Positions 1 through 64,000 of a DNA stretch of 64,000 nt are shown here, in pieces; within the stretch, counting starts at the first letter, position 1, and every line of letters begins with the position of its first letter. This DNA comes from Candidatus Micrarchaeota archaeon. GTDB taxonomy: Archaea; Micrarchaeota; Micrarchaeia; Micrarchaeales; CABMGC01. The notes below the pieces were generated by a model. It made no database searches and had not been told where the DNA came from. It worked only from the letters and a program-made list of their open reading frames with translations. The position numbers and the translations under genes were made by a program. The stretch is from the NCBI GenBank assembly GCA_021828295.1, contig JAKASF010000002.1, positions 407 through 64,406 on the forward strand. The letters are read 5' to 3'.

Positions 1-649
1 CTTTGCCCTTCGTGAACCCCTTCAGCAGCGCCTCGTACGTCTCCTCTATGGATGCACTAGAGTACTTTGAGACGGATGTTACCCTCTCCTCGACACTCTT
101 TATCAGCTTATCGGAGATCTTCTCCGCGCTCACGTTCAGCAACGAGAACATGCGCTTGACATCGGTGCTGTATAGTACGGTGCCGTGCTGCAGGAGCACG
201 CCCTGCTTCCTTGTCTGCGCGTTGCCTGATATCTTCTTGCCCTGTACGAGTATGTCGTTTATCGGGGCGAACGTGGCCTCTATGCCCAGCGTCTTCAGGC
301 CCGTGATTATCCAGTCGCAGATGAACGCGTAGCTCTCGCGTATCCCGTGCGGGAAGAGTGACTCTGGGGCTATCACGCTGTATGTTATCTCCCCGTTCAG
401 GTCGTGGTACACTGCTCCCCCGCCGGTTATCCTCCTTATGTAGTTCACGCCGAGCTCCTTGCATTTCTCTACATTCACCTCCTTCTCCATGCTCTGGAAC
501 GTGCCTATCGAGACCGCGCTTGGCTTCCACCTGTAGAACCTTATCGTGGGTTCCGCATTCCCGTCCCTTACCGCTTCCAGAATGGCCTCGTCAGTGCCCA
601 TATTCGTGTATGCGTTGTGCACTTCCAGGGGTATTACTCTCCAAGTCAT
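1..649 (-). CDS. lplA: lipoate-protein ligase A, catalytic subunit; the 3' end runs off the left edge of the window
   Basis: Own translation of the minus strand from ATG 649-647: MTWRVIPLEVHNAYTNMGTDEAILEAVRDGNAEPTIRFYRWKPSAVSIGTFQ...ITGGGAVYHD...KKISGNAQTRKQGVLLQHGT. This is a typical LplA/BPL core. It is absent from the ORF track because no stop codon lies inside the window. Confidence 0.8.
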   Translation of the reverse strand, partial: MTWRVIPLEVHNAYTNMGTDEAILEAVRDGNAEPTIRFYRWKPSAVSIGTFQSMEKEVNVEKCKELGVNYIRRITGGGAVYHDLNGEITYSVIAPESLFPHGIRESYAFICDWIITGLKTLGIEATFAPINDILVQGKKISGNAQTRKQGVLLQHGTVLYSTDVKRMFSLLNVSAEKISDKLIKSVEERVTSVSKYSSASIEETYEALLKGFTKGK

Positions 650-801
650 TCGTACCAGACTTCTTCCGCGATTTTATCATACCATTTTCTCGGTATTTTT
701 ACTTTTGTTCCATCCCTCAGTACCCTGATTACTGGCTCCTTATCCGCTTTGTCCATAATTTCTTTTTTCTCTTTCTCGGTCATTATCTTTTGTTTTGTCA
801 T
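646..801 (-). CDS. unlisted 51-aa Lys-rich ORF wedged between lplB and lplA (MTKQKIMTEKEKKEIMDKADKEPVIRVLRDGTKVKIPRKWYDKIAEEVWYE)
   Basis: Its ATG (801-799) overlaps the lplB TGA stop as ATGA. Its TGA (648-646) overlaps the lplA ATG as ATGA. It falls below the 60-aa cut-off of the ORF track. Confidence 0.45.
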   Translation of the reverse strand: MTKQKIMTEKEKKEIMDKADKEPVIRVLRDGTKVKIPRKWYDKIAEEVWYE

Positions 802-1082
802 CTTTTCGCCGCCATCCTTATCGTCTCAGCGATGGCTTCTGGGGTAACGCCTATCAGCTCCGCGTTGTTCATCGCCAGCACCTTCGCTATCTTGCCAGAG
901 ATCTCGTCCTTCTTCGCCCTCGGGCTCGTCCCGACCAGCGCCTTCTCTATCCTCGGCAGCGTCTCCTCCGGGTGCAGGAAGAAGTCCCCAAGGATCTGCA
1001 CGCTCCTTATTTTTGGCCCGTAGACCAGCCTCACGCTGACCATCTTCCCCCCAGGAACCTTCTGCTCCGCAAAACCCTCCAC
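798..1082 (-). CDS. lplB: lipoate-protein ligase C-terminal-domain subunit (LplB-like)
   Basis: The 94-aa ORF (VRLVYGPKIRSVQILGDFFLHPEE...) resembles the separate LplA C-terminal domain protein of Thermoplasma-type bipartite ligases. It sits directly upstream of lplA. Confidence 0.7.
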   Translation of the reverse strand: MEGFAEQKVPGGKMVSVRLVYGPKIRSVQILGDFFLHPEETLPRIEKALVGTSPRAKKDEISGKIAKVLAMNNAELIGVTPEAIAETIRMAAKR

Positions 1083-1132
1083 GTATCAAGTATTCGCAAA
1101 AGGTATTTAAGAATTAGGCGAGCATTCCGTGC

Positions 1133-1447
1133 ATGGCACTGCAGAAACTGGGGATAAACAGGAAGGACTTGAAGGAGGACTCTCCGACCGGTGCGGAGGC
1201 GGGAGGGAAGAAGCTCGCTATTGTGCTGCACAAGGGCAAGGTCTTTGCCATTTACGCCGTGTGCACCCACGAGGGCGGGCCGCTTGAGGAGGGCTCCATG
1301 GACGGCGACGAGATAATCTGCCCGTGGCACTCCGGCGCGTACAACATAATGAACGGCAAAGCCGATGAGAACACGAACTGGGTGCACGACACTCCTGTTT
1401 ACAAGGTTGTTGAAGGAAACGGCGGAGAGCTCTCGGTGGAGATGTAG
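1133..1447 (+). CDS. Rieske [2Fe-2S] domain ferredoxin
   Basis: CTHEGGPL ... CPWHSGAY gives the CxH...CxxH Rieske ligands. The protein is 104 aa. A TATA-like element (aaggtatttaagaa) lies about 30 nt upstream. Confidence 0.75.
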   Translation: MALQKLGINRKDLKEDSPTGAEAGGKKLAIVLHKGKVFAIYAVCTHEGGPLEEGSMDGDEIICPWHSGAYNIMNGKADENTNWVHDTPVYKVVEGNGGELSVEM

Positions 1448-2728
1448 CTACTTCCTCCACTCTGCTTCCGACTGCTTCGGTGAGTTCTCGGGATTGGAAA
1501 CGAACTCAGCGAAGGCGTCCTCGAGCCTGTCCGGGTTCCCCAGACCTATGAGTGCCGTTTCGCCTCTGCTCAGCTTCATCGCGTCGTTTATTGTTGCTAT
1601 CTCCTCTGGAGTGGCGGCCGCGTGAGGCTTCTTGTTTGTGAATGATACACAGCCGTATTTGCTGAAGAGATCGTGGTGCGGCTTGTCGTCTGTTTTGCCG
1701 CCGTTTAGCTTTATGGCAAACGCGCGGTTCTCGCCGGCTATGCCCCTCATTATCGTGGGGCTCTTGTTGCCTATGAAAACGCCGGTGACGTCGAAGATGG
1801 TGAGATGGTCGAGCACTTTGTTCTTCGTGGCGCGCTGCTGGTGTGCGGAATAGCGGCGCTGGAGCAGGATGCCGGAGCTGATCAGGAGTGCGGCTACCAC
1901 GTAGTACGGCTCGATTGGCGTGCCGAGCATGAGAAACGAGAAGAGTATTGTCATGAACGGCACCGAGAGCGCCGCATTGCCGGTGACCATCGAACCAAGG
2001 ACTTTTATCGCATAGTAGTAGACCATAGTGCCAGCCGCGTATGCGAGCACGCCCAGGAAGAGCAGTGAGATGATCACTACGGGCGTGAATGCTATGCTAA
2101 TGTTGGTTCCGGTGGCAAGCACGATCGCGGATACGGCTATGAACGAGGCGATGTTGAACAGCGCTATCGCGCCAGCGGTATCTACGTTGTACTTGTTCAT
2201 CGCAAGTATCGAGAACGAGCTACAGAGCGCAGCCAACATGAGTGCGCCCACGTAAGGCGCCTGCGCTGCGCTTATGCTGAAGAGCGTTCCGCTGCTGACT
2301 ATCAGGTACACGCCGACGAAACCTATGACTGTTGCGGCGTACTGCGCTCCCTTTACCTTCTGCCTCAGCACAAGCGGGGTGAGCAGCGCAACGAAGATCG
2401 GCCAGGTCCTATAGAGTATGGATCCTATGGAGGGGTTGGTGCCGAGCGTGCCGATTCCAAGGAAGAGCTGCGTCAGCAGGTCGTTTAGCAGCCCTGCGAC
2501 TATGATTATGCCAAGCAGGCGCGGCTGGCGCGTTACGGCCATCAAGCCTCTGCCCCTGTTGAGCGCCAAGCTTATCGCCACAGACGCTATGGTGCCTATG
2601 AGGAAACCGTAGAAGAGCTCTGGCAGTATACCTATCCTGCTGCCTCCTATCTGCAGCACTATCGACCAGAACGATACCTCGACTATGCCCAGCGTGAGTG
2701 CAATCGCTCCTTTGTAAGATGTCTTCAT
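1448..2728 (-). CDS. DMT/EamA-family membrane transporter with a ~130-aa soluble C-terminal domain of unknown family (module 1)
   Basis: About 10 predicted TM helices are followed by IFDVTG...GENRAFAIKL...ALIGLGNPDRLEDAFAEF. It is a paralogue of 33608-34873 with the same tail. Confidence 0.7.
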   Translation of the reverse strand: MKTSYKGAIALTLGIVEVSFWSIVLQIGGSRIGILPELFYGFLIGTIASVAISLALNRGRGLMAVTRQPRLLGIIIVAGLLNDLLTQLFLGIGTLGTNPSIGSILYRTWPIFVALLTPLVLRQKVKGAQYAATVIGFVGVYLIVSSGTLFSISAAQAPYVGALMLAALCSSFSILAMNKYNVDTAGAIALFNIASFIAVSAIVLATGTNISIAFTPVVIISLLFLGVLAYAAGTMVYYYAIKVLGSMVTGNAALSVPFMTILFSFLMLGTPIEPYYVVAALLISSGILLQRRYSAHQQRATKNKVLDHLTIFDVTGVFIGNKSPTIMRGIAGENRAFAIKLNGGKTDDKPHHDLFSKYGCVSFTNKKPHAAATPEEIATINDAMKLSRGETALIGLGNPDRLEDAFAEFVSNPENSPKQSEAEWRK

Positions 2729-2767
2729 CAGTTAGTATTGGTGAATGGCCTATAATAATCATGCATA

Positions 2768-2793
2768 AATCTGGAAATTTGTTTCCATAGATT
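2768..2793. promoter_or_regulatory. imperfect palindrome AATCT-GGAAA-TTTG-TTTCC-AT-AGATT in the divergent promoter region between transporter and regulator
   Basis: Read directly from the sequence. It lies just upstream of a TATA-like ggatttttatacc and of the regulator start. Confidence 0.3.
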
Positions 2794-2827
2794 GCGGATT
2801 TTTATACCTTGTGTGAGCACCCATATC

Positions 2828-3844
2828 ATGGCAGAAGAAGTGCCTATCTTCACAAACAGGGACAGGATGCTACTGATGGAGCTGAGCGCCGATGCGAGGG
2901 CGAGCCTGACGCACCTTGCAAAGGTCGCCGACTGCTCCGTTGCTACGGCAGCGAAACTTGTTGACAGGCTCACCAGGGCATTGGACATAAGGTTCACGCT
3001 GGAGATAGATATGGACAGGCTCGGCTTCCCGGAGAGGCACATATTGATGCTAAAGTTCAGGAGGAAACCGACAGAGGAGTTCCTGAGGGACTTCTTCAAG
3101 AACGACACGTACGCGCAAGACGTATACCTGGCGAAGGGCGACTTCGACCTGCTCGTATTTGCAGCTGCTGACACGCCGATAAACTACATAAAGTGGGAGA
3201 CGGGCCTGGCGGCTGCACTGTCGGATTATGTGCCGGAGCTCAGGCCCTCGGAGTTCGTCTTCCCGCAGCTCGGCTACGTCCCGCTGGGTGACAACTTCGT
3301 CGACTTCATACGCGAGGAGATCAAGACGGACAGGAAGGACAGGCAGATACTCAGGGAGTTGAACAGGAACTCTAGAATAGGCTACAGGGAGCTGGCTCGC
3401 CTCACGGGCATGAACGAGGACACGATAAGGTACAGGGTCTTCAAGCTGGTCAAGAGGAAGATAGTGAGAAGATTTACCGTTGCGGTGCAGAAGCCAGGTT
3501 ACGGCAGCCTCATCGCCTACTTCCTCAGGTACAGGTTCGGCAAGGAGACGACAACGAGCGCTTTCCCGCAGATGCGAAACCGCTACATGAGCGAAGGCGG
3601 GAAGACGCCGCTGTTGAACACCTACCCTATGATAGCCCCGATAAGCGGAAGTTACAGGTCCTTTGGGATGGCCTTCGACAGGGAGTCGAAGCGGTCGCTG
3701 TACGACGCTGTCAAGTGGCACACGATACTGCTCAAGAAGGAGGAGATAATAGAGCGGCATGCGCTCATCACGAAGACCATCAAGGGACTACTTCCGCTCA
3801 GGAACCTTGATCCGAAGGCAAACTACAGGTTCATATGGACATAG
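2828..3844 (+). CDS. tandem (two-unit) Lrp/AsnC-like transcriptional regulator (module 1)
   Basis: Two HTH plus ligand-domain repeats are present (RDRMLLMELSADARASLTHLAK..., DRQILRELNRNSRIGYRELARLTG...). It is homologous to 32511-33509 (KGDFDLL, LG(F/Y)VPL). ATG 2828 is preferred over the TTG at 2792. Confidence 0.7.
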   Translation: MAEEVPIFTNRDRMLLMELSADARASLTHLAKVADCSVATAAKLVDRLTRALDIRFTLEIDMDRLGFPERHILMLKFRRKPTEEFLRDFFKNDTYAQDVYLAKGDFDLLVFAAADTPINYIKWETGLAAALSDYVPELRPSEFVFPQLGYVPLGDNFVDFIREEIKTDRKDRQILRELNRNSRIGYRELARLTGMNEDTIRYRVFKLVKRKIVRRFTVAVQKPGYGSLIAYFLRYRFGKETTTSAFPQMRNRYMSEGGKTPLLNTYPMIAPISGSYRSFGMAFDRESKRSLYDAVKWHTILLKKEEIIERHALITKTIKGLLPLRNLDPKANYRFIWT

Positions 3845-4110
3845 GCGTTTCGACGGCTTTGATGAAGAAATCCGAAATTATTGCAAATAAAATACGAAAA
3901 TAAATAAGGTATTAATATGATTCCAAGCATATTCTCTGCATGGGAAGGGTGTTTCTGGGCAGGTGGCATACCGTGTCTTATCCTGATGCTACTTCTACGA
4001 TCTCATTACCCACTCTCGAGACTCGCGCCCTTGCCTTTCCCATGCCCACCCAATAGGCGGCAGGGAGTCCTATGCGCAACGAAAAAGAGAGAAGCACATC
4101 GCATACTGGA

Positions 4111-4353
4111 ATGGCAAAACCGCTCTTCCTTCTTATAGAACCCAAAGACCTTGGCGATTCCGGAGAGATTGCGAAGAGGATCGCGGATTGCAAAGGCGTC
4201 AAGGAGGTACACCTGACAAGCGGGAATTACGGCTTCGTCGTTTCCGCGAACGCGGGCACCGAGGGCGATGTGAAGCAGATAAGGTCAAACGTAAGAAAAG
4301 CGTCAAAGAGCAGGGCGGTCAAGGTGGCTCTGAGCCATTTTGTTTACAGGTAG
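4111..4353 (+). CDS. stand-alone Lrp/AsnC ligand-binding (RAM) domain protein (module 1)
   Basis: MAKPLFLLIEPKDLGDSGEIAKRIADCKGVKEVHLTSGNYGFVVSANAGTEGDV has a RAM-domain pattern. It is a paralogue of 31942-32250. The start could alternatively be 4072. Confidence 0.6.
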   Translation: MAKPLFLLIEPKDLGDSGEIAKRIADCKGVKEVHLTSGNYGFVVSANAGTEGDVKQIRSNVRKASKSRAVKVALSHFVYR

Positions 4354-4358
4354 AGCCA

Positions 4359-4499
4359 ATGAGGCGCCTATTTTCCGCTTTAATCAGCGATCGTCCCAAA
4401 GCTTCGCAGCCCCCTGAGGGTCTGAAACTGGATGAGGGCAGGCCAGTAAAGTTTGTGCAGGAGAAAGAGAACGTCTGGAGGGTCGTCTACGCTGACTAA
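4359..4499 (+). CDS. 46-aa mini-protein ending ...RPVKFVQEKENVWRVVYAD (module 1)
   Basis: This is the internal ATG of track ORF 4188-4499, 5 nt after the preceding stop. The C-terminal ~34 aa are conserved with 32247-32480. Confidence 0.45.
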   Translation: MRRLFSALISDRPKASQPPEGLKLDEGRPVKFVQEKENVWRVVYAD

Positions 4500-4522
4500 G
4501 TTGATTTCCGAAAGTTTAAAAT

Positions 4523-4550
4523 ATCTGTATGCTGTATATAGTATACAGAT
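4523..4550. promoter_or_regulatory. CTGTAT(A) repeat/palindrome (atctgtat-g-ctgtata-tag-tatacagat) overlapping a TATA-like element upstream of vapB
   Basis: The arms atctgta/tacagat and ctgtata/tatacag were read directly. The element ends 3 nt before the vapB ATG. Confidence 0.3.
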
Positions 4551-4553
4551 AAT

Positions 4554-4772
4554 ATGAAGACGCTGATGATAGAGGATAGAGTGTACAGAAAACTGCGTGC
4601 GGTCAAAGGCACAAGGAGCTTCAGCAAGCTGCTCGATGCGCTTGTTGAGGAATCGAGGAGTATAAAGAAGGCAAAGCTGCGAAGGGCCTTCGGGACCTTG
4701 AGCAAGGAGAAGGCAGAGGATATTGGGTACGCCATAAATGAGATAAGGAAAAACTTCAAGGTCAGGGTATGA
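4554..4772 (+). CDS. vapB: VapB-type antitoxin
   Basis: This 72-aa protein (MKTLMIEDRVYRKLRAVKGTRSFSKLLDALVEE) is a typical archaeal PIN-partner antitoxin. Its stop overlaps the vapC ATG (ATGA). Confidence 0.65.
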   Translation: MKTLMIEDRVYRKLRAVKGTRSFSKLLDALVEESRSIKKAKLRRAFGTLSKEKAEDIGYAINEIRKNFKVRV

Positions 4773-5164
4773 ATATTTTGCTTGATTCTTCGGCTATAAT
4801 ATCCTACCTCAGAGGAAACGAGGAGCTGCGAAATATCATCGAGTCTGCGGACGAGGTGCTCACAAGCTCGCTGTGCGCATACGAGGTGCTTGAGGGCGAG
4901 AACTATTCCAGAATCAAGAGGAACAGGACCGGGAACGAGGTCGCGACTTTCCTAGAAGACACAACGATTGTTCCACTAGATCGGAAAGACGCGGAGATAG
5001 CGGCTGAAGCGCAGGCAAGGCTGATGGTGAAAGGCCTAGAACAGAACGCAATCGACGTCTTGATCGGAGCCAGCGCTGTGAGAAACGAGGTTGAGCTGAT
5101 CACCAGAGACGGCGACTATGAGGTAATGCAGGAAGTGCTTGGTCTCAAGTTCAGGAAAGTCTGA
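4769..5164 (+). CDS. vapC: PIN-domain ribonuclease toxin VapC
   Basis: The protein is 131 aa. MNILLDSSAIISYL gives the N-terminal acidic D. The other PIN acidic positions are present (E in YEVLEG, D in ITRDGDY). Confidence 0.85.
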   Translation: MNILLDSSAIISYLRGNEELRNIIESADEVLTSSLCAYEVLEGENYSRIKRNRTGNEVATFLEDTTIVPLDRKDAEIAAEAQARLMVKGLEQNAIDVLIGASAVRNEVELITRDGDYEVMQEVLGLKFRKV

Positions 5165-5174
5165 TTGGCCGTTT

Positions 5175-6536
5175 TCATTTTCCGTAGAAGTAGTGTATAG
5201 ACCTGCCGAGCGCGGCCTCTGCGGCTTCCTGCAGCGCCTCGCTGTATGTCGGGTGCGGGTGTATAGAATCGGCTATGTCCTCCAGCGTGGCCCCCATCTC
5301 GATGGCCACCACGGCCTCGCCTATTATGTCCCCGGCGTCGTCGGACACGATCTCCACTCCGCGGACTACGTTGTTCTCGTCTGCGGCTATCTTGACAAAG
5401 CCGTTGGTGGCCTTGAGAGCTACCGCCCTGCCCAGCGCGGTGAGCGGGAATTTTGTGACCTTGAGCCCCTCGCCCTCTATCTCTCCGGCTATGGCTATCT
5501 CAGGGTCTGAGAAGATCACCGCGGGCACAACGATGTTGTCGTAGCCTGCATTCTTCCCTGCGGCCACCTCGGCCGCAACAACACCCTGGCGCATCGCCTT
5601 GTGCGCTAGCAGCGGGTCGCCGATGACATCGCCTATTGCCAGTATGTTCGGGTCCGTTGTTCTGAGCGCGTTGTCCACCTTGATGAAACCCCTCTCGTCG
5701 AGCTTGACCTGAGTGCTCGCGAGGCCCAGGCCCTCGGTGTAGGGCGATAGGCCTACTGCCACGACTATCAGTGACGCGAAGACCCGCTTGCCGTCGCTCA
5801 GCGTAACGGCGTTGGGGTCGTAGGACACTGGGGTCACGCCCGTGTACACCTTTATCCCCAGCTCGTCCATCTTCTTCTTCACCAGCTCTATCGCATCCCT
5901 GTCGAAGTGCGAGAGAACATCCGACCTGGCGACTATCGAGACCCTGGTGCCGAGCTTGGCGTAGAGCATCCCCAGCTCTACGGCCACGTAGCCGGCGCCG
6001 AGTATGACCATGGTCTCCGGTACGTAGTCTAGCAGGAGCGCCTGCTTGTAGTCCAGTATCCTGTCGTTGAACTCGAAGCCCTTGAGCACGGTTGGCTCCG
6101 AGCCGGTGGCTATTATCGCCTTCTCGAAGTCTATCGATCCGCCGCCGCCTATCTGGAGGCTGCTCGAGGATGTGAATACGGCAGTGCCCTTCACAACCTC
6201 CACCCCGTTGGACTTGCAGAGGAAGCCGACTCCGTTCTCGAGCTTCGCAGAGGCTTCGACGCGCCACTTGTTCAGCTCCGCGGCATCGATGTGTATCTCG
6301 CCAACGTGTATGCCGAAGTCTTCAGCATGCTGTATCTCGTAGAACATGTCCGCTACTTTGATCATTGTCTTGGAGGGTATGCAGGCGTAGTTGAGGCAGT
6401 GCCCCCCGAGTTTCTCCTTCTCTATCAGCGCGACGTGCTTGCCGAGCTGGGCAGCGTGTATCGCAGCGAAGTAGCCGCCCACGCCGCCGCCTATGACCGC
6501 GACGTCGACAGCCTCTGGAAGTGAGCCCATTACCAT
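5175..6536 (-). CDS. lpd: dihydrolipoyl dehydrogenase (E3)
   Basis: GGGVGGYFAAIHAAQLG gives the FAD fold. GGHCLNYACIPSK gives the redox disulfide. The C-terminal dimerisation His-Pro motif (HPHPTYSE) is present. Confidence 0.95.
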   Translation of the reverse strand: MVMGSLPEAVDVAVIGGGVGGYFAAIHAAQLGKHVALIEKEKLGGHCLNYACIPSKTMIKVADMFYEIQHAEDFGIHVGEIHIDAAELNKWRVEASAKLENGVGFLCKSNGVEVVKGTAVFTSSSSLQIGGGGSIDFEKAIIATGSEPTVLKGFEFNDRILDYKQALLLDYVPETMVILGAGYVAVELGMLYAKLGTRVSIVARSDVLSHFDRDAIELVKKKMDELGIKVYTGVTPVSYDPNAVTLSDGKRVFASLIVVAVGLSPYTEGLGLASTQVKLDERGFIKVDNALRTTDPNILAIGDVIGDPLLAHKAMRQGVVAAEVAAGKNAGYDNIVVPAVIFSDPEIAIAGEIEGEGLKVTKFPLTALGRAVALKATNGFVKIAADENNVVRGVEIVSDDAGDIIGEAVVAIEMGATLEDIADSIHPHPTYSEALQEAAEAALGRSIHYFYGK

Positions 6537-6968
6537 TTACTTACCATCGATCTTGATTAATGAAACCACGAAACTGATTAGGCTTTCGGCATCTTTTATA
6601 GCTTGGGCCGCGTCCAGTTCGCCAGATAATTCAGTGCTATACTGGATTGAATGCCTTGTCAGCCTGTAGGAGTCCAGAACGTTGAGCCAGTCCTGCAATT
6701 CCTTATTGTCCTTATACAATTCTCTCAGTGCCTCTATCATTGCAAGGTGGCTCCTTTCCTTATAGCCTTTCTCGAACAGCAGCACCCTGGCTGAATGAAA
6801 CATCGCCATATAGGCGAGCAGCATGGAGACATCTGAAAAGCCCATTTCCTGATTGCTTTTGGCTCGTTTGAGGAAGTGCTTGGCTATCAGAATTGAACCC
6901 TTTATCTTGGCGGGATCCCTTGACTGCCTGCTTATGAGCTGTTTTTTGATGAGTTCATCAAGTTTCAA
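6537..6968 (-). CDS. HEPN-domain protein (toxin partner of the upstream nucleotidyltransferase)
   Basis: Helical HEPN pattern with RLTRHSIQY (Rx4-6H). The likely TTG start (6968-6966) overlaps the MNT TGA stop. Track ORF 6537-7049 would overlap the MNT gene by 85 nt. Confidence 0.75.
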   Translation of the reverse strand: MKLDELIKKQLISRQSRDPAKIKGSILIAKHFLKRAKSNQEMGFSDVSMLLAYMAMFHSARVLLFEKGYKERSHLAMIEALRELYKDNKELQDWLNVLDSYRLTRHSIQYSTELSGELDAAQAIKDAESLISFVVSLIKIDGK

Positions 6969-7510
6969 GGCAATACACCATACAAGACCAGATGATTCTT
7001 TGACACCGAAAGATAAAAAGCGTCCTTTTTCTCCCCGAGGCTCCTCCACCTTCCGATGCTCATGATTTCAATGTGTACCTCTCTGCCCAACAGCCTCTCG
7101 ATATCTTTGATACCGCCCAGATCAAGCTTGGGCGAACCGGATATTGCAAGAAGGTCTATATCGCTGCTCTTGTCGTATTCGCCGGATGCGGCGCTGCCGT
7201 AAAGCGCCAAGCCGGTAAGGCCTGCGTTCTTTTCCGCAATCCCGCTGACCTTCGGGAATATCTTCATGAGCAGGTAGGCTCTTTTCAGCTCGCGTGTCAG
7301 TGGCGTATCTGCAAGCGCATAGAGCGATGCGTTGCCTACGCTCTCCTTGTCGAGCACGCCCTCGCTCTCGTAGAAGCGCGAGTACCTCTGCGCGGTCTGC
7401 GGGCTTACCCTGAGCAGCCTAGACAACTCTTTTATGTAGGCCCTGTTGCCGTTCAGGAAGAACTCCAGCACGGTCCAGCCCTTGAATTTGTGCCATTCGT
7501 CGATTATCAT
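6965..7510 (-). CDS. minimal nucleotidyltransferase (MNT) with N-terminal wHTH; antitoxin partner of HEPN
   Basis: LALYGSAASGEYDKSSDIDLLAI matches the GSx10-DxD NTase motif. An N-terminal wHTH is present (IKELSRLLRVSPQTAQRY). Confidence 0.8.
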   Translation of the reverse strand: MIIDEWHKFKGWTVLEFFLNGNRAYIKELSRLLRVSPQTAQRYSRFYESEGVLDKESVGNASLYALADTPLTRELKRAYLLMKIFPKVSGIAEKNAGLTGLALYGSAASGEYDKSSDIDLLAISGSPKLDLGGIKDIERLLGREVHIEIMSIGRWRSLGEKKDAFYLSVSKNHLVLYGVLP

Positions 7511-7520
7511 GATTTACCAT

Positions 7521-7560
7521 ACTATCGTTTGATATATAATACTATCGTTTGATATATAAT
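7521..7560. repeat. perfect 2 x 20-bp tandem repeat actatcgtttgatatataat, a duplicated TATA-containing promoter segment of the MNT-HEPN(-lpd) unit
   Basis: Copies at 7521-7540 and 7541-7560 are identical. On the minus strand the proximal ttatatat lies about 30 nt upstream of the MNT ATG (7510). Confidence 0.9.
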
Positions 7561-7590
7561 AAATTACATTTCAGGGTTCAGTACGGCCAA

Positions 7591-7655
7591 GTGGCCACCA
7601 CTCCGCAGCCTATCACCGCGACGTCTACAGCCTCTGGAAGAGAGCCCATTACCAT
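7591..7655 (-). pseudogene. relic copy of the lpd 5' end (ATG plus 16 identical codons, then frameshift and stop)
   Basis: 7591-7655 aligns with 6471-6536 at about 58/66 identical with one gap. It translates to MVMGSLPEAVDVAVIGCGVVATWPY*, against the Lpd N-terminus MVMGSLPEAVDVAVIGGGVGG. Confidence 0.75.
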
Positions 7656-7773
7656 AAATTCAGGAATACAGCACGAGCAAATCTTAATTAGCTAACGCTG
7701 GACCAAAGCCGTCCAAAACGAATTCACAGATATTTTAATAACCAGTGAATCCACATAGGCTTGAGGGGGAAGC

Positions 7774-8538
7774 ATGAAGATAATGCTTGAGCACAGGGAG
7801 ACCGCCACTCCGTACCTGAAGAAGTTCTTCGAGAAGTTTGACGTGGTGAGCGAGGGCGGGGACCTGTGCGTGGTCGTTGGGGGAGACGGGACGTTTATGC
7901 GCGCCGCGGGGAAGCATGACGCGCCAATACTGCTCATAAGGGACGGGGCGAAGGGCAGCGTAGGCTGGTACTCTGATGTGTCTGTAGATGACATCGGGAT
8001 GGTTGTCGAAAAACTGATCAGCGGCCAGTACCAGGTGGAGACCCTGGCTAACAAGCTCGAGGTCAAGTTCAACGGGAGGAGCAGCTACGTGGTGAACGAC
8101 GCCGTGATCCACGCCCAGGAGGGGCGCGAGATAAGCCTGCAGGTGAACCAGATAAGCAACGGAAGGTTCGAGAGGCTCACACCGAAGGCCATTCCGGGAG
8201 ATGGAGCGATCATCACCGGCAAGATAGGCTCCACTGCGTACAACATGTCGGCAGGAGGGCCGATAGTCAGGGACCCGGACGTGATGTGCGTGACGTTCAT
8301 AGCTCCTGACTCGCCGCTGCGAAACTCCATCATACCTGCGCGCGGCAGCGCGATCGAGATAGAGGTGGAGAAGTCGAGGGGCTCGCTGCTTAACGACGGT
8401 ACCAGGGCCGCGGAGGTTGACGAGGGGGATGTCATAACCGCCACAGTATCGCAGCAACAGCTCAGGGTAGTGACCTTCAGCGAGAAGAGAGAGGACTTTT
8501 CAGAAAAATTTGGAAGAGTCCTTAGGGGAAAGCTTTAG
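7774..8538 (+). CDS. nadK: NAD kinase
   Basis: VVGGDGTFMRAAG gives the GGDG motif. The protein is 254 aa with the NAD-kinase C-terminal beta domain pattern. Confidence 0.85.
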   Translation: MKIMLEHRETATPYLKKFFEKFDVVSEGGDLCVVVGGDGTFMRAAGKHDAPILLIRDGAKGSVGWYSDVSVDDIGMVVEKLISGQYQVETLANKLEVKFNGRSSYVVNDAVIHAQEGREISLQVNQISNGRFERLTPKAIPGDGAIITGKIGSTAYNMSAGGPIVRDPDVMCVTFIAPDSPLRNSIIPARGSAIEIEVEKSRGSLLNDGTRAAEVDEGDVITATVSQQQLRVVTFSEKREDFSEKFGRVLRGKL

Positions 8539-8539
8539 C

Positions 8540-9142
8540 TCATTGCTTTAACTCGGCAGGCAACTTGTCGCTCCCTATCGCGAGTATCTTTTTCTGGCTC
8601 GTATTCACAATGGTCATCGATCCGGGCACTATCCAGTTCGCATCCCTCGGTATGGCATCATCGTCGTACACGGTATCAAAAAGGGCGAGCGCGGCGGTGA
8701 TCGGTCCCTTATGGCTTACCGCTATCACCACTCCGCTGGGCACGTTCTGAACGAACTCTCCCATCCTCGTCTTCTCGCTCTCGAGGCTTTCGAACCCATG
8801 AGGGTAGTTCGACTTTATCTCAGTCATGATCACTTCGTATAGCTCTTTCTCTGAACCGAACTGCCTGTTGTTCAGCTCTCCGTTGCCCCTCTCCCTCAGT
8901 CTGCGGTCGACGCGTGGCTCGGCGCCGAATTCCTTGGCGATTATTTCAGCTGTTTGACGCGCACGCAGAACAGGACTGGTGAATATAACAGCTGGTTTCG
9001 ACAACTGTTTAAGCTCCGAGGCTGTTGCCTCTGCCTGTGATACTCCGGTTGCAGTCAGGGGGTTAATGTTCTCGTCCTCGCTCAGCAGGTATCTTACATT
9101 AACTTCGCTCTGGCCGTGCCTCACGAAGATTATGGTCGCCAT
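8540..9142 (-). CDS. histidine phosphatase (phosphoglycerate mutase-like) family protein
   Basis: MATIIFVRHGQSEVN gives the RHG catalytic motif. Later ...AVSHKGPI is present. ATG 9142 is preferred because it removes the overlap with the E2 gene. Confidence 0.75.
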   Translation of the reverse strand: MATIIFVRHGQSEVNVRYLLSEDENINPLTATGVSQAEATASELKQLSKPAVIFTSPVLRARQTAEIIAKEFGAEPRVDRRLRERGNGELNNRQFGSEKELYEVIMTEIKSNYPHGFESLESEKTRMGEFVQNVPSGVVIAVSHKGPITAALALFDTVYDDDAIPRDANWIVPGSMTIVNTSQKKILAIGSDKLPAELKQ

Positions 9143-9146
9143 GGGA

Positions 9147-10385
9147 TCAGAGCATCTCAAGGAACTCGGGGTCCTGCAGGTACTTTATGACAGCGTTGCC
9201 GAACTTGACCGCATCTGCGCCGTCAACCACCCTGTGGTCGAAGCTTAGAGATATAGGAAGGACCTTGCCTACTGCTACCTTGCCGTCCTTGACGATGGGC
9301 ATGTCCTTTATCATATGCACGCCCAGTATCCCGACCTCGGGATAGTTTATCATAGGCACCGAGAGGAAGCCGCCGCCCAGGCTGCCTATGTTAGTTATCG
9401 TGAAGGTGCTGTCCTTCATGTCATCCAGCGTTATCGTCTGGTCCTGCAGCTTCTTGTGCAGCGCCTGTATCTCCTTGGCCATCTCACCTATGCTCTTCTT
9501 GTCCGCGTCCTTGATGACAACGACCTTAAGGCCGTCCGGAGCCTCTGCAGCGAGGCCTATGTTGTAGTACTTCTTGAGTATCACCTCCTGCGTCTCGTGG
9601 TCGTAGCTGGCGTTGAACCTGGGGCTCTCCTTCAGCGCCTCGACCACCGCCTTTATTATGAACGGGAGGAACGTGAGATGGATGTCCATCTTCGCGGCGT
9701 TGGCCTTCTCCTTGGAGACCATCTCGAAGAGGGCGCTGGCGTCGAGCATGTCCATATGCGTGGCCCTGGGTATCGTCCACGACAGCTCCATGTTCTTTGC
9801 TATCGCCTTCCTCGTGGGTGTCATCTGCTCCCTGCTTATCTCGCCCCCGTGCTGCTCCTCCAGCACCTCAGAGAACTTGGGCATGGGCCTGGAGCTCAGC
9901 GCCTCGCCGTGCGCTATACCCCTTATGTCGTTCTCCAGTATGCGGCCGTTCGGGCCGGTGCCGGTCACCTTTGTTATGTCAACGTTAAGGTCATGGGCCA
10001 GCTTCCTTACCGACGGCGTTGCCATCGGCTCCTTTGCCTTCGGTGCCTGCGGCTGTGCCTGAACTGGCTGTTGCTTCGAGGGCTGAGGCTGCGCCGCCTG
10101 TGCCTGCTGCGGCTGTGCCTGCTTCGGCTGCGCGGGTGCGCTCTTGAGCTCCTCCGGCGTGCCTATCTGCGCCACGAGATCGCCCACGTGCAGCGTCGTG
10201 CCCTCAGGAGCCGCTATCTTGAGCGTGCCCGATATCGGTGCCGGGACGTTGACGACCGCCTTGTCTGTCTCAACCTTGACTATAGGCGCGTCCTCCTTGA
10301 CTGTGTCGCCGTCCTTGAAGAGCCACTGCCTGACGTGGCCCTCGGTTATGCCCTCGCCGACATCTACAAAGCGTATCTCCTTCAT
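9147..10385 (-). CDS. dihydrolipoamide acyltransferase (E2) of a 2-oxoacid dehydrogenase complex
   Basis: The lipoyl domain is present (VETDKAVVNVPAP), followed by an AQP-rich linker and an E3-binding domain (PSVRKLAHDLNVDI). The catalytic DHRVVDG motif is present. Confidence 0.9.
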   Translation of the reverse strand: MKEIRFVDVGEGITEGHVRQWLFKDGDTVKEDAPIVKVETDKAVVNVPAPISGTLKIAAPEGTTLHVGDLVAQIGTPEELKSAPAQPKQAQPQQAQAAQPQPSKQQPVQAQPQAPKAKEPMATPSVRKLAHDLNVDITKVTGTGPNGRILENDIRGIAHGEALSSRPMPKFSEVLEEQHGGEISREQMTPTRKAIAKNMELSWTIPRATHMDMLDASALFEMVSKEKANAAKMDIHLTFLPFIIKAVVEALKESPRFNASYDHETQEVILKKYYNIGLAAEAPDGLKVVVIKDADKKSIGEMAKEIQALHKKLQDQTITLDDMKDSTFTITNIGSLGGGFLSVPMINYPEVGILGVHMIKDMPIVKDGKVAVGKVLPISLSFDHRVVDGADAVKFGNAVIKYLQDPEFLEML

Positions 10386-10389
10386 GCAA

Positions 10390-11373
10390 TCATGAGCTCA
10401 TTATCTTGTCTATCGCATCCGCGACCTTCTTCTCAGTTGGAACATAAAACCTTTCGTAGCCGGGGTCCGGGTAGGGGAAGCTGGGCGACGCGACCCTGAT
10501 TATCGGGGCAGCTAGCTCGTAGATCGCCTTCTCGGCCACCCTGGCCGCGACCTCCGCCCCGACGCCGAAGCTCAGAGGGGCCTCGTGCACTATCAGGAGC
10601 CTTGTGGTCTTCTTGACGCTCTGCACTATCGTGTCCTCGTCAAGCGGGTTTATCGTGCGCAGGTCTATTATCTCCGCGTCTGTCTTCTTGCTCTCCACCA
10701 CGTTCTTGACTACAGGCACCATGGTGCCGTAGGTGACTATGGTGAGCGCGCTTCCCTGCCTGGCCACGTTGGCCTTGCCTATCGGCACCTCATACGCTTG
10801 TTCCGGCACCTCCTCCTTGAACAGCCTGTACAGCTTCGTCGGCTCGAGGAAGAGCACGGGGTCCTTCAGCTTCGCTGCCGCGAGCAGCAGGCCCTTCGCG
10901 TCATATGGCCCTGACGGCTCAATCACTATCAGCCCGCCGACATGCGCGTAGAGAGCCTCGGGGCTCTCCGAATGATGCTCGAGCGCTCGCACGCCGCCGC
11001 TCACAGGAGTCCTGACTATCATCGGCACTGTCAGCGTCGACCTCGTCCTCATCCTGTACCTAGCTGCGTGGCTGACCAGCTGGTCGAAGCCCAGGTACAT
11101 GAAGCCAGCGAACTGTATCTCAGGTATGGGGTGCAGGCCCGCCATCGCCATTCCTATCGATGCGCCGAGTATGCCAGATTCGGCCAGCGGCGTGTCCATC
11201 ACACGGTCCTCGCCGAACTTCGCCTGCAGCCCGTCAGTTACCCTGAACACTCCGCCGTCCTTGCCCACGTCCTCGCCGAGAATCACGGCGGAGCTGTCCT
11301 GCTTGAGTATCGTGTCAAGGGCGTTGTTGATCGCGCTTACCATGTTCATCTGCATATGATCACCTACTGCCAC
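10390..11373 (-). CDS. 2-oxoacid dehydrogenase E1 component, beta subunit
   Basis: Transketolase-like pyrimidine-binding and C-terminal domains are present (EDVGKDGGVFRVT, DTPLAESGI...). It overlaps the E1 alpha stop. Confidence 0.9.
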   Translation of the reverse strand: MAVGDHMQMNMVSAINNALDTILKQDSSAVILGEDVGKDGGVFRVTDGLQAKFGEDRVMDTPLAESGILGASIGMAMAGLHPIPEIQFAGFMYLGFDQLVSHAARYRMRTRSTLTVPMIVRTPVSGGVRALEHHSESPEALYAHVGGLIVIEPSGPYDAKGLLLAAAKLKDPVLFLEPTKLYRLFKEEVPEQAYEVPIGKANVARQGSALTIVTYGTMVPVVKNVVESKKTDAEIIDLRTINPLDEDTIVQSVKKTTRLLIVHEAPLSFGVGAEVAARVAEKAIYELAAPIIRVASPSFPYPDPGYERFYVPTEKKVADAIDKIMSS

Positions 11374-12431
11374 GAGCCGGCCGCCGAGGCCGCGTCCCGC
11401 TCCTCCTTAAGGGTCTCGGGCATGAAGCTGTAAACGTTGTCGTACATGCTCATCGGGTCCGGCTTGAACTGCTCCGCCTTCTCAACTGCCTCGTCTATCT
11501 TCTTCAGCTGCTCATCGTTTGTCTGCTTCTCGAGGTCGTCGTTCCAGAACCCCTTCTTTACCAGGTATGCCTTTACCCTCGCTACCGGGTCCTTCTTCTG
11601 CCACTCGGCTACTTCCTCGTCGCTCCTGTACTTTGTTGGATCGTCCGCGGTTGTGTGCATGCTCATCCTGTAGGTAACGCACTCTATCAGCGTGGGCCCG
11701 TTCTTCGCGTTGGCTATCGCCTCGCTCACCGCCTTGAAAACAGCTATCACGTCATTGCCGTCGACCTGCACGCCCTTTATCCCTGCTGCAATCGCCTTCT
11801 GCGCCAGCGTCTGCGCCGCCGTCTGTTTGCTCCTCGGCACGGATATGGCCCACTGGTTGTTCTCTATTATCGCCACTAGCGGCGCCTTCCAAACGCCTGC
11901 GAAGTTCAGCGCCTCGTAGAAGTCGCCCTCTGAGGTGCCGCCGTCGCCCACGTAAGAGATGACGGCCGCATCCTTCTTCATGTGCTTGAGAGCGAACGCG
12001 ATTCCTGCAGCGTGCGGCATCTGGGTGGCGACCGGGACCGCGACGGCGGTGCCGTTGAAGTTCTCTGGTATCTTTCCGCCGTCCTCGTAGCCCTTCCAGT
12101 AGATGAAGAAGTTCTCGAGCGGGAAGTTCCTCACTAGGAAGACGCCGTGCTGCCTGAAGTTGGGCACGAAGACGTCCTGGTTCCTGAAGGCGAAGGCGCT
12201 GCCTATCTGCGTAGCCTCCTCTCCTATGAGCGGCGCGTACGTTGCGGCGCGGCCCTGCCTCTGCAGGCTGAGCATCTTAGCGTCGAGGGCGCGCGCGTAG
12301 AGCATGTACTTGTACATCTCCACTATCTTCTGGTCGGTAAGCTCCTTGGGGAAGTTCTCCTGGTCGACGTTGCCCTGCTCGTCCATGACCTGCAGGTAGT
12401 CTACCGCTCCCTCGAACACTCTCTTTATCAA
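11364..12431 (-). CDS. 2-oxoacid dehydrogenase E1 component, alpha subunit (TPP-binding)
   Basis: YVGDGGTSEGDFYEALNFA...IENNQWAIS gives the TPP motif GDG...NN. The protein is 355 aa. Confidence 0.9.
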   Translation of the reverse strand: MIKRVFEGAVDYLQVMDEQGNVDQENFPKELTDQKIVEMYKYMLYARALDAKMLSLQRQGRAATYAPLIGEEATQIGSAFAFRNQDVFVPNFRQHGVFLVRNFPLENFFIYWKGYEDGGKIPENFNGTAVAVPVATQMPHAAGIAFALKHMKKDAAVISYVGDGGTSEGDFYEALNFAGVWKAPLVAIIENNQWAISVPRSKQTAAQTLAQKAIAAGIKGVQVDGNDVIAVFKAVSEAIANAKNGPTLIECVTYRMSMHTTADDPTKYRSDEEVAEWQKKDPVARVKAYLVKKGFWNDDLEKQTNDEQLKKIDEAVEKAEQFKPDPMSMYDNVYSFMPETLKEERDAASAAGSWQ

Positions 12432-12477
12432 AAAGACCCTATCTGCTCTGTCAATAAAGGGATATATTCGTTTTCCT

Positions 12478-13278
12478 TCAGCCGCCGCCGCTGAGGTAGT
12501 ACACCTGCAGCCTGTTGAATGCTAAGTACGATATCGCGCTTATTGCGAACGAGATGAGAAGCGCCTCTAGGAAGCCGGCAAGGCTTATGCTGGACAGGAA
12601 CGCCTTCGCGGGGTAGTAGGAGGCGAAGCCCACAGGCAGGACCAGCGTGAAGAGAAGCTGGCCCACGAACCCGTACACGGCCAGCGGATACTGCGACGCC
12701 TGGCCGACGAAGTTGAGCAGCTTCTGCACGAACTGCGCGCTCCTCAGCAGGTGGTAGAAGAGCATCACCAGCATCAGCGTGAAGAGCACCAGCGTTATGG
12801 CCCCGGCTACCAGGAGCACGAGATACGCGAGGAGCCCGACAGGGTTTGCGCCTATCACGGATGCGGCGTAGAGCAGCACAACGAACGCGCCCACGATTCC
12901 GCCAGCTGAGCCGATGCCCTCCTGCGAGGAGAGGAAGACAGATATGCGGCCGTAGGGGCGTATCAGGTACGGATCCATGCCCCCGCGCCTCAGAAGGTCC
13001 ATGAGCCAGCCTATGTTGACATTATAGTACAGCGCATTCATGACTATCGTTGCCGTAGAGACGAGGAAGAGCATCTGGTAGTAGCTCCAGCCAGCTATGC
13101 CCGATGAGACCGTGTATATCACCGCCACGGTGATGTAGCTGTAGGTTATGTTGATCAGGCTGTATATCAGCCACATCGCGGCCTGCTCCCTGTACACGAG
13201 GAAGCCGCGCCACCAGTAGTACTGGGAGAGAAGGTAGAACCTTATGTCCCTGACTAGCCTGTTCTCCATCTCATCCAC
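12478..13278 (-). CDS. ABC-2 type transporter permease
   Basis: This is a 6-TM 266-aa protein. It is overlapped by and co-oriented with a second permease and an ABC ATPase. Confidence 0.6.
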   Translation of the reverse strand: MDEMENRLVRDIRFYLLSQYYWWRGFLVYREQAAMWLIYSLINITYSYITVAVIYTVSSGIAGWSYYQMLFLVSTATIVMNALYYNVNIGWLMDLLRRGGMDPYLIRPYGRISVFLSSQEGIGSAGGIVGAFVVLLYAASVIGANPVGLLAYLVLLVAGAITLVLFTLMLVMLFYHLLRSAQFVQKLLNFVGQASQYPLAVYGFVGQLLFTLVLPVGFASYYPAKAFLSSISLAGFLEALLISFAISAISYLAFNRLQVYYLSGGG

Positions 13279-14077
13279 CTACCGATGTTATCTTTCCCCT
13301 GACCCTGCTCCACACCAGCACAGACAGTATGAAGAGCGGAACGGCCCACGCCACTCCGACGAGCAGGCTCTGCACTATCTCGCCCGTGCTGACGATGCCG
13401 AGGAGCGTGGCCGCCGGAGTGTAGAGCGAGAGCTGCATCGGAAGCGCGGCGAAGATACCGCCGGCCCATGGAGGCAGGAGGTTGAGCGGGACCACGCCCC
13501 CGCCGAGGAGCATGTAGAGCGACTCCGTGACGGCGATTATCCCCCATATGTTGGTCAGGTATATGGCCAGCGTGCCTATCAGGAAGAAGATGAACGTCGA
13601 TACTATGAACGACAGCACTATCTCCATCAGGAAGAACGCGACGGACTGCAGAGTGAGCACCAGGTGGCCTATGAAAGAGATCAGTATGAGGAACGGCACT
13701 GTGACCGCCAGCCCGGCGAAGCTGTTGTTGCCCAGGGAGCTGAAGAAAACCTGCGCCGTGTACGCCACTGGCTTGACCAGCGCGGTGGTGATAGTTCCGT
13801 TCTGGATGTCGTCCTGTATGTTCTCCGCTACGGTCTCGTTCCAGCTCGCTATAGCTATCGCGTTTATGAGGAAGAAGTAGATGTACATCTGCGGCAGCGT
13901 CAGGCCCCCTATGCTGCTTACGCTCGAGTTGAGGTACACAGCGGTCCACACCGCTATCATTATGAACGAGGCGAATATCCTGAAGCCCAGCGAGATGAAG
14001 TAGTCCTTCTTGTAGGCGAGCTGCTGCTTGAAGCCTATGATCAGCACGGCCGCGTACCTGTCTATCATCCTGAACAC
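13271..14077 (-). CDS. ABC-2 type transporter permease
   Basis: This is a multi-TM 268-aa protein. It forms an operon with 14086-15072. Confidence 0.6.
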   Translation of the reverse strand: MFRMIDRYAAVLIIGFKQQLAYKKDYFISLGFRIFASFIMIAVWTAVYLNSSVSSIGGLTLPQMYIYFFLINAIAIASWNETVAENIQDDIQNGTITTALVKPVAYTAQVFFSSLGNNSFAGLAVTVPFLILISFIGHLVLTLQSVAFFLMEIVLSFIVSTFIFFLIGTLAIYLTNIWGIIAVTESLYMLLGGGVVPLNLLPPWAGGIFAALPMQLSLYTPAATLLGIVSTGEIVQSLLVGVAWAVPLFILSVLVWSRVRGKITSVGG

Positions 14078-14085
14078 GCTTCCAC

Positions 14086-15072
14086 CTACCTCTTCTCCCT
14101 GTCGAGCTTGGCGTAGAACTTGTTGAGTATGAAGTTCAGCCCCGGCTCCGCTACCCTGTAGTCGAGCACGTCCTTCCTGTTCAGCAGCGAGAGGAACTTC
14201 TTCGACTTCAGCGCGCCCTTGCTCACCTCCAGCCTCACCATCGTTCCCTCCCTTCCTATGACCCTGCCGTACGCGCCGAAGTTTATCTTGGCAGGCTCCG
14301 TAAGGTGGAGCTCCACGTGCCTCTTGTCACCGAACATCGCCTCCAGCTTGGGCCTCGTGTCGTCGAAGACGACCTTGCCCCTGCTGAGCAGTATGACGCG
14401 CTGTGCTATGCCTATGTCCTCCACTATGTGCGTGGTGAGTATGAATGTAGTCTTGTACCTGGCCTGCAGCTCCCCTACTGTCTTGCGGAGCGCTATCTTC
14501 GACGGCAGGTCCACGCCTATGGTGGGCTCGTCGAGAAAGACTATCTTTGGGTTGTGGAGCACAGAGGCGACGAAGTTGCACTTCATCTGCTCGCCCAGCG
14601 ACATCGTGCGCACCTGCCTGTTGTACACATGCTCCAGGTCGAGTATCTTCAGGAAGTACTTCAGGCGCCTATCGTACTCTTTCTGCCCTATGCCGTATAT
14701 GCCCTTCATGTACTCGAAAGCATCCACGGCGGGCAGGTTCCAGAAGAGCTGGCCGTGCGCGCCAAGCACCACGCCGAGCTGCTGCGCGAGCTGAATCCTC
14801 TGGGTCCAGGGCTCGAAGCCGAGCGCCCTCACCTTCCCCGAATCGGCGTGTAGTATGCCGGACAGTATCTTTATCAGCGTGGACTTGCCGCTGCCGTTCC
14901 TCCCCAGCAGTGCCACGATCTCGCCCGCCTTTACGGTGAAGCTCACGTCGCTGAGCGCGCGCTTGAGGTACGTCTTCCTCATCAGCCTGGTAACGAAGCT
15001 CCCGCTACGCTTGACCTCGTGGGCCTTGAACCATTTGCTTACGTTTTCCACTTCTATTGCGTAGTCTTCCAT
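14086..15072 (-). CDS. ABC transporter ATP-binding protein
   Basis: Walker A is GRNGSGKST. The ABC signature is MSLGEQMK. Walker B is IVFLDEPT. Confidence 0.9.
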   Translation of the reverse strand: MEDYAIEVENVSKWFKAHEVKRSGSFVTRLMRKTYLKRALSDVSFTVKAGEIVALLGRNGSGKSTLIKILSGILHADSGKVRALGFEPWTQRIQLAQQLGVVLGAHGQLFWNLPAVDAFEYMKGIYGIGQKEYDRRLKYFLKILDLEHVYNRQVRTMSLGEQMKCNFVASVLHNPKIVFLDEPTIGVDLPSKIALRKTVGELQARYKTTFILTTHIVEDIGIAQRVILLSRGKVVFDDTRPKLEAMFGDKRHVELHLTEPAKINFGAYGRVIGREGTMVRLEVSKGALKSKKFLSLLNRKDVLDYRVAEPGLNFILNKFYAKLDREKR

Positions 15073-15169
15073 GCTTTGTGCACCTTCTGCATCGCTAAGC
15101 GGTAGATTGGTACAGACAGACAGAGATACTTGCAGCTAACCGTTCAGAAAGAAGCAGTTACGGTAGGCA

Positions 15170-16249
15170 TTGCAAACACCTGTATCGCTTTCGCTCCCCC
15201 ATTTTATATACCTTTTTGCGGTTTCCGGACATCGGACAGGGAACAGGTTTAAAAGCAAGGTGCAAACAATAGGAGAGGGGCAGTCCTTGGGATTCGGAAT
15301 AAGCAAAGAGGGCAGTGCATACGCGCTGCAGCTCGAAAGGCAGGCAAGAACCGGACGCAGGTTCCTCTTCTCAGCCTCGCTCCCGCTCGCCAGCTCTGTA
15401 AGGCGCGGGGTGGACCTTGTTTCGGAGAAGATCTCGCGCTTCAGCGACGCTGACTTTTCCGAAACGGAGCTGTTCGCTCCTGTGTCGTACGCGTTGAGGA
15501 AGCCGGGCAAGATGCTGCGGCCGGCGCTGGTCATGCTTGGGGCCGAGCTGATAGGTTCAGACCCCGATGAGTTCGTTGACATGGCAGCCGCTGCCGAACT
15601 CCTGCACACCGCCTCTCTGGTCCATGACGACATAATAGACAACGATACGGCGAGGAGGGGGGCGCCATCGCTGCATGCTAGATACGGGCCGGAAGCCGCG
15701 CTGCTCTCAGGTGACGCGCTCATAGCCAAGGCCGTCGGGCTTGCGGCCAGATACGGCGCCGACGTAATGGAGACTGTTTCGCGCGCGTCCTTGGACATGT
15801 GCGCCGGGGAGCTGCTGGATTTCCAGGCGCGGAGGGAAGGCGGACCAGTCAACGTGAGGAAGTACCTCAAGATCGCGAGACTGAAGAATGCGGTATTCAT
15901 GGGCACCTGCGCAAGCCTTGCCGCGAGGTTCAGGCACAGCAGGAAAGAGGCCTGGCTCTATGGGTTCGGGCTCAGCATAGGAGTAGCTTTCCAGATAAGG
16001 GACGATCTGATAGAGGTAATAGATTCGAGCGAAAGGCTGAGGAACGGGGGCTCCGCGCTTGCGGACGCGCCTTCGAACATGGTAGACGTTTTCGCCCGCC
16101 AGTTCGGAGTAGACAAGAAGACAGCGATCAGGAGGGCGGCGCAGCTGAACAACTATTTCGCTGACAGGGCGCTCGGGTTCGTGAAGAGCAAGAGCGACAG
16201 GGAGGAACTGGAGGCCTGCGCCGAGTTTGTGCGCGTAAGCGTCGGCTAG
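15170..16249 (+). CDS. polyprenyl diphosphate synthase (trans-isoprenyl, GGPP or longer)
   Basis: The first DDxxD is LVHDDIIDND and the second is FQIRDDLIE. The start is uncertain because a TATA-like attttatata at about 15202 lies inside the track ORF. An in-frame GTG near 15260 is more plausible. Confidence 0.85.
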   Translation: MQTPVSLSLPHFIYLFAVSGHRTGNRFKSKVQTIGEGQSLGFGISKEGSAYALQLERQARTGRRFLFSASLPLASSVRRGVDLVSEKISRFSDADFSETELFAPVSYALRKPGKMLRPALVMLGAELIGSDPDEFVDMAAAAELLHTASLVHDDIIDNDTARRGAPSLHARYGPEAALLSGDALIAKAVGLAARYGADVMETVSRASLDMCAGELLDFQARREGGPVNVRKYLKIARLKNAVFMGTCASLAARFRHSRKEAWLYGFGLSIGVAFQIRDDLIEVIDSSERLRNGGSALADAPSNMVDVFARQFGVDKKTAIRRAAQLNNYFADRALGFVKSKSDREELEACAEFVRVSVG

Positions 16250-16936
16250 CTATTTCTCTGCGGTGAGCAGGTATGCGACCCCTGATCTCAGCGATCTCAT
16301 CCTTACCCCTTTGAATCCTGCCCGCCTTGTGTTCACCACCAGGGCGTGCTTGTCGAACTCTTTGATGCTTTCCACGAGCCACGAATACGCTCTGTCGCTG
16401 AAGAGGCTCGCAAGCCTTATGAAATACGAGTACACGTTGAACTTCATTCTCTCGACCCGGTCGTCGGGCATCGCCATCTCGAGTATCACGAGCCTGCCCC
16501 CTTTCTTCAGTATCCTGTACGACTCAACGAGGAACTTGTCCACGTCATCGAAATTCCTGAGCGAGAATCCGGTGGTTACCACGTCGACGCTGCCACTCTT
16601 GAATCCGGTTCTCAGGGAGTCGGACAGCCTGAAGTCTATGTCTTCTATCCCCGCCTCCCTCGCCTTCTTCTTCGCTATCTCGAGCATCTGCGCGACAAAG
16701 TCGGTGCCGATAAGCCTCACGCGCTTGCCCTTGAGCAGCGCGAGGTCGCGCACCGCGAATGCGAGGTCTCCGGTCCCTGTTGCGGAGTCGAGCACCACGA
16801 AGCTCCTCTTGGGAAGCATCGCCTCCTTCGCGGCATCGTGGCGCCACTCCCTGTCGGCATCCATGCTCAGGAAGTGGTTCATGAAGTCGTACTTGTCCGC
16901 GATCCTGATGAAGCGCTCCTTTACCTCCCTGCTCAT
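16250..16936 (-). CDS. ubiE: demethylmenaquinone/ubiquinone-type SAM methyltransferase (UbiE/MenG family)
   Basis: YDFMNHFLSMDADREWR and LDSATGTGDLA match UbiE motifs. The internal ATG 16936 was chosen because it overlaps the upstream stop as ATGA. The Arg-rich N-terminal 87 aa of the track ORF look non-coding. Confidence 0.85.
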   Translation of the reverse strand: MSREVKERFIRIADKYDFMNHFLSMDADREWRHDAAKEAMLPKRSFVVLDSATGTGDLAFAVRDLALLKGKRVRLIGTDFVAQMLEIAKKKAREAGIEDIDFRLSDSLRTGFKSGSVDVVTTGFSLRNFDDVDKFLVESYRILKKGGRLVILEMAMPDDRVERMKFNVYSYFIRLASLFSDRAYSWLVESIKEFDKHALVVNTRRAGFKGVRMRSLRSGVAYLLTAEK

Positions 16937-17556
16937 AGGACCACTGGGAAGAGGACGACGATCATCTCTATCCAGATGACGTGCACCGCTATCGAGCCGA
17001 GCACTCCTGCCTTGTAGGCCACCAGGCCGGTGAACAGGCCCACGAAGAACGCCGCGACGACGAGTATCGGGTTGAGCGTCGCGACGTGCACGAGCGTGTA
17101 GTACGCAGTGGATGCGATCCATGGCGCTTTTGCGAACCGCTGCACGTTTGCGCCAGCGTAGCCCTGCACCCCGCCCCTCCAGTACACCTCTTCGCATATT
17201 CCTATCAGGGCCAGCAGCGCTATTGTGGCCGCGCCCCTGCCCTGCGACCCGTATATAGATGCATAAACGCTGGACACGTAGCCCTGTAGGCCGAGCGCAG
17301 ATGACGCGGCTCCTCCTGCCACGAACACCGCGTACAGCACAGCGGCCATCGCCGCGCCGAAGATCAGGACAGCGATCCAGCTCCTGCCCCTCACCCAGAC
17401 TATGTTCTTCCTGTAGAAGGCGATCGTGAGCGCTGCAAGAATGAGCACGGATCCGGAAAGCGCGTAGATGAACACGCTCTTCAGCACTATGAACGAGAGC
17501 GGCCAGAGGACTAGGGGCAGCGCAAGGTAGACGATGTCGAGTTTGCTTATCCTCAT
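16933..17556 (-). CDS. CPBP (CAAX/Abi) family intramembrane metalloprotease
   Basis: CEEVYWRG gives EExxxR. The later LVHV and AVHV histidine motifs lie in TM helices. The protein is 207 aa. Confidence 0.7.
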   Translation of the reverse strand: MRISKLDIVYLALPLVLWPLSFIVLKSVFIYALSGSVLILAALTIAFYRKNIVWVRGRSWIAVLIFGAAMAAVLYAVFVAGGAASSALGLQGYVSSVYASIYGSQGRGAATIALLALIGICEEVYWRGGVQGYAGANVQRFAKAPWIASTAYYTLVHVATLNPILVVAAFFVGLFTGLVAYKAGVLGSIAVHVIWIEMIVVLFPVVL

Positions 17557-17563
17557 GCGACCA

Positions 17564-18448
17564 TTATATGCTGTAGGCGAGCACGAGCAGCGCCTGGTAG
17601 ATGAATATGGCCGTGACGTTCGCCGCCATGTACTTCTCGTAGCTCTGCGGGTCCCTGTATCTCAGGATGCCCACGCCGACATAGCCGACCACGGGCAGCG
17701 TGACAAGGACTGCGAGAAAGAAGGGGCTAAGCGCCGATTGCACTACTCCGTATATCACTATGGCGTAAGTTATCGATTCAAGGGCGACGTAGTACGCTGA
17801 TGTCTTCCTGTTGCTGTTGAACATTATGACCGCGTGCCTCCTGCCGAACTTCTTGTCTATCTCCGCGTCTGGAACCTCGTTTGCCAGCAGGGCTATGCCA
17901 CCGAGCATGCCCGCGGGCACCACGGCGAGGAGCGCGGTCGATATGCCGGTAAACGAGCCGTGGGCGACCACGTAGCTGCCCACGCCTACCAGCACGAATG
18001 CCAGCATGACGAACGGCTCAGGCAGAAGGGGGAACCTGGTGATGTATTTTGTATAAAGGAAGATTGCGATTGCGCCCACGGCGATGAGCACGAGCAGTGC
18101 CGGGGTGACTGCGAAAGACAGGTAGAGCCCTATTATTCCTGCGATTGCTGCGGCAGAGACGCTCATGTAGAATACGTCCCTGTGCCTGATGGCGCCGCTT
18201 GCGACCAGCCTGCTGCCCCCGCTGAACTTCGTCTTGGGCGTCTCCTTGTCAAGCCCGCTCGCGTAATCATGGTAGTCGTTCATCAGGTTGACCGATATCT
18301 GGGCGAGAACGGCGCCAACGACCACGGCTGCAGACAGCGGCAGGTTTATGCTGCCGAACCGCGACGCCGCCGCGATTCCGACCGCGGAGCAGAAGAACGC
18401 AAGCAGTATCGTGGGCTCGAATATCTCCGAAAGGTAGTCGTTCAGCAA
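17564..18448 (-). CDS. menA: UbiA-family prenyltransferase, MenA-like (1,4-dihydroxy-2-naphthoate polyprenyltransferase)
   Basis: NLMNDYHDYASGLD gives NDxxDxxxG-D. There are about 8 TM helices. It clusters with the UbiE and polyprenyl synthase genes. Confidence 0.8.
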   Translation of the reverse strand: MLNDYLSEIFEPTILLAFFCSAVGIAAASRFGSINLPLSAAVVVGAVLAQISVNLMNDYHDYASGLDKETPKTKFSGGSRLVASGAIRHRDVFYMSVSAAAIAGIIGLYLSFAVTPALLVLIAVGAIAIFLYTKYITRFPLLPEPFVMLAFVLVGVGSYVVAHGSFTGISTALLAVVPAGMLGGIALLANEVPDAEIDKKFGRRHAVIMFNSNRKTSAYYVALESITYAIVIYGVVQSALSPFFLAVLVTLPVVGYVGVGILRYRDPQSYEKYMAANVTAIFIYQALLVLAYSI

Positions 18449-18463
18449 GAGATCTCCTGCTAT

Positions 18464-18965
18464 TCATCTCCTGCCAAACTTTTTATTTAGAATGGTGTGC
18501 CCTTCAAGGAACTTCACGTAGTAGGAGAGCACGAAAAGCCCGAGAAGTATCAGCAGCGAGATTGCCACTATGGCGGTGAGGACGTCGTTCAGCAGGAGCT
18601 CTACACTGAGGACATTATTCAGCTGCGAGCGCGTAGATGGAGCCGAGTATCGGGCCGACGCACGGGGTCCAGCCTATCGCAAACGCGATGCCGAAGAGCA
18701 GCGAAGAGGCGAAGCTGCTCCTGAGCCTCTTGAAATGCACGCCGATATCTCTGCTCAGGAGCGGCACATAGATGCGGTTGGCCAGAATCAGAACTACGCC
18801 GAAAAGGATGATGATGAGCCCGCCGACTATCCTGAGATCGTCCATCAGCTGGACCGCAAGGCTCGAGATGACGAGCTGGAGTGCTATGCCGACTATAGAG
18901 AATACTATCACGAACCCGATGACGAAGAACACCGCGTTCAGAAATACAATCTCGGCTTTGTCCAC
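18464..18965 (-). pseudogene. ccdA: CcdA/DsbD-family thiol-disulfide transporter remnant (N-terminally truncated, C-terminal part in another frame)
   Basis: ORF 18615-18965 has the second Cys motif (GWTPCVGPILGSI) but lacks the first TM/Cys motif, and its GTG start is 20 nt from the tRNA-Ala. A further TM segment (VLSVELLLNDVLTAIVAISLLILLGLFVLSYYVKF) continues in the +1 frame to a stop at 18464. Confidence 0.5.
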
Positions 18966-18984
18966 ATCGCACCCAATTAAGTAG

Positions 18985-19056
18985 TGGACTCGGCGGGATT
19001 CGAACCCGCGGCCTCATCGTTGCGAACGATGCGATCTACCGCTGATCTACGAGCCC
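18985..19056 (-). tRNA. tRNA-Ala (anticodon CGC)
   Basis: Hand-folded as GGGCTCG-TA-GATC-AGCGGTA-GATC-G-CATCG-TTCGCAA-CGATG-AGGCC-GCGGG-TTCGAAT-CCCGC-CGAGTCC-A. The G3:U70 Ala identity pair is present. No CCA is encoded. Confidence 0.9.
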
Positions 19057-19165
19057 TCGTTTAGGTAACAATTTACCTGTTAATAGCCATGCATTATAGC
19101 GATTTATATTCATGGGTGTGAGGGACCTATTTTTCCCATCCACTGCTGCACTATTATCCTTTGCC

Positions 19166-20023
19166 TTACCCCTTCCTTCGCAGGAATACGCTGGAAGCGC
19201 CTTCAAGGTAGGCGCGGACTTTCTCCAGGTTCAGCGTGTCGTTCCCATAGCCTTCGCCGAGCTTGTCACGCAGGCCGCCTTCGGCGTCTATAGAGAAATC
19301 GCTGCCGTGCAGAGCAGCCTTAAGCCCGCTCACCTTTTCGACTACGTTCTCTCCAGTAAAGCCACCTGCAATGACGATGCGCGACTTTACCCCGGCGTTC
19401 CTGAACTCTCTGCACGTTGAGACCACCTCATCGGTGCCGAACTCCTTTCCTGTGCCCCGCGAAGAATCAAGCAGCACGTAGTCGACCTCTGGATACTCGC
19501 CGGCGAGCCTGCGGGCCACCTCCAGGCTGCTCATGCCGGCCGTGACCTTGCCAGACATCTGGAAGGTCACCATGAGCCCGTGGAACCTGTTTCTCAACTC
19601 CCACAATTGCGTATGCGTGGGCCACACGCCATTCACCTGGAGAACCTTGATCAGGTCGCGCTTGTAGATGCCGTCGTGCCTTAGAAGCGCGGTCACCTGC
19701 TCGACGAGCTTCTCGGGCTCCTTTGTGTAGTAGTGTATTGTTGGCAGCGTGTCGCGCTTTGCAGCCTCTAGTATCGGGGCGAGCTGGTCCAGATGCGGAA
19801 CGCGCCTGTTCCCCTCGCTGAATCCGTATTGGAGGCTCTTGTACGACGCTTGAAGGCCTATCATCGGGACGTGGCCGCTTGAGAGCGAGAACCCGGATCT
19901 CAGCGCAAGCGCCGCCACGCTCTTGGCCTCATCTACAGAAGCGACTCCGCTAACGCCTACATAGTTCTGACTTGCCCGCAGCATGCCCACCGCCTGAATT
20001 CTTGGCGTATTAGAGTGCTCCAT
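19166..20023 (-). CDS. TIM-barrel protein resembling phosphoribosylanthranilate isomerase (TrpF-like), function unclear
   Basis: Pattern ...VDYVLLDSSRGTGKEFG...IVIAGGFTGENV...SIDAEGGLRD resembles PRAI. No other trp genes are nearby. Confidence 0.45.
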   Translation of the reverse strand: MEHSNTPRIQAVGMLRASQNYVGVSGVASVDEAKSVAALALRSGFSLSSGHVPMIGLQASYKSLQYGFSEGNRRVPHLDQLAPILEAAKRDTLPTIHYYTKEPEKLVEQVTALLRHDGIYKRDLIKVLQVNGVWPTHTQLWELRNRFHGLMVTFQMSGKVTAGMSSLEVARRLAGEYPEVDYVLLDSSRGTGKEFGTDEVVSTCREFRNAGVKSRIVIAGGFTGENVVEKVSGLKAALHGSDFSIDAEGGLRDKLGEGYGNDTLNLEKVRAYLEGASSVFLRRKG

Positions 20024-20055
20024 ACTATTTAAGCTTGTGTATCAAATCTGTTCTC

Positions 20056-21447
20056 ATGAGAGCCGGGGCGGAGAAGGTCGCGAAGGCGGTCTTCGCGAGG
20101 GAGCTTGACGAGATAAAGCCAACGAAGAAGGAGCTCGAGGAATCAGTATACAGCATAAACCAGCTGACAGGAGCGCTCAAGAAGGTGGTGGCGAAGGACG
20201 TGGAGATACGCGTCGTTGGATCTGTGGTGCGCGGCACGCAGCTCCGCGGAGAATCAGACATAGACGTCTTCCTGCTGTTCCCGAAGAAGCACAAGAGGGA
20301 GAAGATAACGAAGGACGGCCTCGAGTATGCGAGACGCATAGCCAAGGGGAAGGGAGACAGATACGAGGTCAAGTACGCTGAACATCCATACACGAGGCTC
20401 TACATCGGCTCGTTGGGAGTCCGCGCAGACATCGTGCCCGCCTTCAAGATAGACAACATAGAGGACATGAGCACCGCGGTTGACAGGTCTCCGATGCACG
20501 CTGATTTCATCAACAGGCGCCTGAGCGAGAGGCAGCGCGACGACGTGCGCCTGCTCAAGTACCTGCTGAAGAGGCAGGGGCTGTACGGAGCAGAGGTGAT
20601 GACGAGTGGCTTCTCCGGATATCTCTGCGAGCTTCTCATACTGCAGTACGGCACGCTAACGGGATTGATGGACGCCGCTGCGGGATTCACGCTGCCCATA
20701 CTTCTCGATCCCAAGGGCAAAGGCGCGCTCAAGGACCTTTCGCTTGCCAAGAGATTCAACTCCAGGTTCGTGGTCATAGATCCGGTTGACAAGAACAGGA
20801 ACGTGGCCGCAGGAGTGTCCATCGAGACGCTGGGCAAGTTCGTTATGCTCTGCAGGGCGTTCACCATGAGGCCCAACGTGGCGTTCTTCCACGGCAGGGG
20901 GTTCGCCTCCACAAAGGTAAGGGCGCTGCTGGCATCGTTCATCAAGCGATCCGGACTTGACATGTACGTAGTATCTGCAAGAATCCCGGACAAGAGCGAG
21001 GACATCGTGTGGCCGCAGCTGCGCAAGGTAGGCGAGTTCGTGACTGGCCTGGCCGAGCGATCCGGATTCAGGATCTACTTCTCCATACCCGTGGTGTCTG
21101 GACGCAACGGCATGCTCGTCTTCTTCGCACCTCGCGAGAAACTGACTACCCGGATGCAGAAGGGACCCAGCGTCTTCATAAGGAAGGCGCAGGAGCAGTT
21201 CGTGAATGCGCACAGGAATGCGATGGCGATGACCATGAGGGGCGACACGATCTACGCGCTTGAGAGAAACAAGTACGGGACGCTTGAGGACCTTATGAGG
21301 GACGTGGCCGCGGGCAGGATACTCGGAAAGCGCAAGGACATAACGCTCCGCGGTTCGAAGCTGCTGGTCAACGCGCTGCCAAAGGAATGCGCAGAAGACG
21401 TGTACGCGAGCCTGCTGGAGAACGTCGGAATCGGCTCAGATAGCTAG
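20056..21447 (+). CDS. cca: archaeal class I CCA-adding enzyme (tRNA nucleotidyltransferase)
   Basis: VGSVVRGTQLRGESDIDVFLLFP gives the NTase G[SG]...DxD motif. AEHPYT is present. The protein is about 460 aa. The track ORF starts at TTG 20035, so ATG 20056 is used. Confidence 0.85.
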   Translation: MRAGAEKVAKAVFARELDEIKPTKKELEESVYSINQLTGALKKVVAKDVEIRVVGSVVRGTQLRGESDIDVFLLFPKKHKREKITKDGLEYARRIAKGKGDRYEVKYAEHPYTRLYIGSLGVRADIVPAFKIDNIEDMSTAVDRSPMHADFINRRLSERQRDDVRLLKYLLKRQGLYGAEVMTSGFSGYLCELLILQYGTLTGLMDAAAGFTLPILLDPKGKGALKDLSLAKRFNSRFVVIDPVDKNRNVAAGVSIETLGKFVMLCRAFTMRPNVAFFHGRGFASTKVRALLASFIKRSGLDMYVVSARIPDKSEDIVWPQLRKVGEFVTGLAERSGFRIYFSIPVVSGRNGMLVFFAPREKLTTRMQKGPSVFIRKAQEQFVNAHRNAMAMTMRGDTIYALERNKYGTLEDLMRDVAAGRILGKRKDITLRGSKLLVNALPKECAEDVYASLLENVGIGSDS

Positions 21448-22011
21448 CTCCTTCCTGCGCCTGAGCAGCGTGTCGAACTCTGGAATCAGGTCTATGCGCC
21501 TGCCCTTTAGCCGCTTGCCGTTCAGCAGTGCCGCCGCGTACCCGGCCAGCTTCCTGTCTCGAGAGAACGCCTCGAATACATTTGGATAGTTGCGCTCCGC
21601 ATGTATCCCGCAGTAGTCTGTGGCCTCAGAGACGACGTTCGCCTTTATCTTGGCCCTGGGGTAGCCACGCTGCTCCATCCTCTTTATCAGCGTGTCGAGG
21701 TGCTCCCTGAGCACCAGGGCGCTAGCGCCTTTTATCGCGATGTCGCACATCAGGTGGCTCTCGAGCAGCACCGCGTCCCCTTTGCTTCTGGCTATCATCC
21801 TTTCCAGCTCGAGCCGCAGCTCGCGCATCTTCACTATCTTGGCCCCCTCCCTGGTGCGGGAGCTGAAAAGCCGTTCTCTGTTGACCACATCGGTGACGTG
21901 TATCACGTCGGTGTGCTTCAACCGCTTTGCCAGAGAATCAGAGAACGTGGTCTTGCCCGTACCAGGCACTCCGGTTATTACAAGGATGCGCCTACGCTTG
22001 CGCTTGCTCAT
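21436..22011 (-). CDS. Fap7/AK6-like P-loop kinase (putative adenylate kinase, ribosome maturation)
   Basis: ILVITGVPGTGKTT gives the P-loop. VLREHLDTLIKRMEQRGYPRAKIKANVVSE matches the Fap7 LID region. Confidence 0.65.
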   Translation of the reverse strand: MSKRKRRRILVITGVPGTGKTTFSDSLAKRLKHTDVIHVTDVVNRERLFSSRTREGAKIVKMRELRLELERMIARSKGDAVLLESHLMCDIAIKGASALVLREHLDTLIKRMEQRGYPRAKIKANVVSEATDYCGIHAERNYPNVFEAFSRDRKLAGYAAALLNGKRLKGRRIDLIPEFDTLLRRRKELAI

Positions 22012-22610
22012 TTAGCTGACCTGGCCTCGATGTCGCTGAGCATGTCGCCTATTATCGCCCTGCTGTTCTCTATCACCAGCACGGGGCTGGTCGGCGGGTT
22101 TATGGTAAGCACGTGGTTCTTGGCACCAGAGAAGATCCACGAACCAAGCCTGTACTGCTTGTAGAGCGCTGACACATCGGCCACGTAGTTAGAGGCGTTG
22201 ACGAGCTTGCCCACGAACGCGTCGAGGTTCTCCTCGTACTTCTCGATTATGACAGCTTCCTCCCTGTCCGGAGCGCGGGTCACGAAGAGCGGCTTTATGT
22301 AAGGAACCCTAGCCGCTGCCGACTTGTTGGTTATCACGGTGTCGACTGCGCGATACTGCGCATCCATGCTCTCCATCTCCGACTCGAGCTTGGTCTGCTC
22401 GTCCTTGAGGTTGTCGAGCAGCGCGTTGAAGTACGAATCTGACTGCGTCCTTATGCCCTTGAGTGCAGTGCCGAGATCCTTCTTGTTCAGGTACCTGCCC
22501 GGGTTCATCAGCAGGCTTCTCAGCGAGATGCTGTAGCTCTTGCTCACTGTGTCGTCAAGGTCTGATATGAAGTTGTCTGTCTCTTCGTCCCACGGGATCT
22601 GCTTGGCCAT
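22008..22610 (-). CDS. hypothetical protein (200 aa)
   Basis: The ORF has genome-typical codon bias. Internal ATG 22610 (MAKQIPWDEETDNF) sits about 30 nt downstream of a TATA-like ttttatat. Its stop overlaps the next gene. Confidence 0.5.
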   Translation of the reverse strand: MAKQIPWDEETDNFISDLDDTVSKSYSISLRSLLMNPGRYLNKKDLGTALKGIRTQSDSYFNALLDNLKDEQTKLESEMESMDAQYRAVDTVITNKSAAARVPYIKPLFVTRAPDREEAVIIEKYEENLDAFVGKLVNASNYVADVSALYKQYRLGSWIFSGAKNHVLTINPPTSPVLVIENSRAIIGDMLSDIEARSAK

Positions 22611-22678
22611 TTCTGCACCAGAATAATCAGCAGCATAGATATAAAATAAGAAAGTTATAAACCTTTTGAGTTGTTTTC

Positions 22679-22915
22679 GTGGAGGAAATCGCCGACAGGA
22701 TAGCAAAGGACATAATCAAGTTCAACGAGAACGTGAAGGTGCTCGACGAGCACGAGCTGGGACCGAAGGAGATTGAGATAGTCAGGCTGGCGAAGAACTA
22801 CTGCGACGATGCCGGGGCGTGGCTAAAGAAGAAGGACTTCTATACCGCCTTTGCCAGCATCTCGTACGCGCACGGACTACTCGACACGCTGCTCAGGCTG
22901 AACAGCAAAGAATGA
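22679..22915 (+). CDS. small conserved archaeal protein (DUF357-like)
   Basis: This 78-aa helical protein has ...FASISYAHGLLDTLL. It has a GTG start and sits directly upstream of trm1. Confidence 0.5.
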   Translation: MEEIADRIAKDIIKFNENVKVLDEHELGPKEIEIVRLAKNYCDDAGAWLKKKDFYTAFASISYAHGLLDTLLRLNSKE

Positions 22916-22919
22916 TTCC

Positions 22920-24005
22920 ATGGAGCGCATAAGGGAAGGGGCTGCCTCGATCGGCGTGGGCGGGGGCGTGTTCTACAATCCCAAGATGGGCAAGCTCAGG
23001 GATATCTCAATACTTCTGCTCAGGGCAGCGAAGATCAGAAAAGCGAAACTGCTCGACGCCACTGCCGCCACAGGAATCAGGGGCATAAGGTATGCGCTTG
23101 AGGCCGGAGTCGTAGATACCACAATGCTTGACATCAACTCAGCCGCTTACAGGAATGCGAAGGCGAACGCGAGACTCAACAGGGTGAAGGCAAACGTGCT
23201 CGGGAAGAGCCTGCAGGACTTTGCGGGCTCGGCGCAACGGGCGTTTGACGCCATAGACCTCGACCCGTTCGGCAGCCCGGCCCCGCTTGTCTACGACGCT
23301 CTCCGGCTGTCGAAGGACGGCACGATCCTCATGGTTACTGCCACGGACACAGCCACCCTGTGCGGGGCCGAGGGTTCGGCGTGCCAGCGGATCTACGGCG
23401 CGAAGCCGATACACAACGAGCTCTGCCACGAGGGCGGGGTGCGCATACTGCTGAATTTCATAGCCAGGAACGCGGGGCAGTTCAACTTCGGCATAGAGCC
23501 GCTGCTGAGCATAGCGGACATGCACTATATGCGCGTGTTCGTGAGGCTGCACCGCGGCGCGAGGGAAGCGACGGCATCCGTCGGCTCTGGCGGGTTCGTC
23601 GCATACTGCAGCAGGTGCCACAACTTCGCATACAAAAAGGGCGTAGTGGCGCAGCCCGACACGACGTGCAACAACTGCGGCGCTCGCATGCAGGCCTACG
23701 GGCCGATGTGGCTCGGCGCCCTGAAAGATGCCAAGCTCGTATCTGAAATGGCGGCGCTCTCATCCAAATATGGGGAAGGCACAAAGAGGTTCGTGACCTT
23801 GCTCAACGAGGAGCTCGACATCCCTTTCTTCTACTCTGTGCCGAAAGCGACCTCGTACCTGAAGATGGGCTCGATACCGATAGACAAAGTCGTGAATGCT
23901 CTCGGGAAGCGCCACAGCGTTAGCAGGACCCATTTTGAGAAGGACGTGATAAAGACCACTGCGGGAATCGGAGACGTGCTCGCGGCCGTGGCTAAGGCGA
24001 AGTGA
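22920..24005 (+). CDS. trm1: tRNA (guanine26-N2)-dimethyltransferase
   Basis: LDATAATGIRGIRYALE and IDLDPFGSPAPLVYDAL are present. A Cys cluster (CSRCHNF...CNNCG) is present. Confidence 0.85.
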   Translation: MERIREGAASIGVGGGVFYNPKMGKLRDISILLLRAAKIRKAKLLDATAATGIRGIRYALEAGVVDTTMLDINSAAYRNAKANARLNRVKANVLGKSLQDFAGSAQRAFDAIDLDPFGSPAPLVYDALRLSKDGTILMVTATDTATLCGAEGSACQRIYGAKPIHNELCHEGGVRILLNFIARNAGQFNFGIEPLLSIADMHYMRVFVRLHRGAREATASVGSGGFVAYCSRCHNFAYKKGVVAQPDTTCNNCGARMQAYGPMWLGALKDAKLVSEMAALSSKYGEGTKRFVTLLNEELDIPFFYSVPKATSYLKMGSIPIDKVVNALGKRHSVSRTHFEKDVIKTTAGIGDVLAAVAKAK

Positions 24006-24861
24006 TCAGGGTTCCGCTCTTGAGCTCCATCACCCTTCTAGGACTGGAGAGGCTGCCGACAACGGCATAACGCCTGCTCTTTTGCACGAACGAGATGCAC
24101 GCCATCACCTTCGGCAGCACGCTGCCCGGTTCGAAGTGCTCTGTCTGGGCCAGTTTTCTGAGCCCGGATGCGCTTACGTGCCTGAGCAGCCTTGCGTTCC
24201 TTGTGTGGAAGCCCGTGAACACTCCGTCAACGTTGGTGAGTATGAACAATGCGTCAGCCTTGATCCTTGCTGCAAGCAGCGCCGATGCCAGATCCTTGTC
24301 GATCACGGCGTTGGCGTACCTGAACCTGCTTCCATGCCTTGTGACCGCTATGCCGCCGCCTCCAGCCGCGATGACTATCCTACCACGGCGCAGCAGCCCG
24401 GTTATCTTCTTAAGCTCCACTATCTCCATGGGTCTCGGCGACGGGACCACGCGCCTGTAGCCTTTCAGCAGGTGCTTCATCACAAACCCGTGCCTGGCGA
24501 GACCGACTGCCTGGGCTTTCTGGTAGAACTCGCCTATGGGCTTCGTTGGGTTTGCGAACTCCGGGTCCCGAGCCGAAACGACGACGCGCGTGTACACTAC
24601 GCTTGCCTTTGCGCCCGCGTTCCTGCCCGCACGCTCAAGGCTTCTTCTGATCTCGGCCCCAACCTGCGCCTCCGTCTGCTTTGTCAGCAGCGCGAGGCTC
24701 CTGCTGGAGTGCAGCGCGAGCGCGCCTACCTGCGGGCCGTTGCCGTGAGTTATGACTATCTCGTCGCCGCGCCCGGAAAGCAGGGCGACATATGCGGAAA
24801 GCTTATTAAGGACCTTGCTGCTCCGGAGGGCATTTCCACCGACGGCAATCACGTACCTCAT
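23992..24861 (-). CDS. arcC: carbamate kinase
   Basis: The amino-acid kinase fold is indicated by VIAVGGNAL and ITHGNGPQVG. The protein is 289 aa. Confidence 0.8.
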   Translation of the reverse strand: MRYVIAVGGNALRSSKVLNKLSAYVALLSGRGDEIVITHGNGPQVGALALHSSRSLALLTKQTEAQVGAEIRRSLERAGRNAGAKASVVYTRVVVSARDPEFANPTKPIGEFYQKAQAVGLARHGFVMKHLLKGYRRVVPSPRPMEIVELKKITGLLRRGRIVIAAGGGGIAVTRHGSRFRYANAVIDKDLASALLAARIKADALFILTNVDGVFTGFHTRNARLLRHVSASGLRKLAQTEHFEPGSVLPKVMACISFVQKSRRYAVVGSLSSPRRVMELKSGTLITSP

Positions 24862-25007
24862 AGAAATTCATCGACGACAAGAATGCTGCATATATGACTG
24901 TCTTATAAAAACACAATTAATAAATACCAGGAGCTGCTTAAATACAATTACACAGGGGAAGACGGGGATTCTGGGACGGCAATGGGGTGCCGGAAGGGTG
25001 GGAAAGC

Positions 25008-25388
25008 ATGGAAATGGGGAGAATGGAAAGTAGGGGAATAGAGGAAGGAGTGCCAGCCTACGCGCGCAAAGTTTGTGCGAGCGACGAGGCTGAGTACGCG
25101 GCTGAGGTCGCGGAGGACAAGGACCTCGTATACCTTATAGAAAACACCTGCATCCACTGCAACAGGCTGATGAGCAAGAGCGAGGTCAAGATACTGCCCC
25201 CGAGCTACATACAGGAGCACGACCAATACGTCGGCGCGGGCGTGGTGAAGCGCAGGCTGATGTGCCTGCAGTGCTACAACACGCTGAGGAGCACGGCAAG
25301 GGAACGGGTGAAGTTCGACAGGTTCAGAAACAAGAGCAGACTGGGCTTTGTCAAGAACGCGCTGGTAAGGGTACTCAGCAGCGAATAA
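25008..25388 (+). CDS. hypothetical protein with CxxC...CxxC zinc-ribbon
   Basis: CIHCNRLM ... CLQCYNTL is present. ATG 25008 is preferred to GTG 24987. Confidence 0.45.
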   Translation: MEMGRMESRGIEEGVPAYARKVCASDEAEYAAEVAEDKDLVYLIENTCIHCNRLMSKSEVKILPPSYIQEHDQYVGAGVVKRRLMCLQCYNTLRSTARERVKFDRFRNKSRLGFVKNALVRVLSSE

Positions 25389-25448
25389 GAGGCGGAGCGG
25401 CAGACCGCGAAGCCAGAGCTACTGTTTCTGCACACCAGTAAGCGCAGC

Positions 25449-25844
25449 CTACTTATACGGAAGGTTGATGCCGCTGATTGCGTCGGGGCTCTGTTCGTCT
25501 CTCAGTTCAAGCTTGAACGCTTCCTCTCTCACAAACCCATCCACGTATACGCCAATGTAATCGTCGAGAATCTCGCGATGCTTGTCTAGTGCTGCTTTCT
25601 CGCTCTCGCTCATTGATCCGTATAGGGCGTCGAGCTCCTTCTGCACGCGCTCCGTTGCCCTGCTGATGAAATTTTCAACCATCGTCTTGAGGGCCTCGCC
25701 ATCGACCCCATGAGACGCATACAGGTTTGTCCCGGCCCAATCGAAGTACTTGTGCGCCGTCTCCCTCTCCTTAGGGCTCAGCATTCGCAGCGAGATCTCG
25801 GGCCCGCGCGCAGTGACCTCTTTGACCAGATGCTTCCCATCCAT
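25449..25844 (-). CDS. hypothetical protein (131 aa)
   Basis: This is a clean ORF with genome-typical composition. No recognisable motif was found. Confidence 0.5.
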   Translation of the reverse strand: MDGKHLVKEVTARGPEISLRMLSPKERETAHKYFDWAGTNLYASHGVDGEALKTMVENFISRATERVQKELDALYGSMSESEKAALDKHREILDDYIGVYVDGFVREEAFKLELRDEQSPDAISGINLPYK

Positions 25845-25919
25845 GCCGTATGTCGCCGGAAATTCCTTGCACGCAAAAGTTTAACAACCATTCGTACAGG
25901 ACAGACGGGAGCCGCAGGC

Positions 25920-26660
25920 CTACTTCTTCGAGTGCACGGCCACCATGTGGTAGTTCTGCTCGAAGCCGAGCGCCGACTTGAACGCGTTCGTGTCCAGCGT
26001 TATGGTGCTGTCCGAGTATGGATCGTTTATGTAGAACGTATCCTTGTCGTAGCCCTTGACCACGACCCAGTGGGGCATGGAGTCAAGGTACGAGTTGACG
26101 ATGCGCGCATCGATGAGCACTATGGGAATGTGGCCCGAAGAGAGCGCCTTCTTTATCGAGACCAGCGAGACGACCCCGTGGTCCTCCTCGACGCCGGCCT
26201 TCTCGCTCTTTCCCTTTATCTCGTTGAACGAAGCGGTAAGCGTATCGAGGTTGACGTTCTCATAGACCGCCATCTTCCTCTCGTAGCCCTCGTTCTTCGT
26301 GTTGCTGACTATGCCGACGTTTGCCCCGCGCTTTGCGAGCGCGTACGCGAGCCCGTACTTGCTGCCGTACCAGACGCTGCCGTTCACCGCCTCCTGCCAT
26401 ATCTCATACTCCTGCTCGCGCTTGAACTTGAAGCTGGGGCTTATGAACTTGAGAACCATCATCGCGCAAGCCGCAGAGCTCGTGAAGTCCTCTGTCTGTG
26501 GATAATGGGGTATGTCCAGAAGTACCTTGTCCTTCAGCTTCGCCTTCTTTATCTTGCCGATCACAGAATGCGCAGGCGCGCTGCGCTTTGCAGGACTGCG
26601 TTTAACGCTCTTCCTAGTCGCCTTTGACTTCCTTGCCTTGGTTCTCGTTTTCTTTGCCAT
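25920..26660 (-). CDS. papain-like cysteine peptidase (C39-like) with poly-basic N-terminus
   Basis: Q...SSAACAMMVL gives the Cys and ...MPHWVVVKGYD gives the His, in the spacing typical of C39-like peptidases. The N-terminus is MAKKTRTKARKSKATRKSVKRSPAKR. Confidence 0.5.
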   Translation of the reverse strand: MAKKTRTKARKSKATRKSVKRSPAKRSAPAHSVIGKIKKAKLKDKVLLDIPHYPQTEDFTSSAACAMMVLKFISPSFKFKREQEYEIWQEAVNGSVWYGSKYGLAYALAKRGANVGIVSNTKNEGYERKMAVYENVNLDTLTASFNEIKGKSEKAGVEEDHGVVSLVSIKKALSSGHIPIVLIDARIVNSYLDSMPHWVVVKGYDKDTFYINDPYSDSTITLDTNAFKSALGFEQNYHMVAVHSKK

Positions 26661-26696
26661 CGTAACCACCCTAAGCCACCCAAGGACGCAAGCGGG

Positions 26697-26782
26697 TGCA
26701 GGGGGAGAGATTTGAACTCACGCAGGCCTATGGCCAACAGATCTTGAGTCTGCCGCGTTTGACCAAGCTCCGCCACCCCTGC
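26697..26782 (-). tRNA. tRNA-Leu (anticodon CAA), class II with long variable arm
   Basis: Hand-folded. The acceptor is GCAGGGG/CCCCTGC. The anticodon arm is GCAGA-CTCAAGA-TCTGT. The variable arm is GGCC-ATA-GGCC. The T arm is GTGAG-TTCAAAT-CTCTC with one U-U mismatch. Confidence 0.85.
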
Positions 26783-26906
26783 ATGCTATTGATTGCCAGG
26801 GATAACTTAAAATGTCTTCGACTAATAGTATATTGGGGTTATATTTAAACGTTGACGTTAAAATCGGCTTAGGTTTATAGCACTTTTCCGTCGGGGTTTG
26901 CTGTTT

Positions 26907-29849
26907 ATGGAATTTAAGAAGCTGAGCGATGTCAAGTTTGAGCTCGCAAGGGACGAGAGCAAAGGCATGCGAACCAACGTTATCGCGTACGCGACAGAGC
27001 GGATGCTCGACAAGATAAAACAGGACAGGACTGTGTCGCAAGCTGTGAATGTCGCGGGCCTGCCCGGGATAGTAGGCAATGTGCTGCTCATGCCAGACGC
27101 GCACGAGGGCTACGGCATGCCAATCGGGGGCGTGGTGGCGTTCGACGCCGAGGCAGGAATAGTGTCGCCGGGCGCGGTAGGGTTTGATATAAACTGCCTG
27201 CACCCAGAGGCACGCATTTACGACGCGGAAGGCTCTTGGCATAGAATACGTGACTTCAAGAGTAAAACTGTAGACTTACTAAGTTTCGACGTGCGCGCCG
27301 CAGAGTGCCTCAAGACAAACGCTATTCTTTTGATTGAGAAGCAATGCGATAAGCCAATGCTTCGCATAGTGACCTCTTTGGGCAAGGAAATACTTGCAAC
27401 CGAAGACCACCCGATACTTACCGATCGGGGTATGGTCAAGACGGGAGAACTCAGGGTTGGGAATAGGATCGTCTCGACTGGTCTTGACGGTCTGGAGTTC
27501 ACTGAGCCGGGCAACAGGACAATCCTGTCTGAGGAGCGGCTTATAGAGACACTAAGGAGCCTCGGCATTACAGAGAAGGGCAATGCGCTCGCTCAGGTAC
27601 TGAATGCACTGAGGCGAGCGGGGCTAAGCAGCATAAACCTCAGCCATCCCAAGCTTCACATTCTGTTAAAGTTGCTCGGTTTGGTTTTTGGAGATGGAAC
27701 TGTACCAAACACAAGAGGAGGCATATCCTATACTAAATTCTATGGTAAAAAGGAAGACCTGGTTAAGGTTCAGGAGGACATACAAAAGCTTGGATTCCAT
27801 GCGGGCTTGTACCACAGAAGTAGACATCATAAGATAAACACAGTATACGGTACGAGAGAATTTGATTTCGAAGAATACTCGCTTTCGGTCGGCGCCGCGG
27901 CTTTTAGCTCATTACTCGTGTGCCTTGGTGCACCCTTTGGTAATAAATCGGCACTGTCTTACCGGGTACCAGAGTGGATCATGAATGCTGAAGATTGGCA
28001 GAAGCGGCTTTTTGTTGCTGCTTATTTTGGAGCTGAGATGTCAAAGCCTCAAGCGCATAATGGATACAACTTCCAACCGCCTGCTTTCAGTGTAAACAAG
28101 CTTGAGGAATTGGGCGACAATGCTGTCGCATTCCTTAAAGACATCGCGAGCGTGCTGAACTCTTTGGGAGTGCAAACGATGCAGCCTGCAGTTGTCGAAG
28201 GCTATAGGTATGCTGGCAAAAGGGGAAAGACGCTGGGCTTTAGGCTGGGTGTGCTGTCAAATACAGAGAACTTGGTACGATTCTTTGGCTCTGTTGGCTA
28301 CATTTACAATAACGAAAAGGAAAGGCTCGCGAGCCTTGCAGCGCTATACCTGGGCTATTTGAGTAAAATAAGATCCTCGCGTGACGCAACGAGAGCAAAA
28401 GCCATAGAAATGAAGTCGCAGGGAATTGACAGTAGCGCTATAATCAGGCAGCTCGCTAATGGCCGTGCGGCGGAAAGCTTTGTAGAGCATACGCTGTGGG
28501 GGAGAACGGGAGCTGCTAGGATATGGAAAGACGTGAAGTTCAGGGATTTCGCAGACAAGTTTGAGATTGGAAAAAGTGGCTTGGTATATGATGCGGTTGA
28601 AAGCAAAGAAGTAGTTCCTTATGAAGGTAAGGTATTCGACCTTACGATGAACCACGAAAGCCACAATTTCATTGCAAACGGAATTGTGGTGTCGAACTGC
28701 GGCGTGAGGCTGATAAAGACCGGGCTCACGGAGAAGGAGGTCAGACCGAAGCTTGGCGCGCTCATGGACGCGCTCTTCAAGAACGTCCCGAGCGGAGTTG
28801 GCAGCAGGCTCAAGACAGGCTTCACTGAGCAGGACCTCAGGAAGATAGCCGAGGAGGGGGCCAGCTACGCAATAGAGAAGGGCTATGGCTGGAAGGAGGA
28901 CGTTGAAAGGATAGAGGAGAACGGGACGATGGTGAGCGCCGACTTCTCGAAGGTGAGCAAAGAGGCGAAGTCGCGCGGACTCGACGAGCTCGGAACACTC
29001 GGAGCCGGAAACCACTTCCTTGAGGTCCAGAAAGTGGAGAGGATATTTGACGAAAGAGTGGCGGACGAGTTCGGGCTCCGCAGGGATCAGGTGGTGGTGA
29101 TGGTGCACTGCGGCTCACGCGGCTTCGGACATCAGGTATGCAGCGATTACCTTCGCAGGCTCGCCGAGCGCCAGACGAAGAGCGGCACGCAGGTGGCCGA
29201 TAGGGAGCTCGCATATGCGGAGATAGGGAGCAAGGAGGCCGATGACTATCTGGCGGCGATGAACAGCGCCGTCAATTACGCATTTGCGAACAGGCAGATG
29301 ATAATGCACAACATAAGGAAGAGCTTCGAGGAGACCTTCGGCAGGAGCGCAGACGCGCTAGGCATGCACCTGCTCTACGATGTGGCGCACAACATAGCCA
29401 AGCTTGAGGAGCACACTGTTGACGGAAAAAGAACAGCGGTATATGTACACAGGAAAGGTGCGACAAGAGCTTTTCCGAGGAACAGCGAAGGCATACCCAA
29501 GGAGTACAGGGGCATAGGCCAGCCTGTGATAATACCGGGCAGCATGGGTACGAGCAGCTACATACTCTGCGGCGAGGAGGGCTCGATGAAAGAAACTTTC
29601 GGTACCACGTGCCATGGGTCCGGCAGACTTATGTCAAGGCACCAGGCGCTGAGGGACTTCCCTCCGGAGAAAACGTTCCAATCGCTCAAGAGCAAGGGGA
29701 TAGAGATACGCGTGCGCACGAGGAAGCTGATAAGCGAAGAGGCGGAGTGGGTGTACAAGAACGTCGACGACGTGGTCGGCGTTGTGGAAAAGGCCGGAAT
29801 ATCAAAAATCGTCTCGAAGAACGTGCCGATAGGAGTCGTCAAGGGCTAG
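26907..29849 (+). CDS. rtcB: RNA-splicing ligase RtcB, interrupted by one intein
   Basis: The exteins read ...LMPDAHEGYGMPIGGVVAF...GAVGFDIN / CGVRLIKTG...HCGSRGFGHQ...GTTCHGSGR, which are the RtcB metal and His motifs. The spliced size is about 479 aa. Confidence 0.9.
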   Translation: MEFKKLSDVKFELARDESKGMRTNVIAYATERMLDKIKQDRTVSQAVNVAGLPGIVGNVLLMPDAHEGYGMPIGGVVAFDAEAGIVSPGAVGFDINCLHPEARIYDAEGSWHRIRDFKSKTVDLLSFDVRAAECLKTNAILLIEKQCDKPMLRIVTSLGKEILATEDHPILTDRGMVKTGELRVGNRIVSTGLDGLEFTEPGNRTILSEERLIETLRSLGITEKGNALAQVLNALRRAGLSSINLSHPKLHILLKLLGLVFGDGTVPNTRGGISYTKFYGKKEDLVKVQEDIQKLGFHAGLYHRSRHHKINTVYGTREFDFEEYSLSVGAAAFSSLLVCLGAPFGNKSALSYRVPEWIMNAEDWQKRLFVAAYFGAEMSKPQAHNGYNFQPPAFSVNKLEELGDNAVAFLKDIASVLNSLGVQTMQPAVVEGYRYAGKRGKTLGFRLGVLSNTENLVRFFGSVGYIYNNEKERLASLAALYLGYLSKIRSSRDATRAKAIEMKSQGIDSSAIIRQLANGRAAESFVEHTLWGRTGAARIWKDVKFRDFADKFEIGKSGLVYDAVESKEVVPYEGKVFDLTMNHESHNFIANGIVVSNCGVRLIKTGLTEKEVRPKLGALMDALFKNVPSGVGSRLKTGFTEQDLRKIAEEGASYAIEKGYGWKEDVERIEENGTMVSADFSKVSKEAKSRGLDELGTLGAGNHFLEVQKVERIFDERVADEFGLRRDQVVVMVHCGSRGFGHQVCSDYLRRLAERQTKSGTQVADRELAYAEIGSKEADDYLAAMNSAVNYAFANRQMIMHNIRKSFEETFGRSADALGMHLLYDVAHNIAKLEEHTVDGKRTAVYVHRKGATRAFPRNSEGIPKEYRGIGQPVIIPGSMGTSSYILCGEEGSMKETFGTTCHGSGRLMSRHQALRDFPPEKTFQSLKSKGIEIRVRTRKLISEEAEWVYKNVDDVVGVVEKAGISKIVSKNVPIGVVKG
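27195..28697 (+). mobile_element. 501-aa intein with LAGLIDADG-type homing endonuclease domain inside the RtcB DINCGVR motif
   Basis: It starts with Cys1 (CLHPEARIY). Block B is ATEDHPILT. Endonuclease blocks LLGLVFGDGTV and VAAYFGAEMS are present. It ends ...GIVVSN followed by +1 Cys. GC content is lower than in the exteins. Confidence 0.85.
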
Positions 29850-30304
29850 TTTACAGAAACCTTTTTCTTGTTTTTGAACTCAAAGTGGATAGGCCAAATT
29901 ACAAGTTGCTTTGGTTCCGCTTCTTCATCCAAACTTATTCTTGACCTCAACAGCCCTGCAAACCCTCCGAAGATTTCGAATAGCTCTGGGATTTTGTTGT
30001 GCACATCTATGTTTGAAATATCCTGAACGATTGTAGGCAAGGCCTGATTAAGCAAAGGGATGTGATCTATAACAACTCCTGCCGCCAAACCCGCTCCGAG
30101 CCCGAGGGCGGTGCCGGTTAGTGTGAGGGCTGCCTGGGTAGCGATGTATTTCTTGCTTGGAACTGTCATAGTAAAGGTGTAGGTGCTTTTACTTAGATAA
30201 GAGTTAAACCTGACCCATTTCTTCTCGTATTTGGTAGCCCAATCGCTCTTGGCTTTAATTTCCATGACAACTAGAAAGCGTTGGCTTTTGGCATTTATAA
30301 ACAT
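29846..30304 (-). CDS. hypothetical membrane-associated protein (152 aa), AT-rich cassette gene convergent with rtcB
   Basis: It starts MFINAKSQRF... and has a hydrophobic Gly/Ala segment (ALTLTGTALGLGAGLAAGVVI). The N-terminal 46 aa of track ORF 29846-30442 are antisense to an rtcB relic, so ATG 30304 is preferred. Confidence 0.45.
   Translation of the reverse strand: MFINAKSQRFLVVMEIKAKSDWATKYEKKWVRFNSYLSKSTYTFTMTVPSKKYIATQAALTLTGTALGLGAGLAAGVVIDHIPLLNQALPTIVQDISNIDVHNKIPELFEIFGGFAGLLRSRISLDEEAEPKQLVIWPIHFEFKNKKKVSVN
29862..29876 (+). terminator. oligo-T tract (tttttcttgttttt) 13 nt after the rtcB stop
   Basis: Two T5 runs were read directly, in the style of an archaeal intrinsic terminator. 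Confidence 0.35.
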
Positions 30305-30334
30305 TAACTTGAAATTCTGTGCGCCTAGAGGCGC

Positions 30335-30397
30335 GAGAAAGCGGGCATATTGAAAATAGTTTCCAAGAACGTGCCAATGGGCGTTGTCAAGGGTTGA
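30335..30397 (+). pseudogene. relic copy of the rtcB 3' end (last 20 codons plus stop)
   Basis: It translates to EKAGILKIVSKNVPMGVVKG*, against the RtcB C-terminus EKAGISKIVSKNVPIGVVKG* (29787-29849). Nucleotide identity is about 75% with mostly synonymous differences. An in-frame stop precedes it. Confidence 0.7.
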
Positions 30398-31007
30398 CAA
30401 TCTCATACCACTGAGGCACAACCTTTGCATCCTCTGTCTCAAATTCCGATACGACCTCGTCTATCTTTTCTTCCTCTTCGCGCTTCTTGCTTCTGCGCAG
30501 GGAAGGATGTAGTATTGCGGTAAGTTTGTGGTTCCTAAGCGACCCTTTGAGCACACCATCTTCTATTGCGAACGAAATTTCCTCCGCGATGACTTTTGCA
30601 AGTTTCTTTTCTTCCTCGGTAAAGTGCTTGCTTTGGGCTATATACATGGCGGCCTTTTCGGCTTGCTCGATGCGAAGCTGCTGATGCGGAACCACCATCA
30701 CAGACAGCACAGGCAGTGGTTTGCCGAAATCGCCTCTTTTGATGAGCACCCACCCTTTGTTGATTAGTTTCTCGGTCTCTTCGCTTGTGAGTTGAGATTC
30801 AAGGATGCTCCATTTGTCAGACCTGTACTGGGCGTAAATGCTCCTGCCAGTTTCAGCAAGTGCTTTCTTGCCTCTTCTTGTATCAACGAGCCCTGCTTCT
30901 TCAAATATGTCGAGAAGCCTGTTTATTCTCTTGCCAGTCTCTTCTTGCTTCGCTTCAAGAAGCGTTAGGGCTTGCATCCTTTTTGTATTTGGCTGCTGCA
31001 CTTCCAT
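30387..31007 (-). CDS. hypothetical protein (206 aa), AT-rich
   Basis: This is a clean ORF for a charged helical protein. Its last 3 codons and stop lie antisense within the rtcB relic. Confidence 0.55.
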   Translation of the reverse strand: MEVQQPNTKRMQALTLLEAKQEETGKRINRLLDIFEEAGLVDTRRGKKALAETGRSIYAQYRSDKWSILESQLTSEETEKLINKGWVLIKRGDFGKPLPVLSVMVVPHQQLRIEQAEKAAMYIAQSKHFTEEEKKLAKVIAEEISFAIEDGVLKGSLRNHKLTAILHPSLRRSKKREEEEKIDEVVSEFETEDAKVVPQWYEIVNP

Positions 31008-31063
31008 CTCAAGCGCCTAGGGCTTAAATGGCGGATGGAAATTTATAAGACTATCCTCAAGGA

Positions 31064-31876
31064 TTACATCTTCGATGCTTCTTCAGTGAGTCTTATCCTG
31101 TAGAGCAGCTCGCGCGACATCGAGACCTCGACAGATGTGCTGAGCGTCGAAAGGAGCGACTCCGCCTCCTTTAGCTTGCCTTGCTTTGCAAGGTATTTTG
31201 CAAGATAATAGTAGGCGTTCATCTCTCCCGAGCCCAGCGCAGCGAGCAGGCTCGCCTGCGCCTGCTTCGTGTCCTTCTCCACGCTGTAAACGAGCAGCGC
31301 ATATTCCGAGTATGTGCCGCGCTTGTCCAGGCTTTGGAGAGTCCTGAGCGTCGTGGCGGCATCGACATATCTCTGCAGCCTTATCTCCGACATGAACTTC
31401 ATTAGCACCATGGTGGGATCGACCTGTATGTTGCCCTGCAGCTCGCCGCCCACTATCCTTATCACCTTGAAGAAGCACTCCTTCCACTTCATCGTGAGGT
31501 CGAGGCTTGCCCGTATATTATCGGCATTGGGCTCCATGAAGCCCATCTGGTTGTAGTCCTTGCTCTGGAACTCGATAGTCGAGAGGTTGAGGTAGAAAAC
31601 GCCAAGAAGGTAGAGCTGCTCGGGGTCCATGTTCCCCTTCATCAGCTGGTCCGCGCTCTTCAGCGCAGCTTCTGTGCTGTTGGCGTCAAGCTGCGCCTTG
31701 ATGGCTTCGAATGGCGATGATGCGCCGGCCTGCACGCCCGCGAACTGCTCGCAGAAGTTGCAGAATGAGGGCCTGCCGCTCGCCGAGAGAGTGCTTGTGC
31801 CGCAGTAGGGGCACTTCTGCGCTACCGGCCTGTAGCTTGCAAGCAGTTTTAGATACTTCCTGCCGTCCAGCACCAA
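31064..31876 (-). CDS. hypothetical protein with N-terminal zinc-ribbon and helical-repeat (TPR-like) body
   Basis: CPYCGTS...CNFCEQF is present at the N-terminus. The 270-aa body is helical. Confidence 0.55.
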   Translation of the reverse strand: MVLDGRKYLKLLASYRPVAQKCPYCGTSTLSASGRPSFCNFCEQFAGVQAGASSPFEAIKAQLDANSTEAALKSADQLMKGNMDPEQLYLLGVFYLNLSTIEFQSKDYNQMGFMEPNADNIRASLDLTMKWKECFFKVIRIVGGELQGNIQVDPTMVLMKFMSEIRLQRYVDAATTLRTLQSLDKRGTYSEYALLVYSVEKDTKQAQASLLAALGSGEMNAYYYLAKYLAKQGKLKEAESLLSTLSTSVEVSMSRELLYRIRLTEEASKM

Positions 31877-31941
31877 AACACACTGCTTACTGGTCGTTTA
31901 AAGTTATATAAGTGCGGTTTTGAATATCGCTGCGCGGATCT

Positions 31942-32250
31942 CTACTTCTGAGTCGCAGGGGCGCACAGGTAGACATAATGGCCTTTGGCCGAGCTCACCC
32001 TTGAACTTCCGAAGGAGGTCTTCACCCTCCTCGCAACTTCTTCAGAGCCGAGTTCGCCATCTTCTGCCACGGACACCACGAAGCCGAAGTCGCCGCTTGT
32101 GATAATCACCTTCCTCACTCCCCTGCATGCGGCTATCCGCCTAGCGACCTCGTGCGAATTTTTTCTTACATCAGGATGCAGTAGCAAGAAGCTCTCACTT
32201 GCTGTCCTCATTCGTATGTTTCCGTTTCCCAACCAATCGCCTCTAATCAA
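31942..32250 (-). CDS. stand-alone Lrp/AsnC ligand-binding (RAM) domain protein (module 2)
   Basis: FLLLHPDVRKNSHEVARRIAACRGVRKVIITSGDFGFVVSVAEDGE is present. It is a paralogue of 4111-4353. The start could alternatively be ATG 32211. Confidence 0.6.
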   Translation of the reverse strand: MIRGDWLGNGNIRMRTASESFLLLHPDVRKNSHEVARRIAACRGVRKVIITSGDFGFVVSVAEDGELGSEEVARRVKTSFGSSRVSSAKGHYVYLCAPATQK

Positions 32251-32480
32251 TCAGCGTAAACAACCCGCCAGACGTTCTCTTTCTCCTGTATCCACTTTAC
32301 CGGCCTCTTGTCATCGGATTGGGTGGAGGTGGGCTGCTTAGCCTTCGGGTGGGGAATGCTAATGCTGGGGTCAATAGGATAGTAGCCGTTCTGAGAACGA
32401 ACAAAACCCATGCCAGCCCACGGAGATAGAATATGCATCTGCTGATTTATAAATATTTTACTTTTTTTAAATAAGTTCAT
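32247..32480 (-). CDS. 77-aa mini-protein ending ...RPVKWIQEKENVWRVVYAD (module 2)
   Basis: Its C-terminal ~34 aa are conserved with 4359-4499. Its stop overlaps the start of 31942-32250. Confidence 0.5.
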   Translation of the reverse strand: MNLFKKSKIFINQQMHILSPWAGMGFVRSQNGYYPIDPSISIPHPKAKQPTSTQSDDKRPVKWIQEKENVWRVVYAD

Positions 32481-32510
32481 ATATTTTTCGGAAATATAAA
32501 ATCAGAGGGC

Positions 32511-33509
32511 ATGCTTAACAAGACGTCTAGGATGCTGCTTAAAGAACTATGCACGAACGCCAGGATTAAACTGCCAGCTTTGTCGAAGAAGTTTGGGATA
32601 TCCAGATACCTTTTAGCGCGGGAAATCAGGAACCTGGAAAAGGAATTGGAGTTGCATTACACGTTGGAACTAGACAACGCAAAACTCGGCTTCGGCACAA
32701 CGCACGTCATGCATCTGAAGTTCGTGAAGAGGCCCAGCTCTGAAACGCTCAAGGGAATCCTCAACAAAATACCCTCCATACAGCTTGCGTTGCTTACAAA
32801 AGGCGACTTTGACCTTCTCTGCTTTGCAGTGACCAGGACACCGGTTGAATACTCGCAGATAGAGATAGCGCTCCAGCTTCTTCTGGAGGAATACGGCGCA
32901 AAGGTTAAGTCTGCGGAGGTGACGCTTGCGCGCCTCGGCTTTGTGCCGCTCGACAGCAATCTGATAAGCAGGTCAGCACTTGAGAGCGAATACAAAGAGG
33001 TGCTCATCAGGCTGAACGCCAACTCGCATGCCAAGATCAGCGAGATAAGCAGGTCCATAGGTATAAGCGATGACCTGGTGCGGTACTATATAGCAAAAAT
33101 GGAGCGCGAAGGGATAATCAAGAGATATACCGCTGTGGTAGGCAAGCCGAACACGGGATTCACCATAGCCTACCTTGCGAATTATGCTGTAAGGGAGAAC
33201 CTCCAGAGCAGGATAGACAAGGAAAGGAGAGAGATAATCTTCACAGACGATGAGCAGAGCGATGTAAATGACTTCCAGTCTATGTTTTCAACAACAGGCA
33301 GTGAGCAAACGCTTAACATTGCGACATACAGGAACAGGAAGTATGGACTTGAGCACAGCGTGAAAGCGCATAATAGAATTTACGCGACGGACAGGCCGGA
33401 GGTTGTGTCAGCTGAGATTATAAAACCAGTAAAAGGTGTCATGCCGTTCAGATATCTCAACGTAAAAGAGGTATACGACACCTCCAACTGGCCTCTCGAG
33501 TTCTCCTAG
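32511..33509 (+). CDS. tandem (two-unit) Lrp/AsnC-like transcriptional regulator (module 2)
   Basis: Two HTH plus RAM units are present (SRMLLKELCTNARIKLPALSKKFGIS..., EVLIRLNANSHAKISEISRSIGIS...). It is a homologue of 2828-3844. Confidence 0.7.
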   Translation: MLNKTSRMLLKELCTNARIKLPALSKKFGISRYLLAREIRNLEKELELHYTLELDNAKLGFGTTHVMHLKFVKRPSSETLKGILNKIPSIQLALLTKGDFDLLCFAVTRTPVEYSQIEIALQLLLEEYGAKVKSAEVTLARLGFVPLDSNLISRSALESEYKEVLIRLNANSHAKISEISRSIGISDDLVRYYIAKMEREGIIKRYTAVVGKPNTGFTIAYLANYAVRENLQSRIDKERREIIFTDDEQSDVNDFQSMFSTTGSEQTLNIATYRNRKYGLEHSVKAHNRIYATDRPEVVSAEIIKPVKGVMPFRYLNVKEVYDTSNWPLEFS

Positions 33510-33569
33510 CCTGGGACCAGCCTCGGCATATTTTAAAAATACGAATTTTTGGTTAATATTTTTTAAATT

Positions 33570-33599
33570 TTGGAAGGATTTAAAACGGAATCCTTCCAA
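33570..33599 (+). promoter_or_regulatory. perfect 11-bp inverted repeat ttggaaggatt-N8-aatccttccaa, 8 nt upstream of the transporter ATG
   Basis: The arms are at 33570-33580 and 33589-33599, read directly. It could be an operator or a 5'-leader hairpin. Confidence 0.5.
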
Positions 33600-33607
33600 T
33601 CAAAATC

Positions 33608-34873
33608 ATGAGAATACAGGTTCACGGCTACGTGCTGCTCTTCAGCGCGCTGATGTTCACTGCGATAACACCGATAGCGTACGTGCTGGGCAACGGCATA
33701 AACCCCATAGCGCTAATGCTTCTCGTCTCGCTTGCCGGAACCCTCATATCGTTTGCGCTCTCCTTTGCCAGGGGCACGCTTCATCACGTCAAAACATACT
33801 TTACAACAAGGAACGGTGCGTTTGCGATACTCTCCTTCGGGATACTCGCCTACACCCTCCTCTCGCTGATTTTTAGCTATGTAACCCACTATGTGAACGC
33901 CGATCTCGTGGCGGTGGTCTACAGGTCGTGGCCGCTCATGCTGATACTGATGGCGCCGGTGCTCATGCGCGAGCGCATGACAAAGTATGATGGCCTGGGA
34001 GTGATTATCGGTTTTTCAAGCCTCGCCGTCACGCTTGTCGGAGGCACAGCAATAAGCATACCGGAGCAGTATCTGCCATTCGTGCTGCTGCTTCTGCTCG
34101 GCGCATTCTTCGACGCATTCGTTTCCGGAGTTTCAAAGAAGTATAACTATGAGCTCACAAGCTCTATATTTGCTTACAACGCGGTTTCGTTTGCAATCTT
34201 CTTGCCGCTGGCCCTTCTGACAGGCTCTCTCAACTTCTCAGGCTTCGGTGCAAACACCGCTTTGGGCGTCGTCTTGCTCGGAGCGGTGCAGAATGTGCTG
34301 CTTACCTTCCTGTTCGTCGCCTCTTTTAGGCGGGTAAGGACCTCGATAGCCAGCAATGTCTTCATAGTCAGCCCGTTTTTCACAATGTTGCTCAGCGCTT
34401 TGTTCCTGAGTACTCCAATCGAACCCTACTACCTTGTGGTGGCGTTCGGAGTAGCGTTTGGCATACTTATACAGCACATGCAACCGAGAGCTGCAAACCG
34501 TGTGACTAAGAGGAGAAACTTGGCCATATTCGATGTAACAGGCACGTTCCTAGATAACCCAAACCCTGAAATATCCCGTTGCATAACCGGCGATGGCCGC
34601 GCCTTTGCGATAAGGATAAGCAAAAGCAGTTTCGATGAACAGTTGCACAGTCAGATATTCAAGAGCCGTTATTGCTTGGTGTTTACCAATGACGCGCCAC
34701 ATCAGGACGCACGGGGCGAGGAGATGCGCCTTATAGGAGGGGCTATGGCTCTCAAGAAGGGGGAGGCTGCGCTCATCGGTATGGGTGACCCTGATGAGCT
34801 AGAGGCAGCATTCGATGAATTTCTCAGAGCCCAACCTGGCGCAGTAAAGCAAGAATCCGCCTTTCAAGCCTAG
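33608..34873 (+). CDS. DMT/EamA-family membrane transporter with the same unknown C-terminal domain (module 2)
   Basis: The multi-TM N-terminal part is followed by the tail IFDVTG...GDGRAFAIRI...ALIGMGDPDELEAAFDEF. It is a paralogue of 1448-2728. Confidence 0.7.
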   Translation: MRIQVHGYVLLFSALMFTAITPIAYVLGNGINPIALMLLVSLAGTLISFALSFARGTLHHVKTYFTTRNGAFAILSFGILAYTLLSLIFSYVTHYVNADLVAVVYRSWPLMLILMAPVLMRERMTKYDGLGVIIGFSSLAVTLVGGTAISIPEQYLPFVLLLLLGAFFDAFVSGVSKKYNYELTSSIFAYNAVSFAIFLPLALLTGSLNFSGFGANTALGVVLLGAVQNVLLTFLFVASFRRVRTSIASNVFIVSPFFTMLLSALFLSTPIEPYYLVVAFGVAFGILIQHMQPRAANRVTKRRNLAIFDVTGTFLDNPNPEISRCITGDGRAFAIRISKSSFDEQLHSQIFKSRYCLVFTNDAPHQDARGEEMRLIGGAMALKKGEAALIGMGDPDELEAAFDEFLRAQPGAVKQESAFQA

Positions 34874-34948
34874 GCTTTCAACTAATAAGCTGCACAGCGT
34901 TTATTCGCATGCTCTGCGACTCTCTTGAGGACGGCTACACTTAGGCCT

Positions 34949-35617
34949 TTACTTCTTCTGCAGCGCCACGAAGAGATGCATCTTCGAATAGGGGGCTATG
35001 TCTATCTTCTCTGCAACCTTGAACTTTCCAGACACTGCTTCCAGGAACTCCTTGAATACCATCTCGGGCTGCTTGACAACGTCGATGCTCTGCGACTTGA
35101 TGGCCACATAGGCGTAGCCGCCTTCTTTCAGGAGCTCCGCGTTTCTCAGGAGTATGTCAGCCTGGTCCGGAGCGGCTATGTCCTGGTAGAGGACGTCGCA
35201 GATTCCAGTGTCGGATGAGTATGCCTCTGTGTTTCTCGCATCCTGCAGCATCGGCAGCATGTTCGCACGCGATTCGCACGCCTTGAGTAGGTCGCGCATG
35301 CTCCGCTCCGATATCTCTATGCAGTACACTATACCCTGCCCGCCGACTATGTCGCTGACGTGGCTGCTTGTGGTGCCTGTGGCTGCGCCGAGGTAAAGGA
35401 CCTTGGCCCCCTCTTTTATGTGCAGCTCCTTCAGCCCGTTGATTATCGCTGCCGCGAGTTTGCTCCTGTACGGATTCCAGAGCCGGTACTGTTCGCCCTC
35501 GTAGTCTACGAGCTCCTCGTCGTAGACCCTGTTGCCCCTCACCAGGTTCTTGGTTGCGAGCTTGTTGTCTATCTTGTATACCCCATCGAAGATCTGCCTG
35601 AACTGCATCAGAGTCAC
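34949..35617 (-). CDS. flpA: fibrillarin-like rRNA/tRNA 2'-O-methyltransferase
   Basis: YRLWNPYRSKLAAAI and VLYLGAATGTTSSHVSDIV match fibrillarin. The protein is 222 aa. Confidence 0.9.
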   Translation of the reverse strand: MTLMQFRQIFDGVYKIDNKLATKNLVRGNRVYDEELVDYEGEQYRLWNPYRSKLAAAIINGLKELHIKEGAKVLYLGAATGTTSSHVSDIVGGQGIVYCIEISERSMRDLLKACESRANMLPMLQDARNTEAYSSDTGICDVLYQDIAAPDQADILLRNAELLKEGGYAYVAIKSQSIDVVKQPEMVFKEFLEAVSGKFKVAEKIDIAPYSKMHLFVALQKK

Positions 35618-35680
35618 TGATTACATTTTGTTGCAAGCAGATTAAAACATTTAGGTAGCATCATTAAATGTCGTGAGCGC

Positions 35681-36658
35681 GTGTCGTTTCCTGGAGAAAG
35701 AATTTATTCCCTGGATGAACAAAAAGACATGCTCTCCAGTATTGAAAAGAGCCGCATGATGCCAACTAAGTACGCTTATTTCGGCATAGGAGCGAAGCGG
35801 TGGATAAACATTGCGCGATCCAGGCTTAATGCAAGCGGGAAGGGAATCAACATACTTGAGCGCGTACTCCTGACGCAGAAGGCAGGAAGCATATTTGACG
35901 CGCTTGGGTTTTATGGATATAGAAACTTCAGCCTTATGGATCTTGGATGCGGCGATGGATCTCCGTTATATCCATTGCTACACTACCTGAGAAACGAGCT
36001 GCCGAAGAGCGGGGTCAGATACAATCCAATAGACATAAGCCCAGATATGCTGCATGCTGCTTCGAAGAACGTAAGCGAAGGTTTCTCTGCGTTCGGCAAG
36101 CAGAACAAGTGGGATTTCGACAAGGGTCCTTTCAGGCATCTGACAAAGAAGCTTGAAAAACCACGCTTCGGGAATCTGTATCTCTTCCTAGGTTCGACGT
36201 TTGGCAACATGCCAGATCTCCACCGAACGTTAGTAAACATAAGGGAATCCATGGGGGCAAACGACTACCTGTTACTGGGCGTTGAGCAGATAGTGCCAGG
36301 GGAGATAGGGGGCATGCTGAGGGATTACTACAAAATCCGTGATGTTTTCGATCTTCTGTTCACCCCGTTTCAGTTCTTTGGTCTCAGGCATTCGGATGGA
36401 GAGTTCCGAGTGACATTCAACAGGGAGAAAAGCCAAGTAGAAGTTCACTTCACGCCGGACAAGGAGCTGAGGCTACAAACCCTATCTGGAAAGGCCACGC
36501 TGAAGAAGGGCAAGCCAATAATGCTAGCCAGAAGCGTGAAATTCACATCCGAACGCCTGGCGGGGCTGTTTTCAGAAGCAGGCTTCAGAACAGAGATGCT
36601 GACCACCTCGCGAGACAACAACTATGCGCTTGTGCTAGTCCAACCTGTCACGCTCTAG
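35681..36658 (+). CDS. SAM-dependent methyltransferase, EgtD-like (Methyltransf_33-type)
   Basis: LMDLGCGDGS gives the SAM motif I. YLFLGSTFGNM resembles the EgtD LGSxIGNF motif. It has a GTG start. Confidence 0.55.
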   Translation: MSFPGERIYSLDEQKDMLSSIEKSRMMPTKYAYFGIGAKRWINIARSRLNASGKGINILERVLLTQKAGSIFDALGFYGYRNFSLMDLGCGDGSPLYPLLHYLRNELPKSGVRYNPIDISPDMLHAASKNVSEGFSAFGKQNKWDFDKGPFRHLTKKLEKPRFGNLYLFLGSTFGNMPDLHRTLVNIRESMGANDYLLLGVEQIVPGEIGGMLRDYYKIRDVFDLLFTPFQFFGLRHSDGEFRVTFNREKSQVEVHFTPDKELRLQTLSGKATLKKGKPIMLARSVKFTSERLAGLFSEAGFRTEMLTTSRDNNYALVLVQPVTL

Positions 36659-36786
36659 GGCTGCTTCAGCCAAAGGGACTTATCCTAGCGGGTTATGAGA
36701 AACATATATAATAGTTTCTACATAAAAAGAGAAATCTTTATATATAAGTTAATTGATAATACATATTGAGCTTAAAGGGGGATAAC

Positions 36787-37407
36787 ATGGAAACACAAGT
36801 GACTATGCCAAAGAGCAAGGAGGAGGTTATAGGAGATCTCAAGAAGGCCGCAAGGGAGATGCAGGATAGCTATGGACGCCGTAAGTGGGGATCCGACAGC
36901 AACGGTTTCAGTTTCAAAAGGGCTGCAGAGATTTATAAAGAACTAGGATCAACGTTTCGAAATGGAGAAATCGTAGCTTCTAGAGAAGCAGCTACTGACT
37001 TTCTTGGGGAAGAAAAGCAGTACGAAAAAAGCCACGGGCCACTAGCGAACTATACGCTTATCCACTTGGAATGGGCCATAAACGTCCTTGCAGAATCGAA
37101 TCTTAAGAGAGAGGCCATTCCTCTTGCAGAAGAGTTCATAAAAAGATTTTCAGAAAGGGCAGAATACAACGAAGAGGGACATGATTTTCGGAACGCGATG
37201 GAGGACATGGATGTTGCAATAGGAGTGGCAAAGCGGGTAGGACTAGAAGACTTTGTGAAGGAATTAGAACTAGATAGAGAGAGACTAGAAAACGCTCAGA
37301 AATCTTATCAAAGAAAAGAAAAGATTAAACACGTTCTGAGGGGAATCGAGAAACATTTGCCCTTAACCGTAAATAGGGACTTCTTCAAGTCTAGTACCTG
37401 GAGATGA
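36787..37407 (+). CDS. hypothetical protein (206 aa), AT-rich orphan
   Basis: This is a clean ORF. It has a Shine-Dalgarno-like gggggata 5 nt upstream. Its GC is lower than that of its neighbours. Confidence 0.5.
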   Translation: METQVTMPKSKEEVIGDLKKAAREMQDSYGRRKWGSDSNGFSFKRAAEIYKELGSTFRNGEIVASREAATDFLGEEKQYEKSHGPLANYTLIHLEWAINVLAESNLKREAIPLAEEFIKRFSERAEYNEEGHDFRNAMEDMDVAIGVAKRVGLEDFVKELELDRERLENAQKSYQRKEKIKHVLRGIEKHLPLTVNRDFFKSSTWR

Positions 37408-37489
37408 AAATACTGGATTGTCGTAGGCACCAGAAAAACGGCGCAGCCAAATCTATTTAAATTTGGCAAGTGTCTCGTATATTGCGACC

Positions 37490-39739
37490 ATGATGCAGGA
37501 GACGATAACGCTTGAGCAGCTCATTTCCGAGCTCTTCGCGATCGGAAAGGAGAGCGTCGGCAGCGAGGAGCTGTTTGCGAAGTTCTCGGCGAAGCTGCAG
37601 TACATGGCAGGCATCGACTACATATCGATCAGGGAGGCCTACCAGGAGAAGGAGGAGCTCTCGGGCCTGGAGGAGTACGCCGTGAACACGGGCAAGCCCT
37701 ACATAGACAACAGGCTGAGCGGCTACTCCGCGTTCCCAGAGCTGATAAAGCACTACAACCTCGGGTTCAGGAGCTGCGCCCTGGTCCCGGTATCTCTGGA
37801 GGGCAAGCCCGTGATTGTCGCTACGTTCCTCTCCAGGCAGGAGGACAAGTTTGACGCCATGCTCATGCCCAGGCTCAGCCTTGCCGCAGAGCTGCTCGCG
37901 TACCAGGCCGTGGCCAAGGTGGAGAGGGAGAGGAGCATCAGCCTCGCAAAGTACTTCGACGCCGCATTCAACACCTACGCGCCGCAGATGCTGATCGACA
38001 GGAACGGGGCGATCGTAAGGTCCAACAAGAGCGCCAGCGGCCTCTTCGGGAAGACGCAGCGCGAGATGGTGGGCAGGAACGTGAGCGAGTTCTTCAGCAT
38101 CGACGCGACCATGCTCTACTCGCTGCGCGAAGGCTCCGTGGCCGAGGTTCGGGAGAGCGCTGAGCAGGGACGAATCTACAAGGCCAGTTCGGGAAAGATA
38201 AACGACAGGCTCTCGCACCTTCTGCTCTACGACGTCACCCAGCTCAAGGAGCTGGAGGAGAAGGTCAAGCTTGCTGAGATGGGCAGCGGCGAGACGTTCA
38301 TGCTTTTGGCAAAGGACACCACGGTGCTGTGGGCCAGCGCCAACGTGGGCAAGGTGCTCAAGCTTGGCATGGACGAGATTGTCGGAAGGAGGCTCATCGA
38401 CCTGGCGTACGAGGACAAGGAGCTGGCGGGAGAGATTGGTTCGCTGAACGACACGCTCGCGAAGCCGTTGCGCCTCAACGTTGGCAACGATGTCATAATC
38501 GACACGAAGGCTGTGCTGGTCAAGAACCAGTTTGGAGGCTTCTCCTGCATGCTCTCGAGCAACAACATCGAGAGGTACGTTGCCTCGATGCAGGGGGCGC
38601 TCGAGGGCCTGATAGAGACGGCGAGCGACGCCATATTCAGCATAGACTCGCTTGGCTACATCAAGTCCGTCAACTCGAGCGCCGAGCGCCTGCTCAAGTA
38701 TGGGGGCAACGAGCTCAGCGGCAGCGCGCTCGCATCGCTGTACGCCGACGAGGAGAGCCAGCAGAAGCTCAGCTCATCGCTCTCCCTGGCAAGGAGCACG
38801 GGCATGGTGGAGCACATGTACGTGAACCTTCGCCCGAAGGAGGCCGAGGTTCCGATACCGTGCGAGCAGTCGATAAGGAGCATGGTGGACAGCGACAACG
38901 GCCTCGTTGGCTACATGATAACTACGAAGGAGCTGGCCACGAAGATGAAGCTCGACCAGCTGGAGGAGGACACTGAGGAGCTGGGCAAGAGGCTGGAGGG
39001 GGTGAAGGAGGAGAGCGACCTCAAGACCCAGTTCTTCTACAACATCTCGCACGACCTCAAGACGCCGCTCACGAGCATCTACGGCTACGGGAAGCTGCTC
39101 GCGAACAGCAGCGAGGGCATAAGCCAGGACAACAGGGGCTACGCCGAGATAATAACCAAGGAGGCGGACAGGCTCCTGCAGCTGATAAACCAGATACTCG
39201 ATGTTGCGAAGCTCTCGTCCGGCAGGATAAAGCTCGACGTGCAGGACGTTGATTTCAACAGCCTGCTCAAGAACCCTGCCATAGGCTCGCTGATAGAGTT
39301 CGCTGAGAAGAAGGGGCTCGAGTTCAGGGTCGATGTCGATTACAGCGTGCCAGCGATCCAGGCCGACCCGAACAGGCTGATACAGGTGCTTGTCAACCTT
39401 ATCGGCAACGCGATAAAGTTCACAGAGAAGGGGAGCATAGGGGTAAGGATAGCCAGGGCTGGGAAGAAGAGCAAGTTCATCAGGGTGGAGGTAACTGATA
39501 CGGGAACTGGGATAAGCAAGGAGGACATGAAGAAGTTGTTCAGGAAGTTCTTCCAGCTGCAGCGCAAGGGGCTGATAATGCAGGAGGGATCCGGAACGGG
39601 ACTCGGGCTCTCGATAGCGAAGGAGATAGTCAACCTCCACGGGGGCAGGATAGGAGTGACCTCCGAAGCGGGCGTGGGCAGCACCTTCTGGTTCACGCTG
39701 CCGATAGCCGCCAGGGTTAAGAAGACGGCTGTGAAGTAG
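37490..39739 (+). CDS. multi-sensor (GAF/PAS-type) histidine kinase
   Basis: The HisKA H-box is FFYNISHDLKTPLTSI. HATPase_c N, G1 and G2 boxes are present (LIGNAIKFT, DTGTGI, GTGLGLSIAKEIV). The N-terminal ~480 aa carry PAS-like repeats. Confidence 0.85.
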   Translation: MMQETITLEQLISELFAIGKESVGSEELFAKFSAKLQYMAGIDYISIREAYQEKEELSGLEEYAVNTGKPYIDNRLSGYSAFPELIKHYNLGFRSCALVPVSLEGKPVIVATFLSRQEDKFDAMLMPRLSLAAELLAYQAVAKVERERSISLAKYFDAAFNTYAPQMLIDRNGAIVRSNKSASGLFGKTQREMVGRNVSEFFSIDATMLYSLREGSVAEVRESAEQGRIYKASSGKINDRLSHLLLYDVTQLKELEEKVKLAEMGSGETFMLLAKDTTVLWASANVGKVLKLGMDEIVGRRLIDLAYEDKELAGEIGSLNDTLAKPLRLNVGNDVIIDTKAVLVKNQFGGFSCMLSSNNIERYVASMQGALEGLIETASDAIFSIDSLGYIKSVNSSAERLLKYGGNELSGSALASLYADEESQQKLSSSLSLARSTGMVEHMYVNLRPKEAEVPIPCEQSIRSMVDSDNGLVGYMITTKELATKMKLDQLEEDTEELGKRLEGVKEESDLKTQFFYNISHDLKTPLTSIYGYGKLLANSSEGISQDNRGYAEIITKEADRLLQLINQILDVAKLSSGRIKLDVQDVDFNSLLKNPAIGSLIEFAEKKGLEFRVDVDYSVPAIQADPNRLIQVLVNLIGNAIKFTEKGSIGVRIARAGKKSKFIRVEVTDTGTGISKEDMKKLFRKFFQLQRKGLIMQEGSGTGLGLSIAKEIVNLHGGRIGVTSEAGVGSTFWFTLPIAARVKKTAVK

Positions 39740-39753
39740 CCGCGCGGCCAGGC

Positions 39754-41016
39754 TCACTTCAGTATCCTTTTCTCCATCTTCCAGCACCGCCCTATCCGCT
39801 CCGCTGTCTGCCTCTTCACCTCTTTGGGATCCGCCTGCAAGCGCGCAAGCCCGGCGCGAACGGATGCAGCGACGACAGCGGCGGCAACGTTCGACGCCAC
39901 CTTCACTGCGATCTTCCTCTCCAGAGGGTCAGGTAGTATCCTATCGATGCCCAGCTCCTTGCCCGTCGACTTGGCTATGGCCGTGGCGGCGGCCTCGAGT
40001 ATCTCGTAGTTCAGGCCCCTGGCCCTAGCGTCGAGCAGGCCGCGCATTATGCTTGGAAACGCGAGAACGTTGTTGACCTGGTTCGGTGTGTCGCTCCTGC
40101 CTGTTGCCGCGATGAATGCCCCGGCGGCCTTCGCTTCCTCGTACTCGATCTCTGGCTCCGGGTTCGCGAGCGCGAAGACGATAGGCTTTGCGCCCATCTT
40201 TGCGATCGTCTCCTTTGTGAACATGCCCTTCTTCGAGACGCCTATGAGGACGTCTGCACCGCGAACAGCTTCGTCCAGCGTTCCCTGCAGTCTCTCTGCA
40301 TTGGTCGCGCTCGCTATCTCTTCCTTGAACTCGTTCATGTTATCGGGCCTGCCCTTGTAGATGGTGCCGGCGCTGTCGACAACAAGCAGATTCTTGAAGC
40401 CCGCGTGGGAGAGCAGGCGCACTATGCCCAGGCCTGCGGAGCCGGCCCCGTTTATCACTATCCTCGCGTCCTTCCCCTTCTCGGCGAGCTTGAGCGAGTT
40501 GAGCAGCGCGGCCAGGACCACCACCCCCGTTCCCTGCTGGTCGTCGTGGAAGACTGGTATGTCCAGGCTCTTGGAGAGCGCGTCTACGATCCTGAACGAC
40601 TTCGGAGACTCGATGTCCTCGATGTTTATCGCTCCGAACGTGGGTGCTATCTCGACCACGAGCCTCACTATCTCCGCTTCGTCCTTGGTGGCTATGCACA
40701 GGGGCACCGCGTCGACGCCGCCGAACTTCTTGAAGAGTATGGCCTTGCCCTCCATCACCGGCAGGCCTGCCTGCGGACCTATGTCCCCGAGGCCCAGCAC
40801 CCTGGTGCCATCAGAGACTATGGCAATGGTGTTGCCCTTGCTTGTGTACTCGTAAGCTCCAGCGGGGTTCTCCTTTATAGCGCTTGAGACGAACGCCACC
40901 CCTGGCGTGTAGAATGTAGAGAGCTCGTCCCTTGTAGAGAGCGGCGCCTTCGACACTATCTCGTACTTGCCCTTCCTGTTCTTGTGCTCTTCTAGTGCCT
41001 TGTCCTCGCTTATCAA
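39754..41016 (-). CDS. NAD(P)-dependent malic enzyme
   Basis: YTPGVA, GLGDIGPQAGLPVMEGK and INGAGSAG (Rossmann fold) are present. The protein is 420 aa. Confidence 0.9.
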   Translation of the reverse strand: MISEDKALEEHKNRKGKYEIVSKAPLSTRDELSTFYTPGVAFVSSAIKENPAGAYEYTSKGNTIAIVSDGTRVLGLGDIGPQAGLPVMEGKAILFKKFGGVDAVPLCIATKDEAEIVRLVVEIAPTFGAINIEDIESPKSFRIVDALSKSLDIPVFHDDQQGTGVVVLAALLNSLKLAEKGKDARIVINGAGSAGLGIVRLLSHAGFKNLLVVDSAGTIYKGRPDNMNEFKEEIASATNAERLQGTLDEAVRGADVLIGVSKKGMFTKETIAKMGAKPIVFALANPEPEIEYEEAKAAGAFIAATGRSDTPNQVNNVLAFPSIMRGLLDARARGLNYEILEAAATAIAKSTGKELGIDRILPDPLERKIAVKVASNVAAAVVAASVRAGLARLQADPKEVKRQTAERIGRCWKMEKRILK

Positions 41017-41042
41017 TCAAACACCGTTGCGGGCCGATGCCC

Positions 41043-42128
41043 TCACTGCGGTATCAGCGCAGCGCACGCATTGGGGATCAGCCTCTCGAAACTGTAGGAG
41101 GCGTTAAGTACGCTGTAGTTCAGTCCGGTGAATATGCCGGTATATGTGATATTGCGCAGGAAAGCGGAGTTGGAGACGTTGATTATTGCCAGGAGGGCGA
41201 TGCCCGTCGATCCCGGGTCCGCGGCCGTGGTAGAGTAGGTGATGAGAACGTTGTCCTTGTTGCTCGTGCTGCTCTCGTTTATGCTCATCTTTGTGGGTGT
41301 GCTGTAGCTCACGTTGTAGTACGAGACGGGTGCGGGTGGCTGCGTGTGTGCATGGTTGTAGGTCTTGTAGGTCTGGTTGTAGAGAGAGGGAGTGCAGTTG
41401 TAGTCCCTGGCGTACAGCGACCTGAGGCCGTTCATGAGCTCCCCTGGCCCTGTCTTGTTCATGAGCTGCAGGGCCTGCTGGAACGTCACCGAGGTGTTGT
41501 TCTGCGCGACAGTTGTTGTGAGCGTGCTAGAGAGCGTAGATGAGCCCGACGAGATCGTGGTGGGCGAGCCGCCGCTCGCGGGGCCTATGTTTAGCAGGCT
41601 TGAGGGATTGAGCAGCGTGACGCTGGGGCTTATCGAGATGCCGAGCGCAGATGGCAGCGGCGTCAGCTCGATTGTGGCTCCGGTGTTGCTGCTCGAGACC
41701 AGCCTTATGTTGATATTGGCAGCGTGGGAGCCGTCGGTGCTCACGTTCAGGCTCGACTCCGGAGTGAGCGAGAACGAGACTACGGGCCCGTACAGCACGG
41801 GCACGCTGGTTATGTAGAACGACGCGCCGCTTGGCGAGGTCGACTGCAGGTCGAGAGCCGCAGTGCTCCCGTTGTATATCTTTAGGAACTGGGTCTGGTT
41901 GTAGGCGAGCGAGAGGCTCCTGGCAGAGGTTATGGTCACGACCGAAGGGACGAGAACACCGTAGACCAGGTAGACAGCGACCAGCACGACAACGAGCGCT
42001 ATTATCTGCTTAAGCGACAGCCTCCAGGCTGGCAGCGACAGTCCCTTGTTAGCCGAGGTCTTCAACCGAGCACCGCTTCTGCAAGGTAGTGATTCCACAA
42101 CAAAGAATATTATAGTTTCGTTGCCCAT
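41043..42128 (-). CDS. secreted/anchored Ser-Thr-Asn-rich protein with many N-x-S/T sequons
   Basis: One N-terminal TM is present (IIALVVVLVAVYLVYGVLV), followed by a low-complexity ectodomain. The start is uncertain, with candidates ATG 42128 and TTG 42065. Track start 42206 would overlap the divergent regulator gene. Confidence 0.5.
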   Translation of the reverse strand: MGNETIIFFVVESLPCRSGARLKTSANKGLSLPAWRLSLKQIIALVVVLVAVYLVYGVLVPSVVTITSARSLSLAYNQTQFLKIYNGSTAALDLQSTSPSGASFYITSVPVLYGPVVSFSLTPESSLNVSTDGSHAANINIRLVSSSNTGATIELTPLPSALGISISPSVTLLNPSSLLNIGPASGGSPTTISSGSSTLSSTLTTTVAQNNTSVTFQQALQLMNKTGPGELMNGLRSLYARDYNCTPSLYNQTYKTYNHAHTQPPAPVSYYNVSYSTPTKMSINESSTSNKDNVLITYSTTAADPGSTGIALLAIINVSNSAFLRNITYTGIFTGLNYSVLNASYSFERLIPNACAALIPQ

Positions 42129-42153
42129 TACTCTCGTTGCGACCAGTGGCTTC

Positions 42154-43359
42154 ATGAAGGGCATCGAAGATGCGGAATCGGACGTGATGTCGCTCATCAA
42201 CGACAAGCAGGAAGTTACCTACAACGAGCTCAAGGACTTCGCGGCCTCGCAGGAGATAGACGGTGACACGCTCAAACGCGCGCTAGCAGAGCTAGTCAAG
42301 GCGAGCGCGCTTGCGACAAGGAGCAGCGGGGGCATACCCACCTATTACATGCTCCAGGAGCCGCAGCGCATAAAACGCGTATTCGTCATAGAGGACGACC
42401 AGAACATAAACAAGCTGATGGCGATAGCGCTGGGGCAGGGCTACGACGTAACCCAGTTCTACGACGGTAAGGAGGCGATGGAGAAGGTAAGGTACCAGAA
42501 ACCAGATCTTGTGGTGCTCGACCTCATGCTTCCCGGCATGGACGGCCTCGAGGTCTGCCAGACGATAAAGAAGGACCCGCTGCTGCGCGACATTACTGTC
42601 ATAATAGTAAGCGCCCTGGAAGCCACCACCAACAGGTTCAAGGGCATAAAGTACGGGGCAGACTACTACATCAAGAAGCCGTTTGACCCCGACGAGCTCC
42701 GCGGACTTGTCACCATCTTCCTGAAGAAGAAGGGGAAGAAGTTCGACGCGCTGATAGACCTGCCCAACGAGGAGCGCATAAGCGACAGCGTCGAGAGGGC
42801 TGTGAAGGGATCGGATTCCGATTACGAGATAGGAAGATTGCGGGTCGAGGGCCTGGCGAGCTTCGCCAGCAAGTTCGGCAACGAGGCAGGCATAACGATA
42901 CTGAGGCTTGCATCGCAGCTGCTGCAGGACAAGGTCAAGGGCAAGGACGTTGAGGGGAGCACATTCGTCGGCTTCCTGAACGGCGACGACTTCGTCATAG
43001 CGGGCAGCAAGAAGAACGTGGACCGCATGGTCGAGAGCATAAAGTCGGAGTTCCAGGCGGTCTTGCCGTTCATCTACCAGAGCGAGGGCTACAAGCCGAT
43101 AGAGAAGGGCATAGAGGACATGTACGCGGTGCAGAACCCCGCGCTGGCGCTCGGGTACACTGAGATAAAGCGCGAGGCGCTCGCGGCCAGGCGCGCAGAG
43201 GTCATAAAGGAGAAGCGCAAGGACGAGATAGGCTCATACACGTACGACGAGCTGCGGCGCATGCTCGGCAGCGAGAACCTTGACATAACGATAACAAGGG
43301 ACACGAACGGGGTCAAGCTCTCTGTGGGAAAGAGGGCTGATTCAGAGAAAGAGGAGTAG
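42154..43359 (+). CDS. response regulator: wHTH-like N-terminus, receiver domain and degenerate GGDEF-like domain
   Basis: The REC domain reads VFVIEDD...LVVLDLMLPGMDG...KKPF. The downstream domain aligns to the diguanylate cyclase pattern (DALIDLPNEE, ...SKFGNEAGITILRLAS..., GFLNGDDFVIAG in place of RxGGDEF). Confidence 0.75.
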   Translation: MKGIEDAESDVMSLINDKQEVTYNELKDFAASQEIDGDTLKRALAELVKASALATRSSGGIPTYYMLQEPQRIKRVFVIEDDQNINKLMAIALGQGYDVTQFYDGKEAMEKVRYQKPDLVVLDLMLPGMDGLEVCQTIKKDPLLRDITVIIVSALEATTNRFKGIKYGADYYIKKPFDPDELRGLVTIFLKKKGKKFDALIDLPNEERISDSVERAVKGSDSDYEIGRLRVEGLASFASKFGNEAGITILRLASQLLQDKVKGKDVEGSTFVGFLNGDDFVIAGSKKNVDRMVESIKSEFQAVLPFIYQSEGYKPIEKGIEDMYAVQNPALALGYTEIKREALAARRAEVIKEKRKDEIGSYTYDELRRMLGSENLDITITRDTNGVKLSVGKRADSEKEE

Positions 43360-43370
43360 AAGGGAAAGGC

Positions 43371-43652
43371 TTACCTTCTTCGCTTCCTAGACATGCGCTT
43401 TGATGCGCGTTTCGCCGACGCTTTCCTCGAGCCTTTTCTGGGCCTCCCGGAGGAGGTCTCGGCCCTTGTGTACTTCTCGGATTCCAGAAGCTCGACCACG
43501 TGCGACTCGTCGGTGGGCCTGCTCTCGCCGGCGCTGTCGAGTATCGCCTGGCTCTGCGCCCCGCCTATCTGGAGCAGCTCGTTTATCTTCTGCGACCTGA
43601 TGAGTGCCTCGAGCCTCTTGTTGCTCGCAGAACGCCCTGATCTCTTGGCCAT
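43371..43652 (-). CDS. small basic hypothetical protein (93 aa)
   Basis: The ORF has a Lys/Arg-rich C-terminus (KGSRKASAKRASKRMSRKRRR). Confidence 0.45.
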   Translation of the reverse strand: MAKRSGRSASNKRLEALIRSQKINELLQIGGAQSQAILDSAGESRPTDESHVVELLESEKYTRAETSSGRPRKGSRKASAKRASKRMSRKRRR

Positions 43653-43692
43653 AGAACCGAGATAAGTATTTATTGAGCAACATTTAAATGCT

Positions 43693-43884
43693 ATGCAGGA
43701 AGTTTCGTGGGGGCTGGTCTTGAAGGAAAAATCGGTGCTTTACGCATGCAGCGTGTGCGGGCTCCACTACACTGACAGGGAAACCGCAGAGGAGTGCTAC
43801 GCCTGGTGCTCCGCTCACAGCTCGTGCAGGCTTTCGGTAGCGAGGAAGTCGGTCGAGGCGAAACGGGCGATGGGAAAAAAGTAA
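43693..43884 (+). CDS. small Cys-rich (zinc-ribbon-like) protein, 63 aa
   Basis: CSVCGLHYTDRETAEECYAWCSAHSSC is present. It lies immediately upstream of lhr. Confidence 0.4.
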   Translation: MQEVSWGLVLKEKSVLYACSVCGLHYTDRETAEECYAWCSAHSSCRLSVARKSVEAKRAMGKK

Positions 43885-43893
43885 CGGTGCCAT

Positions 43894-46557
43894 ATGATAG
43901 AGTACTACAAGAAGCCTTTCAGCAAAGAGGAGAGCCTTGGCGCTCTCAACTTCTACATACGCGACTGGTTCGAGAAGCGCTACAAGAACCCGACGCCGCC
44001 GCAGCTCTACTCCTTCAAGCTCATCCGCGAGAAACGCAACCTGCTCATAACAGCGCCGACTGGCAGCGGCAAGACCTTCTCCGCGTTCATGACCATACTG
44101 AGCGACCTGATGGACATGGCCGAGGCAGGCACGCTTGAGGACAAGATCTACTGCGTGTACATATCGCCGTTGCGCGCGCTCAACAACGACATATTCAGGA
44201 ACCTGAACGAACCCCTAGACGAGATATACAAGAAGCTCGGCGAGAGCGTCAAGCGCATAAGCGTGGCCATACGCACAGGAGACACGCCGCAATCAGAAAG
44301 GCAGAAGATGCTCAGGAACCCGCCGAACATACTGGTCACGACGCCGGAGAGCCTGGCCATACTGCTAAACGCGCAGAAGTTCTCAGAGAACCTGAAGAGC
44401 GTCAGGTATGTGGTGATAGACGAGATACACGAGCTCGCTAACAACAAGCGCGGCGTACATCTCTCGCTCTCGCTCGAGAGGCTCACGGACCTCGTCGGCT
44501 CGGATTTCACGCGCGTCGGGCTCGGGGCCACGCTCTTCCCTCTGGAGACCGCGGCCGGGTTCCTGGTGGGCTACGGGGACAGCGGCAAGGAGCGCGACTG
44601 CTACATCATAGACGCGACCTGGGACAAGAAGATGGACTACCAGACCATGTGCCCCGTTGGCGACATAGTCAACGCGAGCGACAAGAAGATAGACGAGTCG
44701 ATATACAAAACGCTCAACTCGATAATCAAGAGGAACAGGACAACGCTCATCTTCACAAACACGAGGAGCGGGACCGAGCGCGTTGTCTATAACCTAATGA
44801 GGCGTTTCAAGTACGGGGAGGAGCACGTGGCCGCGCACCACGGCTCGCTCTCGAGGGAGTCGAGGCTCGATGTCGAGGAGATGCTGAAGAAGGGCAAGCT
44901 CAAGTGCGTCGTGTCCTCAACGAGCCTGGAGCTCGGCATAGACATAGGAAGCATAGACGACGTGGTGCAGCTCGGCTCGCCGAAGAGCGTGACAAGGGCG
45001 ATACAGCGAATAGGCAGGAGCGGCCACAGGTTCTCGGACACGGCGAAGGGCGAGATAGTGGCGATAAACCGCGACGACCTTGTCGAGTGCGCTGTCATGC
45101 TCGACTCGGCAAAGAAGCGCAGGCTCGACTCGTTCACCATACCGAGGAACGCGCTCGACGTGCTGGCGCAGCACATAGTCGGCATGGCGCTGATGAAGAA
45201 ATGGAAGATAGACGACGCCTTCGCGCTGGTGCGAAGGGCGTACTCGTACCACTCGCTGGACAAGAAGGACTTCATGATGCTGATAGAGTACCTGTCGGGG
45301 AGCTACGTCGGCCTGGAGAGCAGGCGCGTCTACGCGAAGATCTGGTACGACGCGAACGAGGGCATGATAGGCAAGCGGGGCAGGCTGACAAAGCTGATCT
45401 ACTTCCTGAACATCGGCACCATACCCGACGAGGTCTCTGTGAACGTCTATGGGGAGCACAACAAGTGGATAGGGAGCATACAGGAAGAGTTCCTCTCGAG
45501 GCTCAAGCCCGGAGACATCTTCGTGCTCGGAGGGCGTCTCTACCGTTTCGACCACAGCAGGGAGATGAAGGCCTATGTGACCAGGGCCGACACGAAGATA
45601 CCCACCATACCTCCGTGGTTCTCAGAGACGCTGCCGCTCACGTACGAGCTCGCGCTCGAGATAGGAAGATTTAGGCACGAGCTAGCGGAGGCGATAGGCA
45701 AGGAGCTGCGCGGCGCGAAGGGCATAACTGCGCTGCTGAAGAAGCACAAGTTCACGGGCGGAAAGGCTGCCGAGGAGATGCTCGATGCCATGCCGATGGA
45801 CAAGAACACGAAGAGCTCGATAGCATCCTATTTCACAGAACAGCTGCTCTTCGCGAAGCACGTGCCAGATGACAGGCATCTGCTCATAGAGAAGACGACC
45901 GATGAGAGCGGCGAGAAGAGCTATCTGATCTTCCACAGCCTGTACGGCAGGCGAGTGAACGACGCTCTCTCCAGGCTCTTCGCGATAGAGGCGAGCGACA
46001 TGTTCGAGACGGATGTTGGCATGATGATAAACGACAACGGATTCGTCATAGTCACGGACGCGGCGCTGAAGATGCGCAGGGAGGACATCTCGCAACTCGT
46101 CTCCAATGTCGCGAGCAGCGACGCTGTACGCATCATAAGGGCGAACGTGAGGCGCACGGAGATGATGAAGCGAAGGTTCAGGCACGCGGCGGTGCGCGCC
46201 TTCATGGTCCTGAGGAACTACAAGGGCAGGCAGATAAGCGTGAAGAGGCAGCAGATAAACTCGGAGCTTGTGATGAAGGCGGCGGAGGAGATAAGCCCCG
46301 ACTTCCCGGTGCTGAAGGAGACCTACAGGGAGATAATGGAAGACGTCATGGACCTGCCGCGCGCGAGGGAGCTGCTGAAGAAGATAAAGGAGGGAGAGGT
46401 AGAGTACACGATAATAGAGACACAGTTCCCTTCGCCGTTCTCGCACGTGATGGTGACGTTCGGCGAGGCTGACGTGGTGATGATGAAGGACAGGCGCGCG
46501 CACCTGCGCGAGCTGCACAAGCACGTGATGCAGCAGATAGGCAAGAGGTACGGATGA
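43894..46557 (+). CDS. lhr: Lhr-like DEAD/DEAH-box ATP-dependent helicase
   Basis: Motif I is APTGSGKTF and motif II is DEIHEL. RIGRSGHR is present. The long C-terminal DEAD_assoc-type region brings the protein to 887 aa. Confidence 0.9.
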   Translation: MIEYYKKPFSKEESLGALNFYIRDWFEKRYKNPTPPQLYSFKLIREKRNLLITAPTGSGKTFSAFMTILSDLMDMAEAGTLEDKIYCVYISPLRALNNDIFRNLNEPLDEIYKKLGESVKRISVAIRTGDTPQSERQKMLRNPPNILVTTPESLAILLNAQKFSENLKSVRYVVIDEIHELANNKRGVHLSLSLERLTDLVGSDFTRVGLGATLFPLETAAGFLVGYGDSGKERDCYIIDATWDKKMDYQTMCPVGDIVNASDKKIDESIYKTLNSIIKRNRTTLIFTNTRSGTERVVYNLMRRFKYGEEHVAAHHGSLSRESRLDVEEMLKKGKLKCVVSSTSLELGIDIGSIDDVVQLGSPKSVTRAIQRIGRSGHRFSDTAKGEIVAINRDDLVECAVMLDSAKKRRLDSFTIPRNALDVLAQHIVGMALMKKWKIDDAFALVRRAYSYHSLDKKDFMMLIEYLSGSYVGLESRRVYAKIWYDANEGMIGKRGRLTKLIYFLNIGTIPDEVSVNVYGEHNKWIGSIQEEFLSRLKPGDIFVLGGRLYRFDHSREMKAYVTRADTKIPTIPPWFSETLPLTYELALEIGRFRHELAEAIGKELRGAKGITALLKKHKFTGGKAAEEMLDAMPMDKNTKSSIASYFTEQLLFAKHVPDDRHLLIEKTTDESGEKSYLIFHSLYGRRVNDALSRLFAIEASDMFETDVGMMINDNGFVIVTDAALKMRREDISQLVSNVASSDAVRIIRANVRRTEMMKRRFRHAAVRAFMVLRNYKGRQISVKRQQINSELVMKAAEEISPDFPVLKETYREIMEDVMDLPRARELLKKIKEGEVEYTIIETQFPSPFSHVMVTFGEADVVMMKDRRAHLRELHKHVMQQIGKRYG

Positions 46558-47303
46558 TGAAGCTCACGGATGACATCGAACTGGGGGACGGGCTGCCGCT
46601 CATGTACATACGATCCCTTGACTCGATAGTCTGTTCTGACCTCCACCTCGGCTACGAGGGGGTGATGGCGAGCAGGGGCAGCTTCGTGCCCAAGCTCAAC
46701 TTCAGGAGGATAAGGGAGACTATGGCTAAGGCGGTCAAGGCGTTCGGGGCCAAGAACGTGATAGTCGTCGGGGACATAAAGAACGAGTTTGCGGACGTGC
46801 ACGTGGAGGAGTTCAACGAGTTCCGCGAGTTCATCAAGCTCCTCAGGCAGGAGCTGCGCATACAGCGGATAATACTGATCAAGGGGAACCACGACAACTT
46901 CATCGACAGGTTCAGGCAGGCGCTCGATTTCGAGATACACGCGCAGGAGGCCCCGCTCGGTGATTATCTCTTCTTCCACGGAGAAGAACTGCCAAAGAGC
47001 AAGGAAGGGAAGACTCTTGTGATGGGGCACCTGCATCCGGCTATAGGAGTGTACAACAAGGTGGGCGTGAAGGAGAAGATTAGGTGCTTCCTCTACGGCA
47101 AGCTCCCTGATGGGAGGAAGATAATAATACTGCCTGCGATGAACTACTTCGCTGAGGGAGTGGACGTGAACCAAGAAAGAGTCGGGGGCATGGCCCCTAT
47201 CTTTGAGAGAATGCTCGACATCGATGGAATGCGGGCCCTCTGTCTGGGAGAGGGCGAGATACTCGATTTTGGGAAGGTGGGCGAACTCCGGAAACTGCGA
47301 TGA
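46554..47303 (+). CDS. metallophosphoesterase partner of Lhr
   Basis: CSDLHLGYE, VVGDIKNEF, GNHDN and GHLHP give the calcineurin-like phosphoesterase motifs. Its ATG overlaps the lhr stop (ATGA). Confidence 0.8.
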   Translation: MMKLTDDIELGDGLPLMYIRSLDSIVCSDLHLGYEGVMASRGSFVPKLNFRRIRETMAKAVKAFGAKNVIVVGDIKNEFADVHVEEFNEFREFIKLLRQELRIQRIILIKGNHDNFIDRFRQALDFEIHAQEAPLGDYLFFHGEELPKSKEGKTLVMGHLHPAIGVYNKVGVKEKIRCFLYGKLPDGRKIIILPAMNYFAEGVDVNQERVGGMAPIFERMLDIDGMRALCLGEGEILDFGKVGELRKLR

Positions 47304-47307
47304 GCCA

Positions 47308-48183
47308 ATGTCTTACCTGGCTGTGTTAGTAGGGCTCGCCGCGGCCTTCCTGTGGGGCACATCGGACTACCTTGCGGGCCTGGCATCTCGTTCGGTGGGA
47401 GAGTACTCGACAAACGCGTACGTCTTCCTCTTCGGGGGGATAACGATATTCATTGCGCTAATGTTCTTTGGCTCTTCCGCGCATCCGGACCTGGGCGCGC
47501 TCATCTTCGGCGCCGCTTTCTCCGTGCCGATATTCTTCGGTTCGCTGTTCTATTACAGAGCCTTCAGGATAGGTGATTTCGCCATAAACGCACCCATCTC
47601 AAGCTCGTATCCTGTTGTGATAGTCCTCGGCTCTGTCTTCCTGCTGGGTCAGGCGCTCTCGTGGACCGAGATCTTGGGGCTTACAGTCACCATCCTTGGG
47701 ATAGTCTTGATATCGACCAAGTTCAGCATGCTGAAAGCAAGGAAACGTGCGCTTGCGGCGGGCGTGGGCAGCTCTGTACTGGCGATGATACTGCTAGGAG
47801 TTCCAAGCATCTTCGCCGCGGTATACGCTGCCGTAATAGGCTTCCTGCTCCTCAGCCTGATGTGGCGCACGCTGCCCGCGTTGATCGCCTTCGTTGGCGG
47901 ATACGCAGCAAAACAGGATCTCCGCATGCCGAAACGGCGCACTCTTCTGCTCATAATAGTGGCCGGCCTATTCGATGGCCTGGCCCTCTCCGTCTACCTC
48001 TTTGGTATATACGCCAACGCACTCGCACTCCCGATAATTTCAGTCCTCTCTGGGCTGACGGGGGCCGTCACAGTCGCGTACGGCCTGATGATTTCCAAGG
48101 AGCGACCAGAATGGAACCAGTGGCTTGGAATTGCCATGGCAATAGCGGGAGCGGCAACATTATCATACATTTCTGCATTATGA
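47308..48183 (+). CDS. EamA/DMT-family transporter
   Basis: This is a 10-TM 291-aa protein from ATG 47308 (MSYLAVLVGLAAAFLWGTSDY). The upstream part of the track ORF overlaps the previous gene. Confidence 0.7.
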   Translation: MSYLAVLVGLAAAFLWGTSDYLAGLASRSVGEYSTNAYVFLFGGITIFIALMFFGSSAHPDLGALIFGAAFSVPIFFGSLFYYRAFRIGDFAINAPISSSYPVVIVLGSVFLLGQALSWTEILGLTVTILGIVLISTKFSMLKARKRALAAGVGSSVLAMILLGVPSIFAAVYAAVIGFLLLSLMWRTLPALIAFVGGYAAKQDLRMPKRRTLLLIIVAGLFDGLALSVYLFGIYANALALPIISVLSGLTGAVTVAYGLMISKERPEWNQWLGIAMAIAGAATLSYISAL

Positions 48184-48187
48184 TAGC

Positions 48188-48619
48188 ATGACCCTATATG
48201 TCTACACTGACGGCGCCTCGCGCGGCAACCCGGGAGAGAGCGCCTCGGGCTACCTGATCCTTGATTACAGGGACAGGCAGCTGGCGAAGCGCGTCTTCTA
48301 CAACGGCACATGCACGAACAACGTTGCTGAGTACAAGGCCATTGTGGCTGCGCTGAAGAAGGCGGTCTCGATAAGGCACGAGGGCGAGCAGCTCGTCCTG
48401 CACTCTGACAGCGAGCTGGTTGTGAACCAGCTGTCCGGCAGATACAGGGTCAAGGATGCAGGCCTCAGGAAGCTAAACCTCGAGGCGAAGAGGCTCCTGA
48501 AGCGCTTCGGAAGCTATGAGCTCCTCGCTGTGAGAAGGGAGAACAGGCACGTAAGCGCCGTTGACAAGGAGCTGAACCTGTTTTTAGACAAAAACAAACT
48601 AGAAGAAATGCATAAATAG
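48188..48619 (+). CDS. rnhA: ribonuclease HI
   Basis: YTDGASRGNPG, NNVAEYKA and SDSELVV give the DEDD catalytic residues. The protein is 143 aa. Confidence 0.85.
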   Translation: MTLYVYTDGASRGNPGESASGYLILDYRDRQLAKRVFYNGTCTNNVAEYKAIVAALKKAVSIRHEGEQLVLHSDSELVVNQLSGRYRVKDAGLRKLNLEAKRLLKRFGSYELLAVRRENRHVSAVDKELNLFLDKNKLEEMHK

Positions 48620-48649
48620 TGAGAAAAACCACCCTGACTTGGTATAGAT

Positions 48650-49120
48650 ATGTCGACCATGATACGCGATGCGGCCAAAATCAACCTGACTACTGGAGAG
48701 AAGTTTGGAATAAAACTTGGAGGAAAAGTGCTTGAGTTGCCAATAAAACTGCAAGACGAGCGGCAGGTCGACCTTCTTTTGAAACAGTTAAGGGGGTTGG
48801 GATATGAGGTCGAAACAAATCCGGGTTGGGTCAGCCCTAATCCTGCTTATAGCCACCCCGCCAGAATTACAGCCAGCAAGAAAGAGCACTGGTATTCGTC
48901 CACGCACAGAGTAATCATAGGCAAGGGAAACAGCATGCATATAGAAGCATATTATGGAGACTCCGCAGAACTTTCTATGATAGATACAATCTTGAGGCAC
49001 ACGATACTGGGAGATGGGATTGTAGAATATTGGATGAAAACCTACGGGGATAGCAAAGAAGGAGCCCAAAAAAGACGTGATGATCTCACGCCTCTCGCAA
49101 GAGAAGGATCCCTGAAATAA
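48650..49120 (+). CDS. hypothetical protein (156 aa), AT-rich orphan
   Basis: This is a clean ORF. A TATA-like cataaata lies about 35 nt upstream, inside the rnhA 3' end. Confidence 0.5.
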   Translation: MSTMIRDAAKINLTTGEKFGIKLGGKVLELPIKLQDERQVDLLLKQLRGLGYEVETNPGWVSPNPAYSHPARITASKKEHWYSSTHRVIIGKGNSMHIEAYYGDSAELSMIDTILRHTILGDGIVEYWMKTYGDSKEGAQKRRDDLTPLAREGSLK

Positions 49121-49255
49121 CGTTAACTTAAAGCTGCAGAGCCCGGAAGCTGTGAACTGCAAGCTCAACTATTTTCTTGACGACAAAGCAAACGGCTAAG
49201 ATAAAGTATAAATATAGTGAAAGACAACGGTAAGTGTCAAATCAGGGTCTGATTC

Positions 49256-50743
49256 ATGGCAGCGGGAAAAGGCAAAAACGATTCAAAGCCCCAGACGAAC
49301 ATGCCGCCTCCGGAGGCGAAGGAGCTCTACGACCAGGCTGGCAAGCTCTTCGAGGAGAACAAGTTCGACGAGGCGATAGAGCTCTATTCGCAGGCAATCG
49401 AAAAGTACCCAGAGTACTCAAGCGCCTACTTCAACCGCGCCCTCTCGTATGCACTCAAGAGCGAGTACGAGAAGGGCATAAACGATGCCATGAGGGTGAT
49501 GGAGCTCGAGCCGAACGCGGCCGACGCCCCATACGTAATGGGGGTGATAAGCGAGTACCAGAACGACCTCGCCGGGGCGCAGGAGTGGTACGAGAAGTCG
49601 CTCAAGAGCAACCCGAACTATCAGCAGGCGAAGGACAGGCTGAAGATGCTCAAGGACAAGATGAAGGGGGCGATGGCCGGGGGGAAGATGAAGACGGCCG
49701 CTGGCGCGGAGGGCACCGAAACGGTGGTCGAGGAGGGGCAGATAAAGAAGGTAGCGTGGTTCACCTCGGACATGACTTTCAAGGACGTCGTGGGAATGGA
49801 GAAGCAGAAGCAGATAATACACGACAATATAGTGCTTGCAATCACGAAGCCGGAGCTGCTCAGGGCGTACGGAAAGAAACTGGGCTTGGGCGTGATCTTC
49901 TATGGCCCGCCTGGCGGCGGCAAGACCTACCTGGTCAGGGCGATAGCCGGGGAGACCAAGGCCAAGTTCATAATCATGCACATAAACGAGATAGTCGACA
50001 TGTACGCTGGCAACACGGAGAAGAACCTCCACGCCATCTTCGAGCAGGCGAGGAAGAACGCGCCGTGCATCGTCTTCGCGGACGAGATAGACGCGCTCGG
50101 CACGAAGCGTGAGGGCGAGCAGCAGGGCAACATGCGCATGGCAGTGAACCAGTTCCTGCAGGAGCTCGACGGGGTGGAGAAGAACCCAGAGGGCATATTC
50201 ATCATAGGCGCGACGAACCAGCCGTGGGACATGGACCCTGCGCTGAAGCGTCCTGGAAGGTTCGGCGAATCAGTGTACATACCAGCACCCAAGTACAAGG
50301 AGAGGCGGGAGGCGTTCAAGTACAACACAAGGAGCATGCCGCTTTCGAAGTTTGTAGGCTTCGGCAGGCTTGCGAGGGCCACGTGGGGCTTCTCGATGGC
50401 GGACGTGTTCGCAATCTGCGACAAGGCGGCGCTCAAGGTTGCAGCCGAGGAGGACAGGACCGGGAAGAAGAGGATGATAGGCATTGGCGACTTCATCGCC
50501 ATAATCAAGAGCCAGGGCAGCTCGCTCGATGAATGGTACGGGATGGTGAAGAAGGACGTGATAAGCAAGACGGAGACGCAGATAGTGGAGGGCAAGAAGC
50601 AGGAGATAGTGAAGGAGGGCAGGCTGAGCCCCGAGGAGAAGGTGCGCTACAAACCCATGATAAAGGACATAAAGAAGAACCTCAACCCTGTCAACATCTT
50701 CGTAAAGAAGGTGATGAGGTTCTGGGCCATCTACCTGTTCTGA
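49256..50743 (+). CDS. TPR-repeat plus single AAA+ ATPase domain protein
   Basis: N-terminal TPRs are present (AIELYSQAIEKYPEYSSAYFNRA...). Walker A is GPPGGGKTYL and Walker B is IVFADEIDAL. The second region of homology is present. Confidence 0.8.
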   Translation: MAAGKGKNDSKPQTNMPPPEAKELYDQAGKLFEENKFDEAIELYSQAIEKYPEYSSAYFNRALSYALKSEYEKGINDAMRVMELEPNAADAPYVMGVISEYQNDLAGAQEWYEKSLKSNPNYQQAKDRLKMLKDKMKGAMAGGKMKTAAGAEGTETVVEEGQIKKVAWFTSDMTFKDVVGMEKQKQIIHDNIVLAITKPELLRAYGKKLGLGVIFYGPPGGGKTYLVRAIAGETKAKFIIMHINEIVDMYAGNTEKNLHAIFEQARKNAPCIVFADEIDALGTKREGEQQGNMRMAVNQFLQELDGVEKNPEGIFIIGATNQPWDMDPALKRPGRFGESVYIPAPKYKERREAFKYNTRSMPLSKFVGFGRLARATWGFSMADVFAICDKAALKVAAEEDRTGKKRMIGIGDFIAIIKSQGSSLDEWYGMVKKDVISKTETQIVEGKKQEIVKEGRLSPEEKVRYKPMIKDIKKNLNPVNIFVKKVMRFWAIYLF

Positions 50744-50798
50744 CCCTGAAACGGGCGCGCGCAGGAAGATTTAAGATGTTTGTAACCTAGCAATACGC

Positions 50799-52262
50799 AT
50801 GGGAAAATCGACGCTGATTGGAGCGGCGGTGGCCGCGGTCATCGTGATAGGCGTAATCTTATACGCTGCGGTAGGCAACGGCGGAAAAGGAACAGGGACA
50901 CCGAACGCCATCGGAGCGCTTAACGCCACTACATCGGCAGCGCCGCAGAACCAGACAAGCGGCCAGAAATCTGAACCGGCGGCGTGCGCGAGTCAGAATC
51001 TTACTCCAGAACAGTGCACCAGCTACTGCAACAGCAACCCCGCGGCATGCGAGAGCAACGGTTCGGGAGGACAGAGTGTGCAAGGGAACAGCACGGGCAA
51101 CTACACAGTAGGGCAGCCCAAAAACAGTACAGGAGGCCTGCGCGACTACTCGCTCCCTGCATGCGGCTCCAGCAAGACCTACTTCAGCACGACGCCGATA
51201 AGCGAGAACAACTTCACCGCCTTCGCCCCTCTTGGCTGGATGAGCCCCGGAGGCCACGTGATACCGGTCAATCACGGCGCCTTCTATCTCAGGGTGGCGT
51301 CGCAGCAGTCCCAGGACAACTTCACCACTGCGAACGTCTCCGTGCTATCGCCCGGCAATGTGACCGTATTCGAGATAGTGGGGCAGCAGTACCTCGGCTC
51401 CGGGCAGCCTAGCGACTATGCGATCTACTTCTCGCCCTGCGCGAACGTGACCTTCTACTTCGGGCACGTGCAGGTGCTGGCACCCGAGCTCGCAAACAAC
51501 TATACGGCTCCATTCGCGAACTGCATGAACACCACGGCAAATACGGCGCAGTTGCGCGTATGCCAGAAGCAGATGAGCGTCAAGCTACACACCGGAGAGC
51601 TAATAGGCTATATAGGAGGACACCCGACGGGCGGGGGAGGGGGCGTGGCTGCCATGGACCTGGGCGTGTACGACTACTTGAACCCTGCCCTGGGCTTCGC
51701 CAACCAGTCAAGATATGATATAGACGAGCTCCACGCCGCATGCCCTATCGACTACTTCACGGCATCGGCCCAGAGCTACCTGTACGCCCACATCGGAATT
51801 GCAAACATATCGGGAACGGCGCAGCCGGCCTGCGGCACCAACATGCGCGACATCGCCGGCTCGGCGCAGGGCAACTGGTTCTCCAAGGGAACGCCGGTGC
51901 CATACATAAACGAGGGCCTGCTGATGTCGCTTTCGCCTTTCGTGCTCTCGCCAAATCTCGACGTGTTCTCGGTAGGAAGCACTGCGGGAGTGCCGGGCCT
52001 GGCCGGAGTAACCTATTACTTCACCCCCGCGGGCTCCGGAAATGTCAACACCGCATTCTCAGGGGTTGCTGCCAACGGACAGATCCACTGCTACAGCGCG
52101 CTGAACGACAGCTACGACGTCAGCCAGTATAGCCAGGTTTCTGGAAGGATACTACTGCAGCTCGTAAACTCAAGCGCCGTGCGCATAGAGTACCAGAATA
52201 CGAATGGCTGCGGCTCCGGACCTTGGAGTTTCACCCAAAACAGCGCAGAGCTGTATAGGTAG
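50799..52262 (+). CDS. secreted protein with N-terminal signal anchor and many N-glycosylation sequons
   Basis: MGKSTLIGAAVAAVIVIGVILYAAV forms the anchor. It is followed by a Cys- and N-x-S/T-rich 460-aa ectodomain. Confidence 0.55.
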   Translation: MGKSTLIGAAVAAVIVIGVILYAAVGNGGKGTGTPNAIGALNATTSAAPQNQTSGQKSEPAACASQNLTPEQCTSYCNSNPAACESNGSGGQSVQGNSTGNYTVGQPKNSTGGLRDYSLPACGSSKTYFSTTPISENNFTAFAPLGWMSPGGHVIPVNHGAFYLRVASQQSQDNFTTANVSVLSPGNVTVFEIVGQQYLGSGQPSDYAIYFSPCANVTFYFGHVQVLAPELANNYTAPFANCMNTTANTAQLRVCQKQMSVKLHTGELIGYIGGHPTGGGGGVAAMDLGVYDYLNPALGFANQSRYDIDELHAACPIDYFTASAQSYLYAHIGIANISGTAQPACGTNMRDIAGSAQGNWFSKGTPVPYINEGLLMSLSPFVLSPNLDVFSVGSTAGVPGLAGVTYYFTPAGSGNVNTAFSGVAANGQIHCYSALNDSYDVSQYSQVSGRILLQLVNSSAVRIEYQNTNGCGSGPWSFTQNSAELYR

Positions 52263-52273
52263 ATAGTACAGAA

Positions 52274-52345
52274 GGCCTCGGCCGGGAGTCGGACCCGGTC
52301 CTGAGGATCCACAGTCCTACATGCGGCCGTTACACCACCGAGGCC
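52274..52345 (-). tRNA. tRNA-His (anticodon GTG) with genome-encoded G-1
   Basis: Hand-folded as G(-1)-GCCTCGG-TG-GTGT-AACGGCC-GCAT-G-TAGGA-CTGTGGA-TCCTC-AGGA-CCGGG-TCCGACT-CCCGG-CCGAGGC-C. G-1 can pair with discriminator C73. Confidence 0.85.
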
Positions 52346-52370
52346 ATGCGCCTTTATAGGCAAAACTTAG

Positions 52371-52380
52371 TATTTATAGA
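52371..52380. promoter_or_regulatory. single near-palindromic TATA element (tatttataga) shared by the divergent tRNA-His and tRNA-Met genes
   Basis: Its centre is about 26 nt from the tRNA-Met 5' end (52402) and about 30 nt from the tRNA-His 5' end (52345). Confidence 0.4.
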
Positions 52381-52401
52381 TACTTATCGTATACAGTGCA
52401 T

Positions 52402-52523
52402 GGCGGGGTAGCTCAGCCTGGTTAGAGCGCTAGACTCATATGCTAAGCACTATGAGTGGCGAGCAGTTTTGCGATGAGCGCTAAGAAATCTAGAGGTCGA
52501 GGGTTCAAATCACTCCCCCGCCA
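52402..52523 (+). tRNA. tRNA with anticodon CAT (elongator Met or Ile2) carrying a ~47-nt intron at the canonical 37/38 position
   Basis: Exons fold as GGCGGGG-TA-GCTC-AGCCTGGTTA-GAGC-G-CTAGA-CTCATA|intron 52441-52487|A-TCTAG-AGGTC-GAGGG-TTCAAAT-CACTC-CCCCGCC-A. There is one G-A mismatch in the T stem. Confidence 0.85.
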
Positions 52524-52565
52524 AACACCTTTTTAAGATGCAGCTCTCAGTAGGGGCGTGAGAGA

Positions 52566-52820
52566 ATGGCGAAATCCACAATGATAAAGAAGATGGCGCT
52601 GGCGGCAGGAACCCTATGGGGACTGGGAGTCTTCGGACTCGGAATAATCTCGACAGCTACGGGAGGCACGTACGGGGCGCAGTTCATCAGCACGTTCGGC
52701 TCAGTATACCTGGGCTACGCACCGACGCTTCTGGGCTCGGTGATCGGAGGCATACTCGCGTTCATCGACGGTGCGATCGCTGGAGCGATCTTCGGATGGG
52801 TATACACCAGGGTCAAGTGA
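52566..52820 (+). CDS. small Gly-rich membrane protein (84 aa, 3 TM)
   Basis: MAKSTMIKKMALAAGTLWGLGVFGLGII...GGILAFIDGAIAGAIFGWVY shows glycine-zipper-like helices. Confidence 0.5.
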   Translation: MAKSTMIKKMALAAGTLWGLGVFGLGIISTATGGTYGAQFISTFGSVYLGYAPTLLGSVIGGILAFIDGAIAGAIFGWVYTRVK

Positions 52821-52862
52821 GCAGAAGCGTTAAATATCTGCTCGGACATAACGGCATTAGCT

Positions 52863-52946
52863 CGCCGGGTGTGGGAATCAAACCCACCAAGGTGGTTGGC
52901 CAATCGTTTTTCAGACGACACCGCTTTCATAGCGGTTTAACCCGGC
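52863..52946 (-). ncRNA. aberrant tRNA-like gene with Phe-type (GAA) anticodon arm
   Basis: The acceptor is GCCGGGT/ACCCGGC. The anticodon arm is GTCGT-CTGAAAA-ACGAT. The T arm is GTGGG-TTTGATT-CCCAC. The D region is a non-canonical CCGC-TATGAAA-GCGG hairpin. Fifteen nt lie between the anticodon and T stems. See findings. Confidence 0.45.
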
Positions 52947-52952
52947 TTTGAG

Positions 52953-60217: not shown

Positions 60218-61162
60218 TCAGTGAGTCTCCGATAGCGTGCTGTTCACGTGCATCAGTGCCGGTACCGAACTGGTGTTGTAGTAGACCTCGATGTGCGTGG
60301 TCTGGAGCGGCGTTGCTACGCTGCCGGGGTTGTACTGCACCCAGAGTATGCCGTTGAACGGCGCCGAGACGTTGCTTATGCCGTAGCACGGCAGGCCCTT
60401 CGCGCTTATCGGCATAGAGGACGTTATCGAGGTGCCGTACTGCCCCTGCGTGAACGTCCCATTAGCCTCAAGGTAGTAGAAGTCGTACTTGGAGGGCGCG
60501 GAGAGGTTGAACGTGTTCGTGCATGCCAGGTCGAGGTTGTAAAGTGTGTCGCTGGTGTCGTTTGAGGAGAGCGTGAAGGAAAGGTTGGCTGGAGCAGAGA
60601 GCACCGGGTTCTGGCAGTGGAAAGGCTGGTCGTATTCTACTGTTGAGCAACCCGAATAGAGCACTATCGTGGTGGTCGTGGTAACCGTGGTGGAGCTAAC
60701 TGAGATCGTGCTCGTGGTGTTGAGCGTGCTGACGGTAGTGGACGGCGAGAGAAGGAGCGAGGAGCCAGACACGAAGACATAGGCGATCGCAAGAACCACG
60801 GCCGCTACTGCTACGGCTATAAGGTACTCGTTCGCATATGTGCCTTTTCTGAATCCCCTCGCGCTGTAGGCCGCGGCAAGAACGGCAACAGCTGCGAACA
60901 GAATGTCAAAGGCGAAGAGCCCGGCGCCGATTATTCCGAACAAGGCCAGCGCCACAGAGGCGATCGCAAAGCCGGCGAGGAACGCTAGCGCGTCATCGAC
61001 GAAGGGCGCGACAACTCCCAGTATTATGAGCACGGGGACCAGGTTGATGACGTTCGGGAGCAGGGTCTGTATGCCGCAGCTCACGACCCCGACGAGCAGG
61101 CCGGCTGCCAGCTCCCTGTACCTCTCCCTTGAGCTTCGCCGCACGCGGCTGAAACGCCTCAT
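60218..61162 (-). CDS. membrane protein: 4-5 N-terminal TM helices, Thr/Ser-rich linker and a sequon-rich extracellular domain
   Basis: TM segments are present (LLVGVVSCGIQTLL..., FLAGFAIASVALALFGIIGAGLFAF...). The linker is TTSTISVSSTTVTTTTT. Confidence 0.5.
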   Translation of the reverse strand: MRRFSRVRRSSRERYRELAAGLLVGVVSCGIQTLLPNVINLVPVLIILGVVAPFVDDALAFLAGFAIASVALALFGIIGAGLFAFDILFAAVAVLAAAYSARGFRKGTYANEYLIAVAVAAVVLAIAYVFVSGSSLLLSPSTTVSTLNTTSTISVSSTTVTTTTTIVLYSGCSTVEYDQPFHCQNPVLSAPANLSFTLSSNDTSDTLYNLDLACTNTFNLSAPSKYDFYYLEANGTFTQGQYGTSITSSMPISAKGLPCYGISNVSAPFNGILWVQYNPGSVATPLQTTHIEVYYNTSSVPALMHVNSTLSETH

Positions 61163-61229
61163 TCCAGTGTCGCCTGTATGCTTCTGCTATGATGCTTGCT
61201 AATAAAAAGGTTTCAGTGCGGAAGTGCGG

Positions 61230-61832
61230 CTACTTGGTGGCGACGAGTCTGACAAACGGCGTGCCGAGCCCCGTCCTAAACCTCTCCGCCTTAGCGTCTC
61301 TGAACCCTGCGTCCCTGGCTAGGGAGACCAGCTCCTCCTGAGAGAAGAGCGTGTATCTGATGGCGCTCGCGCTGAAGTTCTTGAGCACCCTGATGCGCAG
61401 CGCATTCTCGTGCGCGTTCACAACAAGCGTGCCACCGCGCCTCAGCACGCGGAAGCTCTCGCCTATGACCTCTTTGTGCCGCATGTGGCCCAGGCTCTCG
61501 TTCATGAAGACGCAATCGAAGCTACCGTCCCCGTACGGCAGCGCTTCGCCTGCACCGCTCACGCCCATGACGGCATGTCTTCTCATCGCCTCCTTAACCA
61601 TCCCGCGGGAAAGGTCATGGTTGAGCACAGATAAGCATCGTTGCGCCAGCTCCGATTCAAGCTCGCCTGTGCCGCCGCCTATGCTCAGCATGCTCTCGCA
61701 AGGCGGTACGTGAGATATCGCGCGTTCAGATCCGTAGTATGAGAGGTCGCCGTTCAGCGTGAGGTGAACTCCTATTATGGTGTTGTACAGCCTGGCCATG
61801 CGGCCATCATAGGCGATGTTCTTAAGCCTCAT
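61230..61832 (-). CDS. class I SAM-dependent methyltransferase
   Basis: MLSIGGGTGE gives motif I. PYGDGSFDCVF and LRRGGTLVV are present (Methyltransf_11-like). Confidence 0.75.
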   Translation of the reverse strand: MRLKNIAYDGRMARLYNTIIGVHLTLNGDLSYYGSERAISHVPPCESMLSIGGGTGELESELAQRCLSVLNHDLSRGMVKEAMRRHAVMGVSGAGEALPYGDGSFDCVFMNESLGHMRHKEVIGESFRVLRRGGTLVVNAHENALRIRVLKNFSASAIRYTLFSQEELVSLARDAGFRDAKAERFRTGLGTPFVRLVATK

Positions 61833-61870
61833 AGCGACAACTCTGTGTGTTTTAGTTTTGCAAAAGCACG

Positions 61871-62212
61871 TCAGTCAGAGCGTAGGACAGCGCCGAGCCC
61901 TCCAATGAATCCGATTATCGCCCCGGGTATGTAGCCCCACGAGGCTCCGAAGTCGAAGCCCTTGTAAAAGCCACTCCAGTAACCCGAGTTTGTAACTGCC
62001 CACTTTGCAACCGCGGCAGTATAGCCGGTGTCTATGCCTACGCAGATCGCTCCTGCAGCGGCGCCGGCGAGCGTAACCACAGCAACTGTCGCAACGAAAC
62101 CTACGTTACTTGAACCGCGTCTTTCTGCACCCATTATCGAGTGAAGTGTGCCGTCGACCCTTCTAATCAGCATAGCTGTAGTCCTGTGCCTTTCCATGAA
62201 TTCGTTCGTCAT
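61871..62212 (-). CDS. small Gly-rich membrane protein (113 aa)
   Basis: VATVAVVTLAGAAAGAICVGI and IPGAIIGFIGGLGAVL form hydrophobic segments. Confidence 0.45.
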   Translation of the reverse strand: MTNEFMERHRTTAMLIRRVDGTLHSIMGAERRGSSNVGFVATVAVVTLAGAAAGAICVGIDTGYTAAVAKWAVTNSGYWSGFYKGFDFGASWGYIPGAIIGFIGGLGAVLRSD

Positions 62213-62261
62213 GCGATCAAACCTACTGTATTACTGGCGTATTTAAACATTGGTGAAAACT

Positions 62262-63815
62262 ATGATATTCGATATATTCGAGAAGAGAAATGCCATAATA
62301 TTGGGCAGAGTCCATCGCGAGTTGCGCCTTGTGAGGCGCTTTGGTCTTTTGAGATGGCAGTGGAAGAGAAGGTGGCTCTTCAACAGGATGGAGCTGGATC
62401 CGAAGAGGAACCTGAACTCGCACATAATGATAACGGGAGAGAGCGGAGCCGGCAAGAGCAACGCCTGCAAGCTGATCCTGAAGCGGCTGGCCGACCAGGG
62501 AGCCTGCTTCGTGGCCTTGGATCCGCATGCTGAGTATACGGAACACGCGAAGGACTTTGGTGCGAGCGTGTACGACGCCAGCTTGCATGCGGTCAACCCT
62601 TTCGACCTCGATGGCCTGACCGAGAGGGAACGCACCGCGGAGATGACCGCCATGCTGAGAAGAATCTTGCATCTCGGAGAGGTCCAGGCCTCTACCCTAT
62701 ACAGGTGCATAAGCTACACCTACTGGATAAGCAACGTAAAGAGTACGACTCCTAGCATGCACAGTCTTCTGTACACGATAAAGGTCTTCAAGCGCAGGGC
62801 CGGAAGCAAGCCCGAGTCGAGCCTGCTGGACGGCCTGGAGAAACGGCTCATAGTGATAGCTGGAGAGAGCTTCCGCAAGAACGTCCCGATGAGCAGCATA
62901 CTCCGGGGAAGGAGCGTGTTCGCGCTGCATGGCCTGCACAGCGCGGAGGCGCAGGCCGTGTACATGGAGTCGATGCTCCGAAAAATATACACAAGCCTTC
63001 TAGGAGAAGGTTCGCGAAGAACGGGAAGGTTCTACATAGTCATAGACGAGGCAGAGAAGCTGGCAGACAGTCCGGTAGTGGGCAGGCTCGTTGCCGAGGG
63101 CAGGAAGTACGGCGTGGGCATAATAGCGATATCGCAGAGGGCGAAGGCGCTGGACAGGGAGATACGCAGCAATGCGGCCACTATGATAGCGTTCGCGCAG
63201 CGGGAGCCGGAGGAGCAGAGCTACATCGCGAACATGATTGCGGCGGGAACCGAATACAACAGGTTCATCGAGGTACGCAAAGCGCTGCGCGAGCTGCCGA
63301 GAGGCTGGGCGCTGGTGCAGGAGGCGAGGGAGAGGAGCCCGAAGATAGTGAAATGCGGGAGGTTCGAGGCAAAGGTAAGGGACCCGAGCCACATGATAAT
63401 GGAGATGGCGAGGGGAGTGGTAAGCAAGCGGGAACTGATCGGGAGGCTGGAAAGAGAGGGCTTTACTCCTGGGGAAACGGTTAGTGCAGTAGCCGCGCTG
63501 ATAAAAGGAGGCTTGCTAAAGTATCATGTGGTCACGGAGCCGCCGTACGAGGGAACCTGGTACATCGCGACGCCGAGGAACAGCGCGGAGCACGACGTCA
63601 TGGTTGGCCTGATAAGCAGGTACTTGACCGAAAACGGGATTAAGAACAGGATCTACAACAACGCTTATGGGCCCGATGTGATTGCGTACAAGGATGGAGG
63701 ACGGGTGGCAGTAGAGTATGAGACAGGCATGAAAAAACCAGAGGATACGGAAAGGATGCTGCGAACGAGGAAAGGCGGATACTTGGAAACTGTCGTGTTG
63801 GGTACGGTTAACTAG
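62262..63815 (+). CDS. HerA/DUF87-like P-loop ATPase fused to a C-terminal wHTH-like region and a nuclease-like (PD-(D/E)xK-like) tail
   Basis: Walker A is ITGESGAGKSN and Walker B is FYIVIDEAEKL. GRKYGVGIIAISQR is present. The C-terminus reads ...AEHDVMVG...GPDVIAYKDGGRVAVEYETGMKK. ATG 62262 lies about 15-20 nt after a TATA-like atttaaac. Confidence 0.7.
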   Translation: MIFDIFEKRNAIILGRVHRELRLVRRFGLLRWQWKRRWLFNRMELDPKRNLNSHIMITGESGAGKSNACKLILKRLADQGACFVALDPHAEYTEHAKDFGASVYDASLHAVNPFDLDGLTERERTAEMTAMLRRILHLGEVQASTLYRCISYTYWISNVKSTTPSMHSLLYTIKVFKRRAGSKPESSLLDGLEKRLIVIAGESFRKNVPMSSILRGRSVFALHGLHSAEAQAVYMESMLRKIYTSLLGEGSRRTGRFYIVIDEAEKLADSPVVGRLVAEGRKYGVGIIAISQRAKALDREIRSNAATMIAFAQREPEEQSYIANMIAAGTEYNRFIEVRKALRELPRGWALVQEARERSPKIVKCGRFEAKVRDPSHMIMEMARGVVSKRELIGRLEREGFTPGETVSAVAALIKGGLLKYHVVTEPPYEGTWYIATPRNSAEHDVMVGLISRYLTENGIKNRIYNNAYGPDVIAYKDGGRVAVEYETGMKKPEDTERMLRTRKGGYLETVVLGTVN

Positions 63816-63895
63816 TTCGTGCAGGCGTGACGCCCGGCACAGGGGTTGCCTCTACTATAAGTATTAGCACAGCCTATGCATATGCGGGCGCATCG

Positions 63896-64000
63896 ATGAC
63901 GATGGAAAAATCCACGGGCATATTCGTTCTTCTCATGAAGAATACGAACAGGATGGAGCAGGACAAGGACATAATGAGGAAGCTGGGCCTGAGCAAGATA
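63896..64000 (+). CDS. 5' end of an ORF running off the right edge (MTMEKSTGIFVLLMKNTNRMEQDKDIMRKLGLSKI...), possibly an HTH protein
   Basis: The frame is open from ATG 63896 to the window end. A TATA-like ctactataag lies about 40 nt upstream. Confidence 0.3.
   Translation, partial: MTMEKSTGIFVLLMKNTNRMEQDKDIMRKLGLSKI

Follow-up and report, generated by a model that had tools for sequence, protein, structure and literature searches.

Double Lrp regulators, EamA permeases with a predicted GAD tail and a small RAM cassette in Micrarchaeota: known parts in a new arrangement

Introduction

DPANN archaea such as Micrarchaeota are host-dependent and have very few regulators. One genome of this group (Candidatus Micrarchaeota archaeon, GCA_021828295.1) carries a permease gene, an Lrp-type regulator gene and two small genes side by side, and it does so twice within the window, the 64,000-nucleotide stretch of DNA analyzed here. 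The question raised by this locus is whether the four genes work together and, if so, at what task. Lrp-type regulators divergent from an amino acid exporter are known, for example Lrp-brnFE in Corynebacterium glutamicum, and E. coli has the DMT exporters YddG, RhtA, and EamA.

The locus consists of known parts in a new arrangement; every main component is a molecule of a familiar kind. Together they look like a nutrient-sensing switch peculiar to this lineage. We infer, with a probability of roughly 0.55, that a ligand-sensing double Lrp regulator works with a permease and that a RAM-only protein and a mini-protein act as modulators. The findings bear on nutrient sensing and uptake in host-dependent Micrarchaeota. 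Their interest lies in the arrangement, its conservation across the lineage, and two orphan elements, namely a family of mini-proteins and a structured RNA not described before.

Results and Discussion

Gene content of the locus

The window contains two complete sets of the four genes. ORF calls agree with the original prediction on the positions of all four gene types (Table 1), and the reported recurrence of the set at 31942-34873 holds as well. The two sets are old paralogues, with identities of about 32-41% for the three larger proteins, and alignment places their resemblance far above chance.

Table 1. Features of the two gene sets and their surroundings, in window coordinates.
Feature	Position	Strand	Remarks
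EamA/DMT permease with C-terminal cytoplasmic tail (predicted GAD domain), copy 1	1448..2728	-	426 aa; Pfam EamA in two stretches, E 2.8e-18; EamA part residues ~1-300
Predicted GAD domain of permease, copy 1	1448-1822	-	residues ~303-420
Putative divergent promoter/operator region, permease/double Lrp	2729..2827		conserved among orthologues; roles inferred
Single-chain double Lrp/AsnC regulator (HTH-RAM-HTH-RAM), copy 1	2828..3844	+	338 aa; two AsnC-type HTH motifs
Structured RNA motif, ~115 nt	3937..4055	+	covariance models R1, R2
Stand-alone RAM protein, copy 1	4072..4353	+	93 aa; 80 aa if the start is 4111
Mini-protein, copy 1	4359..4499	+	46 aa; C-terminal end RPVKFVQEKENVWRVVYAD
VapBC pair	4554-5164		adjoins the copy 1 cassette, in a variable slot
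Stand-alone RAM protein, copy 2	31942..32250	-	41% identity with copy 1 (E 2e-17), 62% with the copy on contig C32
Mini-protein, copy 2	32247..32438	-	63 aa from ATG 32438; ORF open up to 32480; 66% identity with copy 1 over the last 35 residues (E 6e-15)
Double Lrp regulator, copy 2	32511..33509	+	32% identity with copy 1 over 322 residues (E 6e-52); two HTH motifs
EamA permease with predicted GAD tail, copy 2	33608..34873	+	33% identity with copy 1, tail included (E 2e-64)

The same genome has further members of these families. Two more sets of double Lrp, mini-protein, and RAM-only genes are found on contigs C19 and C32, and in two of the genome's own sets a GNAT gene, not a transporter gene, lies beside the cassette of RAM-only and mini-protein genes. 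Contig C3 was considered as a third transporter copy and rejected: its gene order is that of the window start, which it duplicates as a strain variant. The true third permease copy sits on contig C2, where gatE adjoins it.

The double Lrp regulator

Profile comparisons show that the regulator holds two Lrp/AsnC units in one chain. With the profile of the double Lrp (A11), unit 1 (residues 7-114) aligns with residues 2-109 of LrpA (1i1g), and unit 2 (residues 167-315) aligns with residues 2-139 of ST1022. These matches have E-values from 1e-15 to 1e-8 and cover nearly the full length of both proteins. The AsnC-type winged HTH is detected twice per chain by Pfam (PF13404/PF13412), and the A11 alignments place a RAM domain after each HTH; the Pfam model AsnC_trans_reg gave no match on the tandem proteins themselves. 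The usual Lrp/AsnC protein has one HTH and RAM unit in about 140-170 aa and forms a non-covalent dimer, and the tandem protein is an architectural variant of it. The chain ends in a conserved tail, G.LP.R.L..K..Y...W. An N-terminal extension of about 105 aa in the double Lrp of contig C19 has no match in Pfam.

The layout of the protein also raises the possibility that it is an enzyme or chaperone of the NirDL/AhbAB (siroheme decarboxylase) type and no transcription factor. NirDL has the same tandem HTH-RAM-HTH-RAM order in about 310-340 residues, 4czc and 4ch7 are among the weak fold hits, and the NCBIfam AhbB model matches weakly (E 0.04 and 7.5e-4). However, with 13.6 and 19.2 bits these AhbB matches stay far below the cut-off of 125, and A11 matches AhbA/B (4czd) at 0.004, far more weakly than it matches bona fide Lrp regulators in both units. 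The haem-pathway context is absent, and a single biosynthetic enzyme would not be expected in eight paralogues, each beside different target-like genes. An enzymatic or chaperone role is very improbable.

The double Lrp appears to be the dominant form of Lrp-type regulator in Micrarchaeota. The 0.77-Mb genome has eight double Lrp paralogues, and no single-unit Lrp was found in it. A genome-wide scan with PF13404 gave 13 AsnC-type HTH hits, 12 of them inside the eight double Lrp ORFs; the other is weak and lies in a 381-aa ORF on contig C18. Two Lrp units per chain of 332-462 aa are found in all eight paralogues, and the double form occurs in 162 of 401 genomes sampled across the phylum, 156 of which belong to the same order. 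The protein may be regarded as a covalently linked Lrp "dimer" that would serve as the lineage's main small-molecule-responsive transcription factor, with each paralogue governing the genes next to it.

The permease and its tail

The permeases belong to the DMT/EamA superfamily, like YddG, RhtA, and EamA of E. coli. PF00892 matches both copies in two stretches (E 1e-17 to 3e-18), and two such repeats correspond to 10 TM helices. In public gene calls, a cluster mate of the copy 2 permease carries the name "DMT family transporter [Candidatus Micrarchaeota archaeon]". In contrast to the E. coli exporters and to the Lrp-brnFE system, the permease bears a C-terminal GAD domain and is no YddG equivalog: it misses the NCBIfam cut-offs for the exporter equivalogs YddG (35.6 bits against 300) and 2A78 (31.9 against 230). 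Export, as first proposed for this locus, was a guess that these results do not support as stated. Import is more plausible in a genome-reduced symbiont.

The cytoplasmic tail, which had been assigned to no family, is a divergent form of the GAD domain (Pfam PF02938) that is inserted in GatE and in bacterial AspRS. The sequence profile, the fold prediction, and the reciprocal hits agree on this assignment. With the tail profile (A4), positions 9-113 of 124 align with the inserted domain of archaeal GatE (1zq1_C, E 7e-8; 2d6f_C, E 1e-6). An AF2 model of the tail (pLDDT 83) matches GatE with TM 0.71 and E. coli AspRS with TM 0.70 in Foldseek, and its top 13 matches are all GatE or AspRS (TMq 0.56 to 0.71). 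Two remote hits, P0110 and P0115, proved to be GatE proteins in which the matched residues coincide with the Pfam GAD domain. Run directly on the tail, the Pfam GAD model stayed under its threshold (two of 16 members matched, with a best E of 0.036).

The tail shares its fold and a detectable profile similarity with the GAD domains of GatE and AspRS. In those tRNA-dependent enzymes the domain is an insertion, but in the permease it is appended to the C-terminus of a membrane transporter. The fusion with EamA is seen in about 90 of 116 representative clusters. A recent origin of the tail from the genome's own GatE was rejected; the similarity between them is weak and nothing special, although gatE adjoins the third permease gene. 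The fusion is a transporter of new architecture, and it offers a second, non-tRNA context in which to study the functionally obscure GAD domain. Binding of a ligand or partner by the tail could add control of the permease at the protein level.

Pairing of regulator and permease

The pairing of the permease with the double Lrp is invariant. All 29 permease loci in other genomes adjoin a double Lrp gene, and 28 of them are divergently transcribed from it. Conversely, 12 of 16 double Lrp loci have the permease as a neighbor, mostly upstream and divergent. The small genes keep similar company: a double Lrp gene lies within 1.5 kb of 22 of 29 mini-protein loci, and a RAM-only gene is found at 19 of 29. 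All four families occur together in at least three arrangements, namely the two copies in the window and locus L014. At L072, the same locus as L039, the permease, mini-protein, and RAM-only genes are co-directional, and the double Lrp is divergent upstream in L072.

Because the four families are linked outside the source genome too, they form functional neighborhoods. The idea of a functional unit stands to that extent; a fixed four-gene module does not, and the data resolve into two separable associations on a double Lrp hub. Conserved synteny of families that are simply abundant in small genomes is a further explanation, in favor of which the genomes are compact and the families multi-copy. 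However, chance adjacency amounts to about 4% by our own arithmetic (8 genes x ~4 kb in 770 kb), against the 29 of 29 and 22 of 29 observed, and the linkage survives several rearrangements across two families of the order. Synteny without functional coupling can hardly be credited.

The regulator and the permease probably have a common control region, which would be a divergent stretch of about 100 bp in copy 1 and a short tandem one in copy 2. Regulator and permease with a common divergent control region recall Lrp-brnFE. In copy 1 this region has 78% mean column identity with L011, L012, and L013, although the tandem protein of L013 is only 55% identical. A TATA-like TTTTATAC precedes ATG 2828 by about 24 nt, and the opposite strand has an AT-rich box, which suggests a promoter and an operator. 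A search of the intergenic regions for palindromic operators turned up weak repeats alone. The permease is probably switched on or off by the double Lrp, depending on an amino-acid-like metabolite that would be sensed in the RAM domains.

The RAM-only protein and the mini-protein

The RAM-only protein is a stand-alone RAM domain that appears, from profile alignments, to be homologous to the regulator's own RAM domain. Its profile aligns with RAM1 of the double Lrp in hhalign, and in the PDB its profile (A5) matches the RAM domain of FL11 (3e-4), DM1 (2e-3), and STS042 (3e-3). Pfam AsnC_trans_reg scores 22.5 (copy 1, E 1e-4) and 17.1 bits, below the cut-off of 25. The signature V.EV..T.G.YGF.V is kept, and the proteins have N-terminal arms rich in Arg and Lys. 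Like DM1 and STS042, they have no DNA-binding domain and fall within 75-100 aa. For copy 1, ATG 4072 is a likelier start than 4111, with GGGAG 5 nt upstream, and the 93-aa version is a cluster representative in public gene calls.

The mini-protein, judged by its pattern of substitution, is a real orphan coding gene specific to the lineage. Of 401 genomes from the phylum, 56 have the family, with one to seven genes each. Its codon-position entropy is 0.66/0.47/1.46, and it is therefore a coding sequence under purifying selection. A variable, basic N-terminus is followed by an invariant beta-hairpin, RPVK..G.N.WRVVYAD. No homologues were found in PDB, Pfam, NCBIfam, PADLOC, or PHROGs, and hhalign detected no homology with the double Lrp. 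In copy 2, ATG 32438 or 32411 is a likelier start than 32480, and the 63-aa form is found among public gene calls. At L014 an in-frame mini-TAG-RAM read-through was folded as one chain from a block alignment. The hairpin had pLDDT of about 60-69 with no interpretable contact, and Foldseek returned weak RAM matches for the model.

The RAM-only and mini-protein cassette is facultative. At the orthologous locus, the closest relative (L012, tandem protein 86% identical) has none, and both gene orders of the cassette occur. The phylogenies of the RAM-only protein and the neighboring double Lrp are uncoupled (Spearman 0.11). For example, L041 and L045 have tandem proteins that are 99% identical and RAM proteins that are 64% identical, while the genome's own copies 2 and 4 share 62% of RAM residues and 29% of tandem residues. 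This discordance counts against a specific co-evolving protein pair, for which better tracking would be expected.

A structured RNA motif, overlooked in the original prediction, lies directly upstream of many of these cassettes. A closing helix of 14 bp encloses inner hairpins, a CCCACCC tail follows at the 3' end, and a TATA-like box of its own lies at 3897-3916. The covariance models place it at the same position and strand in 10 loci, and 13 of 14 closing-helix pairs show compensatory changes. The RNA is 82% identical to that of L034, compared with 51% and 61% for the flanking proteins. Rfam gave no hit at gathering score, and the C/D-box hits were at chance level, outside the element, with E above 1.

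The cassette and its upstream RNA might instead be a semi-autonomous, exchangeable element with a function of its own and no regulator subunit. It could be an RNA-binding, ligand-responsive post-transcriptional switch or an addiction-like pair, gathered beside double Lrp genes through their control of it or at permissive insertion spots. The absence from the closest relative, the VapBC pair in the variable slot next to it, the two gene orders, the discordant phylogeny, the multiple mini-protein genes per genome, and the basic RAM arms all favor this explanation, as does an RNA motif that accompanies the cassette irrespective of how the double Lrp is oriented. However, most mini-protein loci still adjoin a double Lrp, and the RAM-only protein resembles a domain of the regulator. 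No toxin, antitoxin, or defence domain was found in the RAM-only protein or the mini-protein (Pfam, PADLOC, PHROG), no phage family matched, and viral contigs hold no mini-protein copies. The RNA motif also occurs beside double Lrp genes without a cassette (C32:11747-11856 and L095). An independent element is thus possible but doubtful.

Relation to known RAM systems

A role for the cassette proteins as modulators of the double Lrp, as we prefer, would have a precedent in Pyrococcus horikoshii OT3. There the stand-alone RAM protein DM1 and the full-length FL11 (PH1519) form hetero-octamers in vitro, and RAM dimer-dimer interfaces serve as the ligand-binding sites (PMC2995911). The mixed RAM and Lrp oligomers first suggested for the present locus would match this published example. 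FL11/DM1-type Lrp and stand-alone RAM proteins are the best PDB matches for the double Lrp and RAM-only proteins, and both systems combine an AsnC-type wHTH and RAM protein with a separate RAM-only protein of 75-100 aa in the same genome. Unlike FL11/DM1, two full Lrp units are fused in one chain with a conserved C-terminal tail, the RAM-only gene sits near the regulator gene and its product has basic N-terminal arms, and an orphan mini-protein and a structured RNA accompany the regulator. By analogy with DM1 and FL11, the RAM-only protein probably joins or competes in RAM-mediated assemblies. The mini-protein may be a lineage-specific partner of the double Lrp, the RAM-only protein, or both, and the RNA could be the leader of the cassette or a companion small RNA.

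A more elaborate scheme is also conceivable for the Micrarchaeales as a whole. The double Lrp switch would have replaced the usual Lrp network. The Arg-armed RAM-only protein, the beta-hairpin mini-protein, and the ~115-nt RNA would form a ligand-responsive ribonucleoprotein that, like TRAP and anti-TRAP, controls the regulator or the translation of its own operon, and the GAD-tailed DMT permease would couple the uptake of host metabolites to the charging and amidation state of tRNA. We offer this as speculation and consider it unlikely.

The segment of the RNA motif also contains a 38-codon ORF (3940-4056, "GRWHTVSYPD") that was considered as a second mini-like gene and rejected. Differences per codon position are 13/13/5, and a count of 0 synonymous against 18 non-synonymous codon changes likewise rules out a coding sequence.

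A probable regulator-target system

This neighbourhood is best read as a regulator-target system whose kind is known but whose architecture is new. The literature searched yielded no account of the double Lrp, EamA-GAD fusion, mini-protein or RNA motif. The single-chain double Lrp (HTH-RAM-HTH-RAM) would sense a small metabolite and control the adjoining permease or, in some sets, a GNAT protein. The RAM-only protein may modulate the double Lrp, on the precedent of FL11/DM1, where a RAM-only protein forms hetero-octamers with a full-length Lrp regulator in vitro (PMC2995911). The mini-protein and the RNA would be lineage-specific accessories. The analysis shows the domain identities, the linkage, the selection and the covariation in the RNA; every further step is inferred.

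Gene sets and paralogues

ORF calling confirmed the coordinates and strands originally predicted for the genes of copy 1 (window 1448-4499) and copy 2 (31942-34873). By Pfam, the transporter of each copy has two EamA repeats and the tandem protein (332-338 aa) has two AsnC-type HTH motifs; the small protein has a RAM (AsnC_trans_reg) match below threshold, and the mini-protein has no match. NCBIfam agrees with Pfam on the window genes and gave no equivalog. The two sets are old paralogues: identities are 33% for EamA including the tail, 32% for the tandem Lrp, 41% for the RAM-only protein, and 66% across the C-terminal 35 residues of the mini-protein.

The window corresponds to C16:407-64406 of its genome (768,693 bp, 32 contigs, 88% complete), which has four mini copies, four GAD-tail matches and eight tandem-Lrp paralogues. 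Two more sets of tandem Lrp, mini and RAM (copies 3 and 4, on contigs C19 and C32) adjoin a GNAT acetyltransferase in place of the transporter, and C2 carries a third pair of transporter and tandem Lrp. Of the 13 AsnC-type HTH matches in the genome, twelve fall inside the eight tandem-Lrp ORFs, and the thirteenth is weak, in a 381-aa ORF on C18; no classical single-unit Lrp was detected in this genome. Two paralogues on C15 stand apart from any transporter, RAM or mini gene. Contig C3 (4,652 bp) repeats the first 2.7 kb of the window (EamA-GAD tail, Rieske protein, lplB-like gene, lplA) in unchanged order, its GAD tail about 70% identical at the protein level. This contig is probably a strain variant of the window start, binned together with the genome, rather than a further copy, which calls for caution with copy counts in this MAG.

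The tandem protein is a genuine double Lrp. In a profile of the family (A11), full-length LrpA, LrpC and PH0061 are the counterparts of unit 1, and ST1022, PH0140 and FL11 those of unit 2, with E values of 1e-15 to 1e-8 for both units. The siroheme decarboxylase AhbA/B is organized similarly, yet its A11 score is only 0.004. Unlike classical Lrp, the double Lrp has a conserved C-terminal tail beyond RAM2, G.LP.R.L..K..Y...W, whose last strand NYRFIWT loosely resembles the mini-protein strand WRVVYAD. The C19 protein and many of its orthologues (380-400 aa) share an N-terminal extension of about 105 aa that has no Pfam match.

The transporter tail is a GAD domain

The tail, which the original prediction could not assign to a family, belongs to the GAD domains. 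A profile of 16 tails (A4) matched the insertion domain of GatE among solved structures (1zq1_C, E 7e-8; 2d6f_C, 1e-6) over positions 9-113 of 124. A confident AF2 model (pLDDT 83) resembled GatE (TM 0.71) and E. coli AspRS (TM 0.70) most closely, followed by a series of other AspRS structures. Among 1.84 billion representative proteins the profile matched only 116 clusters. About 90 of these are 405-435-aa proteins matched at residues about 305-420, and sampled members are EamA proteins; two remote long matches are GatE proteins in which the matched region coincides with Pfam GAD. The Pfam GAD model itself did not reach significance on the tails. Together these results indicate that the tail is a divergent GAD subfamily, essentially restricted to the EamA-fusion architecture. 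Most simply, it would be a cytoplasmic sensor or docking domain.

In three genomes gatE, whose product has the canonical GAD insertion domain, and one paralogous EamA-GAD gene are arranged tail-to-tail. The GAD domains of these neighbours show no special mutual similarity. This arrangement may point to a connection with Glu/Gln metabolism, though it is no proof of one.

Linkage in other genomes

The double Lrp is the hub of the neighbourhood. A double-Lrp query found 16 loci, all in Micrarchaeota MAGs (one labelled Planctomycetota), and an EamA-GAD gene adjoins in 12 of them, mostly divergent upstream. Double Lrps occur in 162 of 401 genomes of the phylum, 156 of these from the window's order, usually in several copies. 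The tail query matched 115 of the 401, with strong matches only in that order, and the mini query 56, with one to seven copies each and all in the order except one weak match. At EamA-GAD loci in other genomes a double Lrp is adjacent in 29/29 and divergently transcribed in 28/29. Among mini loci, 22/29 lie within 1.5 kb of a double Lrp, the remainder being mostly contig ends or positions behind an EamA-GAD gene, and 19/29 have a RAM-only gene, before or after the mini gene. Chance adjacency is about 4% by our own arithmetic (8 double-Lrp genes in 770 kb, ±1.5 kb), so the neighbourhood is real. The four families had been proposed as a functional unit; their linkage holds outside this genome, but as a hub with spokes, not as a block of four genes.

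The RAM+mini cassette

This cassette is facultative as well as exchangeable. L012, the closest relative (its tandem protein is 86% identical), has lpd directly behind the double Lrp; in L011 the mini gene stands alone in this slot, which in the window is occupied by RAM, mini and a VapBC pair. The stretch between double Lrp and lpd is a variable cassette site. Within the window's genome the closest double Lrps are copies 1 and 4 (44%), while the closest RAM proteins are copies 2 and 4 (62%), whose tandem proteins are only 29% identical. Across 23 loci, the identity of the double Lrps shows no correlation with that of the RAM proteins beside them (Spearman 0.11), and between L041 and L045 tandem fragments are 99% and RAM proteins 64% identical. 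Absence, exchange and uncoupled identities make tightly co-evolving partners less likely. They are also the main support for a rival reading, a semi-autonomous, exchangeable cassette, which we consider rather unlikely.

The RAM-only protein can be aligned with the RAM1 domain in the double Lrp. Judged by its sequence, the mini gene is a real gene: 36 sequences share the block RPV[KR].[VI]..G.N.W[RQ][VI]V[YW]AD, usually with the stop codon directly after it, and nucleotide variation lies mostly at third codon positions (entropy 0.66/0.47/1.46). Public gene calls include several copies, without names. No relatives were detectable in PDB, PADLOC, PHROGs or viral contigs, nor against the double Lrp.

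A structured RNA motif

In copy 1 the 267-bp spacer that separates the double Lrp from RAM contains a block 82% identical to locus L034, where the flanking proteins are only 51% and 61% identical. A conserved TATA-like box lies about 20 nt 5' of it. The motif is about 115 nt long and has no Rfam match; RNAalifold predicts a 14-bp closing helix and inner hairpins. A 38-codon ORF overlapping it was rejected as a coding gene, with no coding selection. Covariance models built from the alignment found the motif in 10 of the related loci, each time just 5' of the gene that opens the cassette and on the same strand, and in 9 of 248 genomes of the order. In nine sequences, whose alignment had been fitted to the model, both partners change in 13 of the 14 closing-helix pairs, 87% of cells are paired versus 38-54% with partners slid, and 0/500 shuffles reached these values. 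G-U pairs on the cassette strand fit an RNA, not a DNA palindrome. Most copies carry a CCCACCC tract 3' of the helix. Two copies (C32 and L095) lie beside a double-Lrp gene with no detectable cassette, so the motif may be a separate small RNA and not merely a leader.

Coordinates of features in the window, in contigs of its genome (C) and in loci of other genomes (L)
Feature	Position	Strand	Remark
VapB-like antitoxin	window 4554-4772	+	directly behind mini gene; not in L011/L012 slot
PIN-domain (VapC) toxin	window 4769-5164	+	pairs with VapB-like; not in L011/L012 slot
TATA-like box	window 3897-3916
RNA motif	window 3937-4055	+
RNA motif	C32:11747-11856	-
RNA motif	L034:747-862	-
RNA motif	L089:1499-1617	+
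RNA motif	L031:1025-1140
RNA motif	L038:994-1109
RNA motif	L022:5550-5654	-
RNA motif	L051, L047, L032, L029
gatE	C2:17502-19205	+	tail-to-tail with EamA-GAD
EamA-GAD	C2:19368-20675	-
gatE / EamA-GAD	L024:2535-4565 and 4575-5858
gatE / EamA-GAD	L076
Double Lrp	C15:6927-7961	+	tail-to-tail with next, 8 bp apart
Double Lrp	C15:7970-9112	-
Double Lrp, N-terminal extension	C19:55091-56479 = L008:1592-2980	- (L008)
Double-Lrp C-terminus	window 3775-3844		example of conserved tail

Follow-up and report, generated by a model that had tools for sequence, protein, structure and literature searches.

Toxin–antitoxin (TA) modules have long been called 'mobile'; to our knowledge, however, they are devoid of a recombinase, and their mode of movement is largely unexplained. 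The locus described here raises this question in a tangible form, since the genes of a putative TA pair were found between an intact lpd gene and a second copy of the lpd start within a 64 kb stretch of DNA from a Micrarchaeota archaeon (the whole stretch that was analysed, here termed the window). How could such a cassette enter the beginning of an essential gene and leave that gene intact? A sequence-only reading had proposed that the cassette landed inside the 5′ end of lpd, which survived either by duplication of its terminus or by import of a terminus together with the cassette. The features of the locus are listed in Table 1.

Table 1. Features of the lpd locus (window positions)
Feature	Position	Strand	Evidence
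lpd (dihydrolipoamide dehydrogenase, E3), intact, 453 aa	5175..6536	-	Pfam Pyr_redox_2, Pyr_redox_dim, Pyr_redox
Proximal (functional) repeat copy, lpd nt 1-71	6466..6536	-	Local alignment score 95
HEPN gene, 143 aa, putative toxin	6537..6968	-	Pfam PF05168, E=2e-16
MNT gene, 181 aa	6965..7510	-	Pfam NTP_transf_2 (E=4e-8), Polbeta, residues 87-153
Cassette promoter/operator	7511..7561	-	TATA box, TRF repeat, alignment of 12 cassettes
Spacer between relic and cassette promoter	7562..7585	-	Not conserved among cassettes
Distal relic copy of lpd nt 1-71, minus 1 nt	7586..7655	-	Alignment to lpd
Relic ORF, 25 codons	7655-7578	-	ATG at 7655
Original divergent intergenic region with lpd and NAD kinase promoters	7656..7773	.	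Aligns with the L004 intergenic region
NAD kinase gene, neighbouring host gene, marker of the orthologous locus	7774..8538	+	Pfam NAD_kinase, NAD_kinase_C

The sequence-only reading had described a duplicated lpd start of ~66 nt with ~88% identity and had proposed a formal alignment against shuffled controls. Local alignment of the two minus-strand copies revealed 62/70 identity with one 1-nt gap, at a score of 95 compared with 15.0±2.0 (maximum 24) for 500 shuffles, which bears out the duplication. By blastn, the repeat extended over 58 nt (91% identity, E=7e-17), and no second match comparable to it was detected in the 64 kb window; in a search for repeats with a spacing of ≤6 kb, it represented the direct repeat of top strength in the window. 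As had been reported, the distal copy retains its ATG, and the relic ORF, which begins MVMGSLPEAVDVAVIG, is identical to Lpd at 16/16 residues, after which a 1-nt deletion causes a frameshift and a stop after 25 codons. The spacer that follows exhibits weak similarity to lpd nt 71–105 and may represent either lpd sequence that has decayed further or DNA of the donor's former context. Lpd itself is 66–85% identical to the Lpd proteins of Micrarchaeota metagenome-assembled genomes (MAGs). A second ATG at 6530, corresponding to a protein of 451 aa, is present in all relatives and was selected by the gene callers of assembly collections, and may be the true lpd start.

A relative carrying lpd directly behind a promoter of the 7656–7773 type had been predicted, and was identified as a Micrarchaeota MAG (L004) whose Lpd is 80% identical to that of the window. 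The context in L004 is the same as in the window, consisting of E2, His-phosphatase and, on the opposite strand, NAD kinase (81% identical), and an intergenic region of ~110 bp, which aligns with 7656–7773 and shares the conserved block CCAGCGTTAGCTAA(T/A)TAAGATTT, leads directly into lpd. Both the cassette and the pseudo-start are absent between NAD kinase and lpd in this genome, and the duplicate lpd start is absent from all 11 cassette-free orthologous loci (L001–L011), a distribution at odds with the conserved leader that the sequence-only reading had named as its counter-case. The L004 empty site and the orthologues thus support insertion of the cassette in the beginning of lpd. The exact 451-aa Lpd was found solely in the filled context, with no population-level empty site among the exact-Lpd protein matches. 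When ranked by Lpd similarity, cassette-bearing lpd loci (the window, L020 and L021) were shown to be interspersed with cassette-free ones; their upstream contexts differ (NAD kinase, reversed His-phosphatase and E2), so that homology would be available on one side only.

The inserted unit is foreign in composition, with a GC content of 48.4% compared with an average of 55.7% for the window (rank 14 from the bottom among 246 one-kb windows) and GC3 values of 57% for HEPN, 70% for MNT and 78% for lpd. Together with the Pfam assignments and an archaeal TATA box, these values corroborate the earlier description of an AT-richer MNT and HEPN pair with its own promoter between the two copies. The two genes run in the same direction and overlap by 4 nt (TTGA), and their pairing was observed again in more than 40 related loci. 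The HEPN gene starts with TTG, and its stop codon (TAA, 6539–6537) directly adjoins the lpd ATG at 6536, in agreement with the zero spacer that had been noted. On the basis of these sequence features, the pair is assigned to the HEPN-MNT (type VII HepT/MntA-like) TA modules, with a putative toxin and a putative antitoxin. The MNT protein harbours the GSx10DxD motif (YGSAASGEYDKSSDIDLL), of which G105, S116, D117 and D119 were invariant in an alignment of 17 homologues, while its ~85 N-terminal residues probably constitute a winged-helix DNA-binding domain, MNT homologues being annotated with the precomputed helix-turn-helix domains PF13412, PF12802 and PF12840. Sequence matches of the HEPN protein to the solved HEPN/UPF0332 proteins 9xbd and 2HSB were weak; its stretch YRLTRHSIQY aligns with LRNRSDY of 9xbd, itself a weak match, and the R and H residues of this stretch are adjacent or three residues apart, so that the canonical Rx4-6H spacing is not evident.

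A TATA box (TTATATAT) is located ~25 nt upstream of the MNT ATG, a distance indicative of a leaderless mRNA, and the promoter is conserved from approximately −48 to the ATG in an alignment of 12 cassettes. Positions 7519–7561 form a perfect tandem repeat (20 bp×2.2, TRF), and the TA promoter is probably autoregulated. The half-sites ACGATAGT and ACTATCGT are candidate targets of the MNT N-terminal domain. The claim that lpd has lost its old promoter and is read from the TA promoter only was not established: the upstream region 7656–7773 now lies 1.1 kb from lpd, but the old promoter it carries remains upstream in unchanged orientation, and the T runs between it and lpd amount to a single T5 (7019–7015), which makes read-through from both promoters possible.

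No mobility function was recognized in the cassette or its surroundings. The cassette encodes no Pfam domains besides NTP_transf_2/Polbeta and HEPN and is not bounded by terminal inverted repeats, and no integrase or transposase domain was detected among 30 window ORFs of 220–500 aa. The hallmarks of transposons and insertion sequences are consequently lacking, i.e. terminal inverted repeats and a transposase, and the repeats are of variable length (20–70 bp). Cassette alignments revealed neither conserved arm sequences next to the repeats nor any conserved motif outside the segment from −48 to the HEPN stop, and relatives of MNT were absent from IMG/VR viral contigs, PLSDB plasmids and phage records.

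Flanking repeats were shown to recur across the cassette family. A flanking direct repeat with a score of ≥40 was present in 6 of 34 testable cassettes, compared with 0 of 91 shifted controls; approximately three quarters of the family cassettes have no flanking repeat. Junction sequences vary among cassettes, and the repeats, which range from 20 to 70 bp, are derived from the target. In L021 the cassette is flanked by a 37-bp lpd repeat, whereas the repeats correspond to the 3′ end of another gene in L022 (37 bp), to the 5′ start of an ATP-cone/Mrr gene in L025 and L028 (48–57 bp), to a target terminus in L042 (49 bp) and to most of tRNA-Ala in L057, L059, L061 and L062 (60–68 nt). The repeat-bounded unit of L057 spans 3.1 kb and also contains an Mrr-like gene and a TFB gene. 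L025 and L028 were rejected as independent events, as they have MNT genes of 97% identity and the same junction, and the similarity of a candidate decayed relic in L020 was not significant. The cassettes with tRNA-Ala repeats are distant relatives of the window cassette, and the other repeat-flanked cassettes of the family reside in genomes that look archaeal. No direct repeats were found around the neighbouring VapBC pair, or around the ParE pair of L003. Within the window, the last 62 nt of rtcB were shown to be duplicated around a gene of 138 aa, a cargo unrelated to the TA cassette.

A particular arrangement was encountered in L018, whose cassette is 83%-related to that of the window and lies at a locus without homology to any lpd neighbourhood. 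Its left flank corresponds to lpd nt 16–69 (90.7% identical to the window lpd, E=6e-16) and its right flank to lpd nt 1–24, and both sides of the junction share CTTCCAGAG, 9–10 bp in common with the target. These permuted lpd pieces fit the re-insertion of an excised circle. The sequence CTTCCAGAG, a candidate crossover core, is common to both window copies and both L018 junctions; the repeat extents differ between insertions, and informative sites are too few for a firm assignment.

The origin of the second copy was addressed through codon positions. Seven of nine differences between the lpd copies fall at third codon positions (six synonymous and three nonsynonymous codons), a bias with P=0.008 against an expectation of 1/3 and P=0.06 against a conservative null of 0.47, which allows for synonymous evolution of the functional copy. 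When the six coding repeat pairs were pooled, 34/46 differences occurred at third positions, with P=2e-8 for an expectation of 1/3 and P=2e-4 under the null of 0.47; for the rtcB copies, the count was 14/16. Furthermore, two 3′-end relics hold an alternative in-frame stop codon (TGA versus TAG for rtcB, TAG versus TGA for L022). Both the third-position bias and the alternative stops are expected if the copies evolved as working termini in different lineages. Of the two origins considered in the sequence-only reading, import with the cassette is favoured over duplication of the gene's own terminus by the 7/9 third-position differences, and one lpd copy is, to judge from these patterns, probably a foreign allele rather than the product of an in situ target duplication. 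The relic is identical to its own lpd at 62/70 positions and to that of L004 at 60/70. When 12 native lpd starts were compared in order to call the native copy, the relatives proved too distant at synonymous sites to be informative; the window relic has a G at nt 42 in common with the L018 left arm alone, which is suggestive, albeit a single site.

Short sequence motifs were also considered. A repeat of the 7-mer ttaccat had been reported at the junction between HEPN and lpd; the copy at 6530–6536 is present, while the second lies at 6541–6547 instead of 6540–6546, and the region holds four copies rather than two. In its reverse complement, ATGGTAA, four of the seven window copies fall in the cassette region. 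The copy preceding MNT is window-specific (relatives have ATGATAG, ATAATAT or ATTATAC there) and that at the HEPN end is common to L018 only, and ATGGTAA was therefore rejected as a general recombination core; the 7-mer is probably without mechanistic meaning. A supposed remnant of the lpd TATA box in the 3′ end of HEPN (TTAATCAAGAT, resembling TAATTAAGAT) was attributed to chance, as its spacing differs and L018 lacks it.

We regard it as reasonably probable that the ~1.05-kb wHTH-MNT/HEPN cassette was inserted in the first ~70 nt of lpd by homology-anchored recombination. Incoming DNA would have carried the lpd 5′ end of a donor, a relative whose own lpd was already preceded by the cassette. 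One conceivable route is Campbell-type integration, in which a circular cassette bearing an lpd fragment enters the chromosomal lpd through a single crossover; the other is homology-facilitated illegitimate recombination, in which crossing-over within lpd relies on homology and the second joint, at lpd nt ~70, is illegitimate. Both routes would yield the order old promoter, relic, cassette and complete lpd, whereby lpd would stay intact as the third cistron behind HEPN, and the relic would then decay by the 1-nt deletion and a Gly-to-Cys change. Recombination between the repeats could release the cassette as a circle with one lpd-like segment. Host recombination and an addictive TA pair would account for spread and retention without a recognizable cassette recombinase. 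Against this homology-based route, the 9–10 bp at the L018 junction are more reminiscent of microhomology or of the core of a site-specific system, most family cassettes have no flanking repeat, and the route presupposes efficient recombination on ~70 bp of homology in Micrarchaeota. Neither a donor nor a circle junction was seen among the matches to lpd and the cassette.

Direct repeats at gene termini would also arise if an integrase, supplied in trans or since deleted, had integrated the cassette site-specifically, and the locus may alternatively be the remnant of a larger integrated element (CIME-like). The lpd-like segment would here represent an attP mimic of the lpd start, with the TA pair surviving between attL and attR. 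We consider such an origin unlikely, albeit worth serious thought: the repeats, above all the 3′ tRNA-Ala parts of 60–68 nt, are typical of att sites, larger versions exist (the L057 unit), the L018 break within the lpd-like segment at the 9-bp identity resembles a secondary att site, and an attP mimic would equally supply an imported gene terminus, so that the synonymous bias fits. However, no integrase was found in any of the repeat-bounded units or among the 30 window ORFs, and at least five unrelated targets (lpd, ATP-cone/Mrr, two other genes and tRNA-Ala) would need as many specificities. Repeats at the same target differ in length (70 versus 37 bp, and ~90 nt or more to be assumed for the L018 ancestor) and are without conserved arms, and the rtcB case has unrelated cargo. 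A more speculative variant, to which we attach little probability, is that the cassettes are a distinct class of minimal mobile elements, i.e. ~1-kb units of a promoter and two genes, excised as circles with a captured gene terminus that re-integrate without a canonical recombinase. Such elements would target gene starts, gene ends and tRNA genes via a short core such as CTTCCAGAG, in a reaction catalysed or directed either by proteins of the cassette itself or by an unrecognized host activity, and an essential host gene would in this way become the downstream cistron of the cassette.

Divergence in place, in which a staggered break of ~70 bp in lpd was filled in and the copies subsequently drifted apart ('insertion with long target duplication'), appears improbable. 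The structure is as published for such insertions (PMC2853133), with repeats of >30 bp over a start or stop codon, no mobility genes and a relative with an empty site, and the relic matches its own lpd slightly better than that of any relative. The pooled third-position bias under the conservative null nevertheless argues against it, as do the alternative stops, which neutral decay does not predict; moreover, HEPN proteins are RNases in the description given in PMC3710099, so the cassette offers no obvious source of a DNA break. That no insertion occurred, the pseudo-start being a conserved leader of lpd, a small ORF that regulates it or else an assembly artefact, is barely credible. The relic does lie behind a promoter that looks intact, with its ATG and 16 codons still in frame, yet it is frameshifted further on, it has no counterpart in any of the 11 cassette-free loci and the L004 site is uninterrupted. 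As to an artefact, two independent assemblies, ENA ERZ27237313 (L016) and Logan SRR13205814 (L017), contain the identical arrangement and repeat, and a repeat of 88% identity is too diverged for assembly collapse or a chimera.

The locus thus provides junction-level anatomy for a TA insertion, comprising an empty site, a long repeat with mostly synonymous differences and an ectopic permuted copy. It points to homology-anchored import in which a conserved gene terminus serves as landing pad and a spare copy keeps the essential gene alive, and suggests a route by which a cassette may move without a recombinase gene of its own. Given the recurrence in the family and the rtcB case, small cassettes may commonly be gained in this way in DPANN genomes. 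As a result of the insertion, lpd, which is essential and belongs to the 2-oxoacid dehydrogenase complex, is now located directly behind a putative toxin gene and a TA promoter.

In Campbell-type integration and homology-facilitated illegitimate recombination, a short anchor brings in adjacent foreign DNA, and the homologous segment may flank the insert on both sides without a dedicated recombinase. The present case differs in that the homology is ~37–70 bp, the Micrarchaeota events are deduced from sequence and gene termini seem to be used repeatedly by a single cassette family. Integrases that act on att sites classically leave duplicated 3′ tRNA parts. As in CIMEs and tRNA-targeting elements, direct repeats restore the terminus of the target gene, and distant relatives of the cassette have duplicated 3′ tRNA parts; unlike in such elements, there is no integrase in cis and none was detected among the 30 window ORFs, the targets are many and unrelated, the repeats variable and arms absent.

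With HepT/MntA (type VII) modules the cassette shares a two-gene operon of small proteins, MNT followed by HEPN, and a patchy distribution that includes insertion inside operons of otherwise syntenic genomes (PMC2701414). Its HEPN protein appears by sequence to belong to the UPF0332/COG2250-like group, and its MNT protein differs in the additional, probably winged-helix, domain of ~85 residues at the N-terminus. Recent insertions and deletions of HEPN-MNT modules between close genomes have been described (Makarova, Wolf & Koonin 2009, PMC2701414), there without junction anatomy or mechanism.

The closest parallel in structure is found in restriction–modification (RM) gene complexes, for which insertion with long target duplication was reported (Nobusato et al. 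2000, as cited in PMC2654758) and later treated by Furuta, Abe & Kobayashi 2010 (PMC2853133). In both settings an addiction module is inserted with no mobility gene in the unit, the repeat exceeds 30 bp (70 bp here, single-copy in L004 and ten more orthologous loci) and often covers a start or stop codon, and the target gene is kept intact. The lpd locus differs in its cargo (a TA pair, or an unknown small gene at rtcB), in its DPANN archaeal host and in the permuted ectopic L018 copy, which hints at a circular form. The lpd copies, furthermore, differ mainly at synonymous sites, a signal that is moderate for the lpd pair alone. The lpd locus therefore resembles an insertion with long target duplication, from which it would be set apart by the likely foreign origin of one copy.

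The lpd locus was shown to carry a nucleotidyltransferase (MNT) and HEPN gene pair between two copies of the lpd start, and Pfam assignments bore out this arrangement, which had been proposed from a sequence-only reading. On the minus strand, the proximal, functional copy (lpd nt 1-71) was identical to the distal copy, or relic, at 62 of 70 positions with one 1-nt gap, yielding a local score of 95 compared with 15±2 (maximum 24) for 500 shuffles and a blastn E value of 7e-17, with no comparable blastn match elsewhere in the window. The claimed duplication was thus confirmed, as was the described decay of the relic, which retains the ATG and 16/16 identical codons, followed by a 1-base loss and a stop after 25 codons. 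An identical structure was observed in two independent assemblies of the locus (ENA and Logan). The cassette was indeed AT-richer, with a GC content of 48% versus 56% for its surroundings and a GC3 of 57-70% for its genes versus 78% for lpd. The lpd ATG directly adjoins the HEPN stop, so that lpd represents a third cistron behind HEPN with the zero spacer noted earlier, or one of six nt if translation actually begins at a conserved second ATG. The old lpd promoter is located 1.1 kb upstream of lpd in the same orientation, with a single T5 run in between.

Coordinates, strands and assignments of features in the window
Feature	Position	Strand	Assignment
EamA-family transporter gene pair, first	1448-3844		
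Region downstream of lpd	3845-5174		
93-aa protein	4072-4353		resembles Lrp ligand-binding domain
VapB-VapC pair	4554-5164		
Lpd	5175-6536	minus	Pfam
lpd start, functional copy	6536-6466	minus	
HEPN	6537-6968	minus	Pfam
Nucleotidyltransferase (MNT)	6965-7510	minus	Pfam
Tandem repeat in cassette promoter	7519-7561		
lpd start, relic	7655-7586		
Intergenic region with TATA-like block	7656-7773		
NAD kinase	7774-8538	opposite to lpd	Pfam
Genes splitting the 2-oxoacid dehydrogenase operon	7774-9160		
His-phosphatase, then E2 and E1-beta of 2-oxoacid dehydrogenase complex	beyond NAD kinase		Pfam
rtcB	26898-29849	plus	Pfam (RtcB, Intein_splicing, LAGLIDADG_3; LAGLIDADG match weak)
rtcB end, functional copy	29787-29849		
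138-aa gene	29846-30262	minus	no Pfam match
rtcB end, relic	30335-30397		
206-aa convergent gene	30387-31007		
EamA-family transporter gene pair, second	32511-34873		

Comparison with cassette-free orthologous loci made it certain that the cassette at lpd is an insertion. The best Lpd matches were derived from Candidatus Micrarchaeota MAGs (66-85% identity), and in most of these loci (e.g. L001, L002 and L005-L007) E2 abuts lpd. In the window and in one relative, L004, the 2-oxoacid dehydrogenase operon is interrupted in the same way: E2 is separated from lpd by a gene for a His-phosphatase and one for NAD kinase, the latter in reverse orientation. The ~110-bp intergenic region of L004 aligned with that of the window, including the TATA-like block, and led directly to lpd with the cassette absent, representing the empty-site relative that had been predicted. 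Furthermore, the lpd start was duplicated in 0/11 cassette-free loci, which argues against the pseudo-start being a conserved leader. Loci with and without the cassette were interspersed by Lpd similarity. In L003, a DUF7557 and ParE toxin pair (5500-5996), for which no flanking repeat was found, is placed precisely between the stop of E2 and the ATG of lpd, while L002, with a 97% identical Lpd, is empty at the same site (5990-6001); toxin-antitoxin pairs have therefore landed repeatedly at the position before lpd.

Downstream of lpd, the region encoding VapB-VapC and a 93-aa protein is replaced in L004 by unrelated sequence (3247-4300) between conserved flanks, and no flanking repeat was detected around it. 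The window also contains two similar gene pairs, each encoding an EamA-family transporter and a protein of ~330-350 aa with a winged-helix/AsnC-type domain, a possible paralogous duplication.

The MNT protein contains the GSx10DxD motif and ~85 additional N-terminal residues, its homologs having winged-helix Pfam domains in precomputed annotation, and the HEPN protein is of the UPF0332/AF0298 type. Among 12 related cassettes, the promoter was conserved from ~-48 to the MNT ATG, with a TTTATATAT box ~25 nt upstream of this ATG, a spacing that would suit an archaeal mRNA without a leader. Half-sites, ACGATAGT and ACTATCGT, lie on either side of the box; in relatives they form an inverted pair around the TATA box, and they likely represent an operator. 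In the window promoter, a perfect 20-bp x 2.2 tandem repeat is present, in which a copy of the first unit substitutes for the second half-site, suggesting that the operator may be altered in this genome. In cassette alignments, conservation ended at ~-48 upstream and at the HEPN stop downstream, and neither terminal inverted repeats nor a Pfam recombinase domain were found in the unit. Similarly, no integrase or transposase domain was present among 30 window ORFs, and searches of plasmid, phage and viral contig databases each returned no relatives.

The cassette family was shown to be habitually located immediately 5' of host genes, as a co-directional gene starts within ~12 nt of the HEPN stop in at least 15 loci (L016, L020, L021, L023-L025, L028, L030, L040, L041, L047, L056, L063, L092, L096 and L104). 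Among closer relatives, L020 and L021 (MNT identity 61-62%) again carry the cassette directly before lpd, with the lpd start duplicated over 37 bp in L021 and no significant relic in L020. In L022 (58%), the cassette lies downstream of another gene, the last 37 bp of which are repeated after HEPN, and in L019 (83%) it occupies a third context. A metagenome scan added ~80 more distant loci. When the 400 nt left of each cassette were aligned to the 400 nt right, a repeat score of ≥40 was obtained for 6/34 cassettes versus 0/91 shifted control windows, the repeat being absent from most cassettes. Strong direct repeats corresponded to the start of an ATP-cone/Mrr-like gene (48-57 bp; L025/L028) or of another gene (49 bp; L042), and shorter ones were found in L032 (20 bp) and L033 (23 bp, resembling a tRNA 3' end). 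In L057, L059, L061 and L062, 60-68 nt of tRNA-Ala(GGC) are repeated, with the fragment after HEPN; the intact tRNA gene was located left of the cassette in L057, L059 and L062, as well as in L064, and was not found in L061. At the L057 locus (755-4052), the unit bounded by the repeats measures 3.1 kb and additionally encodes an Mrr-like nuclease and a TFB.

The window contains another insertion flanked by a long repeat of a gene terminus, at rtcB, which encodes an intein-containing protein of 983 aa. The last 62 nt of rtcB recur 548 nt downstream with 78% identity. Of the 16 differences, 14 affect third codon positions, and the relic ends in frame with a TGA of its own. The relic also covers the stop of the next gene downstream, which is convergent, in what looks like the original arrangement. 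The gene between the copies is unrelated to the wHTH-MNT/HEPN cassette, indicating that the process extends beyond this family.

A repeat made in place from one sequence is expected to accumulate differences randomly over codon positions. At lpd, 7/9 differences were at third positions (P=0.008 vs 1/3; P=0.06 vs 0.47), with six synonymous and three nonsynonymous codons, and for six coding pairs pooled the count was 34/46 (P=2e-8 and P=2e-4, respectively), the 0.47 null being conservative in that it allows the functional copy synonymous evolution only. Moreover, two 3'-end relics have a different stop codon that is still in frame. Owing to this bias and these alternative stops, each copy looks as though it had evolved as the terminus of a functional gene, the two in separate lineages, which argues against the staggered-break model of 'target duplication' put forward for restriction-modification units (PMC2853133) and favours recombination anchored in gene homology. 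Import of one repeat copy along with the cassette is accordingly the best-supported mechanism, and we consider it moderately probable. Such import could proceed by integration of a circle carrying a gene terminus, or by a homologous crossover in lpd combined with an illegitimate join at nt ~70. Differences in upstream context between lineages make the second of these routes plausible.

A cassette copy outside any lpd neighbourhood provides evidence of movement. L018 (1-1481) carries a cassette that is 83% related (80% identical in nucleotides) at a locus without homology to any lpd neighbourhood, and yet lpd nt 16-69 (90.7% identical to window lpd; E=6e-16) lie left of its promoter and lpd nt 1-24 directly after the HEPN stop, with CTTCCAGAG at both ends. 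The 9-bp overlap is too short to have come from a k-mer assembly chimera. The permuted order would fit re-insertion of a circle, had this arisen by recombination of one repeat with the other. The L018 junction and the tRNA repeats also speak for the main rival, a trans-acting integrase that uses a mimic attP; this route, too, would import a terminus. It is weakened by the many unrelated targets, by repeats that vary in length and by the lack of conserved arms.

Makarova et al. (PMC2701414) reported that MNT-HEPN modules had recently been inserted or deleted and gave no detail of the junctions. Around restriction-modification units, long target duplications that often span start or stop codons were described by Furuta et al. 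(PMC2853133), the mechanism being unknown. A non-exhaustive literature search retrieved no description of such anatomy for toxin-antitoxin cassettes or in archaea. The long repeats at gene termini resemble those around restriction-modification units, whereas here the cargo is a toxin-antitoxin pair and the host archaeal.

Follow-up and report, generated by a model that had tools for sequence, protein, structure and literature searches.

A displaced rtcB terminus, probably left by insertion of foreign DNA, in a Micrarchaeota genome

The gene rtcB of a Micrarchaeota MAG is followed, 485 bp downstream, by a second, diverged copy of its own 3' end, and a single orphan gene (g139) is enclosed between the two copies. 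Having analysed the 64,000-nt stretch of DNA around this locus (the window), we conclude that the rtcB terminus was very probably displaced when foreign DNA bringing a substitute end inserted there (probability about 0.9). rtcB is an essential RNA-ligase gene and its host is a tiny DPANN archaeon; since the element would supply a faithful copy of the gene's end, the ligase is kept intact, which counts where intergenic space is nearly absent, as in this genome. We read the locus as an integration scar of a known kind, here unusually small and integrase-free. The initial annotation had suggested that the rtcB terminus is the exact site of an accessory cassette of one gene and that the substitute end leaves rtcB whole. 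The first point is supported, and the second is borne out by the Pfam match of RtcB (4e-163), which runs to the final profile position. The same ORF also gives an Intein_splicing match and a weak LAGLIDADG_3 match in Pfam. The coordinates of all features are listed in Table 1.

Table 1 Features of the rtcB and lpd loci (positions in the window).
Feature	Position	Strand	Description
lpd 5'-end relic	7598–7655	−	ATG and ~18 codons; 1,119 nt upstream of the working lpd start (6536)
Diverged block	26300–31850		62–82% identical to L084; holds rtcB, cassette, relic, g206 and TPR
rtcB (tRNA-splicing ligase)	26898–29849	+	983-aa ORF; public call starts at 26907, 980 aa
rtcB intein	about 27198–28694	+	Limits from alignment to the intein-less L084 rtcB
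Resident terminal repeat, attL-like	29787–29849	+	Last 20 codons and stop of working rtcB; reads EKAGISKIVSKNVPIGVVKG and stop
Inferred crossover zone AAAAT	29805–29809	+	Partner 30353–30357; identical stretch only 5 nt
Cargo gene g139	29846–30265	−	139-aa orphan protein (most likely length), Gly/Ala-rich hydrophobic helix
Putative g139 promoter	30294–30313	−	TATA box TTTATAAA 30294–30301; upstream motif TTCAAGTT 30306–30313
14-nt near-palindrome	30321–30334		GCGCCTAGAGGCGC; adjoins left edge of relic; unique in window
Relic of rtcB 3' end, attR-like	30335–30397	+	Reads EKAGILKIVSKNVPMGVVKG and stop; last 11 nt shared with the g206 3' end
g206	30387–31007	−	206-aa orphan gene, ancestral convergent neighbour of rtcB in this species
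TPR-like gene	31064–31876	−	270 aa; clade-wide ancestral convergent neighbour of rtcB; far hotspot boundary

The resident terminus and the relic are identical at 47 of 63 nucleotides (74.6%; 78% across the 59-nt ungapped repeat), with a longest identical run of 11 nt and similarity that ends abruptly on both sides. Under formal alignment the amino-acid match of the relic to the rtcB end was retained, with a BLOSUM62 score of 87 against 28 for the runner-up among 127,882 six-frame positions (mean −20.7, s.d. 9.3), so that the match in the rtcB frame has no equal elsewhere in the window. An in-frame TAG at 30326–30328 renders the relic untranslatable in this frame. These measurements agree with the initial annotation, which had reported a duplicate of about 75% identity, preceded by an in-frame stop and differing mostly at synonymous sites; the codon changes comprise 12 synonymous and 2 non-synonymous ones. 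Differences fall on codon positions 1, 2 and 3 in the ratio 0/2/14 (P = 1.2e-5 under a uniform distribution), which indicates that the two copies diverged as working genes and not by decay in place. This bias likewise bears out the view that the relic was once the functional rtcB end of another allele.

The neighbouring gene g206 ends inside the relic, as had been noted, with an overlap of 11 nt. An uninterrupted rtcB end, which the initial annotation had proposed to seek in relatives, is present in L084, a genome of the same species with flanks 97–100% identical. There, an intein-less rtcB converges on a g206 homologue (P0004), again with 11 nt of overlap at the intact rtcB stop, and g139 is absent. 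The equal overlap identifies the segment at 30335–30397 as the original rtcB end, displaced but still abutting g206 in its ancestral position. Relatives other than L084 lack g206, and their rtcB|TPR junction is an insertion hotspot. At L004 this junction holds a relic of 15 nt that differs by 2 synonymous changes and is colinear with the empty junction of L005, and at L010 a perfect 12-nt repeat surrounds an insert. The repeats of the three inserts (63, 15 and 12 nt) have only the stop-codon region in common, which argues against one common site-specific recombinase. The flanks of the diverged block in the window are 92–100% identical to L084, and synonymous sites within the block are otherwise near saturation; because the whole block is diverged, the event can neither be dated nor be placed in this lineage as opposed to that of a donor.

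To resolve the ancestry of the two repeats, informative sites were defined as those at which L084 agrees with one of two differing copies. It agrees with the resident copy at all four left sites and with the relic at seven of the eight right ones, so that a single switch, between repeat nucleotides 18 and 24, fits 11 of the 12 sites. With a single comparator and post hoc tests (permutation P = 0.027, Fisher P = 0.010), a P of about 0.03 for chimeric repeats is only suggestive. Independently of the site test, the blastn match of L084 to the downstream segment begins at 30353. Over the first 18 nt the resident copy is closer to L084 (14/18) than the relic is (10/18). A host end reconstructed from these parts encodes the canonical clade peptide EKAGISKIVSKNVPMGVVKG followed by the stop and is identical to L084 at 54 of 63 positions, with 124 of 150 in adjacent rtcB, whereas the reconstructed element end reaches 44 of 63 and encodes an odd Leu. 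From the sequence pattern, the resident copy looks host-derived at nt 1–18 and element-derived at nt 24–63, and we infer the converse for the relic. The two copies thus look like reciprocal chimeras, fitting attL and attR of a single-crossover integration. The idea that the relic is simply the old rtcB end would then hold for its right 40 nt, which appear host-derived, but probably not for its left 18 nt, which look element-like.

A Campbell-type integration would account for this arrangement. The incoming DNA would be a ~470-bp promoter-plus-gene module (g139) with its own copy of the last 20 codons and stop of rtcB, which would recombine in circular form with the chromosomal rtcB end by one reciprocal crossover inside the identical AAAAT and displace the native end. 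Working rtcB would now finish in element-supplied sequence, the relic being the reciprocal chimera. We regard this account as a whole, that is, a small element and one reciprocal crossover at the rtcB end, as about an even bet; against it stand the 12 informative sites with one comparator, the near-saturated synonymous sites and the mere 5 nt of identity at the crossover. In E. coli, integration of a circle by single crossover duplicates the homologous segment, whereas linear DNA that recombined illegitimately by the anchor route produced deletions (PMC3240628). No integrase or transposase was detected in the 485-bp cassette, in any of the direct-repeat-bracketed inserts examined or in the 64-kb window, and the five repeat-bracketed inserts lack an integrase without exception. 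The module would therefore have been mobilised in trans, be the stump of a larger decayed element or have entered by host recombination on microhomology. A circular form, a parent element or a second genome with this cassette at rtcB was not found in the collections searched. At locus L003, the only close g139 homologue shares a 2,084-bp segment with AbiEi/AbiEii. A 40-nt direct repeat of a tRNA 3' end (36/40 identical) borders this segment on both sides, and in its second copy the T-stem is degenerate.

The main rival is one-sided (anchor) or homology-facilitated illegitimate recombination, which we consider possible but unlikely. Linear DNA of a related Micrarchaeota, carrying an rtcB allele and then g139, would have entered by a homologous left crossover, and its non-homologous tail would have been attached by an illegitimate joint, 21 codons ahead of the resident stop. 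The product would be a foreign rtcB 3' part, possibly from an intein-bearing allele, followed by g139 and the untouched native terminus. In line with a foreign allele, the RtcB exteins of the window branch outside the clade of L084 and L004–L008, in contrast to TPR, C39 and fibrillarin, each of which pairs with L084. Compared with the prediction from the TPR distance, RtcB is 3.3 s.d. farther from L084, private substitutions number 25 against 2–9 in relatives, and the L084 gene is free of the intein. The lack of integrases in all five inserts and the varying repeat extents, as for illegitimate joints at a homology border, point the same way. However, this route predicts an all-host relic and an all-foreign resident end instead of the observed 18-nt identities and single switch. 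Moreover, the foreign tract is not seen to continue into g139: the foreign signal clusters in the part of RtcB before nt ~29,214, about 570 nt ahead of the repeat, and none is present at 29,214–29,652. The E. coli experiments, in which duplications came from circles, and the g139 homologue in the tRNA-end-bracketed island, which this route by itself leaves unexplained, also argue against it. Arrival of an intein-bearing rtcB allele, to which the initial annotation had tentatively tied the displacement, is compatible with the intein-less L084 gene and with exteins outside the clade, but the tract divergent from L084 starts in the C39 gene (~26,300) and not at the intein, and the foreign signal fades near 29,214.

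An identical model exists for the displaced 3' ends of T6SS and Rhs loci; there, as in CdiA loci, homology-facilitated illegitimate recombination is invoked for C-terminal displacement and orphan arrays (PMC5361080). Incoming DNA anchored in a conserved gene moves the old 3' end downstream as an orphan (PMC5361080), as would have happened at rtcB. The displaced ends of those loci, however, are variable toxin domains with immunity genes under selection, whereas that of rtcB is a conserved, non-functional 20-codon stub with repeats that resemble reciprocal chimeras.

Less probable still is that the cassette is the stump of a larger provirus or plasmid, whose own tyrosine integrase acted at the rtcB 3' end and of which deletions spared only g139; the mechanism would be as in the Campbell-type reading, except that at no time would the mobile unit have been small. 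Compactness and proneness to deletion are general traits of DPANN genomes, the chimeric repeats are att-like, and L003 offers a larger 2.1 kb version with extra AbiE cargo and a g139 homologue beside an intact target end. The repeat length, too, falls in the archaeal att range (PMC6563490). Yet there are no other element genes or pseudogenes: of the ~70 nt outside the g139 ORF, ~50 are promoter, which leaves ~20 (30314–30334). This reading would need independent integrase loss in five of five bracketed inserts, and searches of viral, metagenome, plasmid and phage collections yielded no relative with an integrase.

A tandem or target-site duplication made in place at insertion, with copies diverging where they lie, is refuted by the codon-position distribution, even though the perfect repeat at L010 shows that identical target duplications are possible at the junction: an untranslated copy, behind a stop codon and lacking a start, should decay at all positions, at least at the synonymous pace of the working copy, but positions 1 and 2 are identical at 40 of 42 sites and third positions, which are saturated, at 7 of 21.

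The enclosed minus-strand gene had been described as a 152-aa ORF whose stop overlaps the rtcB stop. The overlap (CTAG) stands; the product is most likely 139 aa long, starting at ATG 30265, because the homologue begins at MEIKA with in-frame stops just upstream and a TATA box lies 28 nt before this ATG. Judged by archaeal promoter geometry, the TATA box and upstream motif probably act as the g139 promoter, and both are kept in L003. The sole close homologue (P0002) is 74% identical and aligns from MEIKA to the end, and g139 is a member of a family of ~120–145-aa proteins. g139 had no match in Pfam, PHROGs, PADLOC, NCBIfam or PDB sequences, nor did its AF2 model (pLDDT 83) have a structural match; the model suggests a small protein with hydrophobic helices. 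The description of the segment as AT-rich was right (GC 0.44 versus 0.57 in the rtcB exteins), but the AT-rich patch is larger, spanning 29850–31063 and taking in g206. Public gene calls give a 186-aa product from 30406 that runs antisense through the relic, which could make the similarity incidental to an opposite-strand gene; this is highly improbable, as the sole close homologue is 139 aa long and starts at the internal MEIKA, the N-terminal extension that such a product would have contains the TATA box and lacks any homologue among 5.8 billion proteins, and the rtcB-frame match is unique in the window.

To our knowledge, and as judged by a literature search, neither rtcB as a target nor any Micrarchaeota case has been reported. 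Streptococcal cis-mobilisable elements (CIMEs) at the fda 3' end carry cargo without recombination genes between att-type repeats, and their mobility would rely on the integrase of a related element. They resemble the rtcB cassette as integrase-less cargo within att-type repeats at a gene 3' end, but are kb-scale, and for the rtcB end no cognate integrase-bearing element was found in 90 loci or public collections. CIMEs are mentioned in PMC7563491. In E. coli, e14 leaves an icdC C-terminal pseudogene at icd, with mostly synonymous differences (PMC13626634). As here, e14 and phage 21 sit inside the end of a housekeeping gene and bring a substitute 3' end, and the displaced native end persists as a pseudogene fragment across the element. 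Unlike the present 485 bp plus 63-nt repeat with one gene and no recombinase, e14 measures ~15 kb and encodes an integrase and excision functions of its own. The rtcB case further stands apart by its DPANN host and by a much greater divergence between the repeats, which are 75% identical. Thaumarchaeota elements, reportedly multi-kb and equipped with integrases or casposases, also differ from the single promoter-plus-gene module at rtcB. In a survey of them, 14 of 68 targeted the 3'-distal part of protein genes, with att repeats of 8–69 bp checked against empty sites in relatives (Krupovic et al. 2019; PMC6563490). Shared features are direct att repeats over the gene end and a new stop from the element, and 8–69 bp covers the repeat lengths found here.

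The initial annotation had also drawn a parallel to lpd elsewhere in the window, and this parallel is real. lpd starts at 6536 on the minus strand, and its first ~57 nt occur again at 7655–7598; an MNT (6965–7510) and HEPN (6537–7049) pair is enclosed as cargo between lpd and the relic.

The rtcB gene is an intein-interrupted open reading frame whose RtcB Pfam match extends to the last profile position (426 of 426), showing that the frame is whole. Its last 21 codons encode the peptide EKAGISKIVSKNVPIGVVKG followed by the stop codon, and a second copy on the same strand, hereafter the relic, encodes EKAGILKIVSKNVPMGVVKG followed by a stop. The two copies are spaced 548 nt apart, both end at a stop codon and share 47 of 63 nucleotides; outside either repeat edge no similarity between them is detectable. 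An in-frame TAG precedes the relic by three codons. The initial annotation had proposed this repeat on the condition that the amino-acid match survive formal alignment, which it did with a peptide score of 87 compared to 28 for the runner-up among 127,882 six-frame positions of the window. The 16 nucleotide differences are distributed 0/2/14 over the three codon positions (P = 1.2e-5 under uniform decay) and alter 12 codons synonymously and 2 non-synonymously. As third positions are saturated while the protein is conserved, the copies must have diverged as working rtcB ends in different lineages, in agreement with the earlier proposal of an origin in another allele or lineage. This codon-position distribution excludes a duplication in place followed by decay of the untranslated copy. 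The resident end encodes the conserved C-terminal peptide of the clade. When placed among the true rtcB ends of relatives, both copies fit the clade, 63 nt being too short to resolve their positions. The palindrome at the junction, GCGCCTAGAGGCGC, occurs once in the window.

Features of the rtcB locus, of comparable inserts in related genomes and of other regions of the window; coordinates of L-numbered loci refer to the locus of that relative
Locus	Feature	Coordinates	Strand	Description
Window	rtcB	26898-29849	+	983-aa ORF, intein-interrupted, RtcB Pfam match
Window	resident rtcB end	29787-29849	+	attL-like copy
Window	relic	30335-30397	+	attR-like copy
Window	g139	29846-30265	-	bracketed cargo gene
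Window	TATA box	30294-30301	-	upstream of g139
Window	g206	30387-31007	-	206-aa orphan gene
Window	TPR gene	31064-31876	-	270 aa
Window	lpd start copy	7655-7598	-	repeat of the first ~57 nt of lpd
Window	MNT	6965-7510	-	between lpd copies
Window	HEPN	6537-7049	-	between lpd copies; stop abuts lpd ATG
Window	tandem 20-nt repeats	7520-7559	-	directly upstream of MNT start
Window	VapB/VapC (PIN) pair	4554-5164		directly past lpd 3' end
L003	tRNA 3'-end repeats	1-40, 2085-2124		40-nt direct repeat
L004	rtcB-TPR insert			368-aa orphan
L004	repeats at insert	7141-7155, 8369-8383		15 nt
L007	rtcB-TPR insert			AAA_18 P-loop protein
L010	rtcB-TPR insert			152-aa orphan
L010	repeats at insert	7152-7163, 7733-7744		12 nt
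L011	rtcB-TPR insert	7208-7663		IS200/IS605-type TnpA (Pfam Y1_Tnp, 2.4e-25)
L016/L046	rtcB-TPR insert			GH15 enzyme
L088-L091	rtcB-TPR insert			211-212-aa orphan
Window	segment absent from L084	35620-37444		Methyltransf_33 gene and 206-aa ORF
Window	paralogous clusters	2792-4499, 31942-33509		regulator and small proteins
Window	tRNA-His	52273-52345
Window	hexapeptide transferase	57009-57755
Window	AP_endonuc_2	58709-59548
Window	methyltransferase	61230-61832
Window	HerA/TrwB-like ATPase	62250-63815

In related genomes, the gene order C39 peptidase, tRNA-Leu, rtcB, convergent TPR gene and fibrillarin is conserved, and rtcB is separated from the TPR gene by only 1-49 nt in L005, L006, L008, L009, L012, L034, L085 and L086. 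The corresponding gap of the window contains 1,214 extra bases, comprising g139, the relic and g206, with a GC content of 0.46 vs 0.57. A single homologue of g206 (67% identical) was found, in L084, another Micrarchaeota MAG. Given that its flanks are 97-100% identical in nucleotide sequence over 18316-26290 and 98-99% beyond 35100, L084 represents the same species as the window. It shows the gene order of the window and lacks g139, and its intein-less rtcB (479 aa) converges directly on the g206 homologue with an overlap of 11 nt, the same geometry that the window shows between relic and g206. The relic therefore marks the rtcB end in its ancestral position, while the working rtcB end and g139 both lie to its left. 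L084 thus supplies what a search of relatives for an rtcB ending at the relic position had been meant to find, as an equivalent empty site that is not isogenic (local sequence 62-82% identical). Together with the complete Pfam match, this junction backs the earlier view of an accessory cassette at a housekeeping terminus that keeps rtcB whole. We consider the relic to be the displaced terminus that remained when foreign DNA bringing its own replacement end was inserted, with a probability of roughly 0.9. Such an event would constitute a nucleotide-level record of accessory gene addition to a ~1-Mb episymbiont genome with the essential RNA ligase undamaged. The window itself matches contigs of a Micrarchaeota (DPANN) MAG without any difference, and the three public assemblies of the organism are identical over the region each covers. 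Breaks inside rtcB occur in all three, at ~27707-27716 within the intein for two assemblies and at 29560 within the C-extein for the other, suggesting that the source communities harbour heterogeneous strains, or a repeat, at this locus.

For the insertion itself we see even odds of a Campbell-type integration, including trans-mobilisation or microhomology-mediated exchange. A circular DNA with g139 and a mimic of the rtcB end would meet the chromosomal rtcB end, and one reciprocal crossover within the mimic would create attL and attR; element sequence would then complete the rtcB frame and the displaced native end would stay on the far side. Joining of a linear DNA with a foreign rtcB allele would yield the same gross structure, but the two models differ in what they predict for the repeats: integration of a circle predicts two reciprocally chimeric repeats, the linear event a wholly native relic. 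Scored against L084, the comparator set a priori, the informative sites follow the order RRRR and then LLLLRLLL, i.e., the resident copy is L084-like at the left and the relic at the right. A single switch between repeat nucleotides 18 and 24 fits 11 of 12 sites (permutation P = 0.027, suggestive for one comparator and few sites), and left and right sites differ with 4:0 against 1:7 (Fisher P = 0.010, post hoc). Over the left 18 nt the relic matches L084 at 10 and the resident copy at 14 positions, over the right 45 nt at 40 and 34 positions, respectively, differences of weak statistical support. The chimeric pattern was absent in all 14 other relatives compared. The reconstructed host end, GAAAAGGCCGGAATATCAAAAATAGTTTCC...GGTTGA, encodes the canonical clade peptide EKAGISKIVSKNVPMGVVKG before its stop and is identical to L084 at 54 of 63 positions (adjoining rtcB, 124 of 150); the reconstructed element end reaches 44 of 63 and carries an odd Leu. 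Independently of the site test, blastn aligns L084 with the downstream segment from 30353 onwards, at the inferred crossover AAAAT. Single-crossover integration of circles in E. coli duplicated the homologous segment, whereas anchor-type events gave deletions (PMC3240628). Counting against a circle, no integrase was detected in the five bracketed inserts or the window, the identical stretch at the inferred crossover is only 5 nt long, and the three repeats at rtcB junctions have only the stop-codon region in common.

The linear alternative, an anchor-type illegitimate recombination in which DNA with a foreign rtcB allele and g139 was joined 21 codons before the resident stop, appears rather unlikely, although RtcB itself speaks for a foreign origin. 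The window exteins branch outside the clade of L084 and L004-L008, whereas L084 is the partner of the window for TPR, C39 and fibrillarin. RtcB is also 3.3 sd more distant from L084 than expected, and its 25 private substitutions compare with 2-9 in relatives. Anchor-type recombination has also been proposed as the origin of orphan arrays, i.e., displaced 3' ends, in T6SS and Rhs loci (PMC5361080). However, 21 of the private substitutions precede nt ~29,214, none falls within 29,214-29,652 and four lie at 29,655-29,679, so that on substitution evidence, synonymous sites being saturated, the foreign tract including the intein may not run on into the cassette. The discordance of RtcB is real, but with a foreign signal apparently not contiguous with the cassette it was rejected as proof of a one-sided replacement. 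Nor does the relic look wholly recipient-derived, its left part being less L084-like than that of the resident copy, again on weak statistics. A decayed larger element, scored apart from the circle integration, is distinctly improbable.

Features of an att element are present: the insert lies between direct repeats, of which one supplies the end of rtcB, and a close relative provides the empty-site equivalent. No integrase was detected by Pfam or in public annotations, neither in the five bracketed inserts nor anywhere in the window, and the inserts at the rtcB-TPR junction of relatives contain none. Among 80 rtcB loci no other long rtcB-end repeat was found that would point to an integrase-bearing element at this site. 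As an encoded integrase is one defining feature of such elements, the cassette works like an integrase-type element but is not a proven member of that class. Scans for inverted termini, repeated motifs, bacterial-type promoters and terminators returned nothing meaningful. A transposon or IS with target-site duplication was dismissed, as terminal inverted repeats and a transposase are missing and the repeats are only 75% identical.

Insertion of the cassette is set within a larger block of divergence. In a fine-scale profile, identity to L084 drops within the C39 gene at about 26,300, stays at 62-82% through tRNA-Leu, rtcB, relic, g206 and TPR, and is regained at about 31,850. Protein identities in this block (RtcB 77/82/92% by segment, g206 67%, TPR 71-74%) correspond to between-species values, and four-fold sites are saturated for all of its genes (identity 0.29-0.49), which made a division of the block by synonymous divergence uninformative. 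Judged from these profiles, in one of the two strains the ~5.5-kb block, relic included, does not share the history of the remaining genome. Because it diverged as a whole, the insertion is not datable relative to the block exchange. An onset of divergence at the intein, as suggested by blastn averages, did not hold in the fine profile. The intein is present in the window rtcB and absent from that of L084; divergence starts ~900 nt upstream of it and runs past rtcB into TPR. Intein homing with co-conversion of flanking exteins was rejected, since the divergent tract is not centred on the intein insertion site. A link between the relic and the arrival of an intein-bearing rtcB allele is plausible but unproven. 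Beside the block, the region 31850-35100 shows 92-96% nucleotide identity to L084 (four-fold sites 0.86-0.90) in comparison to 97-100% in the outer flanks, suggesting a further, older recombination tract.

One minus-strand gene, g139, lies between the two copies, and its stop overlaps the rtcB stop (CTAG). This part of the initial annotation stood, but the length of 152 aa did not: 5.8 billion proteins yielded only one close homologue, P0002 (74% identical), which has 139 aa and begins with MEIKA, corresponding to the ATG at 30265 of the window. In-frame stops immediately precede the P0002 start, and a TATA box, TTTATAAA, is found 28 nt before the ATG. The gene thus probably starts at 30265, predicted to be a leaderless start, the 152-aa and 186-aa forms being too long; the latter, a public gene call, runs antisense through the relic and is flagged here as a mis-annotation. 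The upstream motif TTCAAGT.AAT is kept in the contig of P0002 (L003), so the unit common to both genomes is a promoter-plus-gene module of ~470 bp. An exhaustive HMMER search retrieved a family of ~120-145-aa proteins (P0002 and P0109-P0130) sharing the core G.G..G...DHIPY.N..IP...IDV.GN.DGL.GL.GG..G...SG..LD. No match to g139 was found in Pfam, PHROGs, PADLOC, NCBIfam or PDB sequences, and it defines an undescribed small orphan protein family. A fairly confident AlphaFold model (pLDDT 83) consists of a β-sheet, three helices including a Gly/Ala-rich one, and β-strands, with no structural neighbour detected by Foldseek in the PDB. Viral contigs, JGI metagenomes, plasmids and phages contained neither close relatives nor a parent element. 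Remote family members showed no convincing flanking repeats on their short contigs, and the family alignments were too diverse for use in a locus scan.

Across Micrarchaeota, insertions have repeatedly targeted the rtcB-TPR junction, where at least eight different inserts occur. The L004 insert has a 15-nt relic, GTTGTGAAGGGCTAG, at its far end, which is colinear with the empty junction of L005 and differs from L004's own rtcB end by two synonymous changes. L010 shows a perfect 12-nt repeat over both stop codons. The inserts of L004 and L010 are single-gene and unrelated. These short relics were found by nucleotide-level inspection; long terminus relics (≥16 aa) in 1.09 Mb of loci were restricted to the two cases of the window genome, a scan match in L028 being tandem pilin-like paralogues. 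Compared to L084, a 1.83-kb segment of the window replaces 18 nt of the fibrillarin/PAS-kinase spacer without flanking repeats, so that duplicating a terminus is just one of several outcomes.

In L003, the g139 homologue resides in a 2,084-bp segment together with a complete AbiEi/AbiEii system, bracketed by a direct repeat of a tRNA 3' end (36/40 identical). The tRNA is cut off by the contig start, and in the distal copy the T-stem is degenerate and broken. This island contains no integrase; both it and the window cassette are bounded by att-type sites and devoid of recombination genes, in the manner of CIME-like islands mobilised in trans. The parallel to lpd drawn earlier was borne out as well: lpd, which starts with the ATG at 6536, has its initial ~57 nt duplicated on the minus strand around an MNT/HEPN pair, with 52 of 57 positions identical and four of the five differences synonymous. 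The arrangement is common to the L084 genome and hence predates the strain split. As a clean integration test it was discarded, because L084 and a second assembly already carry the relic and offer no empty site. With its ATG retained, the lpd relic would specify a peptide of 25 aa. Upstream of MNT, the 20-nt sequence TTATATATCAAACGATAGTA occurs twice in tandem, probably as promoter or operator of the MNT/HEPN pair. With VapB/VapC on one side and MNT/HEPN on the other, lpd lies between toxin-antitoxin modules.

The closest analogue is provided by e14 and phage 21 in E. coli icd, where icd runs into the prophage and the C-terminal pseudogene icdC, with mainly synonymous differences, lies at the other end (PMC13626634). 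Of 68 thaumarchaeal integrated elements, 14 reside in the 3'-distal part of protein genes, and att repeats measure 8 to ~26 bp, or 29-69 bp in Crenarchaeota (PMC6563490). The window cassette differs from these systems in comprising one gene in 485 bp plus the repeat, without a recombinase, and in its rtcB target, its Micrarchaeota host and its strongly diverged repeats. It thereby adds a concrete archaeal case of a repeat-bounded, recombinase-less mini-cassette, with two sister examples that carry toxin-antitoxin or abortive-infection genes. It is a long shot that ultra-compact DPANN genomes generally trade accessory genes as integrase-free cassettes in which the terminus mimic serves as portable recombination site and target safeguard. 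Such modules may span 0.5-2 kb and consist of a promoter and gene (g139, AbiE, MNT/HEPN), each copying the end of an essential gene or tRNA. If true, cassettes would hop between related genomes by host recombination or a shared trans-acting recombinase, and where genomes lack intergenic space they would land mainly at gene termini. Should they prove mobile, such cassettes would provide a simple means of gene flow for DPANN lineages, in which little is known of mobile elements.

Elsewhere in the window, two paralogous clusters each combine a double-HTH AsnC-type regulator with small Lrp-ligand-domain-like proteins, and two of their small ORFs are near-identical over the C-terminal 18 residues, PVKFVQEKENVWRVVYAD and PVKWIQEKENVWRVVYAD. 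The counterpart of the second cluster occupies another synteny position in L006 and L011. Beyond tRNA-His, many consecutive ORFs lack Pfam matches (e.g., 53119-53649, 53477-54541, 55927-56910 and 59545-61162), with a few annotated genes among them (the transferase, AP_endonuc_2 and methyltransferase of the table) and the HerA/TrwB-like ATPase following; the region 52273-63815 may be an integrated element.

Follow-up and report, generated by a model that had tools for sequence, protein, structure and literature searches.

Micrarchaeota belong to the DPANN archaea and are tiny symbiotic archaea that live as obligate episymbionts, and co-cultures of a micrarchaeon with its Thermoplasmatales host exist. 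In a 64,000-nucleotide stretch of one micrarchaeal genome (hereafter the window), a preliminary description had singled out a response regulator in which the receiver (REC) domain is followed by a region resembling the GGDEF domain of diguanylate cyclases. It was unclear whether this region is a true GGDEF domain, whether it could still produce a nucleotide, and how such a protein came to reside in an archaeon. The architecture had been considered unusual, but a 2018 census by Galperin, Makarova, Wolf, and Koonin already includes a "WspR-like (REC + inactivated GGDEF)" regulator in Ca. Micrarchaeum acidiphilum (J Bacteriol 200:e00681-17; PMC5847659), and the layout of REC plus dead GGDEF in Micrarchaeota has thus been known since then. 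According to its ORF and translation, the regulator gene (42154..43359, forward strand) encodes 401 amino acids comprising a winged helix, a REC domain, a degenerate GGDEF domain, and a C-terminal tail. The longest ORF opens at a TTG at position 42046 on the same strand, while the conserved start is the ATG at 42154, as orthologues begin with MKGIED. More than 120 orthologue clusters with 62-88% identity to the regulator are annotated as Micrarchaeota response regulators.

The receiver domain (residues 76-185; 42379..42708, forward strand) belongs to the Pfam Response_reg family (PF00072), scoring 94.9 bits (E = 4e-27) vs. a gathering cut-off of 30.2, and its nearest models are the OmpR/PhoB-type and PleD receivers. 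Across 46 orthologues, D81, the phospho-acceptor D123 (codon 42520-42522), S153, and K175 are invariant, while D82 is Asp in 44 and Glu in 2. The canonical receiver with an intact residue pattern that had been read from the sequence is therefore borne out, and, judging from these columns, the domain keeps all of the residues needed for phosphorylation.

The GGDEF-like output domain (residues ~197-340, including an FDxLxDLP entry motif; 42742..43173, forward strand) was delimited by hhalign, a PDB profile search, AlphaFold, and Foldseek. The Pfam GGDEF model aligns in register with residues 197-304 of the regulator, although below threshold (E = 0.058, 13.6 bits vs. a cut-off of 23.8); 32 of the 46 orthologues gave E < 0.1 with this model, the best reaching 6.7e-6. 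A comparison of the family profile with that of a bacterial clade carrying GGDDF was far stronger, yielding a probability of 99.2% and E = 1.7e-19 over 117 columns in hhalign. As a full-length profile searched against the PDB was swamped by receiver matches, the protein was split into its domains for such searches, and GGDEF domains then made up 9 of the 10 matches to the output domain. An AlphaFold model of the GGDEF-like part (pLDDT 76.7, pTM 0.72) retrieved GGDEF domains from the PDB as all of its best 26 Foldseek matches, each with a probability of 1.0 and a target TM-score of ~0.5-0.55. Likewise, when residues 190-401 were searched with phmmer in a set of 1.84 billion representatives, only GGDEF proteins were found outside of the family, and the motif GH[ILV]GGD[DHS]F is present in 24 of the 25 non-family matches. 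Pfam scanning of 13 members of the bacterial clade placed 12 above the GGDEF cut-off, with P0146 falling below it, whereas NCBIfam assigned the clade no named subfamily, matching only its generic GGDEF models over approximately the first 100 positions. The motif correspondences originally drawn by eye were each reproduced in the HMM/profile alignments: FDxLxDLP pairs with DELTGLPN, RVEGLASFASKFGNEAGITIL with DIDNFKLINDQFGHDKGDEVL, and FLNGDDF with RVGGEEF. From the profile and predicted-structure comparisons, we conclude that the output region is a genuine but degenerate GGDEF-fold domain. A chance resemblance was rejected, as was an assignment to Cas10, Thg1, or the class III cyclases; Thg1 appeared in the Foldseek results only below the 26 GGDEF matches.

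We next consider what remains of the catalytic apparatus. In place of the cyclase signature [G/A/S]G[D/E]E[F/Y], the regulator has NGDDF (residues 276-280; 42979..42993, forward strand), and the corresponding columns among the 46 orthologues are N42/D3/C1, G40/S6, D38/N5/E2/S1, D45/E1, and F46. The equivalent of PleD D327, the metal-binding Asp of the DxD motif, is R230 (R36, K4, G2, M2, H1, and T1 in the orthologues), while the guanine-recognizing PleD residues N335 and D344 correspond to A238 (A44, V2) and I247 (I34, V7, M5), respectively. The equivalent of PleD K332 is Ala in the 46 orthologues. An RxxD I-site is absent from the corresponding stretch (~residues 264-270), which is variable and gapped among the orthologues. 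The column counts thus uphold the degenerate signature noted previously, namely NGDDF together with RVE in place of DxD, and judging from these residues it is all but certain that the regulator does not act as a diguanylate cyclase.

The two ends of the protein also set it apart. Residues 341-401 (43174..43356, forward strand) form a remodeled C-terminal part consisting of helix, helix, and beta-hairpin with a conserved YTYEELR...LDITITRD; this part did not align with the bacterial clade in hhalign, yet is strongly conserved within the family. At the other end, residues 1-66 (42154..42351, forward strand) are a winged-helix domain overlooked in the preliminary description. Its topology in the AlphaFold model is helix-strand-helix-helix-strand-strand, and its profile matches known DNA-binding winged helices, foremost that of CodY (E = 6.5e-4) but also those of BlaI/MecI and TFE, with weak Pfam matches to Penicillinase_R, TrmB, MarR, and ArsR. 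It should be noted that the winged helix carries a median net charge of -6 (pI 4.4), an acidity that counts against DNA binding.

A PAS histidine kinase had been noted upstream of the regulator, and it is real. The gene (37463..39739, forward strand) encodes a putative cognate kinase with the Pfam architecture (GAF)-PAS-PAS-HisKA-HATPase_c (HisKA, E = 7e-20; HATPase_c, E = 7e-30), in which the HisKA-HATPase core occupies residues ~510-758. No hydrophobic segments were predicted in the kinase, which we take to be cytoplasmic, and in 18 of 20 orthologous loci it is found 5' of the regulator in the same orientation. It contains the sole HisKA domain of the genome, just as the regulator contains the sole REC domain, and the two therefore constitute its only two-component pair. 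With a genome of 0.77 Mb that is 88% complete, such a count may miss a gene, but the order-wide survey argues otherwise. Among 87 genomes (those of the order that are ≥90% complete, plus the genome of the window itself), 84 encode a REC domain, and 78 encode exactly one, adjoining a GGDEF-like match. For the first complete Micrarchaeota genome, too, the census reported just one two-component system, with an HTH in its regulator (PMC5847659). In these genomes, which span 0.6-1.2 Mb, the regulator is the sole two-component output, and its target is therefore probably important for the response of these symbionts to their surroundings. A search of the 88%-complete genome with the Pfam models for GGDEF (PF00990), EAL, HD-GYP-type (HD_5), PilZ, and DAC domains gave no match at E ≤ 1, a cut that the degenerate GGDEF domain of the regulator also misses in the genome-wide search.

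Between the kinase and regulator lies a conserved divergent gene for a single-pass membrane protein (MEM; 41043..42065, reverse strand), which likely starts at a TTG at 42065, although its ORF is open to 42206. The protein has one hydrophobic segment and is rich in Ser (16.5%), Thr (12.1%), and Asn (8.4%); of the 15 N-x-S/T sequons counted over the 387-aa ORF, 14 are located beyond the membrane segment. It has no Pfam, NCBIfam, or PDB sequence match, and a homologue occupies the same interval in 14 of 20 loci. Convergent with the regulator is an ORF for a small, very basic protein of 93 amino acids (pI 11.5; 43371..43652, reverse strand), which similarly has a homologue at the same position in several loci and no family match in the Pfam, NCBIfam, and PDB sequence searches. 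The window also holds an apparent intron-bearing tRNA. Upstream of the regulator, the putative promoter and ribosome-binding region (42099..42144, forward strand) includes a purine-rich stretch, the TATA-like AATATTATA (42106-42114), and the Shine-Dalgarno (SD)-like GCGACC (42139-42144). In most of 21 orthologous loci, an AT-rich box is found ~38-48 nt 5' of the start; it was recognized by eye in 19 of the 21, while a pattern scan fell on the box in 15, on a farther-upstream AT run in 5, and on nothing in 1. The SD-like element is located 9-16 nt 5' of the start in all 21 loci. Thus, the upstream region is conserved and of archaeal type, and we infer that its AT-rich, TATA-like portion is the promoter of the regulator. 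Only these two elements are common to the 200-260 nt upstream that were compared among the 21 loci for a common operator of the winged helix; GC-rich palindromes were present in single loci but not conserved, and they were rejected as operators. The lack of a common operator likewise counts against DNA binding by the winged helix.

Taken as a whole, we consider it reasonably likely that the regulator functions as a phosphorylation-controlled switch, with its dead GGDEF domain serving as a non-catalytic dimerization or regulatory module, a function that we infer. The kinase would phosphorylate D123, and phosphorylation would shift the oligomeric state via the invariant alpha4-beta5-alpha5 face, as in the receivers of OmpR/PhoB and WspR/PleD. 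The GGDEF domain would make no nucleotide and would instead be the scaffold that arranges two N-terminal winged helices, which might bind DNA, plausibly in the promoter region common with the divergent membrane-protein gene (42060-42160), or a partner protein. In the full-length AlphaFold model, confidence was moderate (pLDDT 70.5) and poor at receiver helices alpha4/alpha5 and in the linker, and therefore the proposed coupling between receiver and output is without structural support.

Degenerate GGDEF domains are also known as ligand receptors, comparable examples being PelD, PopA, and the GTP-binding GEDEF protein PdeA (CC3396) of Caulobacter. Accordingly, the domain could instead sense a ligand at the remodeled active-site face or at a conserved patch on helix alpha2, such that ligand and phosphorylation jointly set the output. 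Candidate ligands are GTP, ATP, and cyclic nucleotides, perhaps supplied by the host, as well as other small molecules. Conservation across the family is extreme, with a mean column identity of 69% and invariant polar residues at R251, S254, Q255, Q258, and D259 on helix alpha2, as well as at Q309. Within the order, D279 (45/46), E/D232 (42/46), and G242, the glycine of the FGxxxG loop (45/46) that is a remnant of the phosphate loop, are kept as well, and these residues may form a residual metal or ligand site. Inactive degenerate GGDEF motifs can indeed act as binding domains (PMC8835794). However, the I-site is missing, the guanine-recognition positions A238 and I247 are hydrophobic, the metal-binding Asp is replaced, and the acidic residues are dropped in distant family members; moreover, the genome lacks a match at E ≤ 1 to Pfam models of a c-di-GMP or c-di-AMP synthase, a phosphodiesterase, or PilZ. 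We therefore regard a ligand sensor as a rather unlikely alternative. A more elaborate proposal, to which we would give only a slim chance, is that the bacterial cyclase domain was turned into a new kind of sensor or partner-binding module within what would be the only signaling pathway of these episymbionts, in which the alpha2 face together with D279, E/D232, and Q309 might bind a metabolite or protein, possibly derived from the host. In combination with phosphorylation, this would control transcription of the adjacent divergent gene, whose product is predicted to be an N-glycosylated surface protein, and hence host attachment.

A third possibility is that the domain remains catalytic but with changed chemistry, as the preliminary description had suggested in raising a different nucleotide product; here, D278/D279 and E232 would make something other than c-di-GMP. 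GGDDF variants can be active, as exemplified by Geobacter GSU1937 (PMC8835794), a Hypr enzyme with which the literature on GGDDF is concerned and which has this motif in common with the present bacterial clade. In the nearest bacterial relatives, GGDDF is accompanied by all of the catalytic residues, and within the order D279 hardly varies. On the other hand, the first Gly of the signature is Asn in the regulator, and in GSU1937 the G372A mutation (GGDDF to GADDF) abolished activity (PMC8835794). The equivalents of PleD D327, K332, N335, and D344 are all lost, and in the Pfam searches the genome yielded neither a product-degrading enzyme nor a receptor. In more distant members of the family, the signature is NSSSF, KNGEF, GENAF, or GDSFF, with Phe being the sole residue kept, and those orthologues with NSSSF, GENAF, or GDSFF are otherwise intact. 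Because the acidic motif residues are not retained in the wider family, a different nucleotide product is unlikely, and the chances of an altered enzyme appear very small.

The final question is whether the regulator is archaeal at all, as the 2018 census left undecided whether regulators of this kind are genuinely archaeal (PMC5847659). Its output domain was found in 165 of the 178 genomes of the order, nearly always as one copy, and these include single-contig genomes. Gene order around the regulator is likewise conserved and includes the kinase as well as archaeal genes, among them those for fibrillarin and the Lhr helicase. Given its near-universal presence in the order, the regulator is genuinely archaeal; it is a vertically inherited core gene of this micrarchaeal order, which settles the point left open in 2018. 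Thus, although its REC-GGDEF part is bacterial in type and the census had left the possibility open (PMC5847659), bacterial contamination of the archaeal bin or a recent, sporadic transfer with no conserved role is refuted by the distribution and synteny, while the conserved TATA-like box and SD-like element and the tRNA mentioned above likewise speak against it, leaving it next to no probability. An older bacterial contribution is a separate matter. Contiguous alignments spanning REC and GGDEF were obtained to bacterial REC-GGDEF proteins (E = 5e-37, 4e-41, and 3e-30) at 27-30% identity, and P0146, the best pairwise match, is itself degenerate. Match ranking and profile comparison, which form the whole basis of this assignment, point to a likely bacterial origin of the REC-GGDEF unit, in agreement with the lateral transfer suggested earlier. 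The unit would have been acquired from bacteria as a single piece, with the winged helix added later and the C-terminal third rebuilt.

The closest bacterial counterparts are the clade defined by NPLTxLPGN ... GH(I/V)GGDDF, which includes P0142 (Chloroflexota) and P0147 (Nitrospiraceae) and whose alignment with the regulator runs through REC and the linker and covers the initial two thirds of GGDEF. The two have in common a PL..LP entry motif, an F(V/I)G.(I/L).GDDFV strand, and F..(V/I)(L/I)P..Y after helix alpha3. Most of the aligned clade proteins keep DxDxFK, ND, the G-D of the alpha1-alpha2 loop (GFxxGD), and GGDDF, and are therefore probably enzymes, while a few, including P0146, P0151, and P0156, are degenerate. 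None of the features at the ends of the regulator are matched by the clade, as its proteins have no N-terminal winged helix and differ in the C-terminal third. WspR of Pseudomonas and PleD of Caulobacter likewise place a GGDEF-fold domain after a receiver, and they are close to the regulator by search as well; the PleD receiver was among its best PDB matches (E = 2.5e-23), and WspR GGDEF structures were among its top Foldseek matches. The PleD/WspR-like layout initially proposed for the regulator consequently holds for the receiver and the GGDEF fold, but not for the N-terminal winged helix, which WspR and PleD lack, or for the remodeled C-terminal third. Furthermore, WspR and PleD are active cyclases having GG(D/E)EF, the metal and guanine ligands, and the RxxD I-site, all of which are lost in the regulator. 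Because its catalytic residues are gone, the regulator does not demonstrate c-di-GMP signaling in archaea, and a false lead is removed in that it provides no evidence for this or any other GGDEF-made messenger in the domain.

Other GGDEF folds that have ceased to be catalytic but persist in a regulatory or binding role are those of PopA, PelD, LapD, PdeA/CC3396, and GdpS. PopA and PelD recognize c-di-GMP through RxxD, a motif missing from the regulator, and the A-site through which PdeA binds GTP is largely intact, unlike that of the regulator; by the Pfam searches above, the genome also has no c-di-GMP network. Among archaea, LtrR (Methanococcoides) and FilR1 (Methanosaeta) similarly carry a winged helix of DNA-binding type ahead of the receiver, opposite to the order found in bacteria (PMC5847659), but they have no GGDEF-fold domain, and the likeness considered here is one of domain order. 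The WspR-like regulators of Ca. Micrarchaeum acidiphilum (ARMAN) share both lineage and architecture with the present protein, as well as the presence of one kinase and one regulator per genome. The orthologues of the present protein carry Micrarchaeota response-regulator names, and all of these proteins very probably form one orthologous family. The 2018 census devotes one sentence to them without further analysis, to which we now add the putative bacterial donor clade, core status, neighborhood, and remodeled C-terminus.

The regulator is encoded by a single ORF on the + strand (42154-43359), the translation of which yields a product of 401 aa. The longest open frame of this ORF begins with TTG at 42046. 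Since all of the orthologues start at the Met corresponding to 42154 (MKGIED...), with this ATG preceded at a distance of 15 nt by an SD-like GCGACC, the start originally proposed is correct. More than 120 clusters of orthologues (62-88% identity) are present in public data, with the named clusters all being response regulators of Candidatus Micrarchaeota, Micrarchaeaceae, or 'Marsarchaeota'. The orthologue alignment has a mean column identity of 69% over the whole length of the protein, and the entire regulator is under very strong purifying selection. The canonical receiver claimed in the preliminary description is intact (residues 76-185; Pfam E 4e-27), and its alpha4-beta5-alpha5 region is almost invariant in the orthologue alignment (R161-K166, G168-Y172, and K175-F177). 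In the full-length AlphaFold model (pLDDT 70.5), residues 1-66 are arranged as helix, strand, helix, helix, strand, strand, while a profile of this segment matched the CodY DNA-binding winged helix (E 6.5e-4), followed by BlaI, MecI, and TFE. An L..LE.AG.I.SRS.G stretch is common to the regulator segment and CodY. Based upon the modeled topology and the CodY match, residues 1-66 are predicted to be a winged helix, giving the layout winged helix - REC - GGDEF-like.

The assignment of the output domain to the GGDEF fold likewise held. Pfam GGDEF matched residues 197-304 in the register first proposed (E 0.058) with 13.6 bits, which is below the 23.8-bit cut-off and weak alone, yet is made credible by five further results. 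The same match is found in 32 of 46 orthologues (best E 6.7e-6). A phmmer search of 1.84 billion representative proteins with residues 190-401 returned the regulator's own family first and then GGDEF proteins only (E 3e-9 to 1e-3); 12 of the 13 scanned non-family matches passed the Pfam GGDEF threshold, the exception being the bacterial protein P0146, which is itself degenerate. GGDEF domains also accounted for 9/10 matches of a PDB profile search with 18 C-terminal halves (best 6eib, E 6e-4), and profile-profile comparison with an alignment of bacterial GGDEF domains gave 99.2% probability (E 1.7e-19, 117 columns). When the C-terminal half was modeled with AlphaFold (pLDDT 76.7, pTM 0.72) and compared with the PDB in Foldseek, all of the 26 top-ranking matches were GGDEF domains (probability 1.0, target TM-score ~0.5-0.55). 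The motif matches originally read from the sequence reappear in HMM alignments, with FDxLxDLPNE aligned to D.LTGL.N, RVEGLASFASKFGNEAGITIL to DIDNFKLINDQFGHDKGDEVL, and FLNGDDF to GGEEF.

To describe the catalytic residues, we aligned the regulator to 6eib, used PleD numbering, and counted residue states in 46 orthologues. The metal ligand D327 is replaced by R230 (R36, K4, G2, M2, H1, T1); the canonical DxDxFK Lys, K332, which we take to be a phosphate contact, by A235 (A38, S3, G2, L2, V1); and the guanine recognition residues N335 and D344 by A238 (A44, V2) and I247 (I34, V7, M5), respectively. The GG(D/E)EF signature reads NGDDF (N42, G40, D38, D45, F46), such that the degenerate signature and altered DxD noticed earlier are both genuine. 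No RxxD I-site was found, the expected stretch being variable and gapped in the family alignments. In divergent family members the signature becomes NSSSF, KNGEF, RNGEF, GENAF, GESSF, or GDSFF with the rest of the protein kept, and Phe is its sole invariant residue across the wider family. Also invariant family-wide are the entry motif F-D-x-L-x-D-L-P, several core Phe residues, and Q309, and helix alpha2 carries an invariant R-L-x-S, then a nearly invariant Q-x-x-Q, and then an invariant D throughout the family. Judged from sequence, this GGDEF fold is dead, and the conservation pattern is that of a fold whose retention apparently serves structure or binding and not catalysis. The conserved alpha2 patch might alternatively be a ligand-sensing site, a reading that we regard as a reasonable if less likely alternative. 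Residual or altered catalysis is highly improbable.

The source organism is a DPANN archaeon with a 0.77-Mb genome in 32 contigs (88% complete). Six-frame Pfam-model searches of this 88%-complete genome, which do give matches in named control genomes, found no GGDEF, DAC, EAL, PilZ, or HD_5 (HD-GYP type) domain at E <= 1, the last three having been singled out in the preliminary description; the regulator's own degenerate domain also escapes the GGDEF search at this cutoff. The same approach detected exactly one REC domain, that of the regulator. The only HisKA domain detected belongs to the kinase at 37463-39739 (+), in which two PAS domains, HATPase_c, and a weak match to GAF were also identified. 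Thus, the PAS kinase noticed 2.4 kb upstream is real and is the cognate partner of the regulator, and the pair constitutes the organism's only two-component system. No hydrophobic segment was found in the kinase, and this sensor is therefore probably cytoplasmic. Upstream of the kinase, at 35681-36658 (+), is a member of the histidine-specific SAM-dependent methyltransferase family (Methyltransf_33, EgtD/EasF-like, E 2e-27), in place of which fibrillarin occurs in the orthologous loci examined.

The output-domain profile matched 188/401 sampled genomes of the phylum: 165/178 in the order to which the window belongs, almost always as a single copy, and 23/223 outside of it. Among the order's genomes at least 90% complete plus the window's own genome (88% complete; n=87), a REC domain was found in 84 and exactly one in 78, with the single REC directly adjoining the GGDEF-like match. 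The kinase lies upstream of the regulator on the same strand in 18/20 distinct orthologous loci, and in 14/20 the two flank a homologue of the 41043-42206 (-) ORF, which is divergent from the regulator. Bacterial contamination was excluded by the order-wide presence, by this conserved kinase and membrane-protein neighborhood, and by conserved upstream elements. The regulator gene is native and core. The product of the 41043-42206 ORF, which is specific to this lineage, is a single-pass membrane protein with a high content of Ser, Thr, and Asn; 14 N-x-S/T sequons follow its membrane segment, and Pfam, NCBIfam, and PDB sequence searches assigned it to no family. It is a candidate regulated surface protein. 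Here, a malic enzyme gene (39754-41016, -; Pfam malic and Malic_M) separates it from the kinase. Both genes are directly adjacent in loci L004 and L023 of the same genus, as well as in L001, L002, L005, L007, L009, and others, wherever both were found, and the malic enzyme gene here seems to reflect an insertion or rearrangement at this locus. Convergent with the regulator is a gene for a small, strongly basic protein (43371-43652, -; 93 aa, pI 11.5, Arg/Lys-rich tail) having homologues at the same position in several loci and no family match in Pfam and PDB sequence searches. Elsewhere in the window, a 122-nt Rfam tRNA match at 52402-52523 (+) adjoins a tRNA-His on the opposite strand. ARAGORN makes no call for it, and it is probably an archaeal tRNA containing an intron.

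By eye, an AT-rich TATA-like box preceded by purines lies 38-48 nt before the start in 19/21 upstream regions (AATATTATA at 42106-42114 in this locus). A pattern scan of the same 21 regions recovered that box in 15 and a different, more upstream AT run in 5, with nothing in the remaining 1. An SD-like element is present 9-16 nt before the start in 21/21, and no further motif common to the 21 regions was found. Only ~90 nt separate the regulator from the divergent membrane-protein gene in this genus, and a nearly symmetric element, AAAG-AATATTATA-GTTTC (42099-42122), seems to be common to both and could be a BRE-TATA-BRE promoter working in both directions. In more distant relatives, two distinct AT-rich boxes occur in place of one common element.

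All 25 non-family matches of the representative phmmer search (P0138 and P0142-P0165) belong to one bacterial GGDEF clade, with named examples in Chloroflexota and Nitrospiraceae. Its members are marked by an (N/S)PLTxLPGN entry motif, DxDxFKxxNDxYG, GH(I/V)GGDDF in place of GGDEF (GH..GGD.F in 24/25), and, past helix alpha3, a long Y..ED...GYI...DR.G....FP stretch; their architectures include REC-, HAMP-, dCache-, and EAL-CBS fusions. Pfam and NCBIfam GGDEF models match these proteins over approximately the first 100 positions only, and the clade seems distinct and without a name of its own. BLASTP of the whole regulator against three REC-GGDEF clade members gave one continuous alignment each, from residue 74/77/85 to 311-314, spanning receiver, linker, and GGDEF (E 4e-41, 5e-37, and 3e-30). 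These continuous alignments make the lateral transfer suggested in the preliminary description likely; nesting of the micrarchaeal domain inside the bacterial clade is suggested by match ranking only. The simplest reading would be that a bacterial REC-GGDEF gene of the GGDDF clade was acquired as one unit, after which the N-terminal winged helix may have been gained, the catalytic residues lost, and the part past residue ~315, which falls outside the hhalign alignment to the clade, rebuilt. P0146 (L024:67-891; 274 aa, REC + GGDEF clade), the best pairwise match to the regulator (E 4e-41), has undergone independent decay of its GGDEF-clade domain, which reads GHLGDNTF and lacks DxD.

From the intact receiver, single cognate kinase, dead GGDEF fold, and DNA-binding-type winged helix, we propose that the PAS kinase would sense a cytoplasmic cue and phosphorylate D123 of the regulator. 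The receiver alpha4-beta5-alpha5 region would then mediate a phosphorylation-dependent oligomeric change, much as OmpR/PhoB-type and WspR/PleD receivers do. What was once a cyclase domain, whose ancestors acted only paired, may now be a non-catalytic dimerization or regulatory module positioning two winged helices for DNA binding, with the short region that the regulator has in common with the divergent membrane-protein gene as a candidate site. It should be noted that the acidity of the winged helix (median net charge -6) calls for caution regarding DNA binding, that no operator for it was found in the 21 upstream regions, and that the full-length AlphaFold model is poor around the receiver-GGDEF junction, which calls for caution regarding coupling.

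A single two-component system was previously reported in the first complete Micrarchaeota genome (Galperin, Makarova, Wolf, Koonin 2018, PMC5847659), with Table 1 of that study listing 1 kinase and 1 HTH-containing regulator. In the same census, Ca. Micrarchaeum acidiphilum is credited with 'WspR-like (REC + inactivated GGDEF)' response regulators; whether such bacterial-type regulators were genuine or contamination remained, according to its authors, to be determined. Our full-text literature search found no other paper treating Micrarchaeota two-component proteins. Being listed there, this regulator type is already known as a catalogue entry. Of the initial interpretation, the degenerate GGDEF domain stands, whereas the regulator is neither a sign of archaeal c-di-GMP signaling nor an unlisted architecture. 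What is added here is its core status in the order, its bacterial sister clade, an origin in which REC and GGDEF were apparently acquired together, the predicted winged helix resembling that of CodY, the conserved neighborhood of kinase, membrane-protein, and regulator genes, and the motif decay across the wider family. Its value lies in being the sole signaling output of a reduced symbiont. Compared with PleD and WspR, whose plain REC-GGDEF layout had been attributed to it, the regulator has an additional, previously overlooked winged helix N-terminal to REC and so does not share that layout.
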